A stretch of DNA of 64,000 nucleotides from positions 1 through 64,000 of the IMG/VR virus record IMGVR_UViG_3300027734_000045. One strand, written 5' to 3'. The notes beneath the pieces are model-generated. The model worked only from the letters and a program-made list of their open reading frames with translations, did no database searches and was not told the DNA's origin. The DNA comes from a virus. This document shows positions 1 through 64,000 of the stretch, in pieces (positions within the stretch are counted from its first letter, which is position 1; each line of letters starts with the position of its first letter). A program made the translations under genes and the position numbers.

Positions 1-3000
1 TTGAATACCTTGTAAGCCTTGGACTCCTTGAGAACCTGTTGCGCCTTGAGAACCTGTTGCGCCTGTAGTTCCTTGAATACCTTGTAAGCCTTGGACTCCT
101 TGAGAACCTGTTAGGCCTTGTGCGCCTGTTGTACCTGTTGTTCCTGTTAGGCCTTGGATACCTTGTGTTCCTTGAGAACCTGTAGCGCCTGTAGTTCCTG
201 TTAGGCCTTGTGCGCCTGTAGTTCCTTGTGTTCCTTGCGAACCTGTAGTTCCTTGTGAGCCTGTTGTTCCTTGTGAGCCTGTGTCGCCTTTATCGCCTGT
301 TCTTACAAAGGTGACTATAATGTCGTCTGAGTTTGCAAATGTGGCTGGGTTTCCAGACACGTAAGAACCAGTTACGGTGAACCAGCCTGTGTTGTTAGTT
401 AATGCTGTGATAGTAAATAATGCAAATACACTGGCATCAAATTTCTTTGCAATTCTAAAGTGACCCTTAATAGCAGAACTAGAGTCGTCAATAGTGTTAA
501 GGAAGCTGGATACATCGGTTGTTGCATCATTACTTGCATCAACATACATCTGAGTTGCAGATGAGATTGTAGCGTTGTTAAATCTTATAAAACCGGTGCC
601 TGGGTCAGCTGCTGTAGTAGTTGTGCTGTAGGTGTAGTCGAAGGTTGCTCCACCAAAGTTACCATCTCTACCTGTAAATCCTTGAATGCCTTGGACTCCT
701 TGAGAACCTGTGGCACCTTGCGCACCTGTGGCGCCTGTAGTTCCTGTTAGGCCTTGGATTCCTTGTGTTCCTTGCGAACCTGTAGTTCCTTGTGAGCCTG
801 TGGCGCCTTGCAGACCTTGCAGACCTTGGATTCCTTGTGCGCCTGTAGTTCCTTGCGCACCTGTTGCGCCTTGAGAACCTGTTGCGCCTGTAGTTCCTTG
901 AATACCTTGGTTTCCCTGAAGACCGGTTGTACCTTGGGTACCGACGTTACCGGCTCTAGCAAATGAAATAACTAATGCTTCTGAGTTGGAAGGTAAGGTT
1001 CCAGAGTAGATAGAGATAGGTACTGTATGCCATCCAGTATTGTTGACAACTGCTCCATTAACAAAAGCCAAAACATAGGTATTATCAGAGTTTGTATTTG
1101 ACTCAATTGTTATCCAGCCTCTGTTAGAACTTGTTGACGCACCCCATGCGTCAATGTATGCACTAACGTCTGCTCCCTCAACAGTAAGTGAGTCAATATA
1201 TAGTTGAGTGACTGAACCTACTGTTGCGTTGTTAAATCTAATTTTTCCTTGCCCTGGGTCTGCAGCTGTGGTGCTGGTATCAAAGCTATATCTGACTCCA
1301 CCTTTATCACCTTGAGTACCAGTTGTTCCTTGGGCTCCAACTGGACTTATAGAATCAAGTGAGCCGTCACCCTTTACATACTGAGCAGAAGTTCCACCTT
1401 GAGTGATGAACTTATCGGCGTTGATGTACTGGAAGTAGTCAATGGAGTTGGTGGTGCCGCCGGTTCCTGACGAGGCAACCAGGGTCGAGTTTGGCTTGTC
1501 GTACACGCAGTTGAGTATTGAGTAGAACCCGTTCAAAACGACTGGTGCGACATTGTTTAGTGCGGAAGTCAGTAGTTGACAGTTTGCTAAAGTAATCACA
1601 CTTGAGGCAGCCGATGTCACGGCATTGGTCACAGCAGCAACGACTACAGAATCTACAAGGCTTAGAGTTCCAGCAGTTAGAACAGGAGCAACGGTGACAG
1701 CACTTTTTACAATCACATTGGCACTAGCGTTGTTGACGGTTATGAGGTTTGGGTTACCACCAAAAATGGCGACTAGACCAGACCCAGTGATGCTTGCGGC
1801 AGCAAGGTCACACAAACGAAGGACAACGTAGTCAGCATTGCTGCTTTTTGTGAAAGTTCCAGAAATTTCACAGTTTAGAATGTTTACGTTTCCCGTGCCC
1901 GTTGGCGTGGTCACGGTCAGGTTGGTCATCTTTAGCCCAGAGATGGTGCAGCCAGTACTCGTGCTCACCGTTCCAGAGATTACGATGTTTCCACCAACAA
2001 GACCAGGTCCAGTTATGGTTGTGTACTGAGTAGTTATTGATGGGCTTTCAGTGTAAGTTCCTGGATGAACAATAATTGTTTTACGTTGTGAACCTACTAA
2101 AGTCAACGCCTTAGTAATAGAAGCGACTGGAGTAAGCAAATCACCATTACCAGTAGTATCATTTCCATCTACTTGACTAACGTGAATTTCGTAGTCGTAG
2201 CCTGTGAAGGTTGTGCCTTGTGCACCTTGAATACCTTGGATTCCTTGCAGACCTTGTAATCCTGTTGCACCTTGAGTTCCAGTTGTACCCTGTGCTCCTG
2301 TAGTTCCTGTGGCACCTGTTGTACCTTGTGCACCTGTGGTGCCTTGAGACCCTGTTAGGCCTTGTAGTCCAGTTAATCCTTGGATACCAGTAGTTCCCTG
2401 CAATCCTTGAACACCTTGAACACCTTGGTCACCGTTACCTCTAAACTCGACTACTACCGAACCGGTACTTATGCTTCCAGAGACGTAAGCAACTGGAATC
2501 TTGTAGTATCCGGTGCCGTTAATTATTGACCCAGTAATGTTAAAAATTATTGAGTTGGTAATTGCAGAGGCTAATAATTGAATTATCAGCTGGCCTTTTA
2601 TGGCTGATGTCGAGTCATCAAAGCTGTTGTACCAGGCTGTTTGGTCAGCGGAAGCTAAGTCGTTTTGGTCGATGTAGATAAAGGTTGTTAACGAGTCGGT
2701 GGCATTGTTAAATCTCATGTTTCCGCTGCCAGGGTCGCTATCAGTGGTAATAGAGCTTAAGGTGTAGCGAACTCCGCCTCGAGCTCCTGTGGCGCTAGTT
2801 CCCTGGATACCTTGCGTACCTTGATTACCTTGGATACCTGTTGTGCCTTGCACGCCCCCAGTACCTTGTACTCCTTGATTACCTTGAATACCTTGAGTGC
2901 CTTGAGCTCCAGTTGCGCCTTGAGTCCCGGTCTGACCTTGAATACCTTGAGTGCCTTGAGCTCCAGTGGTACCTTGCAGACCGTTGGTTCCTTGAGACCC

Positions 3001-3630
3001 GGTTAGACCTTGAAGACCGGCTAGTCCTTGAAGACCGTTTGTTCCTTGCGCGCCTGTTGCGCCTGTAGTTCCTTGCGCACCTGTTGCGCCTTGAGAACCT
3101 GTTGCGCCTGTAGTTCCTTGAATACCTTGTAAGCCTTGGACTCCTTGAGAACCTGTTGCGCCTTGAGAACCTGTTGCGCCTGTAGTTCCTTGAATACCTT
3201 GTAAGCCTTGGACTCCTTGAGAACCTGTTAGGCCTTGTGCGCCTTGAACTCCTTGGAGACCTTGCAGACCTTGAATGCCTTGTGTACCTTGCGCGCCTGT
3301 AGTTCCTTGCAGACCTTGCAGACCTTGCGCGCCTGTGGCACCTTGTGAGCCTGTAGTTCCCTGAAGACCTTGAACTCCTTGGAGACCTTGTGTTCCTTGT
3401 GCGCCTATTAGACCTTGGATTCCTTGCAGACCTTGAACGCCTTGGATTCCTTGTCGACCCTGGACTCCTTGAAGACCTTGAGTACCTTGAAGACCTTGAA
3501 CGCCTTGCGCGCCTTGTGGTCCGCCAATCCCGATTTCGACGTGGTTAGGTTGTTCTTGGACGATAACCTTGTTTACGTCGCGTGGGTTGACTATGACCTT
3601 GTTTGGTTGGTCTTCAAAATGAGATGTCAT
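1..3630 (-). CDS. Collagen-like (Gly-X-Gln/Thr) tail fibre / receptor-binding protein, partial (runs off left edge)
   Basis: ATG at 3630 overlaps the upstream TAA and the frame stays open to position 1. It begins MTSHFEDQPNK, followed by long GxQ/GxT triplet blocks, three ~115-aa DPG.G..RFNNAT domains and a beta-helix-like segment (HVSQVDGNDTTGNG...IIVHPGTYTE). Confidence 0.85.
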   Translation of the reverse strand, partial: MTSHFEDQPNKVIVNPRDVNKVIVQEQPNHVEIGIGGPQGAQGVQGLQGTQGLQGVQGRQGIQGVQGLQGIQGLIGAQGTQGLQGVQGLQGTTGSQGATGAQGLQGLQGTTGAQGTQGIQGLQGLQGVQGAQGLTGSQGVQGLQGIQGTTGATGSQGATGSQGVQGLQGIQGTTGATGSQGATGAQGTTGATGAQGTNGLQGLAGLQGLTGSQGTNGLQGTTGAQGTQGIQGQTGTQGATGAQGTQGIQGNQGVQGTGGVQGTTGIQGNQGTQGIQGTSATGARGGVRYTLSSITTDSDPGSGNMRFNNATDSLTTFIYIDQNDLASADQTAWYNSFDDSTSAIKGQLIIQLLASAITNSIIFNITGSIINGTGYYKIPVAYVSGSISTGSVVVEFRGNGDQGVQGVQGLQGTTGIQGLTGLQGLTGSQGTTGAQGTTGATGTTGAQGTTGTQGATGLQGLQGIQGIQGAQGTTFTGYDYEIHVSQVDGNDTTGNGDLLTPVASITKALTLVGSQRKTIIVHPGTYTESPSITTQYTTITGPGLVGGNIVISGTVSTSTGCTISGLKMTNLTVTTPTGTGNVNILNCEISGTFTKSSNADYVVLRLCDLAAASITGSGLVAIFGGNPNLITVNNASANVIVKSAVTVAPVLTAGTLSLVDSVVVAAVTNAVTSAASSVITLANCQLLTSALNNVAPVVLNGFYSILNCVYDKPNSTLVASSGTGGTTNSIDYFQYINADKFITQGGTSAQYVKGDGSLDSISPVGAQGTTGTQGDKGGVRYSFDTSTTAADPGQGKIRFNNATVGSVTQLYIDSLTVEGADVSAYIDAWGASTSSNRGWITIESNTNSDNTYVLAFVNGAVVNNTGWHTVPISIYSGTLPSNSEALVISFARAGNVGTQGTTGLQGNQGIQGTTGATGSQGATGAQGTTGAQGIQGLQGLQGATGSQGTTGSQGTQGIQGLTGTTGATGAQGATGSQGVQGIQGFTGRDGNFGGATFDYTYSTTTTAADPGTGFIRFNNATISSATQMYVDASNDATTDVSSFLNTIDDSSSAIKGHFRIAKKFDASVFALFTITALTNNTGWFTVTGSYVSGNPATFANSDDIIVTFVRTGDKGDTGSQGTTGSQGTTGSQGTQGTTGAQGLTGTTGATGSQGTQGIQGLTGTTGTTGAQGLTGSQGVQGLQGIQGTTGATGSQGATGSQGVQGLQGIQ

Positions 3631-3998
3631 TACCGGGTTACCTCGGCACTAACCTTAAAGTTTCCCTCTAGGATTCTGTCCACCACTCCTGTTGAGGAGA
3701 CAAGCTCTAGGTCGTACACGTACAGACCAGGAGTTAGAGCAGCCGTAGTTGTTGCTGAGACTAGTAGATTCACCTGGCCTTTTGTTCCGGCTGTATTTCC
3801 TAAAATAATTCTTCCATTTGCTGTTGTCAGCTCTAGAACTATTGACGTAGAGGCTACGGTAGCACGCACCTGCATTCGTGCCGTATAATTACCTATGTCA
3901 TAAGGTTGACGAGCAGAGTCAGTCCAAGTAATTGTGCGGCGAAACGTGGTGCCTTGACTACATGTGATGTTGTAAGTTCCAGCTATAGAGCAGCTCAT
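3630..3998 (-). CDS. Small virion structural protein (tail-fibre-associated, beta-rich)
   Basis: 122 aa with QGTTF, YTARMQVR, YVYDLEL and RILEG motifs typical of phage tail accessory proteins; coupled to the collagen gene. Confidence 0.65.
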   Translation of the reverse strand: MSCSIAGTYNITCSQGTTFRRTITWTDSARQPYDIGNYTARMQVRATVASTSIVLELTTANGRIILGNTAGTKGQVNLLVSATTTAALTPGLYVYDLELVSSTGVVDRILEGNFKVSAEVTR

Positions 3999-4128
3999 CT
4001 AGTTGTCCTTTTGCGCGGAGAGATTGGGCTAATAACCCATCGTTAATTATCACACAAAAAGCGCAAGGTGTCTAAGAAAAGTGCCACCTAGACGTATAGA
4101 GTCGTTAGGATTATGGAGGTTATAGAGC

Positions 4129-4347
4129 ATGTCTAGCACTCAAATTATCGAGCACCCAGTAGACACGAAAAATAATGAGTCGGAGCAGTTTGCGCACTAC
4201 GCGAACGCGGCAAAGGTGACCGAAGGATACGTGATGGGCACGGAGGTTAGAGCTCTTTGCGGAAAGGTGTTCATACCCTCACGCGACCCAGAAAAATTAC
4301 CAATCTGCTCTGAGTGCAAAGAGATAAAAGAGCTCTACTCTTTCTAG
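4129..4347 (+). CDS. DUF3039-family protein (actinobacterial)
   Basis: FAHY...EG.V.G..V.ALCGK...PSRDP..LP.C..CK motif. Confidence 0.8.
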   Translation: MSSTQIIEHPVDTKNNESEQFAHYANAAKVTEGYVMGTEVRALCGKVFIPSRDPEKLPICSECKEIKELYSF

Positions 4348-4425
4348 GCTAAATGCACTTTCACTGGATAAAAAAGTGTTAGGATAGTCTTCTAATCCTT
4401 TACTTTACACAGACAGTGGTGCCTC

Positions 4426-6471
4426 ATGAGCTTATTTTCTTTCCGCCTAAACGATGACTTTGTCAACGAGTACAGAACCAAAAAGTCGCCTTTTGGCTAC
4501 CGCGACGCAGCCGACAACTCGGTAGGCGAAATCACCTTCCTTAGGACCTATTCCCGTTTAAAGGAGGATGGCACCAAGGAGACCTGGGTTGATGTCTGTG
4601 AAAGAGTCACCAATGGAACTTACTCGATTCAGAAGGACGAGTGCCGTGCACGTCGTCTTCCATGGAACGACTCAAAGGCACAGGCTTCCGCTAAGGAGTT
4701 TTTTGACCGTTTATTCAACCTAAAGTGGTCTCCTCCTGGACGCGGTCTTTGGGTTATGGGAACCGACATCGTAAACAACCAGAAGAACTCGGCTGCTTTG
4801 CAGAACTGTGCCTTTGTGTCTACTTTGGAAATGACTAAGCAGAACCCGGCAAAGCCGTTCGCATTTCTGATGGAGGCGTCGATGCTTGGTGTAGGTGTGG
4901 GCTTTGACGACAAGGGCGCTGACAAGGGCTTTGAAATCTACGCTCCTGACATCAAGGACGCGATGGTGTACAACATTCCAGACACGAGAGAGGGATGGAT
5001 GGAGTCTACAGTATTTTTACTGAACTCCTATCTAAAGCAAAATCACCCGGCTATGGCTTTTGGCTATGAGCAGATTCGTCCTTATGGCGCGCCTATCAAA
5101 ACCTTTGGTGGAACGGCTGCCGGTGCTGACCCGCTAAAGAAACTTCACCACAAGATTAGCGAGCTATTCGCTGGACGCGCAGGTGAAAAACTTACCCGCA
5201 GAGACATAGCTGACATTGGAAACCTAATCGGTGTTTGCGTTGTTTCTGGAAACGTCCGTCGTTCAGCTGAGTTGCTGATTGGTCGCATTGACGACGAGGA
5301 CTTCCTAAATCTCAAAAACGCTGAACGCTTCCCTGAAAGAAACTCCTACGACCCTGAAAATCCAGGTTGGGCTTGGATGAGTAATAACTCCGTTGAGGTT
5401 TCTGTTGGAACTGACTTTGCGCCTATCGTAGATGGCATCGCAAGAAATGGCGAGCCGGGCGTGATTTGGATGGACGTATCGAAGGCGTATGGCAGACTTG
5501 CTGATGCTCCCAACAACAGGGACTGGAGAGTGGCAGGCTACAACCCTTGCGCAGAGCAGAGCCTTGAAAGCTTTGAGATGTGCACGCTTGTTGAGACTTA
5601 TCTAAACCGTCACGAGAACTTGGAAGATTTTAAGCGTACGCTAAAGTTTGCGTACCTCTACGCAAAAACTGTAACTCTTCTGCCTACCCACTGGGAGGAG
5701 ACCAACGCCATCATGCAACGTAATAGACGCATTGGAACTTCTATCTCCGGTGTCGCGAACTTTGCTGACAGGAAGGGTCTCCCTGTTCTACGTCAGTGGA
5801 TGGACGAGGGGTACTCGACTATTCAAAGATACGACAACACTTACTCTGAATGGCTAGGCGTTCGTGAGTCAATCAAGACCACGACTGTCAAGCCGTCGGG
5901 CACTGTGTCTATCTTGGCTGGAGAATCTCCAGGCGTGCACTGGACACCAGGCGGTAAGTTCTTCAACCGTGCTATTCGTTTCTCGAACACGGACCCGATG
6001 CTTCCACTATTTAAAATGGCTAACTATAGAGTAGAGCCTGCTGCTGAGTCTCCTGACACTACTTCCGTCGTGTTCTTTCCAATTAAATCAGACGCGGAAC
6101 GCGCAGAGCGCGACGTGACTATCTTTGAGAAGATGGCACTTGCTGCCACCGCTCAGAGATACTGGTCAGATAACTCTGTTTCGGTGACTATCTCCTTTGA
6201 CCCTGAGAAGGAAGCAGAGCATGTTGGCACTGTACTTCACATGTACGATGGTCAGCTAAAGACAGTCTCATTCCTACCTTCTGGAAACTTTACCTACCCG
6301 CAGATGCCTTACACTCAAATCACTGAGGAGGAATACGTGGCTGCCACGGAGAAACTATTCCCGATAGACTTTGTTGGAGTGTACGCGGGAATGGCAGCTG
6401 ACGCTGTAGGCGAGGCATACTGTACCACAGATGCTTGTGAGGTAAAATTAATTACGGAGAACACGAAGTAG
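4426..6471 (+). CDS. nrdJ: Class II adenosylcobalamin-dependent ribonucleotide reductase (monomeric RTPR type)
   Basis: RTYSR, PPGRGLW, NCAF, GNVRRSAE, catalytic NPCAEQ, TTVKPSGTVS and C-terminal CTTDAC. Confidence 0.95.
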   Translation: MSLFSFRLNDDFVNEYRTKKSPFGYRDAADNSVGEITFLRTYSRLKEDGTKETWVDVCERVTNGTYSIQKDECRARRLPWNDSKAQASAKEFFDRLFNLKWSPPGRGLWVMGTDIVNNQKNSAALQNCAFVSTLEMTKQNPAKPFAFLMEASMLGVGVGFDDKGADKGFEIYAPDIKDAMVYNIPDTREGWMESTVFLLNSYLKQNHPAMAFGYEQIRPYGAPIKTFGGTAAGADPLKKLHHKISELFAGRAGEKLTRRDIADIGNLIGVCVVSGNVRRSAELLIGRIDDEDFLNLKNAERFPERNSYDPENPGWAWMSNNSVEVSVGTDFAPIVDGIARNGEPGVIWMDVSKAYGRLADAPNNRDWRVAGYNPCAEQSLESFEMCTLVETYLNRHENLEDFKRTLKFAYLYAKTVTLLPTHWEETNAIMQRNRRIGTSISGVANFADRKGLPVLRQWMDEGYSTIQRYDNTYSEWLGVRESIKTTTVKPSGTVSILAGESPGVHWTPGGKFFNRAIRFSNTDPMLPLFKMANYRVEPAAESPDTTSVVFFPIKSDAERAERDVTIFEKMALAATAQRYWSDNSVSVTISFDPEKEAEHVGTVLHMYDGQLKTVSFLPSGNFTYPQMPYTQITEEEYVAATEKLFPIDFVGVYAGMAADAVGEAYCTTDACEVKLITENTK

Positions 6472-6486
6472 TAAGAGGAGAACGAC

Positions 6487-6690
6487 GTGCCAACGTACGA
6501 GTATAAATGCGAAGCGCGGCCTGAGGACCAGGAACATCGCTACAAAGAGACTAGGTCTATCACAGCTGCCGAGCCTAGAAAACTTACCTGTAAGGTTAAG
6601 GGCTGTGGAGCCAAGCTAATAAAGATCTTTTTTGCTCCACCTATCAACTTCAAAGGTGGAGGATTTAGCACCAAGGAAGAATGGCGATAG
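6487..6690 (+). CDS. FmdB-family zinc-ribbon protein
   Basis: MPTYEYKC...C..CG...PPINFKGGGF signature. Confidence 0.8.
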   Translation: MPTYEYKCEARPEDQEHRYKETRSITAAEPRKLTCKVKGCGAKLIKIFFAPPINFKGGGFSTKEEWR

Positions 6691-6751
6691 CTCGATTGTA
6701 CAGTGCGGGCTCTTAATGTTAAAATGATTCTAACGAATACGTTAGGACGAC

Positions 6752-7069
6752 ATGAGCATTGAGAACTTAGTTCCAGAGGACTACCCTGACTTTTTTGCTC
6801 AAGGAGAACCTATTTGCTCGCAGGTCGACCCGGAGGCTTTCTTTCCTCAAGAAAAAAATGGAAATAGGTTATCAAGTTACTACGACGAAAGAGGAGCAAA
6901 AGGTCTTTGCTCGACTTGTCCATATAAAGTGGCTTGCTTAGTTTACGCACTTAAATACGACGAGGCTGGTATCTGGGGTGGAACTACTGAGGGGCAGAGA
7001 AGACTAATGAAAAAAGATGCAAAAACTAGAGGCGTTTCTTTTGAAGAAATAGCGGTTGAGATACCATAG
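6752..7069 (+). CDS. whiB: WhiB-family Fe-S transcription factor
   Basis: C.QVDPEAFFP...C..CP....C and GIWGGTTE..RR motifs. Confidence 0.92.
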   Translation: MSIENLVPEDYPDFFAQGEPICSQVDPEAFFPQEKNGNRLSSYYDERGAKGLCSTCPYKVACLVYALKYDEAGIWGGTTEGQRRLMKKDAKTRGVSFEEIAVEIP

Positions 7070-7131
7070 TAAAATGTAATTAGTCCTTGGGAGAGGGGTG
7101 AATCACTCACATCTATCCTAGGGAGAAAACC

Positions 7132-7401
7132 TTGAAAGTACTACTAACAATCCTCAAGAGAACCATCGCTCTTGTAATCCTAAAAGTCAGCGCTGTTTTG
7201 GCTGCTGGTTCTATCGGTGGCGTTGAACTGTGGAAGTCAGCATTGATCGCTGCTTTCGTTGGAATCATGGAAGTCGCTGAATCCTTGGCTCGTGCTTATG
7301 TTGTCGATGGAAAACTAGACCAAGACGAAATCGATGTTGCTTTTGCTTCTTCAGCAGAGGCGGCTTTGGCTGAAACTAAGAAAAAAGGCTCAGCTGAGTA
7401 A
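7132..7401 (+). CDS. Small membrane protein (holin-like)
   Basis: Two hydrophobic helices followed by DGKLD..EID; GGAG SD upstream. Confidence 0.55.
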   Translation: MKVLLTILKRTIALVILKVSAVLAAGSIGGVELWKSALIAAFVGIMEVAESLARAYVVDGKLDQDEIDVAFASSAEAALAETKKKGSAE

Positions 7402-7488
7402 AAATAGCCGCTTAGCCTGATACAGTTCTTATGTTGCATAAACATGCAACTTGGCAACCAGGCGTACTGATTACCAAAATAACTAAAT

Positions 7489-7521
7489 AAAAAGCCCCCT
7501 AGTTAGCGCCAGGGGGCTTTT
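7489..7521. terminator. Bidirectional intrinsic terminator
   Basis: AAAAGCCCCCT-loop-AGGGGGCTTTT between convergent genes. Confidence 0.85.
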
Positions 7522-7534
7522 ACTTTAACGGGAT

Positions 7535-7996
7535 TTAGTGATTGTTGCGCTGACGACTTCTATTGACTCCATAGTAAAGCGGGTAGGAGCCAGTCATGCC
7601 GAGAGCCGAAGCCAGTTTACCTAGAGAAACTCCGCGGTCGTACTCTGTGGCGAGCTGGTTGTGGTAATCAACGGTTCCGAGCTTTCTTGCTTCCTGCACT
7701 CTCTTGACCGCTGCCTGGAACTCGCTTGGCTCCAGTTTTGAGTGCGTTCTAGAATCTCTCATTGGAGAAGCGGCCATCGAAACTCGACGACGTAGTGAAG
7801 CGTAGGTGACTCCTAGTTCCTTGGCAAGTCTTACTAGACTGCCGCCCTCTTTTGAGTACTCTATAAGGAGTTCAGTGTATTCTCTGCTTGCCTCGTGGGC
7901 AGGTGATTCTGTGGTGCGGGCTCCATAGGCCTTGCGCGCAAGCGGCAAGAGTTTGGCCAATCGCTCTGTGTACTTTTGTACGAGCATGTCACTCAT
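7535..7996 (-). CDS. Double-HTH DNA-binding protein (paralog family A)
   Basis: Two G.SL..LA..LG.T motifs; similar to 43610 and 49309. Confidence 0.7.
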   Translation of the reverse strand: MSDMLVQKYTERLAKLLPLARKAYGARTTESPAHEASREYTELLIEYSKEGGSLVRLAKELGVTYASLRRRVSMAASPMRDSRTHSKLEPSEFQAAVKRVQEARKLGTVDYHNQLATEYDRGVSLGKLASALGMTGSYPLYYGVNRSRQRNNH

Positions 7997-8160
7997 TTGA
8001 GTAACCGTCCTTTCTTCTTGGTGAATGATTTTGTCGTGATTATCTCGACTAGACCATTATAATCTACCTAACTCTAGGCAAAGTTATAAAAAAGAAATTA
8101 TTCTAGAGCATTGCGATGTCAGCGGCCTGTGATACAATTGAGGAGTAAGGAGCATTGATT

Positions 8161-8307
8161 ATGGCTAAAGGTAAGAAGGCGGCAGCTCCGGCTCCGCAAA
8201 AACAAGGCGACAACAAGAGTCGCAACAATGGCAAGGCGCAGAAAAAAAGACCTAAGGTATTTGACAAGATAAGACGTCGCCTAGTCACCAATAAAGACGC
8301 GAGCTAA
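8161..8307 (+). CDS. Small basic protein (48 aa)
   Basis: MAKGKKAAAPAPQKQ... with AAGGAG SD; too short for the ORF track. Confidence 0.6.
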   Translation: MAKGKKAAAPAPQKQGDNKSRNNGKAQKKRPKVFDKIRRRLVTNKDAS

Positions 8308-8308
8308 G

Positions 8309-9031
8309 TTGAACGACTACGGGGACTACTGGAGCAAGAACACCTTTGCGGCGGCAGAGAGAGTTAGGACCATTAGAAGTCTGCTAAACCTAAAAAACGC
8401 CAGCAGTGTTAGATACGCCAGATTTGGAAGCGCTGGAGATGGTGGTTACGTTTTAGTAGACGACATCCCTTCTGGAGTCTCTTTGGTGTCGTATGGAGTT
8501 GACGTAAACGTAGACTTTGAAAAGCATCTAAGCGACCTAGGTTGCCAGGTAGTGATGTACGACGACTCTGTTGACGGACCGCCGATTGAAATTGACGCGG
8601 TGTTCCATAAGAAGAGAATTGGAGTCCACGCTGGAGAAATCAAGATAGATGAAACTCTAACTGATAACTGTATTCTAAAGATAGACATTGAGGGTTCTGA
8701 GTGGGACGTGCTGGCTGAGGCTAAGGACCTAGGCAAGTGCCGTCAAATAACTATAGAGGCTCACTGGATGCTTGACATAGTGTATGACGCTTTCTACTAT
8801 AAGGTAGTTGAGGCTCTTGAAAATCTAAACAGAACGCACTTTCCAGTGTGGCTGCACGCCAACAACGACCAACCACTGGGAGTTATTGGCGGGCAACCGG
8901 TTCCAAACGTCTTTGAGGTGTTGTTTCTCAATAGAAAAATCTACTCGTACACGGAGGTAGTAGACAGATTCGTTAAGCTAAATGCTCCAAATAATCCGGC
9001 GTTTCCGGACATATGTTTATCGTTTCCATAG
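8309..9031 (+). CDS. FkbM-like SAM-dependent methyltransferase
   Basis: RFG..GDGGY, SYGV....FE, LKIDIEGSEW and QI.IE.H motifs. Confidence 0.75.
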   Translation: MNDYGDYWSKNTFAAAERVRTIRSLLNLKNASSVRYARFGSAGDGGYVLVDDIPSGVSLVSYGVDVNVDFEKHLSDLGCQVVMYDDSVDGPPIEIDAVFHKKRIGVHAGEIKIDETLTDNCILKIDIEGSEWDVLAEAKDLGKCRQITIEAHWMLDIVYDAFYYKVVEALENLNRTHFPVWLHANNDQPLGVIGGQPVPNVFEVLFLNRKIYSYTEVVDRFVKLNAPNNPAFPDICLSFP

Positions 9032-9087
9032 AAAACAGTGTATAATCGTATTGCACCAAAAATTGACAACTAAATAGAGAACAACAA

Positions 9088-9434
9088 GGGGATGACTGGT
9101 TTCGACAGTTGTCTTGATGTTAGTGAAGCAAGCCGAGACGGCCACGCACTTGTAAGTGTGGCAAAAACATAAATGCTGAATCTCGTTCCGCATTCGCTTT
9201 AGCAGCGTAATCTAATTACAACGCTTCGGCCCCTAACAAAGCACTAGTTCTAGGTGGGCAGTTAGGTCTTAAATAAATAGAACAAAACAAAGACTTTTCC
9301 CACGGAGTCTTAAAATCGTGGTAACGTCTAGACGGGTCTGGTAGGTTGTCCGTCTAGTCGCACCTAATCTACCTAAGCTTGTAGAAGAATAACTGAACGT
9401 CAATTGGACCGGGGTTCGATTCCCCGCATCTCCA
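9088..9434 (+). ncRNA. ssrA: tmRNA; tag peptide AESRSAFALAA (9175-9210)
   Basis: 5' GGGGATG..GGTTTCGAC pairs with 3' CATCTCC-A including the G3-U70 pair; T-arm CGGGG-TTCGATT-CCCCG; AUAAAU before the resume codon; tag ends ALAA-stop. No encoded CCA. Extended -10 (TG-TATAAT) near 9039-9046. Confidence 0.95.
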
Positions 9435-9493
9435 CGCTTGTAGACAAAGGAGCGTAAAGCGGTCTACCCGTCCTAGGCAACGGAAATCTCCAA

Positions 9494-9559
9494 GGACTGG
9501 CATAGCCAAGGTGCTATGAGTCAACTCTCGAAGTTGGTAGTGCAAATCTACACAGTCCA
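9494..9559 (+). ncRNA. Atypical tRNA-like RNA
   Basis: GGACTG/CAGTCC-A closing stem, CATAGC/GCTATG arm, TCAAC/GTTGG arm and GTAG-TGCAAAT-CTAC T-like arm; no variable loop. Confidence 0.45.
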
Positions 9560-9629
9560 CTGCCACGGTATGGCAACTAGCCGTGGATAACTCCGCCTGT
9601 TGTTTCGTCATCAGGAATAGTTGCACTAA

Positions 9630-9700
9630 TGGTTCTAAGTGTTACGGCAGCACGGCGGTCTCCAACACCGCAGGCCTGGGTTCGACTCCCAGAGAACCGG
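9630..9700 (+). tRNA. tRNA-Trp(CCA)
   Basis: Acceptor TGGTTCT/AGAACCG, D-arm GTGT/GCAC, anticodon arm GCGGT-CT CCA AC-ACCGC, T-arm CTGGG-TTCGACT-CCCAG, discriminator G73; no encoded CCA. Confidence 0.85.
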
Positions 9701-9831
9701 CGAAGCTCATAGACATAAACTAATTAGCTCATGGAGCACTTGTCTATTGACGTGGTTAGGATGCATCCGGTTGCAAACGGTCTCCTATAAAGCGTCAGAT
9801 CGCGCCGGCTGGTTGAGCTAGGAAGGTGCCG

Positions 9832-9932
9832 GCGGAACTAAATGGGGATGCTCCTCCTCTGCTTCGGGAGAGATGTTTGACCGCTTCGGCGGCAGGCGTG
9901 AGAGAGGTCGGTTCGAGACCGACGTAGTTCGC
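9832..9932 (+). ncRNA. tRNA-like RNA with canonical T-arm but non-canonical core
   Basis: GTCGG-TTCGAGA-CCGAC T-arm, GAACTA/TAGTTC acceptor-like stem and two CUUCGG-containing internal hairpins. Confidence 0.5.
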
Positions 9933-10065
9933 TTGTATAATAGTAAATAGAAAACCTAGCACTGCTCCAATATAAAGCACGATAGTACAATAAGATGATG
10001 TATAAACTTAGGTTTATCTTTATAGGATAGACACTAAGGAATGACCAATAGACATAAGGAGACCA

Positions 10066-10293
10066 ATGAACAACGAGAACAACTTTGAACAGCAGATGGA
10101 GATAGATGACATCGTAGATGGCATCATGGCTGATAACGAAAAACGAGTGCAAGAGATGGCAAGTAATCTTGTGAAGGAAATAATCAAGCAGGAGCACGCT
10201 AGAATCGCTGAGATAGTTGAAGATTACTTTGGTTCAAACCCGATGACACAAGAAATCGTCGACCTAATAAAAGGTAAATCTCCTAATGTGTAA
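10066..10293 (+). CDS. Hypothetical protein (paralog family B, E..RI...IKG)
   Basis: AAGGAG SD; EHARIAEIV...LIKGK. Confidence 0.7.
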   Translation: MNNENNFEQQMEIDDIVDGIMADNEKRVQEMASNLVKEIIKQEHARIAEIVEDYFGSNPMTQEIVDLIKGKSPNV

Positions 10294-10558
10294 TGGAAAC
10301 TGCGTCTGCGGACAAGAAGCCAACGAAGACAAGACCGCGAGCCGTGGCGCGGCTATTCCAGTAGTTAGTGCTGCAGAAATGAGCTGGCTTAGACAAGGAC
10401 TTGAAGAGGGCAAGTATCGCGAGCGCGAACGCCTCGTGCAGCTGCTACAAAAGGAATTCAACTCATCGACTACTCTCGATGAAATTATAGAACTTATCAA
10501 TGACGAAACAACAAACAACAACACAAAGGAGATACAAAATGAAAAAGACAACAGCTAA
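10286..10558 (+). CDS. Hypothetical protein (family B)
   Basis: GLEEGKYRERERLVQLL; overlaps its neighbours. Confidence 0.65.
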   Translation: MCNGNCVCGQEANEDKTASRGAAIPVVSAAEMSWLRQGLEEGKYRERERLVQLLQKEFNSSTTLDEIIELINDETTNNNTKEIQNEKDNS

Positions 10559-10781
10559 GCAAAAGAGCACCGAGGCTTACGACTGGTTCGTAAACAAGTA
10601 CACCAAGCGTGGCTACCGTTCATTGAGCCACTTTGCCGAGGAGACTGGCATGCAGAAGTCTAGCCTAAGCAGATACTTCCACCTTGAGCGTCAGATTCCA
10701 TCTGGCACAGTTGGCAAGCTTTGCGCTATCCTAAACGTAAAGCCTACTGAACTACTAACCGTAATCGGCGCACTAGACTAG
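10539..10781 (+). CDS. XRE-family HTH protein
   Basis: SLSHFAEETGMQKSSLSRYF...LCAILNV; AAGGAG SD before the ATG at 10539. Confidence 0.8.
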   Translation: MKKTTAKQKSTEAYDWFVNKYTKRGYRSLSHFAEETGMQKSSLSRYFHLERQIPSGTVGKLCAILNVKPTELLTVIGALD

Positions 10782-10987
10782 TGAGCAGTGGCATACCTGG
10801 TTCGATGACGGACATTGCGTTTGGCGCGGGGGAAATTGCTGCGCGTGTCCGCATCGCCGGGTTGCTGCGAGCCGAAATTGAACGGGTTAGTAATCCGATG
10901 ATGGTTGACCGCGAGTACCTAGACGGGCTTGAGGCAGCACTTGAGATAGTTGAAGAGTTTAAGGTTGCCGAACATGGAAAACGCTAA
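10781..10987 (+). CDS. Hypothetical protein (family B-like)
   Basis: FGAGEIAARVRIAGLL; translationally coupled. Confidence 0.6.
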   Translation: MSSGIPGSMTDIAFGAGEIAARVRIAGLLRAEIERVSNPMMVDREYLDGLEAALEIVEEFKVAEHGKR

Positions 10988-11153
10988 GGCCTTTGTTCTT
11001 GGATTTGAGGCTGGAGAAGCAGCCGAGAAGGAGCGCATTGTGAAGTTGCTGAGTGGTATTGCTTGGGCAAGTATCTGTAAGACTAATGATGAATCTCGCG
11101 TGGTCGGCACTAGAGACTTGATTGCTCTTATCAAAGGAGAGACGAATGAATGA
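10974..11153 (+). CDS. Hypothetical protein (family B)
   Basis: GFEAGEAAEKERIVKLL...LIALIKGE. Confidence 0.65.
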   Translation: MENAKAFVLGFEAGEAAEKERIVKLLSGIAWASICKTNDESRVVGTRDLIALIKGETNE

Positions 11154-11370
11154 CTACCCACATGACCCGGAGCAAGAAGCTATTGATATTAGACGAGGAA
11201 TTGTTCGTCAACAGCAAGCTTCATATGAAAGCTTTATTAAAACAGAAGAACGTACTCGCATCATAAACCTGCTAGTAGAGAGCAGTAAATGCACTTTGGA
11301 TGGTGGGCATAATCAACTTGGCTATTGTTTTTGCGAGGCTGTAGAGCTTATTAAGGGAGAGAACAAATGA
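11146..11370 (+). CDS. Hypothetical protein (family B)
   Basis: EERTRIINLL...AVELIKGE. Confidence 0.65.
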   Translation: MNDYPHDPEQEAIDIRRGIVRQQQASYESFIKTEERTRIINLLVESSKCTLDGGHNQLGYCFCEAVELIKGENK

Positions 11371-11549
11371 GCGGTATTGAAGCCTACGATTTGGGTAGAG
11401 AAGATGGGGCTGCTGAAGAGCGCAAGCGCATCCTGGATTGGCTTGAAAAGAATCGTACAGGAATTGAAATAGACGATGGCGTGTTTATGTACCGAGACCA
11501 CTTCCGTTCTGAAGACATCATTGCCTTTATCAAGGGAGAAACTGAATGA
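11367..11549 (+). CDS. Hypothetical protein (family B)
   Basis: GREDGAAEERKRILDWL...IIAFIKGE. Confidence 0.65.
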   Translation: MSGIEAYDLGREDGAAEERKRILDWLEKNRTGIEIDDGVFMYRDHFRSEDIIAFIKGETE

Positions 11550-11869
11550 GCGAAAAAGTAAATACACATAGGATTTGGGAATGTGTCAAAGACGACGTGG
11601 ACTTAGCCAAAGAGTTTGGTGAGCACGAATTTGAGACGCAACGCTTGGTGGTGCGGACTGCTCACTCTTACATAATGCGACGAGACGACCTGCACCTTCA
11701 ACTAAAGACCTTGTACAAAAACATCTCTCAAACTGAACTTACTGATGAAGAATTTGGTGAGGCTATTGCATCACTTGAGCATCTTACCAAGGAGGCAATG
11801 CTTTTGCTACGCAGAGATGAAGAAATAACTGAAGTAATCTGGAAGATGATGGAGCCGATAAATGAATGA
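11546..11869 (+). CDS. Hypothetical protein
   Basis: ATGA overlap with the upstream gene, SD present. Confidence 0.6.
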   Translation: MSEKVNTHRIWECVKDDVDLAKEFGEHEFETQRLVVRTAHSYIMRRDDLHLQLKTLYKNISQTELTDEEFGEAIASLEHLTKEAMLLLRRDEEITEVIWKMMEPINE

Positions 11870-12050
11870 CAAAGTAAGTAAAAAAGAGATTCTGGTATTT
11901 GCTGGGATTTTCACTGTGATGATTGGAGCCCTGATTTACGGGTTCTTTTTCGCAGGTGCTGGACAGGTAGACAACTGCTGGGACAAGTACACGACTGAGC
12001 AGGAAGCAATAATGAACTGCGAAACTCACGGACCAATTGAGGAGGACTAG
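11862..12050 (+). CDS. Small membrane protein
   Basis: One TM helix followed by CWDKYTTE..AI..CE. Confidence 0.6.
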   Translation: MNDKVSKKEILVFAGIFTVMIGALIYGFFFAGAGQVDNCWDKYTTEQEAIMNCETHGPIEED

Positions 12051-12251
12051 ATGAAAGAACTAATAGTGATGATGGAGCCGATGGCAGAGTCTAGTGATGT
12101 CGGTCTACAAATCTTTGGCGCCGTTGTGGTGTCTGTATTTTTGACCACGCTGGTAGTCTCATTGGCGGCCGCTGTAATTAACCGGGCTGAAGCGATTAGA
12201 CGACTAGAGCAGGAGATAAAGAGGTTAACAGATGTCATCGCCAATAAGTAA
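12051..12251 (+). CDS. Small membrane protein
   Basis: GAGGA SD; one hydrophobic helix plus a coiled tail. Confidence 0.55.
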   Translation: MKELIVMMEPMAESSDVGLQIFGAVVVSVFLTTLVVSLAAAVINRAEAIRRLEQEIKRLTDVIANK

Positions 12252-12594
12252 GCTGCCTGACAAGATAAAGATTGGTCCACAGTACTTTACCGTAGAGCAG
12301 AGAAACCGTAACGAGGACGCCACTCTTAACGATGGCGCGTACGGATACACTATTGACGATGGCAACATAATAGTCTTAGACCAAGGCGTAAGCAAAACTA
12401 AGAAACAGGTCACGCTGCTTCATGAAATCATGCACAGCATTAGGATGATAAACGACGCGTTCCCTAAGCCGGGCAAGGAAGATGACTTTGAAGCGTGGGA
12501 GCACTTCTTTATCGCCATGTGGGAGTCTAACCTTTTGATGGTGCTAAAGGATAATCCAAAACTAACTGATTGGTTGCTAGACAAAAATGAATAA
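12232..12594 (+). CDS. HExxH metallopeptidase-like protein
   Basis: YG.T......I.L.......VTLLHEIMH followed by a downstream Glu. Confidence 0.7.
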   Translation: MSSPISKLPDKIKIGPQYFTVEQRNRNEDATLNDGAYGYTIDDGNIIVLDQGVSKTKKQVTLLHEIMHSIRMINDAFPKPGKEDDFEAWEHFFIAMWESNLLMVLKDNPKLTDWLLDKNE

Positions 12595-12778
12595 AAAAGA
12601 TGTAGTCTTGGCGCTTACTTTTTGGGTAGGCTATACTTCTATAATCGCTGGACTGTACGCGGCAGCGGCTAACTGGGAAGCACATTCTATAATTGGCGGA
12701 ACCTTTTTTGTGATTATCTCTAGTTGTCTTATAACTGCTTTGACAGTTGGAAGTCAAAACAAAGATAGAGATGACTGA
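12587..12778 (+). CDS. Small two-TM membrane protein
   Basis: Two hydrophobic segments. Confidence 0.55.
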   Translation: MNKKDVVLALTFWVGYTSIIAGLYAAAANWEAHSIIGGTFFVIISSCLITALTVGSQNKDRDD

Positions 12779-13445
12779 CGCCGCTACGAGTGGTGACCCA
12801 GGAATTGCGCTACTATACGCTCGTGTCTCTACGCAACTACAGGTAAATGACGGCGTCTCTCTTGACGTTCAAGAACGCTCACTGCGAGCCGCGGCCAGTT
12901 TGGCTGGGTTCGACAAGATGGAACTTGTCCGCGAAGAGGGTCGCTCAGGCAAAAGCATTAGCGGACGACCAGCGCTTACTGAGAGCTTGCGTAGATTAGA
13001 CGCAGGCGAGGCACAGGCGCTGTTCGTGACGCGCATCGATAGGCTTGCAAGAAGCACCAAGGACTTCCTGTCAATAGTTGATAGGGCAAATACAAATGGC
13101 TGGCGCATCGTGATGTTAGACCTAAACCTAGACACCTTGACTTATCAGGGAAGATTTGTAGTGACCATCATGTCAGCGCTTGCTGAGATGGAACGCGCCA
13201 TCATCGCTGAGCGTCAAAAGGACGTGCACAAGGATAGGCGAGACCGTGGAATCAAGTGGGGAGTGGACATGGGTCCGATGAACAAAACCCCGCAGGAGAT
13301 AAAGGATTACATCGCTAAACTGCGAGCCGCTGGCATGAGCTACGCTAAGATAGCGGATAGACTAAACGCAGACGAGACACCTACTCAGAATGGAAGACGT
13401 TGGTACGCAACAACGGTGAAAAACATCTATGACACAATCAAGTGA
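12771..13445 (+). CDS. Small serine recombinase (resolvase/invertase family)
   Basis: YARVST with catalytic Ser, SGK...RP.L, V.RIDRLARS, AEMER and a C-terminal IA..LN...TPT..G..W HTH. Confidence 0.9.
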   Translation: MTDAATSGDPGIALLYARVSTQLQVNDGVSLDVQERSLRAAASLAGFDKMELVREEGRSGKSISGRPALTESLRRLDAGEAQALFVTRIDRLARSTKDFLSIVDRANTNGWRIVMLDLNLDTLTYQGRFVVTIMSALAEMERAIIAERQKDVHKDRRDRGIKWGVDMGPMNKTPQEIKDYIAKLRAAGMSYAKIADRLNADETPTQNGRRWYATTVKNIYDTIK

Positions 13446-13549
13446 GGAAGACATGAAGCTAAAGGTAAAGCGGTTCAAGGAAGCTCGGGCAGCTGAAAGA
13501 AAACGTGAGTTTGAAAAGGCTAAGAGAGAACGTAAGAAGAAAGAGAAAA

Positions 13550-14830
13550 ATGAAGGCTAACTACAAAACAAAGGACGCCGTGGTCTATCACGGCAACTGC
13601 CTTGACGTACTGAAGACCTTGGCTGATAACTCAGTTGACGCCATAATCACCGACCCGCCTTATGACCTGACCGGAGGCGATGGCTCTAAGGGTGGATTCA
13701 TGGGCAACAGTTGGGACGCCACTGGAGTTGCCTTTAGAAAAGAAACTTGGGAGGAGTGCCTGCGCGTACTAAAACCTGGCGGGCATCTACTTTCGTTTGG
13801 AGGAACGCGAACCTGGCACCGCATGGCGACTGCAATCGAGGACGCAGGCTTTGAGATTCGCGACAACATCATGTGGATTTATGGAAAGGCATTTCCAAAG
13901 TCGCACAACATCAGCAAGGCTATCGATAGGAAACTGGGAGCCGTCAGGCAGGTAATCGGAGTCAACAAGAACGTAGTTAGAGAATCAAAGAAACGCGGAG
14001 GAAGCGACTACACTGGTTTCACCAAGGCAAACCCTGAGATTACGGCCGCAGCGACAGACGAAGCTAAACAGTGGGAAGGCTGGGGCACTGCGCTAAAGCC
14101 TTGCGTTGAGCCGATAGTTCTTGCGCGCAAACCGGTTGAAGGCACCGTCGCGGAAAACGTTCTGAAGTGGGGAACAGGTGGAATCAACATCGATGGTTCG
14201 CGCATTCCTGCTGGAGCTAATGAAACATTCGAAAACGTGACAGGGCAACCGATTACAAAACTTGCAACGCGACGAGCCGGCGAGACAGATGAGGAATATG
14301 AGAACAGAGTCAACAACTCTCCAGAGCAACAGGTCGCGCTTGATAAGCTAAAGAACATTGGAAGGTTTCCAGCGAACATCATTCTTGACGAGGAGGCCGC
14401 TGCCTTGATGGATAAGCAAAGTGGACACAGCAAATCAGGTGGTGCGATAAATCGCTGGAAGGGAGGAGCACGACCTTGGGGAGGAGCTGCGGGCAAGGAG
14501 TACGAATCTGTTCCTGGTCCGAGTGACGAAGGTGGAGCATCGAGGTTCTTCTACGTAGCGAAGGCTGGCGCCAAGGACCGCAGTGAGGGTCTAGAGGGAT
14601 TCAAAAATGAGCACCCGACCGTCAAGCCGACTAAGCTAATGCAGTACCTCTGCGACCTAATCACGCCTCCTGGAGGTACAATTCTAGACCCGTTTACCGG
14701 GTCAGGCTCAACGGGCAAAGCTGCTCTGCTAAACGGATACAAGTTTATTGGAATAGAGATGACTGAGGAGTACCTGCCAATAATCGAGGCAAGACTTAAG
14801 CACGCGGCTAAAAACAACCGTGTAAAATAG
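13550..14830 (+). CDS. DNA N6-adenine/N4-cytosine methyltransferase (beta class)
   Basis: TDPPY precedes HPTVKP and DPFTGSGST. Confidence 0.93.
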   Translation: MKANYKTKDAVVYHGNCLDVLKTLADNSVDAIITDPPYDLTGGDGSKGGFMGNSWDATGVAFRKETWEECLRVLKPGGHLLSFGGTRTWHRMATAIEDAGFEIRDNIMWIYGKAFPKSHNISKAIDRKLGAVRQVIGVNKNVVRESKKRGGSDYTGFTKANPEITAAATDEAKQWEGWGTALKPCVEPIVLARKPVEGTVAENVLKWGTGGINIDGSRIPAGANETFENVTGQPITKLATRRAGETDEEYENRVNNSPEQQVALDKLKNIGRFPANIILDEEAAALMDKQSGHSKSGGAINRWKGGARPWGGAAGKEYESVPGPSDEGGASRFFYVAKAGAKDRSEGLEGFKNEHPTVKPTKLMQYLCDLITPPGGTILDPFTGSGSTGKAALLNGYKFIGIEMTEEYLPIIEARLKHAAKNNRVK

Positions 14831-14857
14831 ACGAGACAAAGAAAGAAAAGGTGCAAG

Positions 14858-15178
14858 ATGACAGTTAAAGAAATACACGCAGACGACTTTATTCCTGAGG
14901 TAGTCCGGGCAGGTGGACTTGTTTTAGTAGACTTCTGGGCTCCGTGGTGCGGACCGTGCAAGATGATGAACCCGGTGTTTGAAGACATCGCTACAGAGTA
15001 CGATGGCGCAATCAAGGTCGTAAAGATAAACGCCGATGAAGCTCCAGAGATGACTCAGGAGTTTGGAATCAGTTCTATTCCGACTACCATTGTTTACAAA
15101 GATGGAGTAAGAGTGAAGACTATTGTTGGAGCAAAGCCTAAGCCGGGTCTACTAAAAGAATTGCAAGATTTTATGTAA
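14858..15178 (+). CDS. trxA: Thioredoxin
   Basis: VDFWAPWCGPCK and SIPT motifs. Confidence 0.95.
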   Translation: MTVKEIHADDFIPEVVRAGGLVLVDFWAPWCGPCKMMNPVFEDIATEYDGAIKVVKINADEAPEMTQEFGISSIPTTIVYKDGVRVKTIVGAKPKPGLLKELQDFM

Positions 15179-15226
15179 GCTTGTGTTATAGTTGTATTGG
15201 ACATGGTGTTGCTGTTGTCCTTCCTT

Positions 15227-15271
15227 AAAAAGATTCCCTCAGGTAGTTGCCCGCCTGAGGGATTTCTTTTT
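15227..15271. terminator. Bidirectional intrinsic terminator
   Basis: TCCCTCAGG-loop-CCTGAGGGA stem flanked by A and T tracts between convergent genes. Confidence 0.8.
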
Positions 15272-15280
15272 AAGAAGTGA

Positions 15281-15811
15281 TTACGCCTTCTTGGTAGGAA
15301 CTACCTTCTTGACTGCGCCAACAACCTTAGCTGCTACAGACTTCTTAGGAGCTGCATTGAAAAGCTTTAGTGGGTCGACTAGACGCTCGAATGGAAGCAG
15401 GTGAGCTTCTACTCCTGCGAAGTTCTTTCCCATTGTTGCAACGGTCATGTGTAGGTGAGCTCCTGTTGAAGCTGAGCCTGAAGGGGTGTTCTTTCCTCCG
15501 CCGACTAGACCTAGTACAGTCTGTCCACCGACAACCTTGTCACCCTTCTTTAGGGTTGGTGCTGCTGCAAGGTGAGCGTAAAGAACCCAGTGCTTAGCGT
15601 CTGCTGATGAGTGAACGATGATGTGACCAAGCACGTCTGTCCAGCCAACAAGTCCAACGGTGCCATCGCAGATTGCCTTGATTGGACTCTTCTCCTTTGG
15701 CGCCCAGTCCTGTCCTCTGTGTGGACGTCCGTTGCGGTATGGTGCTAGGTTGCCGAGCTCGTCTCCGCGAAGCTTTGGGTCAAATGGTTCGTAATAAATT
15801 ACGTCTGCCAT
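15281..15811 (-). CDS. M23 peptidase (endolysin candidate)
   Basis: HRGQD, YAHL and STGAHLH motifs. Confidence 0.88.
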   Translation of the reverse strand: MADVIYYEPFDPKLRGDELGNLAPYRNGRPHRGQDWAPKEKSPIKAICDGTVGLVGWTDVLGHIIVHSSADAKHWVLYAHLAAAPTLKKGDKVVGGQTVLGLVGGGKNTPSGSASTGAHLHMTVATMGKNFAGVEAHLLPFERLVDPLKLFNAAPKKSVAAKVVGAVKKVVPTKKA

Positions 15812-15864
15812 GTTTTTCTCCTTAGTAAATGAATGGGGGTTTGCGGTTAATTCTAACTTAGTTC

Positions 15865-16059
15865 TTACTCGTCGTCTTTTTCACGACGGATAGGAAACGT
15901 TAGCACCCAAATTAGCAAGGTGATTCCAATCAACTTGCCAACTATTTCTCTGGCAGAGCCTTCTAGAAGAACCCAACCTAGCGCGAGACCTAGTAGGGTC
16001 CAAGCCTGGTCGAGCAAATCCTTGAATAGGTCTGCGATGAACTTTGTTATTTTCTTCAT
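15865..16059 (-). CDS. Small two-TM membrane protein (holin candidate)
   Basis: MKKITKF...; two hydrophobic helices and a charged tail; directly upstream of the M23 gene. Confidence 0.55.
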   Translation of the reverse strand: MKKITKFIADLFKDLLDQAWTLLGLALGWVLLEGSAREIVGKLIGITLLIWVLTFPIRREKDDE

Positions 16060-16060
16060 G

Positions 16061-18946
16061 TTACTGCTTTCTTCTAAATGAACCGCTTGAGCTAGCTGAA
16101 GCCATAGCGGCTGTCTGTGCGATTTGTCCAACGACAAGTGTGGTGACCACGAGTGTTTGTGCCTTTTTACGAGCCTTAGGTGAGATGTCGGCACCAACGT
16201 TTCCAACTAAGTTGAAGATTGCAACTACCGCCTTGGCTGCCTCTCCAACACCTGGAATAGAAGCCAGTGTTTCGTCGACTACGATGTCGTCCTGTTGGGC
16301 AGCTAGGAGCAACGCGTCAAGAGCTTGCTCGTATTCGGCGGAGCCTTCCTCGGCTGTTTCAAAAGTTTCTAACGCTGCCACTACAAGTTGCTCTGCCTGC
16401 GCCTCGGTAAGTTCCGTTGGGTCTACCTGCGCTAGGTCGATCTCCATAAGGTTATCCGCGGACAGGTCTTCAGGAATATCGGGTGAGCCCTCTGGTTCTG
16501 GAGCTGGGATGTCGATGGTTGCCTGCGCTTCTTCGAACGCCTGTGGAATACCTGTTGTGTCGACTGCGTCGTACGAGGAGGCGAGGGTGAGTGTTGAGGT
16601 AGACAGTGAGGTTTCAGCGGCTGACTTATCCAAGAGCGCAGTCTGTTCTAAACCTTGAGCCGAGACCAGTTCTACGGAGACGGAATCGACGTTGGTTTTG
16701 ATGTTGTTGGTTGTTTGGGTTGTGGCTGCTAGTTCTGACTGACGGGATTCCACCTCCGTGGTTGCTGCCTTCTCGTCGTTGACCGCCATGGCTAGGGACG
16801 TATCCGCGATTGCCTTATCCTGTCGCGCGGTTGCAAGTGAGAAGGCCGCCTGCTCGTTTTCAGACTGCGCGGTGGCCTCATCATCAACGGCGCTAGATAG
16901 TGAGGAGGTAGCCGCGTCTACGTTATCTTGAGCCGTGTTGGCAGCTATGGTCGCGCCTGAGTGCTCGTCTGTAAGAGTATTGTACGCCTGCTGGTTCTCT
17001 GAGACGACTTGGCTTAGCGGGTCGACCTCGGCGGACAAGGCGTTGAGTACACCCGCTGTATCGATGACGTTGTAGTATCCTGTCTGCGAATCTTGAGCCG
17101 CCTGCTGCTGGTTAGCTTGAGCTACAGTCCAGGCTTGCGTTGCCTCCTGCGCTGTCTGCGTTGCCTGGTCGTACTCCTGCTGCGCAAGTTGAAGAGCCGG
17201 GAGCAGAGACGGGTCGTTGATAAAAGGAGTGACCTGACCAGGAACTATCTCGGTGGTGTAGTAGGTTTCCTCGACGTAGGTGGTGACCTCTTCGTAGACG
17301 GTTTCTGTGGTCGCGGTCGTACCTAGGTAGGCGGCAGGAACAAGTTGATAGCCTGTTTGAGGAGTGTAGTAATAAAGCCAGACGTTAGCTCCGCCACCGT
17401 TCTCGTAATAATAAAGAGTGATGCTGTGGGTAGAACCGCCCTCTAGGTAGATTGGAGCAGAGGTAGAACCGCCACCTCCTTTATCTCGCCAGTCGCTGAT
17501 GATTTGAACTCCGTCGATTTGGAGAATTGTTCCGTCGTCCGCTGGAGAGTAGAACTGGTAGCTGCCAGAGGTTGGGAATGAGATGTTTCCAGTAAAGCGA
17601 ACGATCACGTCCTCGGAACGCCCTGAGCCTAGAACCTCTCCTCCTCCCCAGTTGAAGTTGACATCTGGAACTGTGACCGTGCGGATAGGTCTTTCATTCT
17701 GAGTAGGCAGAGGCGGAGCGTTGTTATAGCCCTGTCTGTTGAAGACGTCCGCCGTTAGACCACCTGTAAGAGTTGTGACGGTGCGAGGAACTAGAGTCAT
17801 GGTTGGAACTAAGCGGGTGTGCGCTTGCTCGTAGGTGAGCGGACTCCAGGCTGGGTCCTGTATTAGATAGGTGTCGTAATCAGACTGGCGCTGTTGCAGA
17901 ATTGCTTGTTTTTGATTTAGGTTTTGCTGAGTCTCTTGCGCGTTTGCCTGAGCCGCTAGGTACTCGCCATAGACTGTATTATAGGTGTCTAGTAATTGGT
18001 TATAGCGGACCACTACGTTATCGTAGTTTGACCTGGCAGTTGAGACCTCGAGCTGCTTGGCAGACAGAGCTTGTTGAGCCGAGGTCAGTTCCTCGAGTGA
18101 GACGCCTTTTCTTGAGAGGGTGTCAGATAGATAGGTGTTTGCTTCCTGTAGGTTTTGTTGAGCCGTGGTGAGGATTAGACGGGCTGTCTCGGTCTTAGCC
18201 TTCGACTGCTCCAGTTTGAGTGACGCCTTGTTGGCCGCTATAGTTCTGACGTTTAGTTCGCTGGTCGCTCCGGATGAGACCTGCTCGGCCTGGACCCTGG
18301 CAGAGGTTGCGGAGTTGAGAGCCGCGAGCGCGTTGGCTGCGTTTGAGGTAGCCTGGTCGAGATTTTGTTGGGCAAGTGTATAATCGACGTTTAGAAGACG
18401 GAGCCTCTCCTCGGTCGCAGTTCTTGAGGAGACCGCCTGGTTGTAGCGGGTGACGATCTTTGCTAGAGTCTCGGCCGCAGTTTGATAGGCAACTAGTTCC
18501 TGGCGGAGCTGTCTTACCTTACCCTCAAGGACCCTTATTTGACCCTCAAGGACCATAACCTTTTGGTCTAGGGTTTCCTTATTGGCTGGGTCAAGTGGAC
18601 TCTGAGAGGTCAGATTTGCAAGTTTTTCCTGGTAATTTGATAGAATAGACTCAGCGGCGGAAACATCCGCCTCTGTTATTAGATTAGGAGTCTGTGATGA
18701 AAGTTTCGTTTGAAGGATTCGACCTTGGAAGCTACCTGCTTGGAGTGGCAACCCCGCTTGTGCTTCTCTTTGTAGTTGCCGTTGTACAGGGAGTCCGAGC
18801 GCTGATACGCTCTCGTTCATAGCCATGGCCGACTGCGCCATGCAAAGCGGCGTAGAGAATAGAAGCACTGTTAGAGCAATCTGCGGTGCTTTTTTCTTTA
18901 GTTGTTTTGAGCGCTCTCCCTCGCCCCTGTTCGGGCGGAGTCTCAT
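16061..18946 (-). CDS. Exported coiled-coil protein with central PA14 domain
   Basis: N-terminal signal-like segment and long Ala/Gln heptad arms flanking a PA14 domain (VNFNWGGG, VRFTG, ADDG, YYENGGG); hydrophobic segment near the C-terminus. Confidence 0.8.
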   Translation of the reverse strand: MRLRPNRGEGERSKQLKKKAPQIALTVLLFSTPLCMAQSAMAMNESVSALGLPVQRQLQREAQAGLPLQAGSFQGRILQTKLSSQTPNLITEADVSAAESILSNYQEKLANLTSQSPLDPANKETLDQKVMVLEGQIRVLEGKVRQLRQELVAYQTAAETLAKIVTRYNQAVSSRTATEERLRLLNVDYTLAQQNLDQATSNAANALAALNSATSARVQAEQVSSGATSELNVRTIAANKASLKLEQSKAKTETARLILTTAQQNLQEANTYLSDTLSRKGVSLEELTSAQQALSAKQLEVSTARSNYDNVVVRYNQLLDTYNTVYGEYLAAQANAQETQQNLNQKQAILQQRQSDYDTYLIQDPAWSPLTYEQAHTRLVPTMTLVPRTVTTLTGGLTADVFNRQGYNNAPPLPTQNERPIRTVTVPDVNFNWGGGEVLGSGRSEDVIVRFTGNISFPTSGSYQFYSPADDGTILQIDGVQIISDWRDKGGGGSTSAPIYLEGGSTHSITLYYYENGGGANVWLYYYTPQTGYQLVPAAYLGTTATTETVYEEVTTYVEETYYTTEIVPGQVTPFINDPSLLPALQLAQQEYDQATQTAQEATQAWTVAQANQQQAAQDSQTGYYNVIDTAGVLNALSAEVDPLSQVVSENQQAYNTLTDEHSGATIAANTAQDNVDAATSSLSSAVDDEATAQSENEQAAFSLATARQDKAIADTSLAMAVNDEKAATTEVESRQSELAATTQTTNNIKTNVDSVSVELVSAQGLEQTALLDKSAAETSLSTSTLTLASSYDAVDTTGIPQAFEEAQATIDIPAPEPEGSPDIPEDLSADNLMEIDLAQVDPTELTEAQAEQLVVAALETFETAEEGSAEYEQALDALLLAAQQDDIVVDETLASIPGVGEAAKAVVAIFNLVGNVGADISPKARKKAQTLVVTTLVVGQIAQTAAMASASSSGSFRRKQ

Positions 18947-18967
18947 TTATACCTTTGCGTTAGTTAA

Positions 18968-19074
18968 GAAACTCGAGTGCGCCGGTCACCATGACTGGTG
19001 AACGACTTGAGTTGGGCCGTCTGGTCGATTACTCGAACCTCGGTGAATGTGTGCATTCCGGCGAACTCGGTCTC
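18968..19074 (-). ncRNA. Candidate structured 5' leader RNA of the PA14 operon
   Basis: Closing stems GAGAC/GTTTC, CGAGT/ACTCG and CGCCGG/CCGGCG enclose three hairpins, one with a GTAA tetraloop; TACAAT -10 at 19081-19086. Confidence 0.5.
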
Positions 19075-19516
19075 AGTATCATTGTACATGAGTTTAGAAA
19101 CGACGACTTATGACGAAGACAAGCGACGAACTTGCTGTGAAATACACCAAACTTGTGAATCTCAACCTTAGAGACGGCGACGGGAAATCATTGGCAGGAG
19201 AGCCGAAAAACTGGGCTAAAGAGGTAGAAAATAGAGAAGTGGAGCAAATGAGTGGAAAAGTTAACATTAGCTATACTAAGCGAAAAAATGCAGAGAAACT
19301 CTGCGTTGCTGCATAGTACTCCGAATCTTGTGAATGTTGTGAAATGATTGATTATTTGATACTGAACTATTTTTACTATTACGCGTGGTGTATGCTCTAG
19401 GGGGGTCAGAAATAATAGTTGAGTATCAGAGTTTCAATTGATTCAGGTTTATTCAAAACTAGTATAGGATAGATTTGTGAATCTATGAAACTGTGATTCT
19501 TTGAATAAGGAGACAA

Positions 19517-19987
19517 ATGGAAGAGACAACAAACGAAGCAGAGGGCTTCGAGTTCCTAGACATCAGCTATAACGACGTAGTCGAGGCTGAGAGAGAAATT
19601 GGAAAAGGAGACGGCGGGCGAGACAAAAGAATCTGTGTCTGCGGTCACCCAGTCGGCAGGCACTCAAATGCGTCAGGAATCGTATACTGCAAGCCGTCAA
19701 GAATGGAGTGTCCATGTAAGGACATTAGAGCGGTGATTCGAGTTGCGGACGCGAGAAGCTTCCTAAGAAAGACAGAAGGAAGTGGAGCACTGCACGCGTT
19801 AGGTCGAGGAATCAAGGCAGCCGTAGACGCCAAGCAAAAGGTCGAGTGGCTGATTGAACAACGGTGCGACAGATGCAAGGAGCCAGGCAAGGTTGGTCCA
19901 GTAGCGGTGACACAGCGCGGAGTGATAGTTCAGAGTGCCACTGGATACGACGCACTATTGTGTGCTAAATGCCGCCAATCTGCGTAG
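19517..19987 (+). CDS. Cys/His-rich zinc-binding hypothetical protein
   Basis: CVCGH, CPC, CDRC and CAKC motifs; AAGGAG SD. Confidence 0.7.
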   Translation: MEETTNEAEGFEFLDISYNDVVEAEREIGKGDGGRDKRICVCGHPVGRHSNASGIVYCKPSRMECPCKDIRAVIRVADARSFLRKTEGSGALHALGRGIKAAVDAKQKVEWLIEQRCDRCKEPGKVGPVAVTQRGVIVQSATGYDALLCAKCRQSA

Positions 19988-20028
19988 TTCCTGTTATAAT
20001 CAAATAATGACAACAACTACGGAGAGAC

Positions 20029-20376
20029 ATGCAGATAAAACAAGTAGCGCGTCCTAGACTAAAAGGCGGAAGACATAGGCCTTCGGTTGAGATGCACGTG
20101 TTCCTAACTCAGCAAGAAGTGGAGCAACTTGGACTTGACCTTGTGACAAGCAAGGAAGCCGCAAGAGCCTCTAACCGAGCGGTGTCAATGATAGGCTATT
20201 GGGTCCGAAGAGGATACGTAAAAAAGTATTATGTCTTTGGAAATGAGTACAACTATCAGGTTGACCTAGATGAGGTATTGGAGCAAGAGCAGCTAGGTCG
20301 AGGCAGGATTAGAAACCCTCACGACAAGAGCTACTATCTACCAAGCAACAGACATAAAGACGGGAAATTCAAATGA
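20029..20376 (+). CDS. Excisionase/MerR-like HTH protein
   Basis: LVTSKEAA....R....I.YWVRRG; preceded by CCTGTTATAAT. Confidence 0.6.
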   Translation: MQIKQVARPRLKGGRHRPSVEMHVFLTQQEVEQLGLDLVTSKEAARASNRAVSMIGYWVRRGYVKKYYVFGNEYNYQVDLDEVLEQEQLGRGRIRNPHDKSYYLPSNRHKDGKFK

Positions 20377-20684
20377 CAAAGCACAGAGGCGTAGATATAG
20401 ACGCTCCTCTTACATTCGAGCAAATGGACAACTTCGTGGAGCTAATGGAGCTAAAGGGCAAGAAAGTGACGTTCATCTACGCGGCCAACACGTCAGGTAG
20501 CATAACTCCATTTACCACAACTGGAATCCTCAACAGAGTCGAGATACACAACATCTTTTCATCATCTGCAAAAGACTACATGGTTTGGCTAGACATGCAA
20601 GTCGGAGACAACCCAGCAGCAACCCAGCAGCAACTGAGTTGCCGCTATTGGAAACTACTCAAAGAAATACCCTTGGAAGACTAG
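20373..20684 (+). CDS. Hypothetical protein
   Basis: ATGA overlap with the upstream gene. Confidence 0.6.
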   Translation: MTKHRGVDIDAPLTFEQMDNFVELMELKGKKVTFIYAANTSGSITPFTTTGILNRVEIHNIFSSSAKDYMVWLDMQVGDNPAATQQQLSCRYWKLLKEIPLED

Positions 20685-20692
20685 GAGAGCAA

Positions 20693-21169
20693 ATGGCAAA
20701 GAAAACAAGTGGAGCAGACACCTGGCACGGAACAAGAACGGTTATCTGGAACTCAGTTCCATGTGGCTGGTGTATGGACGCAAAGATTACTGGCCAGGAC
20801 ACATACCATCGCGGATGCAAGCATGAGACAGCCTACTATGAAAAGCTTTATCTATGCTCCTGTGACTGCAACTTAGAGTGGAAGCCTAAGGCAGTGGTCG
20901 TGAACAGAGACGGAACTCTTGGAGAAGTCCCCGCCGACCTTGTCATCGAAGACAAAATGGAGCGGAAGAGACCTGGAAAGAAGAAACCAGACGAGGCAAC
21001 CACAGAAGTGGAGCAGTCTGATACTACCGACGAGATAGACGAATCCATAGTAATCGTAGTTCATTCTGATGAAGAAAGCACGAGCAGTTTAGAAGAGCAA
21101 CCTGACGCGGATAATGAATCTGTTTCTGAAGAGGCAAAACCTATCTCAGAGAGCCCTCACTCCGAATAA
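20693..21169 (+). CDS. Hypothetical protein, Zn-binding N-terminus and acidic tail
   Basis: CGWC..H..C..CSCDC; GGAGAG SD. Confidence 0.65.
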   Translation: MAKKTSGADTWHGTRTVIWNSVPCGWCMDAKITGQDTYHRGCKHETAYYEKLYLCSCDCNLEWKPKAVVVNRDGTLGEVPADLVIEDKMERKRPGKKKPDEATTEVEQSDTTDEIDESIVIVVHSDEESTSSLEEQPDADNESVSEEAKPISESPHSE

Positions 21170-21331
21170 AACTTCCGAGAACAGTATACGATTACAACTA
21201 CCGCGTAGTAGACGAATGACTTAAATCGCCTGCGCGGTTTGTCGCATCGTAGGCTCGCGGTCGTTCGCGGAGCGGACGGTGCCCGAGACTCTCCCCAGTA
21301 GGTGCCGTCCGTTCCGTTTTACATTTGCCTA

Positions 21332-22249
21332 ATGGAAAATGATAAAGAACTTGCTGCGTTCGGTGCTCCAGTCGAGGAGACTCCAATTATCGAAATCGAC
21401 GAGCCAACGAACCTTCGCCCCGACCTCTCGGAAATCGGCATCGTGGAAGCGGAGCGAGGCGTCTGCGAGGACACCTACGAAAACCGCTCCATTCTTCGCC
21501 GAGCGAAGATGGGCTGGGACACCGTGTACGCGAGCAATGGCGTGCCAACCGGACTAATCATGGCTCGCTCAGACGCGATGAACAAGGAGCGTAGGCTCCT
21601 CTCACTCGCCGAGAAGAAACCGATTATGGTCGACCCAAACGATAAGAACTCGGATTACCTAACCGGCTTGGACCTCATCGTGGAGAGTGCCTCAGACTAC
21701 CTCGTTCCGCCCTGGGTAATTGGAGCAACCAAGATGTGGCTAAAGGAGCAGGACGAACCCCAGCTCTCAGCTAAGAGAAAACCCACCGCACTTCCTCACC
21801 GCTGTCGCGCGGTGAAGGACGACGGAATCCGCTGTATGCTTTGGACCTCCGGCCGCCCGAAGGACGACGGCCTCTGCCGCGTCCACCTCCGCACCCAGTC
21901 TCGGAAACCGAGCGATGACATCGAACGTGCCCGCCAGCGGCTTATGCAGTCCGCTCCATTTGCGGTGAACGTCCTCGAGGAACTAATGGAGACCGCGGAA
22001 TCCGAGCCTGTAAAACTTAAGGCGGCAACGGAGATTCTGGACCGCGCCGGGGTAAGAGGTGGTGTAGAGTTAGATACGACCGTAAGTATCGACGTCCGCC
22101 CAGCGGCCGCGGTAATCGCGGAACGGTTGCAACGGCTTGGTCTGGCTGCAAGTCAGGCAGCCGCCAGGCTCGTGGATTCAGGAGTCGAGGTTCCCGTAGA
22201 CGCAGAGATCGTGGTTGAAGAGGAGAAGGAAGAAGAGAATGAAGGATAG
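21332..22249 (+). CDS. Putative terminase small subunit
   Basis: RC.A...DG.RC...C..H zinc knuckle, then A...L.ELM..AESE.VKLKAATEILDRAG, a motif I associate with TerS-like proteins. Confidence 0.5.
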   Translation: MENDKELAAFGAPVEETPIIEIDEPTNLRPDLSEIGIVEAERGVCEDTYENRSILRRAKMGWDTVYASNGVPTGLIMARSDAMNKERRLLSLAEKKPIMVDPNDKNSDYLTGLDLIVESASDYLVPPWVIGATKMWLKEQDEPQLSAKRKPTALPHRCRAVKDDGIRCMLWTSGRPKDDGLCRVHLRTQSRKPSDDIERARQRLMQSAPFAVNVLEELMETAESEPVKLKAATEILDRAGVRGGVELDTTVSIDVRPAAAVIAERLQRLGLAASQAAARLVDSGVEVPVDAEIVVEEEKEEENEG

Positions 22250-22412
22250 CGAAATCCGAGAACTTGCGGCAACGGCTCGCGCCCTGGCGGAGGTCCTCAC
22301 CGGGGACGTCTCCCTAGCGTCCACCCGGGAGGAGCACATCCGGCTTACGGCTCGTGCAAATGAAGCCCAGACCCTAGCCACTTCCCTGGAGGAAGTGACC
22401 GATGAACCTTAA
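22239..22412 (+). CDS. Hypothetical protein
   Basis: Coupled ORF between its neighbours. Confidence 0.55.
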   Translation: MKDSEIRELAATARALAEVLTGDVSLASTREEHIRLTARANEAQTLATSLEEVTDEP

Positions 22413-23202
22413 CCTTCGGCTAGAGGTTCAAGGTTTCACCTCCTCGAAGGTTCTCCGCTCCAAGTTTGTGGAGCAGGCGCTCTCATACGAGGGGCAGCAG
22501 GCAATGGAGCGTGGAGGGATTTCCACCTTTGGTTCCCGGGTTGGCTACGGCAGTGCGCCCTGGGACGGTGCATTTGTAGACGTTGTGGGCCGCGAGGCGG
22601 GCGTTTACCTCCCGTCCTGTGTTTCCACCTCCGCCGCGCTTTCCGAGTTCATACTGGACGACCGGGTACGTTCTCGCCCCAGGGTGGGCGACCTAGTCTT
22701 TTTCGCCGTTTCGTCCGAGGCGTTTGGCCAACCCCGGCTCGGAATCGTGGTTTCCGTGGAGGGATGGGAGCGAAGCGGCAGGTTCATCACCATCGAGGGT
22801 AACTCCTCCTCCGGCCTACCCCGGAGCAACGATCTTCCTACCGGGGTCTTCCGCCGCACTCACTTCAACACGGAGGTTCTCGCCTTCGCTCGCCCCAGAT
22901 TCCGAGCCTTAAATTCCGTGAAACCGGTTTCAGACAAGGTTGACACGCCTGTTGTCAACTTTTCCTACCTCACCTCCTCGCGGAAGAACAAGCACATCCG
23001 CGCCGTTCAGCTCGCCCTGGCACAGGCCGTGGGCTTACGCGGGTACGAACCGGGGAGCTGGTGCCGGCTCACGGTTAGCGCCTTTGCGCGCTACCAACGC
23101 CGCATCGGCTTCGCCGGCAGGGACGCGACGGGCGAGCCAAACCACACGGCCATAGCGCGCCTAGCGGAGCAGACCGGGTTGTTTGTTATCGAAAAGTTAT
23201 AA
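22402..23202 (+). CDS. Degenerate CHAP domain + peptidoglycan-binding domain
   Basis: PWDGAFV, PRVGDLVFF, LGIV and TIEGN motifs; C-terminal VQ.AL...A.ARYQR..G....G PG-binding helices. Confidence 0.7.
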   Translation: MNLNLRLEVQGFTSSKVLRSKFVEQALSYEGQQAMERGGISTFGSRVGYGSAPWDGAFVDVVGREAGVYLPSCVSTSAALSEFILDDRVRSRPRVGDLVFFAVSSEAFGQPRLGIVVSVEGWERSGRFITIEGNSSSGLPRSNDLPTGVFRRTHFNTEVLAFARPRFRALNSVKPVSDKVDTPVVNFSYLTSSRKNKHIRAVQLALAQAVGLRGYEPGSWCRLTVSAFARYQRRIGFAGRDATGEPNHTAIARLAEQTGLFVIEKL

Positions 23203-23287
23203 TCTTTTTATCAAATGTGCCACCGAGCTGCGAGAAACCTGTTATAATGTTATTACGCGGAAAAACAAACGCGGGTTGGAGAGACGG

Positions 23288-23488
23288 ATGGCAATAAAGA
23301 AAACCATTTGGATTGTGGACTACCGGGACGAAGCCGGGAACGCCAAGTACGTGGCACGGCAAGCCGACACCGAGGCGGAACTCCGCGGGCTGATAGCCAG
23401 GGAGTCGCCGGGCTCCAAGGTGGAGCGGGTGTGGCTCTTCATGGAGCCGCAGGAACCGGCCGCAACCCGGGAGCCGTCGGAGACCTAA
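23288..23488 (+). CDS. Hypothetical protein
   Basis: GGAGA SD downstream of the conserved promoter. Confidence 0.55.
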   Translation: MAIKKTIWIVDYRDEAGNAKYVARQADTEAELRGLIARESPGSKVERVWLFMEPQEPAATREPSET

Positions 23489-23603
23489 CCGGGCATTAGT
23501 TTTCCGGGCGAAGTCTCCAAGGGGTTGGAAGTTGGGCTCGGAATTGGTCGCGGGTTAACCGGGTTCAGTGAAACCCGGACCCGCGGCTCACACTTTCGCC
23601 GGG

Positions 23604-23946
23604 TTCAACCCGGGGAGCACTCGGAAAGCAGCCGGGCTGCCAAATTCCGAGCGTTTGCAACCCGGGGACAGGGGAATCTCTGCCGGGCTGCCTTTTTCTC
23701 GGAAATGCAACCCGGGGGCAGGTAAACCTGCGCCGGGCTGTGTTTTTTGCAACGTGCAACCCGGGGGGACTAAATCCGTGCGCCGGGCATCACTTTTCGA
23801 AAGTGCAACCCGGGGGGCACGGAATTAGCGACGGGCTGCCTTTTTTGAAGTGCAACCCGGGGGGCACGGAATTAGCGACGGGCTGCCTTTTTTGAAGTGC
23901 AACCCGGGGGAGGTGCACAAGTGCGACGGGCTGTGTTTTTGGGTTG
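23604..23946 (+). repeat. Tandem array of seven 47-52 bp hairpin units
   Basis: TGCAACCCGGGG-N15-17-(C/A)CGGGCTG-T-rich units start at 23604, 23656, 23706, 23755, 23804, 23851 and 23898; units 5 and 6 are identical. Confidence 0.9.
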
Positions 23947-24057
23947 CTCCAATATTTATTATGAAATTTCGCCTTTTCAGGCGAAACCAGGTTATAATCG
24001 AATCATGAAGCCAAATCCCTAGGTTTCCAACGATAAAAAGACAAGGAGTGATGTCTA

Positions 24058-24669
24058 ATGACAACACCAAGTAAAAAATTAAGTCCTGGACTTGCTACTT
24101 TTATAGAAGAGCGAGTCTTTAATTCTCTGCTTTTTCGAGAAGAGATCCAAAATATTCTGAAAAAGCAATCGCAACCTTTAACAATTCCAGAAATCAAGGC
24201 ACTTGTTTCAAAGGAAACTGGGCGCAACGTTGACAAGATGACAATGTACACGCACGTCAAAGAGCTCATCAACGAAGGAGCTTTAGTCTCTCGCGTCGAA
24301 ACTATCGAAGAGCGTGCATTGCGCGCCAAAAATAGGGTTACGACAGGAAAGTTTGCGACTCTTTATATTACTCCGCGCACTTGGAGCCAAGACGTTCCAG
24401 CGCGCACTGTAGCTGAAGCAGTCCCTGGAGTAGTTCTCTCCTCCACCAGCGATCGTCGTCCAAGAAAACCAAAGGCGAAAAAGCGTGGTCGTCCAATTGG
24501 AAGCAAGAACAGACCTAAGACCGAAGCCAAAACAGACAACCTGCACGACCTCGTTGCGCAAGTTGTTAAGGCTCACCAAACTTCTATCTCGCAAGAGCTG
24601 GAGGAAACCAAGGGAAAACTGGAGTTGGTGACGAAGACTCTCTCCGAGCTTCTTCAAAAAATCAGTTAG
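24058..24669 (+). CDS. Winged-HTH DNA-binding protein with AT-hook
   Basis: PLTIPEI...TMY.HVKEL..EG.L; KKRGRPIGSKNRPK; C-terminal coiled coil. Confidence 0.7.
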   Translation: MTTPSKKLSPGLATFIEERVFNSLLFREEIQNILKKQSQPLTIPEIKALVSKETGRNVDKMTMYTHVKELINEGALVSRVETIEERALRAKNRVTTGKFATLYITPRTWSQDVPARTVAEAVPGVVLSSTSDRRPRKPKAKKRGRPIGSKNRPKTEAKTDNLHDLVAQVVKAHQTSISQELEETKGKLELVTKTLSELLQKIS

Positions 24670-24682
24670 CTCCAGTTGAGTT

Positions 24683-24946
24683 ATGGTGGCTTCTAGGAAA
24701 CTGGAGGCCACCATTACTCGTATCGAAGTCATTATCGTTGAGAGCGAAGAAGACCTAGCGGAATTGTCCGCAGGCGAAGACATCGACATTCTCCCTGGAG
24801 AAGAGTGCGCGCACTGCGGAGAAGACATCGACGACTTCGAATCCGGGGACTTCGAGCCATTTGTCGTCGTCATCGACTCAGATGACTCATTCTGGCCTCT
24901 CTGCGTCGAGTGCTCGCTCCCGGTGATCGATCCAAAGGTTCACTAA
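24683..24946 (+). CDS. Acidic zinc-finger protein
   Basis: CAHC...CVEC. Confidence 0.55.
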   Translation: MVASRKLEATITRIEVIIVESEEDLAELSAGEDIDILPGEECAHCGEDIDDFESGDFEPFVVVIDSDDSFWPLCVECSLPVIDPKVH

Positions 24947-25023
24947 ACTTTTTTTGCAAATGGGAATAATTCTGCGGAGATTCCTGTTATTATAGTCATA
25001 GGTAAACGACACAAGGAGACTCA

Positions 25024-25362
25024 ATGATTAAAGAGAGACCTATTCAGCAGGACAGATTATTTGTCAGCGGAATGAACATGAATCCGCAATTCCCAAACGG
25101 CTCGCCGCTCTATCGAATCGAGCACGTTGGCTACATACTTTCGAAAGAAGACGAACCTTGGAAATACAGAATCGTCACGAGCAATAAGTTCACGGCAGAC
25201 TGGGACCTCTCAACAAAGCACGAAATCTTTAGAGAGGGCACGGGAACTTGTCTTGGAGTTTTCAACGTTGTTGGGTTCATCAGATTCTATACGATGGAGA
25301 CTCGCGGTTATGTCCCTACGAAAAAGATTCCACACTGGATAGACAGAGAAGAGAAGCTATGA
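25024..25362 (+). CDS. Hypothetical cassette protein
   Basis: Conserved promoter and leader upstream. Confidence 0.7.
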   Translation: MIKERPIQQDRLFVSGMNMNPQFPNGSPLYRIEHVGYILSKEDEPWKYRIVTSNKFTADWDLSTKHEIFREGTGTCLGVFNVVGFIRFYTMETRGYVPTKKIPHWIDREEKL

Positions 25363-25640
25363 GATATCGCACTGTGCTTGGCGAAGCAATCTACAAAATT
25401 CGTTTAGAGAAGAATCTCACGCTAAGAGACGTTTCACAGAGAGGCGCTCTCTCAATCGGACATCTTTCTGAAGTAGAGAGAGGAATGAAAGAGGCAAGCA
25501 GCGAAATCCTAGAAGCGATAGCGACAGGTCTCGATATCTCTCTTTATCAAATCATTATCGAGGCAGGTTATCGCCTTGGTGAGTATGAAGGAGCTTTTGA
25601 TAGAGTACCGGAGACTTTTGCGGTCGAGAAAAAAGTTTAA
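25359..25640 (+). CDS. ClgR-like XRE transcriptional regulator
   Basis: LG..I..IR.....TLRDVS....S.GHLSEVERG.KEASSE.L..I...L, matching the actinobacterial ClgR signature. Confidence 0.8.
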   Translation: MRYRTVLGEAIYKIRLEKNLTLRDVSQRGALSIGHLSEVERGMKEASSEILEAIATGLDISLYQIIIEAGYRLGEYEGAFDRVPETFAVEKKV

Positions 25641-25727
25641 AAAATCTTTGCAAATGGGAATAAAAGCAGAGCTTTTCCTGTTATTATAGTTAGGTAGCAA
25701 AAAGACAAAATGACAAAAGGAGTCGCT

Positions 25728-25913
25728 ATGACAGACAGCAAAAAACCAGAAATGATGCTCGAGCTTGAAGCGTTGGTTAGAGCAAAAAACCCTCAATACA
25801 CAACACAGGTGACTTACGCGGCGCTGTTTGGAATTCTCGCTGCGTTCATCTCGGAGGAAGACTTCCAGAGAGCGATAGACATCTGGCCTAAAATCGACGA
25901 GAAGAAAGCGTAG
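25728..25913 (+). CDS. Hypothetical cassette protein
   Basis: Conserved promoter and leader upstream. Confidence 0.65.
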   Translation: MTDSKKPEMMLELEALVRAKNPQYTTQVTYAALFGILAAFISEEDFQRAIDIWPKIDEKKA

Positions 25914-25919
25914 AGATAA

Positions 25920-26168
25920 ATGAGCGAAATCAAGTTGAGAAAAGCACAGTTCTATAAGGACGCAAAAGATAATCGCTACGTCTGGGACGCAGTAGAAGCT
26001 TGGACAGACAGTCCGTTCCATCCACTGCCTTCGAGCAAAGTGGTCTGCAAGGTCTGCGGAGAGCAAACTCCTCGCATGCTCATGCAATTCTACACAAAGC
26101 CTCTCGTCTTCTTTTGCGGAGAGCACTTACCGGAGAATCTTGAGAAATGGTACCGAAGAGGTCCGTAA
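25920..26168 (+). CDS. Hypothetical zinc-finger protein
   Basis: CKVC...C..H. Confidence 0.6.
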   Translation: MSEIKLRKAQFYKDAKDNRYVWDAVEAWTDSPFHPLPSSKVVCKVCGEQTPRMLMQFYTKPLVFFCGEHLPENLEKWYRRGP

Positions 26169-26285
26169 AACTTTTTCAAAAATCTTTGTAAATGTGCAGC
26201 ATATTTGCTAAAAACCTGTTATTATAGATAAGTAGCAAAAACAACTGAATATCGAGTAAACGAAAAAACGACAGAAGGAGCTCAC

Positions 26286-26717
26286 ATGAGCGAAATCAAA
26301 ATCAGTAAATTGGAAAAATCAGTGTACCCACGAAAGTACGAGTACAAGCAGCAGAGAAGCGATCGACCAGATTCACCATCACGAGTCTTTTTAGACTTCG
26401 GTGAAAATGTTTGGGAGCACTTAGAGAACAGACGCTCGAGAGACTACAACACTTTGCGTCCACTCGTTGCAGAGAAGCTTCGCGAAATGGGAGTCGACTT
26501 CGAAAAGCTAAGTTGGAATCGATACGCAGGATGCGACATGTGTCCTTGCTCCGGTGGATTCGTTTTGAAAGACGGAGAGAACGGAATCGACTACTGGGCG
26601 AAATTCGAAAGCGTCGAGTCACCAGACGTTTCAGTTTGCAGTCATCCAACAGAGTGCTTCGTTGAAGCGACATCAAGTTGCGGAGTCTGCCAAGAAGTTT
26701 TGGAGGTGGTCGCATGA
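26286..26717 (+). CDS. Hypothetical cassette protein (W...AGC..CPCS.GF motif)
   Basis: Conserved promoter and leader upstream; Cys motif. Confidence 0.7.
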   Translation: MSEIKISKLEKSVYPRKYEYKQQRSDRPDSPSRVFLDFGENVWEHLENRRSRDYNTLRPLVAEKLREMGVDFEKLSWNRYAGCDMCPCSGGFVLKDGENGIDYWAKFESVESPDVSVCSHPTECFVEATSSCGVCQEVLEVVA

Positions 26718-26926
26718 GTGAAATCAAAGAAGTCTACGTTGGAACTTTAGAGACTTCAAGTTTCAAGTTCCTAATCTGCGGCGACAGCGAAGAGCACGTG
26801 ATTGCTCTCGCTGAAGCAGCATGGAACAAACATCGCGCAGACACTGGAGCGCGGTGGGAATGGCAAGATGTCGAAGACAGTCTTTACATCTTAAAGATGC
26901 AACCCGGACAAGTTCAGAAGAACTAG
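26714..26926 (+). CDS. Hypothetical protein
   Basis: GGAGG SD and ATGA overlap. Confidence 0.65.
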   Translation: MSEIKEVYVGTLETSSFKFLICGDSEEHVIALAEAAWNKHRADTGARWEWQDVEDSLYILKMQPGQVQKN

Positions 26927-26939
26927 AGAGCGAGACAAA

Positions 26940-27284
26940 ATGAAAACATTCAAATTAGTGTCAGACGAAAAATCAAACGCAACGTACAGAGTAAACACTC
27001 TGCGCACAACGCGAAACGTTCTCACGCAAATCTTCGGAGAGCCTGAGGAAGTCGAATCGTTCGATAACAAGGTAACTGTCCGTTGGACGATCGCTATCGA
27101 AGACTCAGTGATTGTGACTCTGTACGATTATAAACGCTATGAACTTGGAACTCCTAGGCTCAATGAAGTGTATGATTGGCATGTCGGAGGTTTCAGCGAT
27201 GAAGCTTACGATGAGTTGCTCTCTGTTGTATTGGAGCAGTTCAACGAAATCGTAAAAAAGAAAGCTGAAGAAGAAGATGAGTGA
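26940..27284 (+). CDS. Hypothetical phage protein
   Basis: FGEP...KV..W...T.YDYK...W.VGG motif. Confidence 0.65.
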   Translation: MKTFKLVSDEKSNATYRVNTLRTTRNVLTQIFGEPEEVESFDNKVTVRWTIAIEDSVIVTLYDYKRYELGTPRLNEVYDWHVGGFSDEAYDELLSVVLEQFNEIVKKKAEEEDE

Positions 27285-27414
27285 TTACGCTAAAGAGCAC
27301 ATTTGCGAAAAGTGCTTCCTAACCTATAGCAACTATCAAAGACACATGGAGCTCGAACACGGAGAAGCTGTCGTTGACTCGAGTGACGAAGAAGACGCGT
27401 CGAAAGAGGACTAA
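27277..27414 (+). CDS. Small C2H2-like zinc-finger protein (45 aa)
   Basis: CEKC-x9-H-x4-H with an acidic tail; too short for the ORF track. Confidence 0.55.
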   Translation: MSDYAKEHICEKCFLTYSNYQRHMELEHGEAVVDSSDEEDASKED

Positions 27415-27616
27415 AAACTTTTCGAAAAAGTTTGCTCTTTTGGGAATAAAATCTATCTAAACATGATTATAATAGATAGGTAATAAAAAACGGCAAAAAC
27501 TAGTGATTATAACAGAATGATAACTTTCAAAAAAAGTTTGCTAAATGAGCAGTTTTATAGCAAAAACCTGTTATAATGATTAGGTACCAAAAATAAACGA
27601 CAAAAGGAGTCTGCAC

Positions 27617-27925
27617 ATGAGTGTAAACGAAAACGAAAAGTACCAAACAATCAGCTTGTCAACTGCAGTTGCAAATGGCGAGTACTGGTCCATAAACGAC
27701 ATCAACGACCTGCGTTCAATGAAGGCAGCGAAGATGGCAGCTGTAGAGATCGCTCGAGCACTCGGACGAACCTACTACTCAGTGAACACAAAGCTTATTG
27801 AGCTTGGACTCACAAAGAGACAGTCAAAGCCAAGAGCAAGAGTCATCAAGAACGTCTACACACAAGCGCTTCCAACTTGTGACAACTGCTTCATGGTGTT
27901 GAGTGCTAGAGTCCACGACTGCTAG
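27617..27925 (+). CDS. HTH protein with C-terminal Zn knuckle
   Basis: WS..D...L....IARALGRTYYSV; CDNC...HDC. Confidence 0.7.
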   Translation: MSVNENEKYQTISLSTAVANGEYWSINDINDLRSMKAAKMAAVEIARALGRTYYSVNTKLIELGLTKRQSKPRARVIKNVYTQALPTCDNCFMVLSARVHDC

Positions 27926-28050
27926 CACTCAAAAAAGATTTAAAAATCTTTGCTAAACGAGCAGTTTGTTAGCAAAAACCTGTTATAATCGAATAGTACC
28001 AAAAAATAACTAAATACAAAATGACAAAAAGACAAAAGGAGTTGGTCAGT

Positions 28051-28296
28051 ATGACTGAAACAAAGTGGGTTCTCTTGAGTGAATCAGATGGTGCACGCGG
28101 AGACAACGGTAAGAAGAAGGTTTACGAGATCGTTGTCAAGGACAACATGTTGTTTACCTCATGGGGAATGGCAGAGAAGTCGACTCGAGCATCGAGCACG
28201 AAGTTCTTTGGCAGTCACAACGCAGCGATGTCAGAAGCTCTTGAAAAGCTTTCGGCGAAGACTGCAAAGGGTTATGTGATTGCGTACAAAGCGTAA
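28051..28296 (+). CDS. Stand-alone WGR-like domain protein
   Basis: K.YEI.V......SWG.........A.....K..KGY. Confidence 0.75.
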   Translation: MTETKWVLLSESDGARGDNGKKKVYEIVVKDNMLFTSWGMAEKSTRASSTKFFGSHNAAMSEALEKLSAKTAKGYVIAYKA

Positions 28297-28348
28297 TCAC
28301 TAACCCGAGCACCAAAGCAAAAGACAAACGACAAACAGAGGAGTTCAC

Positions 28349-28525
28349 ATGAGTGAAAAGATAAAAGTCACATTGGAGCTAACCGAAAAGCAACTCGCGC
28401 TTCTGCAAGAAGCAATTTACGACGCAATGGATTCGGACAACTGGGAAGGCGACGAAAAGTTCGTTGACGAGATGTTCGGTGAAATGTACAACACAGTTAC
28501 TAAAGCTTTGAAGGGAGCTAAATAA
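28349..28525 (+). CDS. Small acidic hypothetical protein
   Basis: GAGGAG SD with an AAACGAC leader; 58 aa. Confidence 0.6.
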   Translation: MSEKIKVTLELTEKQLALLQEAIYDAMDSDNWEGDEKFVDEMFGEMYNTVTKALKGAK

Positions 28526-28839
28526 TGACGACTAAAGAAGACATCATGGTAAGCAACTTATCCGAATTCAAAAGAGTCCTGGCGAAGCCTGGAGTCACTT
28601 TGACAATAACGTCATGTGTTCACCCGGTGACGGAAGCAAACCTTCCTCACAAGTACTTGAACGTCACAAGACGCATTCGAAAACTGCAGAGCAATAGCTT
28701 TGTGTTGGAGACATCACCAGGCATGAACGTAAGTTGGGGAGACTACGACAAAGCTTCCCGCTGGTCTTTTGACGAAGACACAGCGACAGTCAGATACGAC
28801 CACATAGTTCTCACATACAAAATCGGAATAGGAGCATAA
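28525..28839 (+). CDS. Hypothetical protein
   Basis: TAATG overlap with the upstream gene. Confidence 0.65.
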   Translation: MTTKEDIMVSNLSEFKRVLAKPGVTLTITSCVHPVTEANLPHKYLNVTRRIRKLQSNSFVLETSPGMNVSWGDYDKASRWSFDEDTATVRYDHIVLTYKIGIGA

Positions 28840-28841
28840 GT

Positions 28842-29198
28842 ATGAGCGAAAACAAAAGCAACACAGTGCGGACGATAAGAATCTCCGCAGACAGCAAGGT
28901 GGATGAGTTGGCAGTAGACTTCTCATCCTTAGAGGACACTCAAAAGTTGGTTGGTGGATTACTACAGGTAATCGACTTCTCACCCACACTGAGTGCCTGG
29001 ATGAATGAAGAAGGTAAGCTGATGCAGCTACCTGTCAACCTGTCAGCTACAAAAGTCTGGGAGTTCTTCTTTGGATTCTCAGATGTCTTGTGCGGAGACG
29101 TTCTCTTCTCTGGAGGAGTAGACAGCGACGGAAACGTCGTAGGCATTGGAGACCGAGAGATTGCGATGCTGCGAGGCATCTTGGCTGGAGGTAACTAA
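28842..29198 (+). CDS. DUF3846-like protein
   Basis: LE..Q.LVGG...NEEGKL..LPVN..AT...GDV. Confidence 0.8.
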   Translation: MSENKSNTVRTIRISADSKVDELAVDFSSLEDTQKLVGGLLQVIDFSPTLSAWMNEEGKLMQLPVNLSATKVWEFFFGFSDVLCGDVLFSGGVDSDGNVVGIGDREIAMLRGILAGGN

Positions 29199-29494
29199 TG
29201 AAGCTGCGTAAAGAAGTGAAGACGTTTTACGGAGACGTCGAAGTCGCGAACGCTGAAGCGCTATCACACATCGCAGATGTCTCTGGAGCGCAGATGAGAC
29301 ACTGGCTCAAGGATGCAAGGTATTCGGATGGCAGACCGCAACCAGTCATCGTAGAGAACTCTAAGAGCATCTACTACAATCTCAACGAAGTGATGCAGTG
29401 GCTTGAGCCTCTCATTGCCAAGACGCGAAGTCGTCAGCTGAGTGGAGTCGGAAGGCCGAGAAGCCTGAGAACTCCGGTAACAAAGCAGTTATAA
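29198..29494 (+). CDS. Excisionase-like HTH protein
   Basis: A.VS......W.......P.P......Y...EV.QW, plus GRPR. Confidence 0.6.
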   Translation: MKLRKEVKTFYGDVEVANAEALSHIADVSGAQMRHWLKDARYSDGRPQPVIVENSKSIYYNLNEVMQWLEPLIAKTRSRQLSGVGRPRSLRTPVTKQL

Positions 29495-29588
29495 AACTTT
29501 TCAAAAATCTTTGCTAAATGGGAATAAAAACAGGCTAAAACCTGTTATAATGATTAGGTAGCAAAAACAAACGACACAAGGAGTCAAA

Positions 29589-29882
29589 ATGGCAAGAATG
29601 AAATCAATCAAGATAACCACAGCAACAATCGACTTCGGCGACTGGAAGCTCGAGGCATCTGGTCAGCTCGAAGAGTTTTACGACTGGAGATTCACAATGA
29701 ACTTCAAAGGCGTAATCTCAAGCAGCGACTGGACAACGAACGAGTACTTCAGCGACCAGGAAGAGCTCGAGACTTACATGTGGGAAGAAGTCGAGAGACT
29801 CAACAAGAAGTACTCATCTTGCGTGTTCACCGAATCAACCGAAGAGGTTGAGGACGAGGACTACGAAGAGGACGAAGAGTAG
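29589..29882 (+). CDS. Acidic hypothetical cassette protein
   Basis: Conserved promoter and leader upstream; very Glu/Asp rich. Confidence 0.7.
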   Translation: MARMKSIKITTATIDFGDWKLEASGQLEEFYDWRFTMNFKGVISSSDWTTNEYFSDQEELETYMWEEVERLNKKYSSCVFTESTEEVEDEDYEEDEE

Positions 29883-30015
29883 TCCTCAAAACTTTTTCAA
29901 AAAAGTTGCAGAATGTGCAGCTAATTTGGAGAATACCTGTTATAATGAATAGGTACCAAAAAATAACTGAATATCGAAAACCTCACTACATACACAATGA
30001 CAATAGGAGTCTAAA

Positions 30016-30387
30016 TTGAGTGAAATCAAGGTAGCAACAAAGGCAACAAAGGTTACGACAACCGTCGTATCATCATCAACCGTCGCAACTACTAAGGTAG
30101 TTGTAGACCTAACTGGAACAGATGTCCAGAAGTGGACAGACCAGTTAGCTCAAGCTCGCGAAGCCATCAAGGCTTTTGAGGCTATGGAAAACGAAGCTAA
30201 AGAAGCTTTGCAGTCACTGATGGGTGACGCAGACTTCGGTGCAGTTGAAGGCATCAACGTCGTTCAGACAATGAACGGAAAGTCAACTGGAATCGATCGC
30301 GCCATCTTGAAGGAAGCGTTCCCAGACGCATACACTGCAACTTACTGGGAGAAGCCAACCCGCTGGTTCAAGGTTCTCTCCAAGTAA
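30016..30387 (+). CDS. Hypothetical protein resembling the C-terminal part of YqaJ-type recombinases
   Basis: Coiled coil, then MGDA...ID...LKE.FPD.Y.......R.F.V; TTG start with AGGAG SD. Confidence 0.55.
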   Translation: MSEIKVATKATKVTTTVVSSSTVATTKVVVDLTGTDVQKWTDQLAQAREAIKAFEAMENEAKEALQSLMGDADFGAVEGINVVQTMNGKSTGIDRAILKEAFPDAYTATYWEKPTRWFKVLSK

Positions 30388-30393
30388 TCTGAG

Positions 30394-30433
30394 GAGGTTG
30401 CCTGACGGCGAAAGCCGTCAGGTACCTGCCTCC
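30394..30433 (+). terminator. Strong stem-loop with GAAA tetraloop
   Basis: CCTGACGGC-GAAA-GCCGTCAGG; no U-tract on the plus strand. Confidence 0.55.
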
Positions 30434-30526
30434 AAAAAAGTTTTGCAAATGTGCAGCATAGAGCACGAAAACCTGTTATAATCGAACTACGGTGAAAACC
30501 AAATACAAAAAGACGAAGGAGTTCAA

Positions 30527-30976
30527 ATGAACGAAACGACAAAGAACAAAAAAGCAATGTACATGGAGTTCCAAACTGGAAACTTCATAGTTCAAATGCT
30601 AATCACACCAGAAGGTGAGAGACTGGGGAGCACAGTTCCATTAGTAATCTACCGTCGACGTGTGAGCAACGACTCACCAAAAAGCCAATGGAAGGGTTAT
30701 CCAGCAGTCACTAAAACGACTCTTGGACAAACGGTAGACACAAAGTCTGCGGCACTCAACATCGGAAAGATGAGAGTCGCTCACATCGATTCTCTGCTGA
30801 AGCAGCTTGAGACTCGTGGCTACAAACTAGTGAATCAGCCATTCGTGGTCGACTTCACTCAAGAAGACTTGGCGGATACTTGTGCACTCAAGACTCCGTA
30901 CAAGGTTTTGAACAGAGTGCTAAAAAGCAGAACTTACTTAGGTTTCGCAGAATTACCAAAAACTGTTGCAAAATAG
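30527..30976 (+). CDS. Hypothetical protein upstream of the AAA/vWA pair
   Basis: Conserved promoter and leader upstream. Confidence 0.7.
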   Translation: MNETTKNKKAMYMEFQTGNFIVQMLITPEGERLGSTVPLVIYRRRVSNDSPKSQWKGYPAVTKTTLGQTVDTKSAALNIGKMRVAHIDSLLKQLETRGYKLVNQPFVVDFTQEDLADTCALKTPYKVLNRVLKSRTYLGFAELPKTVAK

Positions 30977-31025
30977 GTTATAATAGACCTAGGCAACAAA
31001 CAACGAAAAAACGACAAGGAGCATT

Positions 31026-32000
31026 ATGGAATATTTAGAGAAGCAATACAGTGGAATCACGGAAGCAATGTACGCAGTCGCAGGACAAGGCGTACACGCA
31101 GAGGCAACAGACTACATTCCAGCGAAGATGGTAATCGCTGCTGGTACAGTAGACGTCAAGGTCGCAAAGAAGAAGGTGGTTACAGTGACAGAGATAGCGT
31201 CACTCACAGGTTTAGTGAAGTATCCTAGACCAAACGGTGAAGACTACTTTGCTCGTCTTTGGGGTGGACACTCAGATGTCGAGGCAGTTCGCAAGTCAAG
31301 AGCGAAGAATCACTTCGTCTTGCTTTACGGAGCACCAGGCTGTGGAAAGACTGCTTTGGTTGAAGCTGCTTTTGGCGAAGAGCTCGAGACAATCATCGGA
31401 ACCGGTGACACCGAAGTTGGAGACTTCATCGGTGGATACGTTCAGACTCCAAGCGGAGGATTCGACTGGGTCGATGGTCCACTTGTTAGAGCTGCAGAGC
31501 AAGGTAAAGTTCTGCTAATCGACGAGATTGGTCTGATCGATCCAAAGGTGCTTTCGCTGGTGTACGGTCTGATGGATGGACGTGATGAATTAGTAGTCAC
31601 TGCGAATCCAGAGAGAGGCACAGTGAAGGCCAAGGACGGATTCTACGTGATTGCGGCCACTAACCCGAACGCACCAGGAGTGAACCTCTCTGAGGCTCTC
31701 TTGTCCCGATTCAGCATCCAGGCGGAGATGTCAACAGATTACTCGTTGGCAAAGAAGCTCGGTGCTCCACAGTTGATTGTGACTGCGGCAATGAATCTCG
31801 CGAAGAAGCAAGCGAGCCAAGAAGTGTCTTGGGCTCCGCAGATGCGCGAGCTTCTAAAGTTCAAGCAAATCAGCGAGGACTTTGGAACTACATGGGCAAT
31901 TTCGAATCTACTCGCTTGTGCTCCGTTTGAGGATCGTCCAGTCGTCGCAGACGTATTGACGAGAGTCTTCGGTGAAGAGTTCAAGCCAGCCAAAATCTAA
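31026..32000 (+). CDS. MoxR-like AAA+ ATPase (CbbQ/NirQ/CobS type)
   Basis: Walker A GAPGCGKT, WVDGPL, Walker B LLIDE, AATNP and ALLSRF. Confidence 0.92.
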   Translation: MEYLEKQYSGITEAMYAVAGQGVHAEATDYIPAKMVIAAGTVDVKVAKKKVVTVTEIASLTGLVKYPRPNGEDYFARLWGGHSDVEAVRKSRAKNHFVLLYGAPGCGKTALVEAAFGEELETIIGTGDTEVGDFIGGYVQTPSGGFDWVDGPLVRAAEQGKVLLIDEIGLIDPKVLSLVYGLMDGRDELVVTANPERGTVKAKDGFYVIAATNPNAPGVNLSEALLSRFSIQAEMSTDYSLAKKLGAPQLIVTAAMNLAKKQASQEVSWAPQMRELLKFKQISEDFGTTWAISNLLACAPFEDRPVVADVLTRVFGEEFKPAKI

Positions 32001-32009
32001 CGCGTAAGC

Positions 32010-32115
32010 TTCGGGTCGTTTTTCTTCGTCGTTTCTCGACCCGAAATGACAGTCGGTTTTTTCGTTTCCCGACTGTCGGAGGGAGGGGACTGTGTCCATT
32101 CCGGTCTCCTCCTTC
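32010..32115 (+). ncRNA. Three-hairpin intergenic RNA element
   Basis: Two perfect 9-bp stems with U-rich loops, then a 14-bp stem containing three G-U pairs. Confidence 0.55.
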
Positions 32116-32214
32116 TCAAAACTTTATATAAAAAGTTTCCAAAAATGACAGATTCTAGAGTATTTCCTGTTATAATCGTATTAGGCAAGTAAGAGACAGA
32201 ACGAAGGAGAACAC

Positions 32215-34074
32215 ATGGCTCACTTGAAAGACGGAACAACAAAGGCACAGAACACGCCACCGCAGTGGTTGCCTGTAGGTGCAAACATCGGTCGAGTAGT
32301 AAATGACTGGGCGAACCGAGGAGACCTAGTTGTCTATCTTGGTCCAGGCGCTGGAGGACCTGCTCCAGCATGTTACACTCCATCTCTCGCTGAAATTGAA
32401 ATCAACACAGACGTAGCGTTCGGAGCTATCACAGACCCGAAGACAATCGGAGACCTATCTGTTCGCAAGAATCAGTACAAGTATCCAAAGGCGATTGGCG
32501 CTATCATGCACGAATCATTCCACGCACGCTTCACTCGCTGGGACTTGGTTGCGGCAGCTAAGGCTCTTCAACCTGATGAGCTTGCTGCTCTGCATTGGCT
32601 GGAAGAGACTCGAATCGAAAAGTTTGGACTTAGGTCTATGCCGAAGAATCGCGCGTTCCTTCGCAGTTGTGCTTTGGAAATCGTTATCGACGACATGCAC
32701 GAAGGAATCAAGTCAGCGAAGTCAGTCGAGGCGGTTGCGCAGATAGCAGCTTTAGTTCTCGCAAGAATCGACGCAGGAGTAATCGATCGCGTTGACGTGT
32801 ACGCACTGGCTCCGATGATTGAGTCGATGCTCGGTGAAGAGCTACTTGCAAGTCTTCGTGAAATCTGGTTGGAATTCCAGGAACACGATGAGCACGCGAA
32901 TCCACTTCCACTTTACGACTTAGCTCGCGAATGGGCGAAGCTCGTTAGAGAAGTAGCCGAAGAAGGAGAAGGCGAAGGCGAAGGCGAAGGCGAAGGCGAA
33001 GGCGAAGGTTCCGGTGAAGGCGATTGCGAAAAACCTGGCAGTGGCAAAGGTAAAGGCAAGGGTAAAGGCACAGGAGACTACGAAGTACTCGTGCAAGAAC
33101 TTGTAGATGCTCTCAGCGAAGCTGCCGAAGACGCAATCATCAACGCTCAATCAGAACTTGACGACCAGGAACTAAGTGACGACTACAAAGAAGAAGCAGA
33201 CATGCGAACTCGCTACAATCAAGAAGTTGCGAAGAACGCCGAAGTCGCTAAGAACGTTTTCTCAAGAGCCACTGGACCAGGCAGTGGACAGGCAACTTCA
33301 TCAAGTCTTATTGAATCTCGCGTGCCAACATCTAAAGAGAGAATTGCGGCAGTGCAGGTTGCCAACGCGTTGAAGAAGGCAAAATACCGTGATCGTTCAG
33401 AGACCACAGTGTCATCTGTGATTCCACCTGGACGTCTGCGTACTCGCACTCTGGTGCAGGGAACTGCGGCGAAGACTAAAAACCCGATGGCTTCTGTTGA
33501 GCCATGGCGTCAAACAAAGCGTAAGCACGTGGACGACCCAGAACTTAAAATCGGAGTGATGGTTGACATCTCTGGTTCTATGGGTGGAGCGATGCAGCCA
33601 ATGGCTTCTGCAGCTTGGATTCTTTCAGAGGCGACCAAGCGAGTTCAAGGAAAAGCAGCAATGGTCTACTACGGTAGCAGCGTCTTCCCGACTCTAAAGC
33701 CTGGACAAAACCTAGACAAGGTGAATGTCTACTCGGCTCCGGACGGAACTGAAGAGTTCGACACAGCGTTCAGAGTTCTTGACGGAGGTCTGAACTTGAC
33801 TGCTGGGACAGGAGCTCGTCTGCTCGTCGTAGTTTCCGATGGACACTACACTCCTGAGCAGACTAAGCTTGCGAAAGCTGCAGTGGCAAAGTGCGCGAGT
33901 GCCGGAGTTGGAGTTCTCTGGATTACGTTCCAGCGAGATGGTGGAGTAATCCAAAACTATCTGAATGGAAAGCCTGGAACAAAGTTAGTCCAAGTTCTTG
34001 ACAAGGACTTCACCAAAGCAGCGATGGAAATCGGTGCGGCAGCTGCGCAGGCATTGACTGCAGCAGGAAGATAA
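32215..34074 (+). CDS. vWA-domain protein with N-terminal HExxH (CobT-like partner of the AAA ATPase)
   Basis: HESFH, (GE)n/(GK)n linker, MIDAS motif DISGS...GT...VVVSDG. Confidence 0.9.
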   Translation: MAHLKDGTTKAQNTPPQWLPVGANIGRVVNDWANRGDLVVYLGPGAGGPAPACYTPSLAEIEINTDVAFGAITDPKTIGDLSVRKNQYKYPKAIGAIMHESFHARFTRWDLVAAAKALQPDELAALHWLEETRIEKFGLRSMPKNRAFLRSCALEIVIDDMHEGIKSAKSVEAVAQIAALVLARIDAGVIDRVDVYALAPMIESMLGEELLASLREIWLEFQEHDEHANPLPLYDLAREWAKLVREVAEEGEGEGEGEGEGEGEGSGEGDCEKPGSGKGKGKGKGTGDYEVLVQELVDALSEAAEDAIINAQSELDDQELSDDYKEEADMRTRYNQEVAKNAEVAKNVFSRATGPGSGQATSSSLIESRVPTSKERIAAVQVANALKKAKYRDRSETTVSSVIPPGRLRTRTLVQGTAAKTKNPMASVEPWRQTKRKHVDDPELKIGVMVDISGSMGGAMQPMASAAWILSEATKRVQGKAAMVYYGSSVFPTLKPGQNLDKVNVYSAPDGTEEFDTAFRVLDGGLNLTAGTGARLLVVVSDGHYTPEQTKLAKAAVAKCASAGVGVLWITFQRDGGVIQNYLNGKPGTKLVQVLDKDFTKAAMEIGAAAAQALTAAGR

Positions 34075-34085
34075 GAGGAGAGCAA

Positions 34086-34226
34086 ATGAAAGAGTCAAAA
34101 AAGTATACGCTGGTTGAGTACCTACTTGACGGCAACAAGGTTGTCTCTGCGATTCATTACCGAGACTTTTGGCAGTTCATGCGTGAGCATCCAGAAGCTG
34201 TGATAGTGAAATCTACCGGCAAATAG
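34086..34226 (+). CDS. Small hypothetical protein (46 aa)
   Basis: GAGGAG SD. Confidence 0.55.
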   Translation: MKESKKYTLVEYLLDGNKVVSAIHYRDFWQFMREHPEAVIVKSTGK

Positions 34227-34447
34227 ATTTTGGTCCTGGGCAACCTACTCCTTCAGGTTGTCCAGGCCAAAGCTCTCAGAGGTCCAATGAGACCACGAGA
34301 CACGGAGACCATAGTAGTTGCCATCCGGCTAGTTCAAGGGTCTCACGGAGGCTCAAAAAATCTTAAAAAATCTTTGCAGAATGGGAATAAAAGCGGAGCA
34401 AAACCTGTTATTATAGATAGGTAGCAACTAAACGAAGGTAGAAAAAC

Positions 34448-34630
34448 ATGGACAAACAAAAAGTCAATGGGGTCTGGGAAATCAGAACGAAGAACGACGA
34501 CAAGATGATTCTCAGATTCAGAGCGTATAAGCAGAGAGACATCAACCTCCAACTCAAGAAGGCGGAGATTGGATTGAAGATTCCAGCCGACAACTTGGTT
34601 GCGGTATTCATAGCCGAATGGCTAGATTAG
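34448..34630 (+). CDS. Hypothetical cassette protein
   Basis: Conserved promoter upstream. Confidence 0.6.
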   Translation: MDKQKVNGVWEIRTKNDDKMILRFRAYKQRDINLQLKKAEIGLKIPADNLVAVFIAEWLD

Positions 34631-34875
34631 TGAGAAGGCGCGAAGACAGAGTGCTGGTTCTGTTGGCCAAGGATTCTGACAGTCTAGAGGGACGCAAGGG
34701 AGTCTTAGAGCTGGTGTCCTGTAGACGCGGTAAGCACTGTGAGATTCACGGACAAAAGCGTTTACAAAAAAGTTATAAAAAGTTTCGCAAATGTGCAGCA
34801 AAGTAGAGCGAAACCTGTTATAATCGAATAGTAGCAAAAACCAAATACAAATGACAAACGACAAAAGGAGTCAAC

Positions 34876-35112
34876 ATGGCAACTGTAAAAAGCCTAATCG
34901 AACAACTTCAAGAAATTGAAGACCAGAACCAACCAATCATCTTTCAGTACTACATCGCTGAACACTTCATCGACCCGGAGACAAACGACAACCTGGAGCC
35001 AAAGCGCTTTGAAATAGTTGCGGAAAACGTCGAAAGAATCGATGGACTTTGGGAAGACATCTACGAAGAAATTGCAACCAACGTAATGGCATTGGAGAGC
35101 GACAATGAGTAA
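34876..35112 (+). CDS. Acidic hypothetical cassette protein
   Basis: Conserved promoter and leader upstream. Confidence 0.7.
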   Translation: MATVKSLIEQLQEIEDQNQPIIFQYYIAEHFIDPETNDNLEPKRFEIVAENVERIDGLWEDIYEEIATNVMALESDNE

Positions 35113-35326
35113 TCAAACCACAATCGAAATCACAACTCAACGCTGCATGTTTTGCGGAGACAACTCCGTGATGACAGTTGATGCGGCAAGTTACGTGGCA
35201 TGGAAAGATGGAGCATTGATTCAGGATGCTTTTCCAGAGTTCGACGCAGCAACAAGAGAAGTAATCAAAACTGGAACTCACGGCAAATGCTGGGAGCAAA
35301 TGTTCGGTATTCCGGACACACTGTAG
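35105..35326 (+). CDS. Zn-binding hypothetical phage protein
   Basis: C.FC...W..G.LIQDAFP....RE...TG.H..CW. Confidence 0.7.
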   Translation: MSNQTTIEITTQRCMFCGDNSVMTVDAASYVAWKDGALIQDAFPEFDAATREVIKTGTHGKCWEQMFGIPDTL

Positions 35327-35339
35327 AGACGGAGAAACT

Positions 35340-35726
35340 ATGAAAGAAAAAATCCTAGTTGAAGGCACAGAAACAAACGCAGCTGCTTATCCAAACGCAC
35401 TAAATGGTCCTTGGACAGCATCTATTCACCAGATACTTCACAACGACGACAGACTCTGGTACGTCATCGAGTACACGAGTCCAAACTACGGTGAAGGCAA
35501 ATACTCTTGCACTTATAAAGGCGGAGCGACCCTCGAGTTGATGAAGCAAGCTCTTGCCGACCAGATTACCAAGGTCTCAGAATCTGATGTCACGGAAGAC
35601 ACTCCACGCTTTGGTTCGTGCACCTACTGCGACCGCAAAGCGACTCCTGCTGGATACCAACTAAGTTCTCTACTCCCTTGGGCTATTGAGGACGACAACT
35701 ACGATGGTTGCCGAGGTTGGGACTAA
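35340..35726 (+). CDS. Hypothetical protein
   Basis: CTYC and C-terminal YDGCRGWD. Confidence 0.65.
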   Translation: MKEKILVEGTETNAAAYPNALNGPWTASIHQILHNDDRLWYVIEYTSPNYGEGKYSCTYKGGATLELMKQALADQITKVSESDVTEDTPRFGSCTYCDRKATPAGYQLSSLLPWAIEDDNYDGCRGWD

Positions 35727-35813
35727 AAATAGTCGAAAAATCTTTGCTCAAATGCAGCTTTTGCTCTAAATACCTGTTATAATCGTATTAGACAAAAAGA
35801 CGGAGGATTCAAA

Positions 35814-35975
35814 ATGGCAAATACACACGCACATTCAATCGAAAACAAAAGCTACATCAAGGCGATGCGCGAGATTCGCAGAAGCAACGCGGCAGGATTA
35901 CACGCCGACAAGCGAACACGGAGAGCACGCACTCGTTCAGCATCACTAACCCGCGCAATGCGCGATTACAACTAG
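35814..35975 (+). CDS. Small basic protein (53 aa)
   Basis: IRRSNAA..H.DKR..RARTRS; conserved promoter and GGAGG SD. Confidence 0.65.
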   Translation: MANTHAHSIENKSYIKAMREIRRSNAAGLHADKRTRRARTRSASLTRAMRDYN

Positions 35976-35983
35976 GAGAAAAA

Positions 35984-36361
35984 ATGACAGAAAACGAAAA
36001 CACAAACGAACTGGTCTCGCTAGAACGCGAGCTAACCGAGACTGAGGCAAGAAGCCTAAGTCGTGAGCAGGTGGCAACTCGAAAGAAGCTGAAGTGGGAA
36101 AACTATCCTGCTGTCCACGGACACATCGTAAAGCACATCACCGAGCTCGAGCACTCTCCTGTAGAGTACTACGAGTGGTTTTGGACAAAGGCACCAGAGT
36201 GTCCTAGTTGCGGTGGATTCATTCCAAACAATGAGAACCCTGGGGCTTACATGGGAGCAATCTCACGGAAAGATAACAAGACCGAAATCTGTTCTGCTTG
36301 CGGAACGATCGAGGCAATAGCAGACTTTTACGAAAGTCAGAAGGCAGGTAGCAATGAGTAG
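35984..36361 (+). CDS. Zn-ribbon hypothetical protein
   Basis: CPSCG...GAISR.DN.TEICS.CG..EA. Confidence 0.7.
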   Translation: MTENENTNELVSLERELTETEARSLSREQVATRKKLKWENYPAVHGHIVKHITELEHSPVEYYEWFWTKAPECPSCGGFIPNNENPGAYMGAISRKDNKTEICSACGTIEAIADFYESQKAGSNE

Positions 36362-36725
36362 CGAAATCAAAGAAGAAATGACTCTTGACGCATTGATGAG
36401 CAAAGTTCTGGAGATTCTTCCGGATGCGATTCTCTCTGAAGAATCTGGAGAAATCGTGATTGCCACTGGGTTGCGGGAAAACTCTCCCGGTGACGTGCTG
36501 ACTCCAGCAGATGTCATCGATGGAGATACGGTATCCTCAACTCACTACTTCACAGACGATGGAACCTACGGCTCCGTCGATGGGATGGAAATCATGGACA
36601 CCTCGGCTTGGACTTCAGAGGACTGGGAACGAATCGAGGAAGCCGGAGACTCTGCTCGCCTCGCTGAGGCAAGAGTAATCTCAAGTCTCAGAAAAAAGCA
36701 AAACGAAAAAGAAGGCGGTAACTAA
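36354..36725 (+). CDS. Acidic hypothetical protein
   Basis: Coupled ORF. Confidence 0.65.
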   Translation: MSSEIKEEMTLDALMSKVLEILPDAILSEESGEIVIATGLRENSPGDVLTPADVIDGDTVSSTHYFTDDGTYGSVDGMEIMDTSAWTSEDWERIEEAGDSARLAEARVISSLRKKQNEKEGGN

Positions 36726-36919
36726 TGTTCGATTACGATTCATGGAAAACCAGTGGGTACGGAGACGATGAAGTTGCAATGACTGTCTCCTTTGAGTGCG
36801 ACAAGTGCGAGCATCAAAACGATGACATGGAAGCTGTCGGCTCACGTCGAAGTGACGAAGTCTACGTTGAATGTGAAGAATGCGGTAAAGAAAACTGCGT
36901 TAGCGTCGGTGGAGACTAG
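36725..36919 (+). CDS. Acidic Zn-ribbon protein
   Basis: YDSWK...CDKC...CEECG. Confidence 0.65.
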   Translation: MFDYDSWKTSGYGDDEVAMTVSFECDKCEHQNDDMEAVGSRRSDEVYVECEECGKENCVSVGGD

Positions 36920-37022
36920 TTACAAAAAAGTTATAAAAAACTTTGCAAATGTGCAGCTTTTTGCTCCAGTTCCTGTTATAATCGAACTAGAAACAAAAAG
37001 ACAAACGACAAAAGGAGCTCAA

Positions 37023-37328
37023 ATGACCGAATTCGCGGAATGGCTAGAAAAGTCAAAGGTAGTAGCTGAAGCACGCAAAACCGAAATCTGGAGTACGGAG
37101 AACGGAGAACTTGTATGCGTAGACAGTAGCTGCATGGGAAACAGGATGTACACTGAAGTCACTTCAAGTAAGCGTAAGAAGACTACTCAAGATGGTGGAT
37201 ACTTACTTGACGCTCGCGAAATCGAGTACATGAGAAACTTCTTAATCAATGAAATCGGAGAAAAATCTCCAACCTGCACTTGCGGCAGGGTAGAAATCAA
37301 AGTCGCTGAAGCAATAAGCGTCAGCTAA
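37023..37328 (+). CDS. Hypothetical cassette protein
   Basis: Conserved promoter and leader directly before the ATG at 37023. Confidence 0.7.
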   Translation: MTEFAEWLEKSKVVAEARKTEIWSTENGELVCVDSSCMGNRMYTEVTSSKRKKTTQDGGYLLDAREIEYMRNFLINEIGEKSPTCTCGRVEIKVAEAISVS

Positions 37329-37344
37329 ACAGAAAGAAGCAAAG

Positions 37345-37530
37345 ATGAAAATCTACTCACTAAAAATCACACCTGCTAACGCAGACCACGCTTCACCTAT
37401 TTACGAAGTTCATTCTTGGGAAAAGGTAGAAGAAATCATCAAATCGACAAAAGAACTCTACAACGGAGAATTCACTTTTGAAGTCTTCGGTAGAGTAGAA
37501 GCTCGAGTAGCGGAAACGGAGACACTATGA
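37345..37530 (+). CDS. Hypothetical protein
   Basis: ORF within the operon. Confidence 0.55.
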   Translation: MKIYSLKITPANADHASPIYEVHSWEKVEEIIKSTKELYNGEFTFEVFGRVEARVAETETL

Positions 37531-37748
37531 GTATGAAAATATACTGGGACGAAATGTCTGAAGCAGAAATGAAAAAGTCTGGTGCCGAATACCACGCTTG
37601 CAACAACAAAGCCTGCGGACACACACCACTCATCTGGCAGCAAGCCGTTGGAGACGCAGTCTGCGAAGGTTGCGGTAAATGGCAAAATGAAGAAGAAGAA
37701 GAAGAAGAAGAAGAAGAAGAAGAAGAAGAAAGCGAGAAAAGCGAATGA
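37527..37748 (+). CDS. Zn-ribbon protein with poly-Glu tail
   Basis: C...CG...CEGCGKWQ followed by (GAA)14. Confidence 0.65.
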   Translation: MSMKIYWDEMSEAEMKKSGAEYHACNNKACGHTPLIWQQAVGDAVCEGCGKWQNEEEEEEEEEEEEEESEKSE

Positions 37749-38050
37749 GTGAAAACCAACCAACGCAAGAAGAAATCCTATTCAATCTAACGCAGGCTCT
37801 GCAGAACGCCAACGCACTGCTTGGACAACTAGAGCAAACTGACTTGGTGAAACTTCACCGCAGACGAATCGGCAAACTTTGGTCTTTCTATCTGAAGAAG
37901 CGAGTCGCTGCAGCGCAAAAAATAACCTGGGGCGAATGGCTTTCTGACGAGGCGAACATGGCCAAGTTTAAGGCTTGGTTATTTAATGACGAAGTCGACG
38001 AAGAACTTATCTCTCTTAGCAACGGAGAAGAAGGCGAGAAAAACCAATGA
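37745..38050 (+). CDS. Hypothetical protein
   Basis: ATGA overlap. Confidence 0.6.
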   Translation: MSENQPTQEEILFNLTQALQNANALLGQLEQTDLVKLHRRRIGKLWSFYLKKRVAAAQKITWGEWLSDEANMAKFKAWLFNDEVDEELISLSNGEEGEKNQ

Positions 38051-38292
38051 GAACTATCGGTCGTTTCTTGATTGCGGTAGTCACCGCACCAATCGTACTA
38101 ATCGCCTACGGACTTCTCTGGGTTCTTTTGATAGGACTCGGAGCAGAGGATAACGGAATGTTCTATTCGAACCTTCCATTCATTGCAGCCGGCTGGATTA
38201 CAACGCTAACTGCGTTCCCGTGGCTGATGAGATTAACGGATTCCATCGACAGATGGATGGAAAACCAAGCACGAACACCATACAAAAAATAA
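38047..38292 (+). CDS. Two-TM membrane protein
   Basis: Hydrophobic helices; ATGA overlap. Confidence 0.6.
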   Translation: MRTIGRFLIAVVTAPIVLIAYGLLWVLLIGLGAEDNGMFYSNLPFIAAGWITTLTAFPWLMRLTDSIDRWMENQARTPYKK

Positions 38293-38304
38293 GGAGAGAC
38301 AAAA

Positions 38305-38625
38305 ATGTCTGAAAAAACCAAAGCAGCACCAAAAACCCGTTTAGAGTCGCTTCCGCGCCTTCCAGAAGGCGTGCAGTTGCCGGAAGGGTATGTACCTGCC
38401 TACTACCGTAAACGCGCCAGTCTCGCGGTCCTAAGGGCCTTAGACGGCAGCGGATACAAGGTTCTTGAGGTACAAACCGGAATCATTCACGACGCAAAAA
38501 CCACAAGAGAGACATCTCGCTTGATGGCACAAATTGGCCGCGACATTAGAGCGGTAAGAGAAGCATCTAAGCCCGCGAAGGTGACAGTTTCAACTGAAAC
38601 CCTGGTAGAATCAAAGGAAGCCTAA
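38305..38625 (+). CDS. Hypothetical protein
   Basis: AAGGAG SD. Confidence 0.65.
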   Translation: MSEKTKAAPKTRLESLPRLPEGVQLPEGYVPAYYRKRASLAVLRALDGSGYKVLEVQTGIIHDAKTTRETSRLMAQIGRDIRAVREASKPAKVTVSTETLVESKEA

Positions 38626-38701
38626 ACTTTAGGTCCAGGAGATAACCAAAACCCCTGAACACAATACGACCGAGTACTAACTCACGGAAAGGTAGGTCGG
38701 A

Positions 38702-39268
38702 ATGAAAAAGAAGAAATGGTTATCGTTTGTGCTGACTGCGTTGTTCACGCTAGCTCTTGCTAGTGGAAGCGATGCGGCAGTAGGCACGGAGGTCCGAGCG
38801 TCGCAAGACGTAAAGGTAAAGTCTGTGCCTTCAAGTGAAACAACCCAAGCGAATTTCGCTTTCGTCCAGAAGCTAATAAAAGCATCGGAGAGAAAGAGAA
38901 TCGCGCAAGTCGTGCGGAGGCTGAAGTACTATGTTGGTAAAACAAGATACGTATTTTCTGGTGACACTCCTCAAGGCTGGGACTGCTCGGGTCTCGTCCG
39001 CTGGACGTACGAGAAACTAGGAGTCACTCTAGAGCATTCTGCTACAAAGCAGAAGAACTCTGGAACCCTGGTAAAAAACCCTCTTCCCGGGGATATCGTG
39101 GCCTTCAGCTACGGTAGCGGAAGTAGTTTCTACCACTCGGGTATCTACATCGGAAATGGAAAAGTTCTTCATGCTCAACAGGCACGCGGAACATTCATCA
39201 GTTCGTTAGATAGCCCGCTCTTCGCAGGTAATAAGATTACCTTCACGCGAATCATAATAAACCAATAA
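38702..39268 (+). CDS. Secreted NlpC/P60 peptidoglycan hydrolase
   Basis: Signal peptide, YVFSG..P.GWDCSGLV, PGDIV.F, HSGIYIG and HA. Confidence 0.92.
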   Translation: MKKKKWLSFVLTALFTLALASGSDAAVGTEVRASQDVKVKSVPSSETTQANFAFVQKLIKASERKRIAQVVRRLKYYVGKTRYVFSGDTPQGWDCSGLVRWTYEKLGVTLEHSATKQKNSGTLVKNPLPGDIVAFSYGSGSSFYHSGIYIGNGKVLHAQQARGTFISSLDSPLFAGNKITFTRIIINQ

Positions 39269-39290
39269 TCCCGTTCAGGGGAATCTCCGG

Positions 39291-39323
39291 TCACCGTCGG
39301 CTTCTGTCGGCGGTGATCTTTTT
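39291..39323 (+). terminator. Intrinsic terminator
   Basis: TCACCGTCGGC-TTCT-GTCGGCGGTGA followed by TCTTTTT. Confidence 0.75.
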
Positions 39324-39373
39324 CGCCTTGAAGCGCAAAGTCACGCGGAAAGCACCCTTGCTAGAATCGCACT

Positions 39374-39634
39374 ATGAATCTGAAGGGAAATCAAATGAAA
39401 GACAAAATCTCACCTATCGTAGCGGATACATCAGGCTGGTACCGTAAAGCTCAGGACGCGGAATTGTATTGCGGATGGTGCTTACCAGCGAGAGCAGCTC
39501 TAGCTCACCAAGCGCACCCTGAACGAAAGTGGATTGCCACGGAAACCGGCGACTTCCTAGTTCTCGTCGGAGACGTCTTGGACAAAGTCTCTGAGGCAGA
39601 AAAGAACCTGCATCGCAGCTGCGAAAACGGATAG
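39374..39634 (+). CDS. Hypothetical protein
   Basis: CGWC motif; the start may instead be the second ATG. Confidence 0.5.
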   Translation: MNLKGNQMKDKISPIVADTSGWYRKAQDAELYCGWCLPARAALAHQAHPERKWIATETGDFLVLVGDVLDKVSEAEKNLHRSCENG

Positions 39635-39727
39635 TTCTAAAAAAGTTATAAAACTAGGTGTACTTTCTGCCAAGTACCTGTTATAATGATTATACGGTAA
39701 TCATAACGACAGAAAGAGGTGAGTGCC

Positions 39728-39931
39728 ATGGAAATACAAGTAGGAAAAATCTCGACTTGGTTAAGTCCAAACGGAGAAGTCTGTAGAGTAAAAGTAGTTT
39801 CTGTAGAAGACGGAAGACAAGGTAAAGTCTTTACGGGCTACAGAGTGAATGAGAAAGACGAGCCTTTGCAAAACGAAGCAGGCTTCTTTTATCCAACCTT
39901 CTCCGGAATGGCAGAATCTCTCGGAGGTTAA
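39728..39931 (+). CDS. Hypothetical cassette protein
   Basis: Conserved promoter and GAGG SD. Confidence 0.6.
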   Translation: MEIQVGKISTWLSPNGEVCRVKVVSVEDGRQGKVFTGYRVNEKDEPLQNEAGFFYPTFSGMAESLGG

Positions 39932-39987
39932 CGGCAAATTGCAACTCGATGCGGTAAAATAATACAAAGAAACCAATCGAGGTAGAA

Positions 39988-40224
39988 ATGTCTGAAAACC
40001 CGCAAATCGGAAGCAGAGCGGTAGCAAGAAACTTAGTGATGCGTCTTCTACAGCAATACGAAAGACATCAGCTAAATCCGCTCGACCTCTCTTATCAAGA
40101 GCTAGCTCACATAAACTACGCAATAAAGCTTGCAGACCTGGGAAGAGATTCCGAGTCGCTGAATGACTTTGCGGAAGCAATAGAAAAACTCTTCACAATC
40201 TTCACTCCAAAGTTCGAAGACTAA
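39988..40224 (+). CDS. Hypothetical protein
   Basis: GAGGT SD. Confidence 0.6.
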   Translation: MSENPQIGSRAVARNLVMRLLQQYERHQLNPLDLSYQELAHINYAIKLADLGRDSESLNDFAEAIEKLFTIFTPKFED

Positions 40225-40238
40225 AATAAGGAAAACAA

Positions 40239-40466
40239 ATGACGCAACACGGTTACGACAAAAGAAGCTTTGAATCTGGCCAGCGCGATGGCATTCGCCG
40301 AGGATACAACTCCGCTATCGACAAGATGCTGGCGGAAATAGACAAATGCACGGAGCTCGCTCGGGGAAATAAGAAAGCCACAAAAGAAAACATAAACCCT
40401 CTGACGATTCTTTCGATGCTCCGAGACTTCTGCGTTGACTTGGACCAAAATCTTTACGAAGAGTAG
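40239..40466 (+). CDS. Hypothetical protein
   Basis: AAGGA SD. Confidence 0.6.
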   Translation: MTQHGYDKRSFESGQRDGIRRGYNSAIDKMLAEIDKCTELARGNKKATKENINPLTILSMLRDFCVDLDQNLYEE

Positions 40467-40537
40467 ACTTTTGGGCTAAATGCCTGGTATAATAAACTTG
40501 CGATTCACAATTTACACCTCAAAAAAGGAATGATACA

Positions 40538-40816
40538 ATGAGAACTGACCAAAAGCTAGAAGTGTTAGCGGTTGATTGCCACAGAAACGGAATCGACGGC
40601 TTGCCATTCAAGGTCGCTATCGTTTACGATTCTTTTTACGGAGATAAGAAACTTGTAGTGATGTTTGAAGAAAAGAACGCTACCGCGGTGTTCAGTCTCG
40701 ATAAACTAATTGCGGAAGCGGACATAAAAAGCATCTCTAACTCTTGGCGCGGAGACATTTACGACGAAGCTCTAAGAAAAGAGCTTTGGCCAAAAGAGAG
40801 TGAGAAAAATGCTTGA
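40538..40816 (+). CDS. Hypothetical phage protein
   Basis: HRNGI.G.PF...NSWRGD motif. Confidence 0.65.
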   Translation: MRTDQKLEVLAVDCHRNGIDGLPFKVAIVYDSFYGDKKLVVMFEEKNATAVFSLDKLIAEADIKSISNSWRGDIYDEALRKELWPKESEKNA

Positions 40817-41018
40817 AATTCTAGGAATACTCATCATAGTAGTCGGCGTCGTTCTTTTAGTGTGCCTTGTCGCAGCAGGATTCTTGATTCTTATGGGAAC
40901 TGTTGCCGGTTTAGACATCTACGACCACGATGAAATCGAAGAAAACGAACCGACTGCTCTTCTCGGAGTAGTTTCGCCAAAAAACCATTCAAATTCAAAA
41001 GGAGACATCAATGCTTAA
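40809..41018 (+). CDS. Single-TM membrane protein
   Basis: Long hydrophobic N-terminus. Confidence 0.55.
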   Translation: MLEILGILIIVVGVVLLVCLVAAGFLILMGTVAGLDIYDHDEIEENEPTALLGVVSPKNHSNSKGDINA

Positions 41019-41184
41019 ACTACTTATCGCCCGCTTACGCGAGCTCGTTTGGCCAGCGGTCATTTCCGTGCTACTAATCGCGGTGTCCTTGGTCATCGTC
41101 GTAGTTTCTCCCGGGTTCTCAACTGGGGCAGGAGTCTTTGCCTTGGCTGGAATTGGGTTCGCAATCCTGGCTCAGAGGGCCTAA
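41011..41184 (+). CDS. Small two-TM membrane protein (57 aa)
   Basis: AAGGAG SD; MLKLLIARLRELVWPAV...; too short for the ORF track. Confidence 0.55.
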   Translation: MLKLLIARLRELVWPAVISVLLIAVSLVIVVVSPGFSTGAGVFALAGIGFAILAQRA

Positions 41185-41281
41185 AAAATAGTTCAAAAAT
41201 CTTTGCAAATGTGCAGCTTTCTGCTCTAAAACCTGTTATAATAAATAAGTAATAAAAAACGAGTTCCTTTAGGAGGAAATT

Positions 41282-41836
41282 ATGGCAGATACAATGATTC
41301 AAGCAACCGGACCTCAGGTCAACTTTGTGAAGGTTCTTTTGGCAGAACGAGTAATCGATGACGTAGACTGGGCAGAAGAGATTGCGGCAAAAATCGACGA
41401 AAACAAACTAAGCAAAAAAGATGCAAGTCAGGTAATTGACAAGTTGATAAACGCGAAGAGAATCCCGAAAGACCCTGTACTTCAGAGCGTTCTTTCTTCA
41501 ATTCCAAAATCAAAGTACGCAATCCCGACTTCAGAACTTGACGTCTTCGTAGAAGAAAAAGTAAACGGAGACTTGTTGTTCGTCGAAGTCAAAGAGTACA
41601 TGAACATACTTTACATGAGAAAACTTCTCGGTGCACCTGGCGGATTCACAAGAACCAAGCTTTCAGTTTCTGACGTGAAAGAAATCGTAAACATCATCGC
41701 TGCAGACCCTGTAAAGTACGCGAGAATCTTCGGTGAACACTACAGCTGCTGCGGTAAGTGTGGAGCAGAGTTGACAGACCCGATAAGCAGAAAACTGCAG
41801 TTCGGACCAACATGTCGAGCAGAGTTTGGACTGTAA
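41282..41836 (+). CDS. DUF6011-like protein
   Basis: C-terminal CGKCG..LTDP.S....GP.C; N-terminal AT..Q...K..AS..ID.L. Confidence 0.75.
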   Translation: MADTMIQATGPQVNFVKVLLAERVIDDVDWAEEIAAKIDENKLSKKDASQVIDKLINAKRIPKDPVLQSVLSSIPKSKYAIPTSELDVFVEEKVNGDLLFVEVKEYMNILYMRKLLGAPGGFTRTKLSVSDVKEIVNIIAADPVKYARIFGEHYSCCGKCGAELTDPISRKLQFGPTCRAEFGL

Positions 41837-41898
41837 AGTCCAAATTCTCGCTTCGGCGAAAGCAAAAACCAAATGACAAAAAGAAAGCGAGGTAGCTC

Positions 41899-42339
41899 AT
41901 GTGGCTATTTACGGAAACCGGATTCATGAGTGCTGTGAGACATCGAACGTCTCCAGACAACCTAGTAGTTAGAGCAAGAGACAGACAGTCTCTACTCGAG
42001 CTTTCGGAGTTCTCTAAAGAAGAGATACAGTTTACTCCGTATGCCGACTATCCATACAGAGTCATCGTTCACGAGAAGCAACTAAGAACTTTTATGGACG
42101 ACGCTCTTAAAAATCTGAAGTACGATAACTTCAAGAGTAGAGTTCAGAAGACTCGCGGACTACAGTTCGTCGATGCTCTGCAGGATGTCTGGGCAACAAT
42201 GCACAAAGTCGAAGACTTAGAGTCTGCAAACCGCTGGGAAAAGTATCCGGTGGAAGAGACTCTTCCTGGATTCGACGATTCACCAGACCCTTACGATTAC
42301 GATTCATTTCCAGACTGGGAGCCGGATGAAAAGTCCTAA
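41899..42339 (+). CDS. Conserved hypothetical phage protein
   Basis: MWLFT..GF.S.V...L.VRAR...DYPYR...Y.NFK. Confidence 0.7.
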   Translation: MWLFTETGFMSAVRHRTSPDNLVVRARDRQSLLELSEFSKEEIQFTPYADYPYRVIVHEKQLRTFMDDALKNLKYDNFKSRVQKTRGLQFVDALQDVWATMHKVEDLESANRWEKYPVEETLPGFDDSPDPYDYDSFPDWEPDEKS

Positions 42340-42907
42340 AGTAGCGGCTGCGTTGGTGCTTGCGTTTGCTTTTGTAAGCGCAGGTATTCAACCAACTGTT
42401 CCGCAAGAAATAAAAATCGTGCAACAAAAAGAAAAAGAAAAAGAAAAAGAAAAAGTCTCCCCGGTGGAGAAGTTTCGAAACGCAAAGAAGCTAAACGGAA
42501 TCCAACTCGCGGCAATTTTAGCGCACGTTGGGTTTCGCGGGAACTCGCACAAAATCGCTTGGGCTCTTGCAATGAGAGAATCTCACGGGAACCCGTTATC
42601 ACACAACCGCAACGCTGCTACGGCTGATGACTCGTATGGGCTCTTTCAAATAAACATGCGTGGATACCTGGGTAAGGCAAGAAGAGTGACTTACGGGCTC
42701 TCTAGGGACTCTAAACTGTTCGACCCGTTGACTAATGCGTGGGTAGCGTATCGGATGAGTAAAGGGGGCAGAGACTTTGGTCCCTGGGGCATAGGCCCGA
42801 ACGCCTACAGAGCGAACCGGGGAATCGGAACCATCTCTAAGCATTTTGCGTCTTATCCTGGGTATCCAAAGACAAAAACGGTACACAGCGGTAAGAAATC
42901 CAAATAA
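42326..42907 (+). CDS. Secreted lytic transglycosylase (SLT-like)
   Basis: Signal peptide, catalytic AMRES, DSYGLFQIN and N...AY.MS.GG....PW. Confidence 0.88.
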   Translation: MKSPKVAAALVLAFAFVSAGIQPTVPQEIKIVQQKEKEKEKEKVSPVEKFRNAKKLNGIQLAAILAHVGFRGNSHKIAWALAMRESHGNPLSHNRNAATADDSYGLFQINMRGYLGKARRVTYGLSRDSKLFDPLTNAWVAYRMSKGGRDFGPWGIGPNAYRANRGIGTISKHFASYPGYPKTKTVHSGKKSK

Positions 42908-42937
42908 AATCTTACAAAATCAAGTTTTGGAGAAAAA

Positions 42938-43495
42938 ATGTCTGAAGAAATCGTAAACCCTGAAGAAAACATCACCCCGGAAGACACTTCAGCCCCCGAA
43001 GAGAGCCAAGAGCCGGAAGTCCAGGTGGATACCCCGGAAATCCGTGAAGAGGCTGTCACCCCGGAAGAGAGGCCAGTTGCGACCCCGATTCCGGCTCCAA
43101 TCCGGGTCTCCGTTCCGGAAAAACCAAAGCAGGAGAAGAAAATTGCAGTTCCTGTTGCGGTAAGTGCTGAAGAAATAGAAAAAGTAGTAGAGAAATCTAC
43201 AAATTCGGTGATTGTTGGAACAGGCGACAAGGACGAAGTTAAGTTGTCGGCAATAGTCTACAAAAACTTTCAGTCAACTCGTTCTGTGAGCGTTTTCCAC
43301 GTTCAAAGAAGACTTTACGAACTTGGATACCAGGATTCTGCTTCAGACAGAAGAGGCTTTTTCGGAGACAACACAAAAAACGCACTCACCTACTTTCAAA
43401 GTGCAAATGGCTTAGAAGCAAGTGGACTTCCGAACGCTGAAACTCTAACTCTTCTCTTCACCGGAGACGAAAACGTTTCTCTAACTTTAGACTAA
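42938..43495 (+). CDS. Protein with acidic/Pro-rich N-terminus and C-terminal peptidoglycan-binding domain
   Basis: V..VQRRL..LGY...G.FG..T..AL..FQ..NGL..SG. Confidence 0.8.
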   Translation: MSEEIVNPEENITPEDTSAPEESQEPEVQVDTPEIREEAVTPEERPVATPIPAPIRVSVPEKPKQEKKIAVPVAVSAEEIEKVVEKSTNSVIVGTGDKDEVKLSAIVYKNFQSTRSVSVFHVQRRLYELGYQDSASDRRGFFGDNTKNALTYFQSANGLEASGLPNAETLTLLFTGDENVSLTLD

Positions 43496-43609
43496 GAGAT
43501 TCTTCTATCCCGATTATTATTATACCATACTTTTAGCTAAAAGTTTCTCTATTTATCAAACAGTTATAAAACTTACTGTTTTTAGTCTACGGTATACAAT
43601 TGCATCATC

Positions 43610-44188
43610 ATGAATGCGATTACAAAACAAAATCACAAGCTTCCAACGACTGTAGCTTTCGTCTTCAAAGAAATCGCCACAACGCGAGAGCTAAGAGACA
43701 ACTACATCTCTGTTCTTAGAGAAAATGAATGGACTTTACAGTCGATTGCAGATTGCTGCGAACTCACTAGGGAGAGAGTCAGACAGCTTGCTTCTCGGAA
43801 ATCAGACCCCGGAGTAGTCTCCGAACTCATTCGCCTTGGGGCTGTGATTCCGACTCCACCGGAGAAACCTAAACGGGAAGTTGCCTTCAAGCCGGAAATA
43901 AAACCGGAGACCCTAGAGAAATTGCTAGAACTTCAGCCGCTTGCGCAACAAGTTCGCTCAAATAGCACGAAGTTCCGGGAAGAAGCTGAAGTCTACACGG
44001 CTCTTTTGTTTGACGCGTATAAAAACCAGGGAGTTTCTCTGTATCGGCTTGCAAAACTTCTCGGAGTTACTCATGGGGCGATAAGATTTAGGCTGGCGAG
44101 ATACGGATACATAAAACCTCAAGGCGGAAGCAGCAAAGTTTACGCTCTCGTAAAATCAGAAAACAGGGTGAAAATCTCAAATGGCTAA
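43610..44188 (+). CDS. Double-HTH DNA-binding protein (paralog family A)
   Basis: WTLQSIA....LTRERVRQ and GVSLYRLAKLLGVT; overlaps the terL start. Confidence 0.75.
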   Translation: MNAITKQNHKLPTTVAFVFKEIATTRELRDNYISVLRENEWTLQSIADCCELTRERVRQLASRKSDPGVVSELIRLGAVIPTPPEKPKREVAFKPEIKPETLEKLLELQPLAQQVRSNSTKFREEAEVYTALLFDAYKNQGVSLYRLAKLLGVTHGAIRFRLARYGYIKPQGGSSKVYALVKSENRVKISNG

Positions 44189-45578
44189 AAGCATTATGGA
44201 ACAGTTAGCTCTTTTGCCGGAAGCGGAGAGATTAGAGATTCTTGCGGGCATGGACCCTGATACTTTGCTGTGGGATTGGTCGGTATGGGGAAGACCAGAA
44301 CAGCAAGCGCCTCAGGGTGAGTGGTCTATTTGGATGTATCTAGCCGGAAGAGGCGCGGGAAAAACGAGAGCTGCAGCGGAGTGGATTCGTGAAGAAGCAA
44401 AGTACACTACAACTGGGCAGAGAAGATTCGCCCTCGTTGCGAGAACTGCAGCAGACGTTAGAGATGTCATCGTTGAAGGTGAGTCGGGAATCATTTCCGT
44501 TACTCCGCCTTCCGAACGCCCTCTTTACGAGCCTTCGAAACGTCGACTCACTTGGCCAAATGGAAATACGGCAACTTGCTTCACAGCTGACGAACCTGAT
44601 TCACTCCGTGGACCTCAGTTTACTCACGCTTGGGGAGATGAGGTTGCGGCATGGAGGCAAACTCCGGACGCTGCCGGGATGACTGCTTTCGACAACTTGC
44701 GCGTTGGAACTCGTTTGGGCTCAAATCCAAAAATCATGATAACCACTACACCAAAAAGAGTGCCCTTGCTCTATCAGCTTTTAGAAGAAGAGAGAAAGAC
44801 GGGAAGAGTCGTCGTAACTCGTGGGTCGACTTTGGATAACTCAGGGAACTTATCAAGCTCTTACATCGATGCTATCACAGGAGTTTACGCTGGTACGAGA
44901 CTCGCGGCTCAAGAGCTTTACGGTGAAATGTTAGATAACGTTGAAGGCGCTCTGTGGACTGAAGAAATGATCGATAAAGGAAGAGAAACTGTCTTTCCAA
45001 TTGGATCTCCATTGAGAGTAATCGGTGTCGACCCTTCGGTTGCCGAGAACCCTAGAGACGAATGCGGTATCGTTGTCGTTGCTTCAACTGCAGAAAGAGA
45101 TTTATATAAACGACACGCTTGGGTTTTAGAAGACGCAACGATTCTCGGCTCGCCAGAAACTTGGGCGAATAAAGTAGTCGCCATGGCTCGTAAATGGGGA
45201 TGTCCAGTCGTTGCTGAAGTGAATCAGGGAGGCGCATTAGTTAGAAACGCAATTAACGCAATCGACCCTAACATCAAAGTTTTCGAAGTTCACTCAAAGT
45301 ACGGGAAAGCTCTTCGCGCAGAACCGGTGACTCTTGCTTACGAACAGAACAGAGTTCATCACGTAAACTACTTACCCGAACTTGAATCTCAAATGTATTC
45401 TTGGATTCCGGGAGAAGGAAAGTCTCCAGACCGAGTCGATGCTTTAGTTCACGCGCTTACTGCTCTGCTAATTAAACCACCGCAAGGTTTCGTCGGTGGA
45501 AAGATTACCGCAAAGTCAGTTGCTCACAGAAAGTTCGATACGGGAAGAGGCGGCGGAGGAATCTTCAAAGTTCGCTAA
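44181..45578 (+). CDS. terL: Terminase large subunit
   Basis: Walker A AGRGAGKT, LRGPQF..AW.DE, TTTP, nuclease motifs VIGVDP, E.NQGG and SPDRVDA. Confidence 0.95.
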   Translation: MAKSIMEQLALLPEAERLEILAGMDPDTLLWDWSVWGRPEQQAPQGEWSIWMYLAGRGAGKTRAAAEWIREEAKYTTTGQRRFALVARTAADVRDVIVEGESGIISVTPPSERPLYEPSKRRLTWPNGNTATCFTADEPDSLRGPQFTHAWGDEVAAWRQTPDAAGMTAFDNLRVGTRLGSNPKIMITTTPKRVPLLYQLLEEERKTGRVVVTRGSTLDNSGNLSSSYIDAITGVYAGTRLAAQELYGEMLDNVEGALWTEEMIDKGRETVFPIGSPLRVIGVDPSVAENPRDECGIVVVASTAERDLYKRHAWVLEDATILGSPETWANKVVAMARKWGCPVVAEVNQGGALVRNAINAIDPNIKVFEVHSKYGKALRAEPVTLAYEQNRVHHVNYLPELESQMYSWIPGEGKSPDRVDALVHALTALLIKPPQGFVGGKITAKSVAHRKFDTGRGGGGIFKVR

Positions 45579-45586
45579 GAGAGATT

Positions 45587-45622
45587 AAAGAAATCGCCCT
45601 CTTTCGAGGGCTTTTTCTTTTT
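45587..45622. terminator. Bidirectional terminator
   Basis: GCCCTC-TTTC-GAGGGC with T tracts, between terL and a minus-strand cassette. Confidence 0.75.
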
Positions 45623-45632
45623 TCTCTTTCGC

Positions 45633-45887
45633 TTACTTATTCGCAGCGATTGCGCATGGGTAAACTTTTACGTCTCGAGACCAAATCCACGGGTCGTCGT
45701 AACCATTCTCTTCGCTCATGTCTTCGTTGAAGTTTTTCTCTGCGGTCGCTAAGTCAACTTCTTCGTAGTAGACATCGCTGAACTTTCTAGCTTTTTGCAA
45801 GTCGCTGCAACCAACTCTGTGGCAAACATCTGTTCCGTCGATTTCTCTGATAACTGCTACTGCTTTTGTGTTTTCGTTTACGTTCAT
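45633..45887 (-). CDS. Hypothetical cassette protein
   Basis: Conserved promoter (45924-45998) and AAATGACAAAAGGA leader; H..GC.D...PC. Confidence 0.7.
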   Translation of the reverse strand: MNVNENTKAVAVIREIDGTDVCHRVGCSDLQKARKFSDVYYEEVDLATAEKNFNEDMSEENGYDDPWIWSRDVKVYPCAIAANK

Positions 45888-46136
45888 TTGTTTTCCTTTT
45901 GTCATTTTGTTTTTGTTTCTAAGATTATTATACCATACTTTTAGCTAAAATACTGCACATTTGCAAAGATTTTTCTATTATTTATCATTTTGTTATAAAG
46001 CTGTTTTGCGGTAGATTTGCGGTAGTTTCTCTTCGTTCTCTTCAAGCTTTCTCTCAGCTTTTTCTCTTTTAGAGAAGCTTCTCTTCAAGCTCTCTGCTTC
46101 TCTCAGATTTCTCTTTTTCCTTCCTTCAGCTTGAAC

Positions 46137-46179
<43 letters not shown>

Positions 46180-46227
46180 AAAAGAAAGCGACCGCTTTTT
46201 CGGCGATCGATTTCTAAGTTTTCGACT

Positions 46228-46521
46228 TTAGATTTCGGAGACTTTCTTTGCGAAGATTTCATACTCTTCTTTTGAAGTCAAGAATCTCTTTACGCATTCG
46301 TTTCCAAGTCTCTTCACTTTAGCGTCTGCTTGCTCTTCTGCGAACGGAACTAAAGAATCTGTTTTCCAATTCCAACTAACTAACCAACCAGAATCTTCTG
46401 TCATCGCCTTTGCGCAATGTTCGCACCAAGTTTCAAAGTTGTTTTTGTAGTTTCTCTTCATGTTCATTTCGTACTGAGTGTGAGCTCCGAATCCATAACA
46501 CTTGATTTCGTTTACGGTCAT
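46228..46521 (-). CDS. Zn-binding hypothetical cassette protein
   Basis: CEHC...G.EC; conserved promoter/leader; terminator-like hairpin at ~46177-46215. Confidence 0.7.
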   Translation of the reverse strand: MTVNEIKCYGFGAHTQYEMNMKRNYKNNFETWCEHCAKAMTEDSGWLVSWNWKTDSLVPFAEEQADAKVKRLGNECVKRFLTSKEEYEIFAKKVSEI

Positions 46522-46871
46522 TTGCTTTTTCCTTTTGTCGTTTTGTTTTTTGTTTCTAAGATTATTATAACAGGAACTTAGCAAAATAAACACACTTTAG
46601 CAAAGATTTTTAGACAAGTTATCATTTTGTTATAAAGTTGATTCCGGCTTGAACTACGGTGAAAGTTCGCACTTCGATGAGAAGTTTTCTACTTTTTCTG
46701 AAGTCTTTCGATTTCAAAAAGTTCTAAGTTTTCTGCGAAAGCAAAAAGCTTGAAGAGAGTAGAGTTGAGATTTCTCTTTTCTTAGATTTCTGAAGTCTTC
46801 AGATTTTTCTTCGTTGAGAGAGTTAAAAAGAATCGACCGCATTTCTGTGATCGATTTCTTCTCGCTTTCGC

Positions 46872-47144
46872 TTATTCCCAAATGCTCGAGAAGTCAGTTC
46901 TCTCTTTTTTGTTCGTCAAGACGATTTCTTGTCGAGTGATTGGATTTTTAGCAATGATTCCGTACTTGTATTTTGCATCTTCTCCAAAGACTTTGACGTT
47001 TGTTTCGATAACTTTGTACTTTGTTGAGAAGTAGAAGACTGTGTCTCCAACTTTCTTTTCTCCAAGTGAGAACATTGCTCTTGCCAACTTGTTTAATTCT
47101 GGATTGCTGTTGTAAAGTACGTTGTCTTTGATTACTTCGTTCAT
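46872..47144 (-). CDS. Hypothetical cassette protein
   Basis: Conserved promoter/leader; terminator-like hairpin at ~46822-46862. Confidence 0.7.
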   Translation of the reverse strand: MNEVIKDNVLYNSNPELNKLARAMFSLGEKKVGDTVFYFSTKYKVIETNVKVFGEDAKYKYGIIAKNPITRQEIVLTNKKERTDFSSIWE

Positions 47145-47295
47145 TCGCTTTTCCTTTTGTCGTTTATTTATTTTTGGTACATAATCATTATAACATGAAC
47201 TTAGCAAAAATACTGCACATTTAGCAAAGATTTTCTACTTGTTATCATTTTGTTATAATCACTATTCCGGCTTGAACTACGGTGAAAGTTTGCGG

Positions 47296-48120
47296 TAAAA
47301 GCTCACACTCTCTGAAGTTTCTGAAGTTTCTGAAGTTTCTGAAGTCTTCAGATTTCGCTTTCACTTTTGAGCTCTCTGTCGAAAGCAAAGTTGCGATTTT
47401 GAGTTCTCTGTCGAAAGCTGAGATTTTGTTTAGAGCTCTCAATCGAAAGCTGAGATTCATTTTTCTCTCTCTGTCGATTTCTTAGTTTCGATTTAGATCT
47501 CTTTATCAAAAGTAGAGATTCGATTTCTGAAGTCTTTAGAGTTCTTTAGATTTCTTTCGATTTCTTAGAAGTTTCTAAAGTCTTCAGATTTTCGATTTTG
47601 TTTTTAGATTTCTCTTTCGATTTCTGAAGTCTTTAGATTCTTTAGATTCTTTAGAAGATTTTCTAAGTTTTCTAAAGTTTTCTGAAGTTTCTAAAGTTCT
47701 CTGAAGTTTTTCTTTCGCTACTAAAGTTCTCTGAAGTTTCTAAAGTTCTCTAAAGTCTTTCGATTTCTTAGAAGTTTCTAAAGTCTTTCGATTTCTCTTT
47801 CGATTTCTGAAGTCTTTCGATTTCTGCTTTTCTCTTTTGACTTCTCTTTTGATTTCTGAAGTTTTTAGATTTCTTCAAAGTCTCTGAAGTCTTTAGATTC
47901 GTTTAGTTGATTGCGGTAAATGATTGCGGTGAATTCGAACTCTCTTCAAAGTTTCTGAAGTCTTTCGATTTCTGAAGTCTTCAGATTTTTGATTTTAGTT
48001 TTTCGATTTCTGAAGTCTTCAGATTTCTTTCGCAACTTTAGATTTCTTTAGATTTCTTTCGCAACTTTAGATTTCTTTCGCAACTTTAGATTTCTGTTTT
48101 TCTTTTTCTCTTTCTCTTTA
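47296..48120. repeat. Non-coding low-complexity repeat tract
   Basis: Dozens of degenerate TTTCT(G/A)AAGT(C/T)TT and TT(C/A)GATTT units. Confidence 0.85.
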
Positions 48121-48180
48121 GAGTTAAGAAAGAAGCGACCGTTTTTCAACGATCGCAACTTTTGTTGAGTGATTTCTTAC

Positions 48181-48426
48181 TTACACAACGTAAGCAAGAA
48201 CGTATCCACCATTCAATTTCTCTTGAACTTTTTCTTGAGCGATTGAAAGTGCACTTTGGTTTGAGTAAGCGTTTACAACTTTGTTCTGTCTCTGTGATTT
48301 CTCTGCCATTCCCCAAGACATTGAAACTTTATTATCAACAACGATTACTTCATAGATTTTCTTCTTGCCATTTAGTCCACGGTTTCCGTCACTGACCTTT
48401 AGTAGACACCATTTCTTTTCGTTCAT
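48181..48426 (-). CDS. Stand-alone WGR-like domain protein (paralog of 28051)
   Basis: SDG.RG.NGKKK.YE...SWGMAEKS.R...GYV.AY. Confidence 0.75.
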   Translation of the reverse strand: MNEKKWCLLKVSDGNRGLNGKKKIYEVIVVDNKVSMSWGMAEKSQRQNKVVNAYSNQSALSIAQEKVQEKLNGGYVLAYVV

Positions 48427-49308
48427 TTTTTTCCTTTTGTCGTTTTGTCGTTTATTTATTTTTGGTACATAATCATTATACACTATTTTTAGCAAAATAG
48501 CTGCACTTTAGCAAAGATTTTTGCTAAGTTATCACTTTGTTATAAAGAGTTATTTTGCGGTGATTTGCGGTGATTTCTTGATTTTTCTCGTATTTTTGAA
48601 CAAATGTTCAGGTCGCTAAGATTCATTATAATCAACTGTCTTTTGTTCTTGACTTTGATTTCTCTTTGTCATTTTGTGGAGCAATTCTGGGCGACATGAC
48701 AAAAGGGCACAAAAAGCTACAATGAGCGCAAAGTCTCTTCTTTTCTCAATTTCTCACTTTCTTCGCACTCTCTCACTCTCACTCACTTTCGTCGACTTTC
48801 TCTTCTTTTCTCTCGCTCTCGCTTTCTCTCACTCTCTCACTCTCACTTTCTCTCGCTATTTTTCTCTCGCTCTCGCTCTCGCTCTCTTCTTCTCTCACTT
48901 TGGCTCACACAAAAGCTCACGCAAAAGCGAAAGACTTTTCGACTTCTCGCTCTCTTCTTCTCTCACTCTAAGCGCTTTCATGAGCTTCTTTTTTCTTTAG
49001 AGAGTCTCGGCTGTGTGGAGTGAGCGCAGTTATAAAAATGTTATCATTAGAGTTGTGTGGAGTGAGAGAAGTCGTGTGATTGTGTGGTGTGGAGTGTAAT
49101 GAGAAAGTTATAATTGGTCGGTTTGGTGATTCGGGTCTCTGTTTGGGTCGGTTTGGTGATTCGGTGGAGACGTTTTCAAGAAGCTCACACACTAACCGCA
49201 ACCCTCTCTTTCACCAAAGACACCTAACCTTACTGTACTGCTTCCTCTCCTCTGTACACAACCTCTCCGCCGTAGTCAGTTGTACACTCGCATGATACAG
49301 TATCTCGC

Positions 49309-49809
49309 ATGGAAGATAAGGCGAGAGTCGCGGCGCGAGGTCAGGCGCTCCCTCCCTCGGAGGCGAGCCTGCTCGCCGGTCTGCAACCGCGAGCCGTAAG
49401 GCAGCGCTGCGCGGACCTCTATAAGGCTGGGTGGACGCTTGACGCGATAGGCAACGCGCTCGTTCCGCCGCGTGGTCGCTCCACCGTTCGGTCGTGGGTC
49501 GCAAAGAGCACCTCAACACTCAAGGAGACACTTCCTCCTCTTCCTCTACCAACTGCCCGTCCGGCTCATAAAAGTGCACCCACGACCCATCCAGGTATCC
49601 CCGAGGCCACGGTCTCCCGAATACGAGAACTGGCTCCGCTTGCCCGGCATTACCGTTCTAGAACGGCGTCCACCTCAACGGCGGCCCGCGCGAACACTGA
49701 GCTAACCGCTCTCTGTCTTAGTTTACACGCCAGCGGCGTGACCACCGCTGAACTAGCCCGTGCCGCGGGAGTGACGTACCGTGCAATGGCACGCCGTCTT
49801 GGAAGATAA
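49309..49809 (+). CDS. Double-HTH DNA-binding protein (paralog family A)
   Basis: GWTL.AIG.A.....RSTVRSW and GVT..ELARAAGVTY.A..RR. Confidence 0.75.
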   Translation: MEDKARVAARGQALPPSEASLLAGLQPRAVRQRCADLYKAGWTLDAIGNALVPPRGRSTVRSWVAKSTSTLKETLPPLPLPTARPAHKSAPTTHPGIPEATVSRIRELAPLARHYRSRTASTSTAARANTELTALCLSLHASGVTTAELARAAGVTYRAMARRLGR

Positions 49810-49824
49810 AGGAGAAAATAAAGG

Positions 49825-50202
49825 GTGAGAATTCTACAGGACACCTTTCCAGCGCTGGTCTCAGTTGCTGGAAGTCCACCGCCCGCTGGGGAGACAATTC
49901 CTCCCGGCTCAAGAAAGTATCGCGCCAAGGTTGTTGACCGCGCGAGAGTTATCGTCACCGCGGACCGAGTTATCATTGCCGTTGACGGCACCAGCGACGA
50001 AGGTCCGCTTATCGTCTTTAGTCAGCCGTACTCTGCCGGGAACTTTGTCAAGGCAGGCAACGCGGATAACGCGTCAACGGTTATCACCGACAACGGAGCG
50101 TACGTCTCCTTCTCGCGAGGACAGGACTGCGCCTGCGGCTCACGTCTTCGCGGCTGGAACCCGTTTAGAGCCATAAGCTCAAGCAGAGACCCACAGGTGT
50201 AG
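49825..50202 (+). CDS. Hypothetical packaging-region protein
   Basis: C-terminal CACGSRL..W.P; AAGGAG SD. Confidence 0.65.
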   Translation: MRILQDTFPALVSVAGSPPPAGETIPPGSRKYRAKVVDRARVIVTADRVIIAVDGTSDEGPLIVFSQPYSAGNFVKAGNADNASTVITDNGAYVSFSRGQDCACGSRLRGWNPFRAISSSRDPQV

Positions 50203-50203
50203 A

Positions 50204-50494
50204 GTGCAGGACCTAGTAGAACTAATAGTCTTAGCCCTCGCTGTTTTTCGCGTGACCCGGCTCGTCACCACGGACTATATAACTGAGCCAATTCGAAACT
50301 TTATCTGGAAACGCTTCCCGCCGGAGTCCACGAAAACAGGTTATCTATTCACCTGCGACTGGTGCACGTCAATCTGGGTTTCGTCACTGTTTGCGATTCC
50401 TTATACGATAGTTCCAACGGAGACCGTGGCGGTTTCGCTCATACCAGCGTTGTCTGCAGTCGCCTCCATAATAGCCGCGCGAGTTGATAGATGA
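50204..50494 (+). CDS. DUF1360-like membrane protein
   Basis: LA..R.TRLVT.D.I..P.R...L.TC.WC.S.W. Confidence 0.8.
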   Translation: MQDLVELIVLALAVFRVTRLVTTDYITEPIRNFIWKRFPPESTKTGYLFTCDWCTSIWVSSLFAIPYTIVPTETVAVSLIPALSAVASIIAARVDR

Positions 50495-50533
50495 TGTCGA
50501 CCGTTCCGCAATCTAAAGACGAGGAGTTAACCA

Positions 50534-52267
50534 TTGGGTGTATTTAGCCGAGAGCCACAGCCGCTTCGTGCAAGTGGCGCGACAGGCCGCATAGCTCCTC
50601 CGTCTATCCTGTCTACCACCTTTGGCAATGGATACCAAAGTCTTCCGTACTCAGCTCCTCGAGGTCTAACTGCCGCTGCCGCGCAGATAAGACTAAACGA
50701 TAAGGGAGAGGCCGAGCAGTTCAAGGCTCGTCGCGCAACCGCGGTATCCGCCTGGCAAAACGAGGCGTGGGAATACTACGACGCAATCGGTGAAATCAAG
50801 TACGCCTTTAATCTAGTTTCCTCCGTCGTAAGCCGCATTCGTCTATACGTGGCCGTTGTCGAAAACCCGGCCCAGACTCCAGTTGCAGTTAGAAGTGCCG
50901 CCAGCGTTGACGGTCGACTAGCCGGAGCCGCCGAGCGCGCGCTTGACCGTCTGAACTCAGCGTATGGAGGACAGGCAGGTCTTCTCAGAGACGCGGCACT
51001 AAACCTGTCCGTCACTGGAGAGTGCTATCTTGTTCAAATTCCAGAGCGCCTAGGTTCCGGTATCCCTGAGAGCTGGGACATCCGCTCAACCGACGAGCTC
51101 CTAATCGACTCAAGAGGAAACTACGCGATCGCGCCAAGACGCGACCTCACCGTAGCTACCGGAGGCGGAGATAAGAAGGGGATTATCCAGCTGCCGACCA
51201 ACGCATTTGTTGGCAGAATCTGGCGTGCACATCCGCGCTACTCAGAGGAGGCCGACAGTTCTCTACGCGGTCTGCTAGACATGTGTGCCGAACTACTACT
51301 TCTAAACCGCACCTTCCGTGCAACGGCGCGTTCCCGTCTGAACGCTGGTGCGCTCTATCTCCCAGACGGCCTAAGCGTCGCGGCTGGACCAGACCCTAAC
51401 TATCCTTACGATGACCCGGACGGTCTGACCGACGCTCCGACTCCTGAGGAGATGCAGGACGAGTTCGAGGACCAACTTGTTGACGCGATGACCACTCCTA
51501 TTAGAGATGAAGATTCTGCCTCAGCGGTTGTTCCACTTATTATTCGTGGTCCTGCGGAACTTGGCGACAAGATTAAGCAGTTTAAATTTGAACGCTCATT
51601 TGACCCGGCGTTGGCAGAGCGCTCAGACCGCGTTCTTGAGAGAATCCTTCAGGGACTAGACGTTCCAAAGGACGTGGTCACTGGACTTGCCAACGTAAAG
51701 TATTCAAACGCGCTGCAGATTGATGAGGCACTTTACAAGGCACACATCGAACCGATGATGCTGCTTATCGCGGATGCCATTACCGTTGTCTATCTTCGTC
51801 CTTATCTTATTGCAAATGGATTTGACGCGGTTGACGTCAATAGACTGGTTATCTGGTATGACCCGTCTCTAGTCGCAACCCGCAACGACCGCGCGATGGA
51901 CGCGGACGCAGGATTCGACCGCATGGCAGTTTCATTCGAAACATGGAGACGCGCGCACGGATTCTCAGACGCAGACGCTCCAAGTCCAACTGAGCTTGGT
52001 CTACGTCTACTTGTCGAGAAGGGCGCGATTACTCCTGAGCTAAGCGAGGCCCTGCTGAACGCGGTCGCACCTGACATCATGAAGGCTGCCCGTGATGCCT
52101 CACAGGCAACGAGCGTTGCGCCAATTCCAGACATGGTAAACCAGATGCTTAGCGGACAGGCTCCAGCAGCACCAGCAGCTCCAGCAGCAGAGCCAATCGC
52201 GCCAGCAGACGCAGCGCCGCCTCCACCCGAGGAAGCTCCACCAGGATTAGCAGAACCAATAGTATAG
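50534..52267 (+). CDS. Portal protein
   Basis: 577 aa in the head module after terL; WQ.EAW.YYD.IGE, L.V.GE, RIW..HP and GLD.P motifs as in actinophage portals. Confidence 0.85.
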   Translation: MGVFSREPQPLRASGATGRIAPPSILSTTFGNGYQSLPYSAPRGLTAAAAQIRLNDKGEAEQFKARRATAVSAWQNEAWEYYDAIGEIKYAFNLVSSVVSRIRLYVAVVENPAQTPVAVRSAASVDGRLAGAAERALDRLNSAYGGQAGLLRDAALNLSVTGECYLVQIPERLGSGIPESWDIRSTDELLIDSRGNYAIAPRRDLTVATGGGDKKGIIQLPTNAFVGRIWRAHPRYSEEADSSLRGLLDMCAELLLLNRTFRATARSRLNAGALYLPDGLSVAAGPDPNYPYDDPDGLTDAPTPEEMQDEFEDQLVDAMTTPIRDEDSASAVVPLIIRGPAELGDKIKQFKFERSFDPALAERSDRVLERILQGLDVPKDVVTGLANVKYSNALQIDEALYKAHIEPMMLLIADAITVVYLRPYLIANGFDAVDVNRLVIWYDPSLVATRNDRAMDADAGFDRMAVSFETWRRAHGFSDADAPSPTELGLRLLVEKGAITPELSEALLNAVAPDIMKAARDASQATSVAPIPDMVNQMLSGQAPAAPAAPAAEPIAPADAAPPPPEEAPPGLAEPIV

Positions 52268-52281
52268 GAAAAGGAACATAA

Positions 52282-54693
52282 ATGCTTGACATTCTCCCGG
52301 ACGACCCGCTGGGTAGGGAAGAGCTTGCCGACGCGCTAGCCGAGACCTTATCTAACGTAGTTGTCTTTCAATACATGGCTCACGGTTTCCACTGGAACGT
52401 AAAGGGTCCGCACTTTGCTCAGTTCCACGAGTTCTTTGGAGAAATCTACGAGGACGCTCAAGGTTCAGAGGACGACCTAGCCGAAAACATTAGAAGAATC
52501 GGATACGACGCTCCGTCTGCGTTGCCACAGTTCATGGCACTATCAAACGTTCAATACGTTGAGTGTTCAAGTGACCCGCTAGAGATGAGCCAGGTTCTAC
52601 TGGAGGCCAACTCAGTTGTAATCGACTCGCTAAATGGTACGTTCACAATCGCCAACGCGATAAATGAACAAGGAGTTGCAAACCTAATCGCCGAGCGCAT
52701 CGACATGCACAAGAAATGGCAGTGGCAGCTAATCTCTACGCTAGGTCTTGACGAAAAGTCAATGGGAAAATCTAAGGCTGAATCTCCTTTAGAAGTATCG
52801 GACCACGATTACTCGTTGTTCGAAACGGACGTTCAGCCAGAAGAAGTTTTTGTTCCAACAACGGCTGCGGTTGGAAAAATAGTCTCAGAGGAGCAGGACC
52901 TAGCACAGGCTCTTCTTGACATCGCAAATAAGTATGGAAAGTTTAACGAAGACGATACCGGTATCTGGGCTGGGTACACTCCAGCGGCAGAAAACGAAGT
53001 TGCAGCCATTGGCGTCAAGTGCAGCAACTGCGTTCTTTATCGTGGCGGCTCAGAATGTGCAATCATCTCTGCTGAAGTAGAGCCTGAAGGCAAGTGCCGC
53101 TTTGCGGTAATTCCAGATGGCGTAGTTAGTTTAGACGAAAATCCTATAGAGAAGATGTTTTCTAAGCCACCTTACCTAGCTCAGGACGAGCTAAAGCAAA
53201 AGGTAGAAGACCTAGACGACTACGAGGAAGAATACCTAAACATCTCTGATTTGATTCCAACTCAGACTCATCTAGACCCAAGTAAGTTTAAGGACGCTCG
53301 CTCAATCACGAAGCCGGTAATCGTTTACGAAGACGCCGACGGATATAAGTTAGTTGACGGACATCATAGATGCGCTTCTAAGGCCATCGCAGGTGAAACT
53401 AAGATTATGGCAAGGGTCTACAGAGGTTTAGTAGCGGCAGCTTCATTGTTTACCGCGATACCAATAAGTCCTGACGACATAGAGCTTTCAGCCGATGGCC
53501 CTTGCTGGGACGGCTATGAGCAAATCGGCATGAAGATGAAGAACGGCAAGAAGGTTCCTAACTGCGTTCCGATAAACGCCGCCGCGACTGAGTTCGCTGC
53601 AACTGAAGATTCCTGTCCACCTGCCACTAGAGACATCGTTCTAAACGTCACCAACAGACAGAACGCCATCGACAACGTTGGCTACGGACCACTAAACCCA
53701 CTCGAGCCAAACGACGAGTTCTGGCAGGAGAAGGCAGACCGCTGGAAGACAACCCCAGAAGAGTCAAAGAAAAGCATTTGCGGAAACTGTGTATTCTTCG
53801 TGAGAACACCGAGCATGCTTAATTGCATTGAAGGCGGACTTGCCGAGGGTGGCTCAGGAGAACAAAACGCCTGGGACGCAATCGACAAAGCAGAGCTAGG
53901 CTACTGCGAAGCGCTTGACTTCAAGTGCGCTGCGTCTAGAACATGCAACGCGTGGGCAGCTGGTGGACCAATCACCGAGGAAAAGAGCTCTACTGAGACG
54001 TCAGACGACACCGTCAGCTACTCACCTGCCGACGCTCGCAACGCAGTCTACGCGTCTGGTTCTAAGCCTGCGCCAAAGAAGGACCGCATAAAAGGTTCTA
54101 AGAAAAACGCCCCAGGCTCTGCTAAGAACAAGAAAAAGGTAATAACCTTTTCAAAGGAAGTAGAGGCCTCTCTTCGCAAGAAGGTCACAGACCACAACGC
54201 TAAAGCGAAGACCGAGGGTCGTCAGGCAACATTGCCAATGCTAAAGGCCGTTTACCGCCGAGGAGCCGGAGCGTACTCAAGTTCTCATAGACCAAACATC
54301 TCTCGCGCAGCCTGGGCAATGGCAAGAGTAAACGCTTTCCTACACCTGCTCAAGACAGGTAAGCCTGCTAGCGTGAAGTACACCCAAGACAACGATCTAC
54401 TTCCAGCTAAGCATCCAAAAGCTCCAGGCGCGATTACCGCAAGTATTTTTAGCGAGCTTGCCGTTGAGCTTAAGGAAGAAAATGAATACGCGTCTCCAGA
54501 ACATGCTATATTTGCACTAGCAGAGTTCTCGGGAATGGGTTACGAGATTATTCCTGCACTTCGCGCAAGCTGGGCAAGAGCTGTTAAAAACGACGAAACA
54601 CCTTACAAACGAGCAATGAACCTTGCCACAAAGTTGTACAATAGTAATGACGCTGACCTGCTACCAGCAGATAAGAAAGGCACCTTAGAGTGA
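52282..54693 (+). CDS. Multidomain head-associated protein: Dps/ferritin + two Cys-rich (HiPIP-like) modules + ParB-like domain + C-terminal helical domain
   Basis: HWNVKG..F..FHEFF.E.Y...D.LAE; CSNC..Y...C...PEG.C; LVDGHHR; PCWDGY...G.K...VPNCVP; CGNC.FF...GYC...F.C...RTC.AW; VYRRG.GA...WA.ARVN.FL. Confidence 0.8.
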   Translation: MLDILPDDPLGREELADALAETLSNVVVFQYMAHGFHWNVKGPHFAQFHEFFGEIYEDAQGSEDDLAENIRRIGYDAPSALPQFMALSNVQYVECSSDPLEMSQVLLEANSVVIDSLNGTFTIANAINEQGVANLIAERIDMHKKWQWQLISTLGLDEKSMGKSKAESPLEVSDHDYSLFETDVQPEEVFVPTTAAVGKIVSEEQDLAQALLDIANKYGKFNEDDTGIWAGYTPAAENEVAAIGVKCSNCVLYRGGSECAIISAEVEPEGKCRFAVIPDGVVSLDENPIEKMFSKPPYLAQDELKQKVEDLDDYEEEYLNISDLIPTQTHLDPSKFKDARSITKPVIVYEDADGYKLVDGHHRCASKAIAGETKIMARVYRGLVAAASLFTAIPISPDDIELSADGPCWDGYEQIGMKMKNGKKVPNCVPINAAATEFAATEDSCPPATRDIVLNVTNRQNAIDNVGYGPLNPLEPNDEFWQEKADRWKTTPEESKKSICGNCVFFVRTPSMLNCIEGGLAEGGSGEQNAWDAIDKAELGYCEALDFKCAASRTCNAWAAGGPITEEKSSTETSDDTVSYSPADARNAVYASGSKPAPKKDRIKGSKKNAPGSAKNKKKVITFSKEVEASLRKKVTDHNAKAKTEGRQATLPMLKAVYRRGAGAYSSSHRPNISRAAWAMARVNAFLHLLKTGKPASVKYTQDNDLLPAKHPKAPGAITASIFSELAVELKEENEYASPEHAIFALAEFSGMGYEIIPALRASWARAVKNDETPYKRAMNLATKLYNSNDADLLPADKKGTLE

Positions 54694-57600
54694 GCATCCA
54701 AAACATAGTCCTACCTCTGTCTCTTCGACTTCGCATTGCCGAAATCGTATCCGAAAAGAACAACTCGGTACTTGCGGCTCGTCAGGTTCCGTTGACCGCT
54801 GCCTACGTGGTTGCCAGACGTGCAATCGCCCTGACGGCAAGCCTCGACCCTTCAGTTGAAGGCTACGTGGCAATCAAGGCAGTCACCGCCTTTACCACGC
54901 TTGCGATCGACGGTAGGACGTCCCTTACCGCAAGCAGCGGGTTAGACATCTACCGCGACGTGCTTCCAATTGGTCACCCTGAGTTTTCAAACGCGGCCGT
55001 CTTGCCAATTAAGACGCTTAGAGCTGCCCGCGCAGAATGGCTAGCCGCAGACCCACGAATCGCCGACGAGTACCGTCCGCTAGTTGCCTCTGCGTTTGGA
55101 GCGACTCCTGGCTCGCTTGAACAGCGCCACGCCCGTGCGCGTTTAGACCGCGTCGACTCTCACAGCGTGCCGCTCGACATCGTACTTGCTCCACTAATTG
55201 CCGCTGCTAGAAAAATTGACATCGCAGCTCTAAAGGCTCGTGTTGCTGACCAGCTCCGCGACCCACACACTGGACAGTGGATTGAGGAAGGCCACTTTGC
55301 GATGTTTGACCTAAAGGGTCCTAGCGGAAAGATTCGCAAGGTGTTCGGTCAACTTGTTGGTGGTAACGACATGCTCGGCTACGGTGAGATTCACGTGACC
55401 GATGACCCAGACCTCGGCACCGGTGTAGTCAAGGTAAACAAGGCTAACATTACAGCTGTAGGCGGTATGCTTACAGACGAAAACCTAGAAAAAGCAGGCG
55501 TTGACCCACAGGGCAAGCAGAGAGTTTACCTAAACACTGATGCACAGAGTCTAAACGACCTAGCTAAGACCATGGACGTCGCGCCTAGTGACTGGACCTG
55601 GGATGCAAACGAAGACAACTCAAACGGCAGCAAGGGAGCGTTTATCTCTGCCGACGGTTTCAAGGCCGTTCCTGTTGGCGAAGGCGGACAGAACGCCAAG
55701 ACCTTCGACATCTTTGACGCAGATGACAAGCCGATTGAAACTCTGCAGGGTGAAGGTTGGGGAAACATCCAGGGCGGTCTACAAAAGATTCGCCAGGACA
55801 TGGCAAAGAAGGTGGACGCAGGTAAGCCTGCAACCGAGAGCACCGGTACCGCGCAGATGATTCCTGCTGGAAAGCTCCAGGCTGGAGACAAGGTTGACGT
55901 GGCAGGCAAAGAGAACACCGTTGTCTCAGTTAGCAAGCCGTATAAATACAAGGTAAAGCCTACTGACCTAAAGCAGACCAAGTCTGGCTATAGAAACGTG
56001 GTAGACGTCACCCTTGAAGACGAGAACGGCGAGCGCGTCACTAAGCGCTGGAACCCTGCGACTGAAATCCAGGCTATTCGTCCAGAAGGCAAGGAAGAAG
56101 CTCCAGCAGTCGAAGGAGAAGTAGAACACGGTCTATCCGATACTTGGACCAGCGTAATGAACGGCGCGTTAGGCAAGCGCGAGCAGCAGCTGCGCGACCT
56201 TGAAAAGTCATTCCCGCCAGACGCCGCGGCAACCGCTGAAATGAACGAGTTAGCAGCGGCTAGAGCAAGAATCAAATCAGGAGTGGTCACCGAGGCAGAC
56301 CTTGAAAAGGTCAAAGAACTTCTCAGTCAGGAGGACGGCGCCGATAGCCTGTTTACAAAGCCAGGTTCAACGATATCCCAAATCGACAAGCTTCTAAAAT
56401 ACAAGTTTGGTAAAGACGGTGCTCCTAGGAGCATGAGCCAAGAGTCCGATGACGCCGGTAAAACTCCTATCGAACCTGGCCAGAAGGTTAAGGGAGGCGT
56501 TTCTGACCTTCTCGACGACTACGATAAAGAATTACAGAAGAGCGGCTTCGACGTAGGAATGCGCGACGGCACCTGGACATCAGCAGATGGCCGTTTGGAA
56601 CTCTCTTACGAGGATGACGCATGGAACGTCAAGTTCGATGGAGAACTAGCGGCTAAGGTCACCATATGGGAAGAAGACGAGAACGGTAAGTATTACGAAC
56701 CCGACGACGACAGCATCTATGAGTCAATTTTCGACAGTCTTTATGGCGAACTAACAAAGGACTTTACCAAGGAAGACTACGTCGACGACATGGTCAGCAG
56801 CGGCCAAAGATCGATCCAAGAAATAAAGGACCTTGGAAAACTTCCTGACGAATCTGATGAAGACTTTGGTGCAAGAATCAAGAAACTAGAAGACGGCCTA
56901 TCATCTTTAGAAAGCTACATACGCTCAGATGACTTTAAGTACCTTCCAGATTCAATGAGAACAGAAGCCTATGGCACCTACACTCCGGGTACCAAAGCCT
57001 CTCCTATGGAACAAAAGCTAAACTCGCTATTAGAGTCTGCAAGACACGCTGGTTATAAGTCTCGTGAACTGTATTTGAAAGATCTCTTCGCTAAGAAGAA
57101 GGCCGAAATAGACGAAGCTAGTAAAGCTACAGGACCTTCACCTGATGCTGCCGCTGAAGGCAAGGTGAAGGCCAAGAACAAGGCCGAGGCAAAAGGCAAG
57201 ATGGCCGAGCCTGCCACGGACGCGCAAAAAAACTACGTAAAGGCAATGCTGAAGAACCCAGCAGTTCCAGACGATGTTCGCTCTAGAATTCAGGCTGACC
57301 TCGATGAGCAAGGCGACGCGATAAACAAGAACGACATCGGTCTTCACATCGCTGAGCTAAAGAACTACCCGAGCAAGAGTCTGCCGACAGACAAGATGTA
57401 TAACTCGATACAGCGTGAGCTCTACGCCCGCGGAGCCTCTCCTGAAGAAGTCGATAAGATTCTTGCTGACCTGCCTAACATGGACAAGAAGCAGGCCTCA
57501 GACCTAATCGGTTCGCTGAAGGAGAAACCAGACCTTGCCGGCGAAGAGGCAACTAAAAACGGATTTGAAGAAACCACCAATGAGTCTGATAAGTACGATG

Positions 57601-60600
57601 GTCAGCGCCGCTGGACGAAGGTTGAAGCAGGTAAGCGAACTACAGTTCTGCTAAACGGTGATGGCTGGAGAGTTAATCACCAAAGCAACGTAGACCCAGC
57701 AACTGGAACCTGGAACGACTCGCAAATGCAGTCGATAGACCACGACTCAGAAAAGAGTTCCAGCGCCGACGACGTGTTTAAGAACGCGGCTGACACCCAC
57801 GAAACTCTCGGAGCCAAGGAAGAGCTTCCAATCGACGAGAGTGCTGTTGCCGCTGACGTAGCCGCAGAAGTTAAGGAGCTTAGCGACAAGCAAAAAGAGC
57901 CTGCCACCGATAAGCAGCGCGCGTTTGTTGATAGTCTTCTTGCCAACCCAAAGGTTCCAGCCGACGTAAAGAGTGACATCGAGTCTAAACTTGCCGCAAA
58001 GCCAGACATGAACAAGGCAGAGATTGGCGAGATTATTGGTGCCCTAAAGAAGCTCCCTGGCTCAGACGCACCTACCAGTAAGATGCTCAACTCAGTAAAG
58101 CGCGAGCTCATCGCACGTGGCGTTCCAGTCAACGAGGCGAATGAGACTAGAGCTAACCTAGACGGCATGAGCAAGAGCGAGGTCTCAGACCTAATCAGCA
58201 AGCTAAAGAGTAAGGACGATGCCGCAGGAGCTCAAGCAGCGGCTAACGGCTTTGTTGAGGCCACCACTCCAGAGGACCAGGCAGGCGGAGTTCGCAGGTT
58301 CAACCTACTTGGAAGTGACGATGAGCTTCTAGCTGCACTTACGCTAGACGGCGAAGGCTTCACCGTGAACCGCAAGGATGAGAACGGCGAGGACGACGAG
58401 TTGTTCCTTGGTCGCAACCTAGGTAGCTTTGAGAGAATCGCAAACGCGGCTAAGGCTGCGCAGGACCTAAAGAACACAGACGTCACTAAGACTCCTGGAT
58501 TCGACAGTGAGTCAGACAGAGAAAAGAAGATTGCTACGGCTACGTACAACAGACCTGGAGACAGTGGCACCTGGATGGAGGGCAAGACTCCAGATGGACA
58601 GCGCGGTTGGTCGTACTACGATGCCGATGGAAATGTTACTGAGGTAACTGAAAATCCCGATGGCTCATTTACTAGACGCAGCAGCGACGCCCCTGAGCCT
58701 GTCACCTTTGATAGCGTAGACGAGGCGTTCTCGCTTGACAGTAAGCCAAGCGACACTGGCAGTAAGATGTCAGACTTCCAGGACGACTTTGACGACATAA
58801 TCGAGGCGGTTCAAGGACTAGACTTGTCAGGAGACGATGAGTCAAGCGACGACACTCCTGCGTCAGACCTAAAGAACTACGTGTCTAATCAAGTTACGCA
58901 AGCGGAAGAGCTCATCAAGAAAGGTGACCTTCTCTCCGCGCAGGCCTCGCTGGCCCTTGCCGCGGCTGACGCAAACGATTCAGACGTCCCTGGAGCAGAT
59001 GAGCTAGGAGACGCGCTGAACAACGCAGCTAAGTCGATAGCTGACATTAGAGAAGCGCAAAAGGCACTTGGCCAAGGTAGTGGCGGCGGAGATGAGCCTC
59101 CAAGCACTAACGCTCCTTCGTCTGCAGGCGACGACGACTTTGAAAACAACGTACGTGACGTCTCTGGCGACATCATGAGCATAGGCGAGGAACTAGACAA
59201 GAACCTCAAGAGCTCTGCGATAAACGCCATAGAAGAGCGCGAGGTTGCAGACGGTAGAACTATTCTAAAGAACGCAGAAGACTCAATGGGTCAGGCGCAG
59301 GAGGCACTTGCCGCTGGAGACACTGAGACTGCAAGAAAGCTTATCGACCAGGCAGCTAGTCAACTAGCCGACGCGTCAGACGTCTTCGAAAACATCTTGG
59401 ACCAGTCCGATGAAGGCAAGGCGGTAAGAAAGCTTGGAAAGAGTGCCGGTGACCTCGCTCTTAAGATAAGAGAAACTCTTCTTGATGGACAACCGCGAGG
59501 CGGAGGATCTGCCGGTGACAGAATCTTTGGCAAGGCTGGAATCTCCGATGACAGAATCATGCAGGCCATGGAGGACGTTGACGACTGGGTGGCATCCGAG
59601 AAAGGCAACGAGGTTTCTGGATGGGATAACAAGGTAGGCAACCTAGACCAGATGATTTCTAGTTTCAACGACGAGCCAGAGGCGCGCATGCAGAAGACCG
59701 CAGAGGCTCTGTACGAGCTAGGTCGTGAACTTGAAGACAATGGCTACAAGGATTCTGCGAACACCTTGTTCGACATGTCCAAGGCACTTTCAGACGAGTT
59801 CTACGGTGACTCTGACGAAGACGAAGACGAGACCTCCACTTCAGGCACTGCAGAGTACGCGCCGGCGACAGACTGGACTCCTGCTGAGAACGGGTTTAAC
59901 TTTACTGGCGGAGATGAGCCGGGAGAGGTCTCAGCAGCCTTAGCTAAAAAGAAGAAAAAGGTAGAAGACCTTATCGCAGATGGCGACTACGGAGGCGCGC
60001 TAGACGAGCTCTTCGACGGAGCGGCGAGCATTCCAATGAGCCGCGCCATGGAAGACGACCTCTCTGGATCGTACGACGGCATTCAAGATGGAGACGTCTT
60101 CTACCAAAACGCCGATACCATAGTCTATAAAACCAAGGATGGTCGCTGGAGAGTCTACTCTAAAGACGAGACGGACGGGTTTATCGACACCGGAGAGCCT
60201 GCCACTGACCAACTAGCCGACGAGCTTCTTAAGGAGATGATGGCGCCAAAGAGTGATTGGACACAGGCAAGATTCTATGACCCTCGCCTAAATGACTTGT
60301 TCCACGCCAACAACGCGCCTGGCCCGAGCGGAAACCCAGCTAACCACACGAGTACTCCTAACTACAAGATTAGCTTCGACGGTCTTCGCATGCCAGACGA
60401 CTGGGCAGGTGACCTTGGTCTTCCTGAAAAGGGCGAGGAAGAAGAACCTTACTCTGACGGTGAACTAATCGACACCTGGCTAAAAAATAACGGTCTAGAT
60501 GAGCTTGGCGTAAAGTGGGACCCAAGCTCAACAGAGACTACGTTTGGCGGAGCAAACGTCAACTTTGAGATTCCTGAAGGTGCCAAGGACAAGTTTGGCG

Positions 60601-63600
60601 AGGCCTACTATGGAGAAGGTGCCACCTGGAAGGACCTCGAAGACGACGAGATTCCAGAGGCCATCGAAGGCGGAGAACCCTCTTCATCAATCTATTCAGA
60701 CACCGAGAAAGCTGCGATGAATCGCAATATCGGCGACAGCGTAGTAGTAGTTGGTAAGAAGGGCAAGGAGAAGCCTGGAAAGATTATCGGCGTCGTACCT
60801 AGTTCTATCGGACAGTACATAGTAGAGCACGATGATGGAAGCACCTCTCTTCCTTGGTACTTTGACCTCAAGCCAGAAGGCGCAGAAACTCCTTCCGCTG
60901 ACAAAAAGCCTACAGAGGCCAGATTCAACGGCAAGATTGGCGACAGCGTAGTAGTAGTTGGTAAGAAGGGCAAGGAGAAGCCTGGAAAGATTATCGGCTA
61001 CGTACCTGGCTCAATCGGGCAGTACATCGTAGAACACGATGACGGAAGCTCCTCTCTTCCTTGGTACTTCGACATGAAGGCAGACGGCTTAGAAACTCCT
61101 TCCGCAGATGGAGAAGGTACTACAACCTCTCCAGCAGAAACTGAGAAACCTAAAAAGGGTAACCAGATTGGCGAACGTATCGTCGTGATTGGTAAGAAGG
61201 GCAAGGAGAAGCCTGGAAAGATTATCGGCTACGTACCTGGCTCAATCGGGCAGTACATCGTAGAACACGACGATGGAACAACATCTCTTCCTTGGTCCTA
61301 CGAAACTAAACCTGAAGGTGGAGAAACTAACCTAGGCTCAAGCGGCAGAAGCTCCGAGCAAGTGGCTAGAGACGCAGAAAACGCTAAGAAGACTGCGAAC
61401 GAGCTTGCCGCGGAGTGGAACAGCAAACCTTTCCCTATCGCAGACCCAGACAGTCTTGCCAGTGAAGAGTCTCTCACTAAGATGAGAAACATACTGCTAG
61501 ACGGCGCAACCAACTCTGATTACTTTGGTCCAGCGTTGAAGGCAATAGACGACCCAAATCTGTCAGGCACCGAGAAACTACAAAGAATCGCTGACGCGCT
61601 AACTGAACGTGGAGTTGGCTCTGATGGAAAAGGCGTCGACCTCCCTAATGCAAACCCTGGACTTCCTCTAAACGGAGACTACTCTGGAAGAGAAAAGGCC
61701 TTGTGGGCTAAGTCAAACATAACAAGGGCGCTAAATCTAAATGGAATTTTCTCTACCAAGGAAAAAGAAGCAGGAAAAGATAAGCTAAGTCCTAGGCTAC
61801 AAAAAATCGTTGACGCAGAGCTAAAGAAGCGCAGTGAAGGTGACGAGGGCAACGAAGGTACAGGTGGTGTCGACCCAAAAGTACCAAGCCCTAGTAAGCC
61901 AGGGGGAGGTGGCGCAGAGGCTAGTACCAGCGAAAACTCCTCGCCGGAGCTCACGTCAAAGGTAGAAGGAACAAACGCGCAGCTCACAAAGCGCTTTGCC
62001 TCTCGCGACGAACGAGACGCCTGGCTAAAAAGCATTCCTAAAGGAGCAGAGGCCGGAATTGCAATATCTATATCCAGCCCGACTGACTTTGATTTTTACA
62101 ACAAAAAGCGTGAACACTACGAAGTAAAAATCGACTTCGACACGCGCACCGAGGGGCTAGGCGTGCCTAAGGGGTTAGGCGCAGGTAGAAAGAAGGCTAT
62201 CGAGTGGGCCGAAAAGGAAGGATTCGATCTCTCTGAGGGAGAGCACAGCAGCGAATCCCTGGTTCCAAAGGTTAACGTTGACGACAAGATTACAATGTCC
62301 AACATTAGATTTGATGACAAGATCGACCAAGCCGAAAAGATTGAGGCTAAACTAAAGCCTGGAGAAGAAAAGGACTCAGCGAGACTTAGAATTAAGTTGG
62401 CTAGAGACAAGATTTCTAAGGCAAGAAAGGCTCGCCTAGACGGAGACCTCGAGGAAAGCGAAAAGCTAACTGAGGAGGCCTCGGCCGAGCTAACCGCGAT
62501 GGCTGAGGACATAGAAAAATACATGGTTAGCCCAAAAAGCCAAGACGCTAAGTATGGATTAAAGAACAAAGAGATACGAGAAGACGCAGCAAAGCTAGCC
62601 AAAGCAGTCGAAGCAGTTACGGCAAAAAGTAGAATAGCCTTTGCTGAAGAAAAAGAGGCTAAGTCGACTGAGTCTTCTGCATCTAGCTCAAGTACCATAA
62701 CAGGCGACAAGTACAAGAAACTTATCGACAACGCGTACGAAAAGTACGACCCGGGAGTAGCTCAGCACAGCTGGGACACAAAGGGAATTGGCGAGTCAAT
62801 CATGTCTCACCTTACCGGGATAGCTGACGACATCAAGTCAGGCAAGGAACTAGACGCCAAGGACGCCGCAAAGAAGATGCGTCAGCTTGCCTCGATGTAC
62901 AACGAACTTGCTGACGCAGCAACTGGCAGTGAGGGAGAAGATGGAGCTGAGTGGAGCACAGACGACTCCTCGATACAGGACCTTATCCAAGGTGCCCAAG
63001 AACTTGAGAAGCAGGCTGACCTGCTTGACCCTAAGGCGGTCGATAGCCCAAAAGCTGAAGCGCCTAGCGAACCTGACAGCGGTGAAACACAGGAGCCTAT
63101 TTCAGTAGACAGTGTACTTACAGATGGAAGTTTAGCCAGCAAAATTACAAAGAACGCAGACATGGACGCAGCTGAGCTCGAGCAGCTGAGCACCAGAATA
63201 GCTAAAGAGTTAGAGAACAATCCTCAACTAGCCGCGGTGCTAAAGCTTAGTGGAGATAGTCCTATTCTTAGCGCCCTTGAAGAACTAAACTCCTCTAATG
63301 GAGAGTCTTCACAAGGTTTAGAAGGCGACCTCAACGTTCTAAGAGACACCCTAGACTCTACAATAGAAGACAGCGAACTAATAGACTCGCTAACTAGGCT
63401 GCTAAAGAGCGTAGAAAAGAAAAACAACACCAAGAACCTAACTGGTTTTAAAAAGATTAGCGAGGCCAAGGGCTCTAACCCAGGTGGAATCTACGAGGAC
63501 CCTAAGACAGGCGAGCGCTTCTACGTAAAGTTCCCTAAGTCAACACTTCATGGCGAAAACGAGGCACTTGCCTCAGCCATCTACGAAGAGCTAGGTGTAC

Positions 63601-64000
63601 GCTCAGTCAAGGTCGAGCAGGGAGAACTTGATGGCAAGCCTGTCACCTACACCAGGATGATAGACGGCGCTAAGAGTGACCTAAAGGATAAGCTATCAGA
63701 CAAGTTCTACATGAAGCAGCTGCAGGAAGGCTTTGCGGTTGACGCTCTTCTTGCCAACTGGGACGTGGCCGGCCTAGAGTACGACAACGTGGTATCTGAC
63801 GCAGAGGGACTTCCTGTTCGCGTTGACCCAGGAGGCGCGCTTCTGTTCCGCGCTCAGGGAACTCCAAAGACAGACGACCAGTTCAATGAAAACGTACCCG
63901 AGCTGGACACCTTTACCGACAAGAACAGCTCGCGTCCTGCCGCCAAGATATTTAGCTCGATGACTGCAAGTGAAAAGTTGGACTCCGCGGTAAAGCTTAG
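54690..64000 (+). CDS. Giant (>3100 aa) acidic virion-associated protein with internal repeats and a HipA/PI3-4-kinase-like domain, partial (runs off right edge)
   Basis: GTG overlaps the upstream TGA, and the same frame reads sensibly at both ends with no closed plus-strand long ORF in the track. QLRDP.TG.W near the N-terminus; GSNPGG.Y...YVK...NE.LA...ANWD..G...DN...VDPGG.L.FRAQG at 63471-63860. Confidence 0.85.
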   Translation, partial: MSIQNIVLPLSLRLRIAEIVSEKNNSVLAARQVPLTAAYVVARRAIALTASLDPSVEGYVAIKAVTAFTTLAIDGRTSLTASSGLDIYRDVLPIGHPEFSNAAVLPIKTLRAARAEWLAADPRIADEYRPLVASAFGATPGSLEQRHARARLDRVDSHSVPLDIVLAPLIAAARKIDIAALKARVADQLRDPHTGQWIEEGHFAMFDLKGPSGKIRKVFGQLVGGNDMLGYGEIHVTDDPDLGTGVVKVNKANITAVGGMLTDENLEKAGVDPQGKQRVYLNTDAQSLNDLAKTMDVAPSDWTWDANEDNSNGSKGAFISADGFKAVPVGEGGQNAKTFDIFDADDKPIETLQGEGWGNIQGGLQKIRQDMAKKVDAGKPATESTGTAQMIPAGKLQAGDKVDVAGKENTVVSVSKPYKYKVKPTDLKQTKSGYRNVVDVTLEDENGERVTKRWNPATEIQAIRPEGKEEAPAVEGEVEHGLSDTWTSVMNGALGKREQQLRDLEKSFPPDAAATAEMNELAAARARIKSGVVTEADLEKVKELLSQEDGADSLFTKPGSTISQIDKLLKYKFGKDGAPRSMSQESDDAGKTPIEPGQKVKGGVSDLLDDYDKELQKSGFDVGMRDGTWTSADGRLELSYEDDAWNVKFDGELAAKVTIWEEDENGKYYEPDDDSIYESIFDSLYGELTKDFTKEDYVDDMVSSGQRSIQEIKDLGKLPDESDEDFGARIKKLEDGLSSLESYIRSDDFKYLPDSMRTEAYGTYTPGTKASPMEQKLNSLLESARHAGYKSRELYLKDLFAKKKAEIDEASKATGPSPDAAAEGKVKAKNKAEAKGKMAEPATDAQKNYVKAMLKNPAVPDDVRSRIQADLDEQGDAINKNDIGLHIAELKNYPSKSLPTDKMYNSIQRELYARGASPEEVDKILADLPNMDKKQASDLIGSLKEKPDLAGEEATKNGFEETTNESDKYDGQRRWTKVEAGKRTTVLLNGDGWRVNHQSNVDPATGTWNDSQMQSIDHDSEKSSSADDVFKNAADTHETLGAKEELPIDESAVAADVAAEVKELSDKQKEPATDKQRAFVDSLLANPKVPADVKSDIESKLAAKPDMNKAEIGEIIGALKKLPGSDAPTSKMLNSVKRELIARGVPVNEANETRANLDGMSKSEVSDLISKLKSKDDAAGAQAAANGFVEATTPEDQAGGVRRFNLLGSDDELLAALTLDGEGFTVNRKDENGEDDELFLGRNLGSFERIANAAKAAQDLKNTDVTKTPGFDSESDREKKIATATYNRPGDSGTWMEGKTPDGQRGWSYYDADGNVTEVTENPDGSFTRRSSDAPEPVTFDSVDEAFSLDSKPSDTGSKMSDFQDDFDDIIEAVQGLDLSGDDESSDDTPASDLKNYVSNQVTQAEELIKKGDLLSAQASLALAAADANDSDVPGADELGDALNNAAKSIADIREAQKALGQGSGGGDEPPSTNAPSSAGDDDFENNVRDVSGDIMSIGEELDKNLKSSAINAIEEREVADGRTILKNAEDSMGQAQEALAAGDTETARKLIDQAASQLADASDVFENILDQSDEGKAVRKLGKSAGDLALKIRETLLDGQPRGGGSAGDRIFGKAGISDDRIMQAMEDVDDWVASEKGNEVSGWDNKVGNLDQMISSFNDEPEARMQKTAEALYELGRELEDNGYKDSANTLFDMSKALSDEFYGDSDEDEDETSTSGTAEYAPATDWTPAENGFNFTGGDEPGEVSAALAKKKKKVEDLIADGDYGGALDELFDGAASIPMSRAMEDDLSGSYDGIQDGDVFYQNADTIVYKTKDGRWRVYSKDETDGFIDTGEPATDQLADELLKEMMAPKSDWTQARFYDPRLNDLFHANNAPGPSGNPANHTSTPNYKISFDGLRMPDDWAGDLGLPEKGEEEEPYSDGELIDTWLKNNGLDELGVKWDPSSTETTFGGANVNFEIPEGAKDKFGEAYYGEGATWKDLEDDEIPEAIEGGEPSSSIYSDTEKAAMNRNIGDSVVVVGKKGKEKPGKIIGVVPSSIGQYIVEHDDGSTSLPWYFDLKPEGAETPSADKKPTEARFNGKIGDSVVVVGKKGKEKPGKIIGYVPGSIGQYIVEHDDGSSSLPWYFDMKADGLETPSADGEGTTTSPAETEKPKKGNQIGERIVVIGKKGKEKPGKIIGYVPGSIGQYIVEHDDGTTSLPWSYETKPEGGETNLGSSGRSSEQVARDAENAKKTANELAAEWNSKPFPIADPDSLASEESLTKMRNILLDGATNSDYFGPALKAIDDPNLSGTEKLQRIADALTERGVGSDGKGVDLPNANPGLPLNGDYSGREKALWAKSNITRALNLNGIFSTKEKEAGKDKLSPRLQKIVDAELKKRSEGDEGNEGTGGVDPKVPSPSKPGGGGAEASTSENSSPELTSKVEGTNAQLTKRFASRDERDAWLKSIPKGAEAGIAISISSPTDFDFYNKKREHYEVKIDFDTRTEGLGVPKGLGAGRKKAIEWAEKEGFDLSEGEHSSESLVPKVNVDDKITMSNIRFDDKIDQAEKIEAKLKPGEEKDSARLRIKLARDKISKARKARLDGDLEESEKLTEEASAELTAMAEDIEKYMVSPKSQDAKYGLKNKEIREDAAKLAKAVEAVTAKSRIAFAEEKEAKSTESSASSSSTITGDKYKKLIDNAYEKYDPGVAQHSWDTKGIGESIMSHLTGIADDIKSGKELDAKDAAKKMRQLASMYNELADAATGSEGEDGAEWSTDDSSIQDLIQGAQELEKQADLLDPKAVDSPKAEAPSEPDSGETQEPISVDSVLTDGSLASKITKNADMDAAELEQLSTRIAKELENNPQLAAVLKLSGDSPILSALEELNSSNGESSQGLEGDLNVLRDTLDSTIEDSELIDSLTRLLKSVEKKNNTKNLTGFKKISEAKGSNPGGIYEDPKTGERFYVKFPKSTLHGENEALASAIYEELGVRSVKVEQGELDGKPVTYTRMIDGAKSDLKDKLSDKFYMKQLQEGFAVDALLANWDVAGLEYDNVVSDAEGLPVRVDPGGALLFRAQGTPKTDDQFNENVPELDTFTDKNSSRPAAKIFSSMTASEKLDSAVKL
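60729..61300 (+). repeat. Three near-identical ~46-aa SH3/Tudor-like coding repeats
   Basis: IGD.VVV.GKKGKEKPGKIIG.VP.SIGQYIVEHDDG..SLPW at 60729, 60936 and 61167. Confidence 0.9.

Follow-up and report, generated by a model that had tools for sequence, protein, structure and literature searches.

What is the role of three consecutive hairpins that lie between two early genes of a freshwater actinophage, and do the letters exposed in their loops address the leaders of the other early genes of the same phage? The locus is part of the window, by which we mean the whole stretch of 64,000 nucleotides that was analyzed, and which covers the initial 64 kb of a virus contig of 121,061 bp (48.5% GC). 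The nearest named relative is the metagenome-assembled Actinomycetia phage DSL-LC01, which is mentioned in PMC10611076 and shares 72% DNA identity with the contig over part of the AAA gene. An initial annotation, made from the letters of the window alone, had read the hairpins as a small RNA derived from a 3' UTR, with loops antisense to a leader that many early genes share.

Three hairpins lie in the 3' UTR of an AAA_5 ATPase gene

The three hairpins are located in the 3' UTR of an AAA_5-type ATPase gene (31026-32000, plus strand; 324 aa), which was identified from its ORF and translation and by a Pfam match to AAA_5 (E 2.9e-21), and whose own leader carries AAACGAC at 31009. The downstream gene (32215-34074, plus strand; 619 aa) is a CobT/vWA-like ORF, the counterpart of which in phage DSL-LC01 is annotated as 'cobalamin biosynthesis protein'. 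The element had initially been placed between an AAA gene and a vWA gene; the first of these assignments was confirmed by Pfam, whereas no Pfam match to a vWA domain was obtained for the 619-aa gene at E<=0.001, though a DISGSM (DxSxS) motif is visible in its translation. Directly downstream of the hairpins lies the next early-type promoter, with its extended -10 element TGTTATAAT at 32168-32176 on the plus strand. It is one of ~25 promoters of this type in the genome, which are spread over 20-48 kb, and other cassettes of the window genome likewise have a hairpin at this place, i.e. at the end of a gene and before the next promoter.

All three of the consecutive stems that had been described are present. 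Hairpin 1 (32010-32045, plus strand) has a 9-bp stem (32010-32018/32037-32045) and an 18-nt loop, UUUUUCUUCGUCGUUUCU (32019-36), and hairpin 2 (32048-32077, plus strand) has a 9-bp stem (32048-32056/32069-32077) and a 12-nt loop, UUUUUUCGUUUC (32057-68). Hairpin 3 (32078-32116, plus strand) has a long GA/CU stem, ~15 bp in length, in which the plus strand forms 4 wobble pairs, three G.U and one U.G; it is terminator-like, though without a U tract, and is conserved in the group of close relatives around locus L175. The plus strand of 32010-32116 folded at -56.7 kcal/mol (z -6.66), and none of 200 shuffles folded as well, whereas the fold of the minus strand of the same stretch was weaker (-46.4 kcal/mol, z -4.06). 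The heptamer GUCGUUU, which had been noted in the region of loop 1 as the complement of AAACGAC, occurs at both 32015-32021 and 32028-32034. The hairpin flanks read AAAUGAC, followed by hairpin 3 and then CAAAACUUU. Among the sequencing runs listed for the locus none is an RNA run, and contigs from four DNA runs yielded one near-identical strain variant, in which hairpin 1 is unchanged and loop 2 has a 1-nt deletion in its T run.

A YUNR U-turn motif in the loop is a criterion for kissing-loop antisense RNAs, and UUCG, which fits this pattern, stands directly 5' of the anti-box bases in the loop, although a motif of four letters is weak evidence. A search of positions 30000-34000 against Rfam 15 (cmscan, E<=10) returned three noise matches only, none of them over hairpin 1. 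As a separate observation, an AAACGAC(G) box lies just downstream of the hairpin in L054, L190, L002 and DSL-LC01, which raises the idea of a pseudoknot; the candidate for such a pairing in the window, AAAUGAC, overlaps the foot of stem 1.

The hairpin belongs to a family with free stems and a fixed loop

Loci encoding an AAA protein at 59-70% identity were retrieved from IMG/VR (43 in total), and the spacer 3' of the gene was read in each. In three of these (L002, L042 and L043) the loop of the window was found on an entirely different stem, right after the AAA stop codon. An exact scan of IMG/VR for the 16-nt loop returned 50 places, of which 18 had a stem of 6-11 bp and 32 a stem of <=4 bp, and relaxed searches added further stems and a GUUAU variant of the loop, which in other lineages precedes the AAA gene by 1.3-2.5 kb. 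When 20 sequences were aligned with MAFFT (alignment A1), 8 of the 9 stem pairs were found to change on both sides, and the number of such cells was 49 compared to 19.1 ± 3.6 in shuffles (0/500 reached the observed value). The covariation score of the alignment was 0.588 and fell to 0.17-0.23 when the partners were slid by 1-3 columns. The loop core UUCGU was invariant, most flanking loop columns were at least 90% conserved, and UUUCUU, the 5' half of the loop, was conserved as strongly as the anti-box half. The initial annotation had named conservation of the loops in relatives as a point on which its reading could fail, and on this point it held up well: the loop is nearly invariant on stems that covary. 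The consensus of the family is a GC-rich stem of 6-11 bp, free in sequence as long as it is paired, and a nearly invariant pyrimidine loop, 5'-UUUCUUCGUCGUUUC-3', and its members are carried by a clade of freshwater actinophages with the AAA-ATPase/CobT-like gene pair.

Judged by their sequences, hairpins 1 and 2 are copies of this conserved RNA hairpin, which is here named the anti-box hairpin. The layout of three hairpins is kept in the closest relatives, L175, L138 and L064, with different stems (alignment A2), and in all three the position of hairpin 2 is taken by a hairpin with the full or nearly full loop, so that hairpin 2 of the window is, on this comparison, a decayed copy and its loop a degenerate copy of the family loop. 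The observation of three hairpins is confirmed, and the existence of a conserved family gives it far more weight than could be told from the window alone.

A covariance model, R1, was built from A1. Hairpin 1 scored as a full member of the family (39.1 bits, E 1.1e-10) and hairpin 2 scored 22.2 bits (E 1.1e-4), both of them being seed sequences of R1. Seed sequences match the model by construction, and the independent detections are therefore DSL-LC01, whose hairpin is not a seed and was found with an E of 1.4e-8, and the metagenome copies. In the genome of the window phage, R1 found one strong locus, 32010-45 followed by the neighboring 32046-79, with all else at E>=0.97. One strong locus each was also found in the large relatives G001-G004, in DSL-LC01 and in the complete genomes G010 and G011, and no hairpin was found in five large relatives. 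Hence a single strong locus was present in each hairpin-bearing related genome searched, in every case in the sense orientation of the early genes, and all 12 of the R1 matches within 3 kb of the AAA gene in the 43 loci lay on the strand of that gene. The position of the hairpin is not syntenic, since the gene that precedes it may be AAA, an 89-aa ORF located two genes upstream of AAA, or an 'endonuclease' gene 13 kb away, and the hairpin always lies a few to ~60 nt after a stop codon. Being always on the sense strand at a gene end, the hairpin thus lies in the 3' UTR, the location that the initial annotation had given it. The preference of stem 3 for the plus strand, which had been argued from its G-U pairs, is shared by the family, in which the 20 aligned members have 8 stem G.U pairs on the sense compared to 2 on the antisense strand. 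At loci of the L187 type a second covarying hairpin with a U-rich tail follows the first.

A scan of metagenomes gave 68 matches, ~18 of them in the family and all of types already seen. In GTDB genomes there were 41 exact matches to the 18-mer, none of them in an actinobacterial host, and only one, in an Opitutae MAG (L265), had a stem of at least 6 bp. In a related MAG (L258) the stem is not kept and the stretch reads by eye as an open coding frame, and the copy in L265 was therefore taken as a chance match and not as a member of the family.

The leader box of the window phage

AAACGAC occurs 27 times in the window compared to 12.7 ± 3.5 expected copies, and none of 100 shuffles reached 27. 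Among 137 gene calls, which like the leader sets below come from a simple and crude ad hoc script, 13 had AACGAC within 27 nt of the start, 12 of them between 25.0 and 48.4 kb, and most of the AACGAC-bearing leaders directly follow a promoter of the TGTTATAAT type. All of the leader sites for AAACGAC that had been listed in the initial annotation are present just before a GGAG or GGAA SD, and we found one more at 28326. On the plus strand the boxes lie at 25004-25010, 26266-26272 (where the box is preceded by AAACGAAAAA), 27595-27601, 28326-28332, 29569-29575, 31009-31015 (the leader of the AAA gene itself), 34856-34862 and 37003-37009. On the minus strand, leaders of early genes carry the box at 46537-46543 and 47159-47165, and one leader has two boxes in tandem (48439-48453). 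The box was also considered as a plain extension of SD pairing to 16S rRNA, and this was rejected, as only GAAAGGA can pair with a generic 16S 3' end.

Loop-leader complementarity is at chance level in the window phage and specific in its relatives

We compared the pairing of the loops with the leaders to that of shuffled loops. Over 50 early leaders of the window phage, the duplexes of loop 1 averaged -9.81 kcal/mol, compared to -9.38 ± 0.69 kcal/mol for shuffled loops (z -0.63). Seeds of 7 nt were present in 17 of the 50 leaders, and 8.9% of shuffles did as well; an 8-nt seed was found in none of the 50. The best duplex, at -17.1 kcal/mol, was formed with the leader of the downstream gene, in which AACGAAGGAG, a box-like stretch together with the SD, lies at 32200-32209 on the plus strand. 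The same energy was reached by 64% of shuffled loops, and this leader was not retained as a significant best target. Loop 2 had been proposed to complement AACGAAAAAA in two leaders; these stretches are indeed present, at ~26259 and 31002, whereas the energies and seeds of loop 2 against the leaders were no better than those of its shuffles. U-rich loops pair with A/G-rich leaders in any letter order, and the argument from pairing therefore fails on the window genome alone. The initial annotation had named energies no better than those of shuffled U-rich loops as another point on which its reading could fail, and pairing between loop and leaders in the window phage is indeed thermodynamically indistinguishable from chance. 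Furthermore, the boxes of this phage have drifted to AAACGAC followed by A or C, so that only 7 nt match the loop, and they have changed together (G to A after AAACGAC) beside an unchanged loop. Such a coordinated change is not expected of co-evolving partners, and it counts against pairing.

In the relatives, in contrast, most early start codons are preceded by leaders that read AACGACGAAAGGA before the ATG. The first ten letters of this motif are the exact complement of UUCGUCGUUU in the loop, and the 3' part of the loop is the exact complement of the AAACGACGAA box adjoining the SD; in the L175 group the AAACGACGAA part lies 0-12 nt from the SD. Of 177 leaders called at ten loci, 40 contained a Watson-Crick complement of at least 9 nt to the loop of their own phage compared to 1.23 ± 1.45 for shuffled loops, and 21 contained one of at least 10 nt compared to 0.39. 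The controls were composition-matched shuffled loops, and 0 of 1000 reached the observed value at either length. Moreover, the 9-mer box is strongly biased in strand, with ratios of sense to antisense copies of 9:1 in G001, 8:1 in G002 and 16:2 in DSL-LC01; the single antisense copy in G001 and in G002 is the hairpin, as is one of the two in DSL-LC01. Together, the frequency of long complements and the strand bias of the 9-mers show that the complementarity is specific at the level of the clade. The proposal of a loop antisense to a shared leader therefore stands for the relatives, with a specific complement of 9-10 nt, whereas in the phage for which it was made it does not rise above chance.

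The correspondence between loop and box has exceptions in both directions. Duplex energies were clearly better than those of shuffles in only 5 of the 10 loci of relatives. L190 has the hairpin, yet 0 of its 20 called leaders match at 8 nt or more, and in G015, a 44-kb contig, the exact 9-mer box is rare, with one sense copy. Three complete relatives without the hairpin (G006, G008 and G009) have 7-12 sense boxes, and in one of them (G008) the single antisense 9-mer is not within a hairpin. The box therefore has a role that is independent of the hairpin. Two of the five hairpin-less large relatives have no boxes, and every hairpin-bearing genome tested has boxes, in a table that is small and made up of related genomes.

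These exceptions bear most directly on the reading that accepts the hairpin as a genuine conserved RNA element but assigns its loop to another partner, such as an RNA-binding protein of phage or host, a ribonuclease or a conserved host RNA, and takes its complementarity to the box as incidental or secondary. Such a partner would account for a loop that is invariant where the boxes have drifted, as in the window phage, and where exact 9-mer boxes are rare, as in G015 and L190, as well as for boxes that occur without the hairpin in three complete genomes. It would also account for the equal conservation of the UUUCUU half, which can be paired with the SD only if a mismatch and wobbles are allowed. 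However, the two short motifs that are best conserved in the clade are exactly complementary over 9-10 nt, which is hardly expected by chance (40/177 vs 1.2). No gene constantly neighbors the hairpin, so synteny gives no candidate for a partner protein. We consider recognition by another partner unlikely, but it stays alive as an explanation because the box survives without the hairpin and because the loop stayed fixed while the boxes of the window phage drifted.

Readings as DNA site, terminator or opposite-strand transcript

The remaining readings fit the data on covariation, strand bias and wobble pairs less well. One of them places the signal at the level of DNA: AACGACGAA would be a double-stranded operator for a DNA-binding regulator of the phage, and the hairpin copy a further operator whose location in the loop of a terminator stem is fortuitous. 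In favor of this reading, a DNA site could work in either orientation, and both orientations of the 9-mer are indeed found; the boxes are also located 3' of promoters. However, stems that covary around a fixed loop are the reverse of a protein-bound inverted repeat, the boxes follow the gene strand almost without exception, and the wobble pairs in the stems point to single-strand folding. In most relatives, moreover, the boxes are tied to the SD and not to the -10 element, the distance to which varies by ~19-30 nt. We therefore regard a DNA operator as improbable.

Another reading takes the three hairpins as only a terminator or a 3'-end stabilizer stack of the AAA transcript, with loops that have no function. 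The location at a gene end right before the next promoter, which is repeated in other cassettes of the genome, is what would be expected of such a stack. However, loops of 18 and 12 nt and a missing U tract are unlike intrinsic terminators, no site listed in a terminator scan matches any of the three hairpins, and a loop without function would not stay invariant over ~20 different stems, which makes this reading very improbable. The same low standing is given to a single-stranded DNA hairpin, i.e. an origin, nick or priming site recognized through its loop as in rolling-circle origins. One locus per genome, a conserved loop on a variable stem and strand specificity all agree with such a site, but within the early region the element changes its intergenic location, there are complete relatives that lack it, and its complementarity to the leader box would be left unexplained. 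Finally, the alternative offered in the initial annotation, a minus-strand transcript acting as a CsrB-like decoy for a leader-binding protein, would display exact copies of the box (GGAAACGACGAAGAAA) in its loops, but it is the least credible of all, as the orientation of the hairpin to the early genes is constant (12/12), the stem wobbles favor the sense strand by 8 to 2, hairpin 3 loses 4 pairs on the minus strand, and among the promoter-like sites listed none is on the minus strand at 32000-32400.

A proposed model for the anti-box hairpin

Across ~20 different stems the loop is fixed; it is on the transcribed strand, has a single locus in each hairpin-bearing genome searched, and mirrors the leader motif that is most conserved in the clade. 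The best explanation for this joint pattern is an RNA that presents an anti-box. In the model that we propose, the anti-box hairpin would be transcribed within the 3' UTR of an early gene, where it would sit ahead of a terminator-like hairpin, namely hairpin 3 in the window phage and the U-tailed second hairpin in other lineages. The 3' end of the RNA is more likely to be found at hairpin 3 or, in L187-type phages, at the U-tailed second hairpin. Since the long loops of hairpins 1 and 2 do not fit an intrinsic terminator and the 3' end more likely lies at the hairpin that follows, the element looks like the seed-plus-terminator module of a 3'-UTR RNA. The exposed loop would pair with the AAACGACGAA box directly 5' of the SD in promoter-proximal leaders of early mRNAs, and wobble pairs could extend the duplex into the SD. 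The hairpin might act as a processed fragment of the 3' UTR or while attached to its own mRNA, and either in trans on the regulon or in cis on the mRNA that carries it; the AAA mRNA itself begins with a box at 31009. Pairing would then modulate the access of ribosomes or the stability of the mRNA across the whole box-bearing set, which makes the anti-box hairpin a candidate device for early shut-off or feedback.

How firmly this model can be held differs between its parts. The fold, the covariation, the invariance of the loop, its single locus in each hairpin-bearing genome searched, its sense orientation and its specific complementarity to the leaders of relatives are shown, whereas the pairing, the direction of its effect and a discrete RNA are inferred. 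That the element is a loop-presenting anti-box RNA in the 3' UTR that modulates the translation of early genes is a tentative proposal, which we rate somewhat short of an even chance. The same holds for its putative mode of action, base pairing with the box next to the SD, for which the balance tilts slightly to the negative side. With drifted boxes and a 7-nt seed left, the copy in the window phage may thus have a weak effect or reach only some of the leaders. The mechanism put forward in the initial annotation is in this sense plausible and is partly supported by the comparative data.

Comparison with known systems

Antisense control of a single phage gene is textbook knowledge. The c4 antisense RNA of phages P1 and P7 is a small RNA cut from a longer transcript, whose loops pair at a ribosome binding site and block translation. 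The anti-box hairpin would resemble c4 as a small phage RNA with exposed loops directed against a ribosome binding site, but c4 has one target operon, whereas the anti-box loop would match 10-20 leaders, and there is no relation in sequence or structure between the two, nor a match in Rfam. A second parallel is the icaR mRNA of Staphylococcus aureus, in which a pyrimidine motif in the 3' UTR pairs with the 5' leader and SD region and represses translation. Here too, a pyrimidine motif in a 3' UTR faces a leader, and hairpin 1 ends an mRNA, that of AAA, which has a box at its beginning; the target of icaR, however, is its own mRNA alone, by way of the SD, whereas the complement described here is mostly to the box 5' of the SD.

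The genomic arrangement recalls the PeSL cassettes of T4-type phages, in which a repeated early promoter and a stem-loop flank each of many small early genes, an organization that the window shares. PeSLs are viewed as recombination modules, and we know of no conserved loop antisense to leaders in them. The hairpins also share a GC-rich stem at a gene end with intrinsic terminators, from which hairpins 1 and 2 differ by loops of 12-18 nt, where the terminator criterion is 3-8 nt, and by having no U tract after the stem. RegA and RegB of T4 are single factors that act on the ribosome-binding-site region of many early mRNAs; these are proteins, whereas the candidate factor here is an RNA loop. 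If the model is correct, one loop matched to the box of ten to twenty early leaders would be the RNA counterpart of T4 RegA. A literature search for the motif string found no paper, Rfam holds no such family, and for annotation the work defines a new structured-RNA family in abundant freshwater actinophages.

The closest parallel to the box itself is found in Cluster K mycobacteriophages. According to Pope et al. 2011 (PMC3203893), these phages carry short asymmetric motifs, SAS and ESAS, before start codons, and the partner of SAS, an RNA or protein encoded by phage or host, 'remains to be determined'. Papers from 2024 and 2025 still call the role of SAS unknown (PMC11373665, PMC12699233). 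Like the SAS, the box of the window phage is a short asymmetric motif that includes or abuts the SD a few nucleotides before the start codon, and it precedes many non-structural or early genes in one orientation. In both systems many sense copies in the non-structural region are accompanied by a single inverted copy, as seen in the window phage and its relatives. The two differ in sequence (GGGATAGGAGCCC, 13 bp, in SAS compared to AACGACGAAAGGA in the freshwater box), in phage group and in host, and the 13-bp GGGATAGGAGCCC was not found before start codons in the window, where the motif is AAACGAC..GGAG. By this comparison, the freshwater box and SAS are analogous and not homologous systems.

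We examined the SAS motifs of phage Anaya, which has 16 sense copies and 1 antisense copy at <=2 mismatches. The inverted copy lies in the gp96-gp97 spacer and, read on the gene strand, is GCGCGG-CCUCCUAUCC-CCGCGC, with the hairpin loop enclosed by an outer stem of 11 bp. Across nine Cluster K phages the structure was 91.4% paired, compared to 31-51% when the partners were slid, and covariation was modest, with 3 pairs changing on both sides and a score of 0.219 compared to 0.164 ± 0.021 (5/500 shuffles). The anti-SAS loop was kept in five of the nine phages, present as a variant in two and absent in two, and the local fold in Anaya was not exceptional for this GC-rich genome (z -0.11). The Anaya loop CCUCCUAUCC contains the anti-SD CCUCC, whereas the anti-box loop of the freshwater phages avoids the core of the SD. 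An anti-SAS hairpin is not described in the passages on SAS of the papers cited above, and literature searches found no account of such an arrangement.

Thus, two unrelated groups of phages show the same logic of many sense boxes and one anti-box hairpin. It is possible, if on the whole rather unlikely, that actinophages evolved a regulon-wide box and a single anti-box hairpin at least twice as a master translational switch or buffer, in the freshwater phages as AACGACGAA/UUCGUCGUU and in Cluster K1 as GGGAUAGGAG/CCUCCUAUCC. In that event, the K1 hairpin would be the partner of SAS that has long been looked for. The K1 parallel is of practical value, since the phages of this cluster are in culture, Mycobacterium smegmatis serves as a host in which they can be engineered, and RNA-seq data for them exist; with the anti-SAS hairpin, what recognizes SAS, a question raised in 2011, becomes directly testable.

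Sequence variation and possible pairing partners of the anti-box hairpin

In a 98-99% identical strain recovered from one DNA run, a single T was absent from the loop of hairpin 2, the degenerate copy of the anti-box hairpin (window position 32057), and hairpin 1 and every stem were unchanged. Among the related phage loci, an isolated AAACGAC(G) box, not closely followed by a start codon, stands 8-60 nt downstream of the hairpin in L054, L190, L002 and L221 (Actinomycetia phage DSL-LC01). Such a box could pair in cis with the hairpin loop.

Further conserved hairpins

A second conserved hairpin, GAGCCA-UGUCGUGAUAAAAC-UGGCUC, lies downstream of the anti-box hairpin on the minus strand of L187 (6800-6866), and was also found at homologous places in L185, L125, L135, L170, L176 and metagenome loci. 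It shows compensatory stem changes (GAGUCA/UGACUC), is preceded by a conserved ACCGACCU and ends in a U-rich tail. A conserved gene-strand hairpin of Cluster K1 mycobacteriophages (alignment A3) carries in its loop the single start-associated sequence (the motif before start codons in these phages) that has the opposite orientation. In Mycobacterium phage Anaya (L225, JF704106; 47853-47917, gene strand) this hairpin reads GCGCGG-CCUCCUAUCC-CCGCGC inside an 11-bp outer stem, and 138 Cluster K records conserve this region, mostly without annotation.

The AAA-CobT spacer

The spacer between the AAA ATPase and CobT/vWA-like genes, which holds the hairpins of the window, contains in some relatives a GC hairpin with a gene for tRNA-Met (CAT) or tRNA-Ile (TAT) after it: L022 (1809-1883), L029 (3995-4070), L036 (3888-3962) and L038 (3998-4072). 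No anti-box hairpin was seen near the AAA gene of these relatives. Small stable RNAs seem to be placed preferentially in this spacer.

Genomic context within the window

ARAGORN predicted a phage-borne tmRNA gene (9088-9435; tag AESRSAFALAA) and a tRNA-Trp gene (9630-9701), and a crude ORF caller returned one 4391-aa open frame that covers 54690-64000 of the window and runs on to 67865 in the genome. Between 19992 and 48500, both strands carry promoters of nearly the same sequence (TTTGCAAATGTGCAGC ... ccTGTTATAAT), about 25 in all, with a AAAACTTTTT/AAAAATCTTT tract ahead of each. These promoters frame small ORFs, an arrangement reminiscent of T4-type promoter/stem-loop cassettes.
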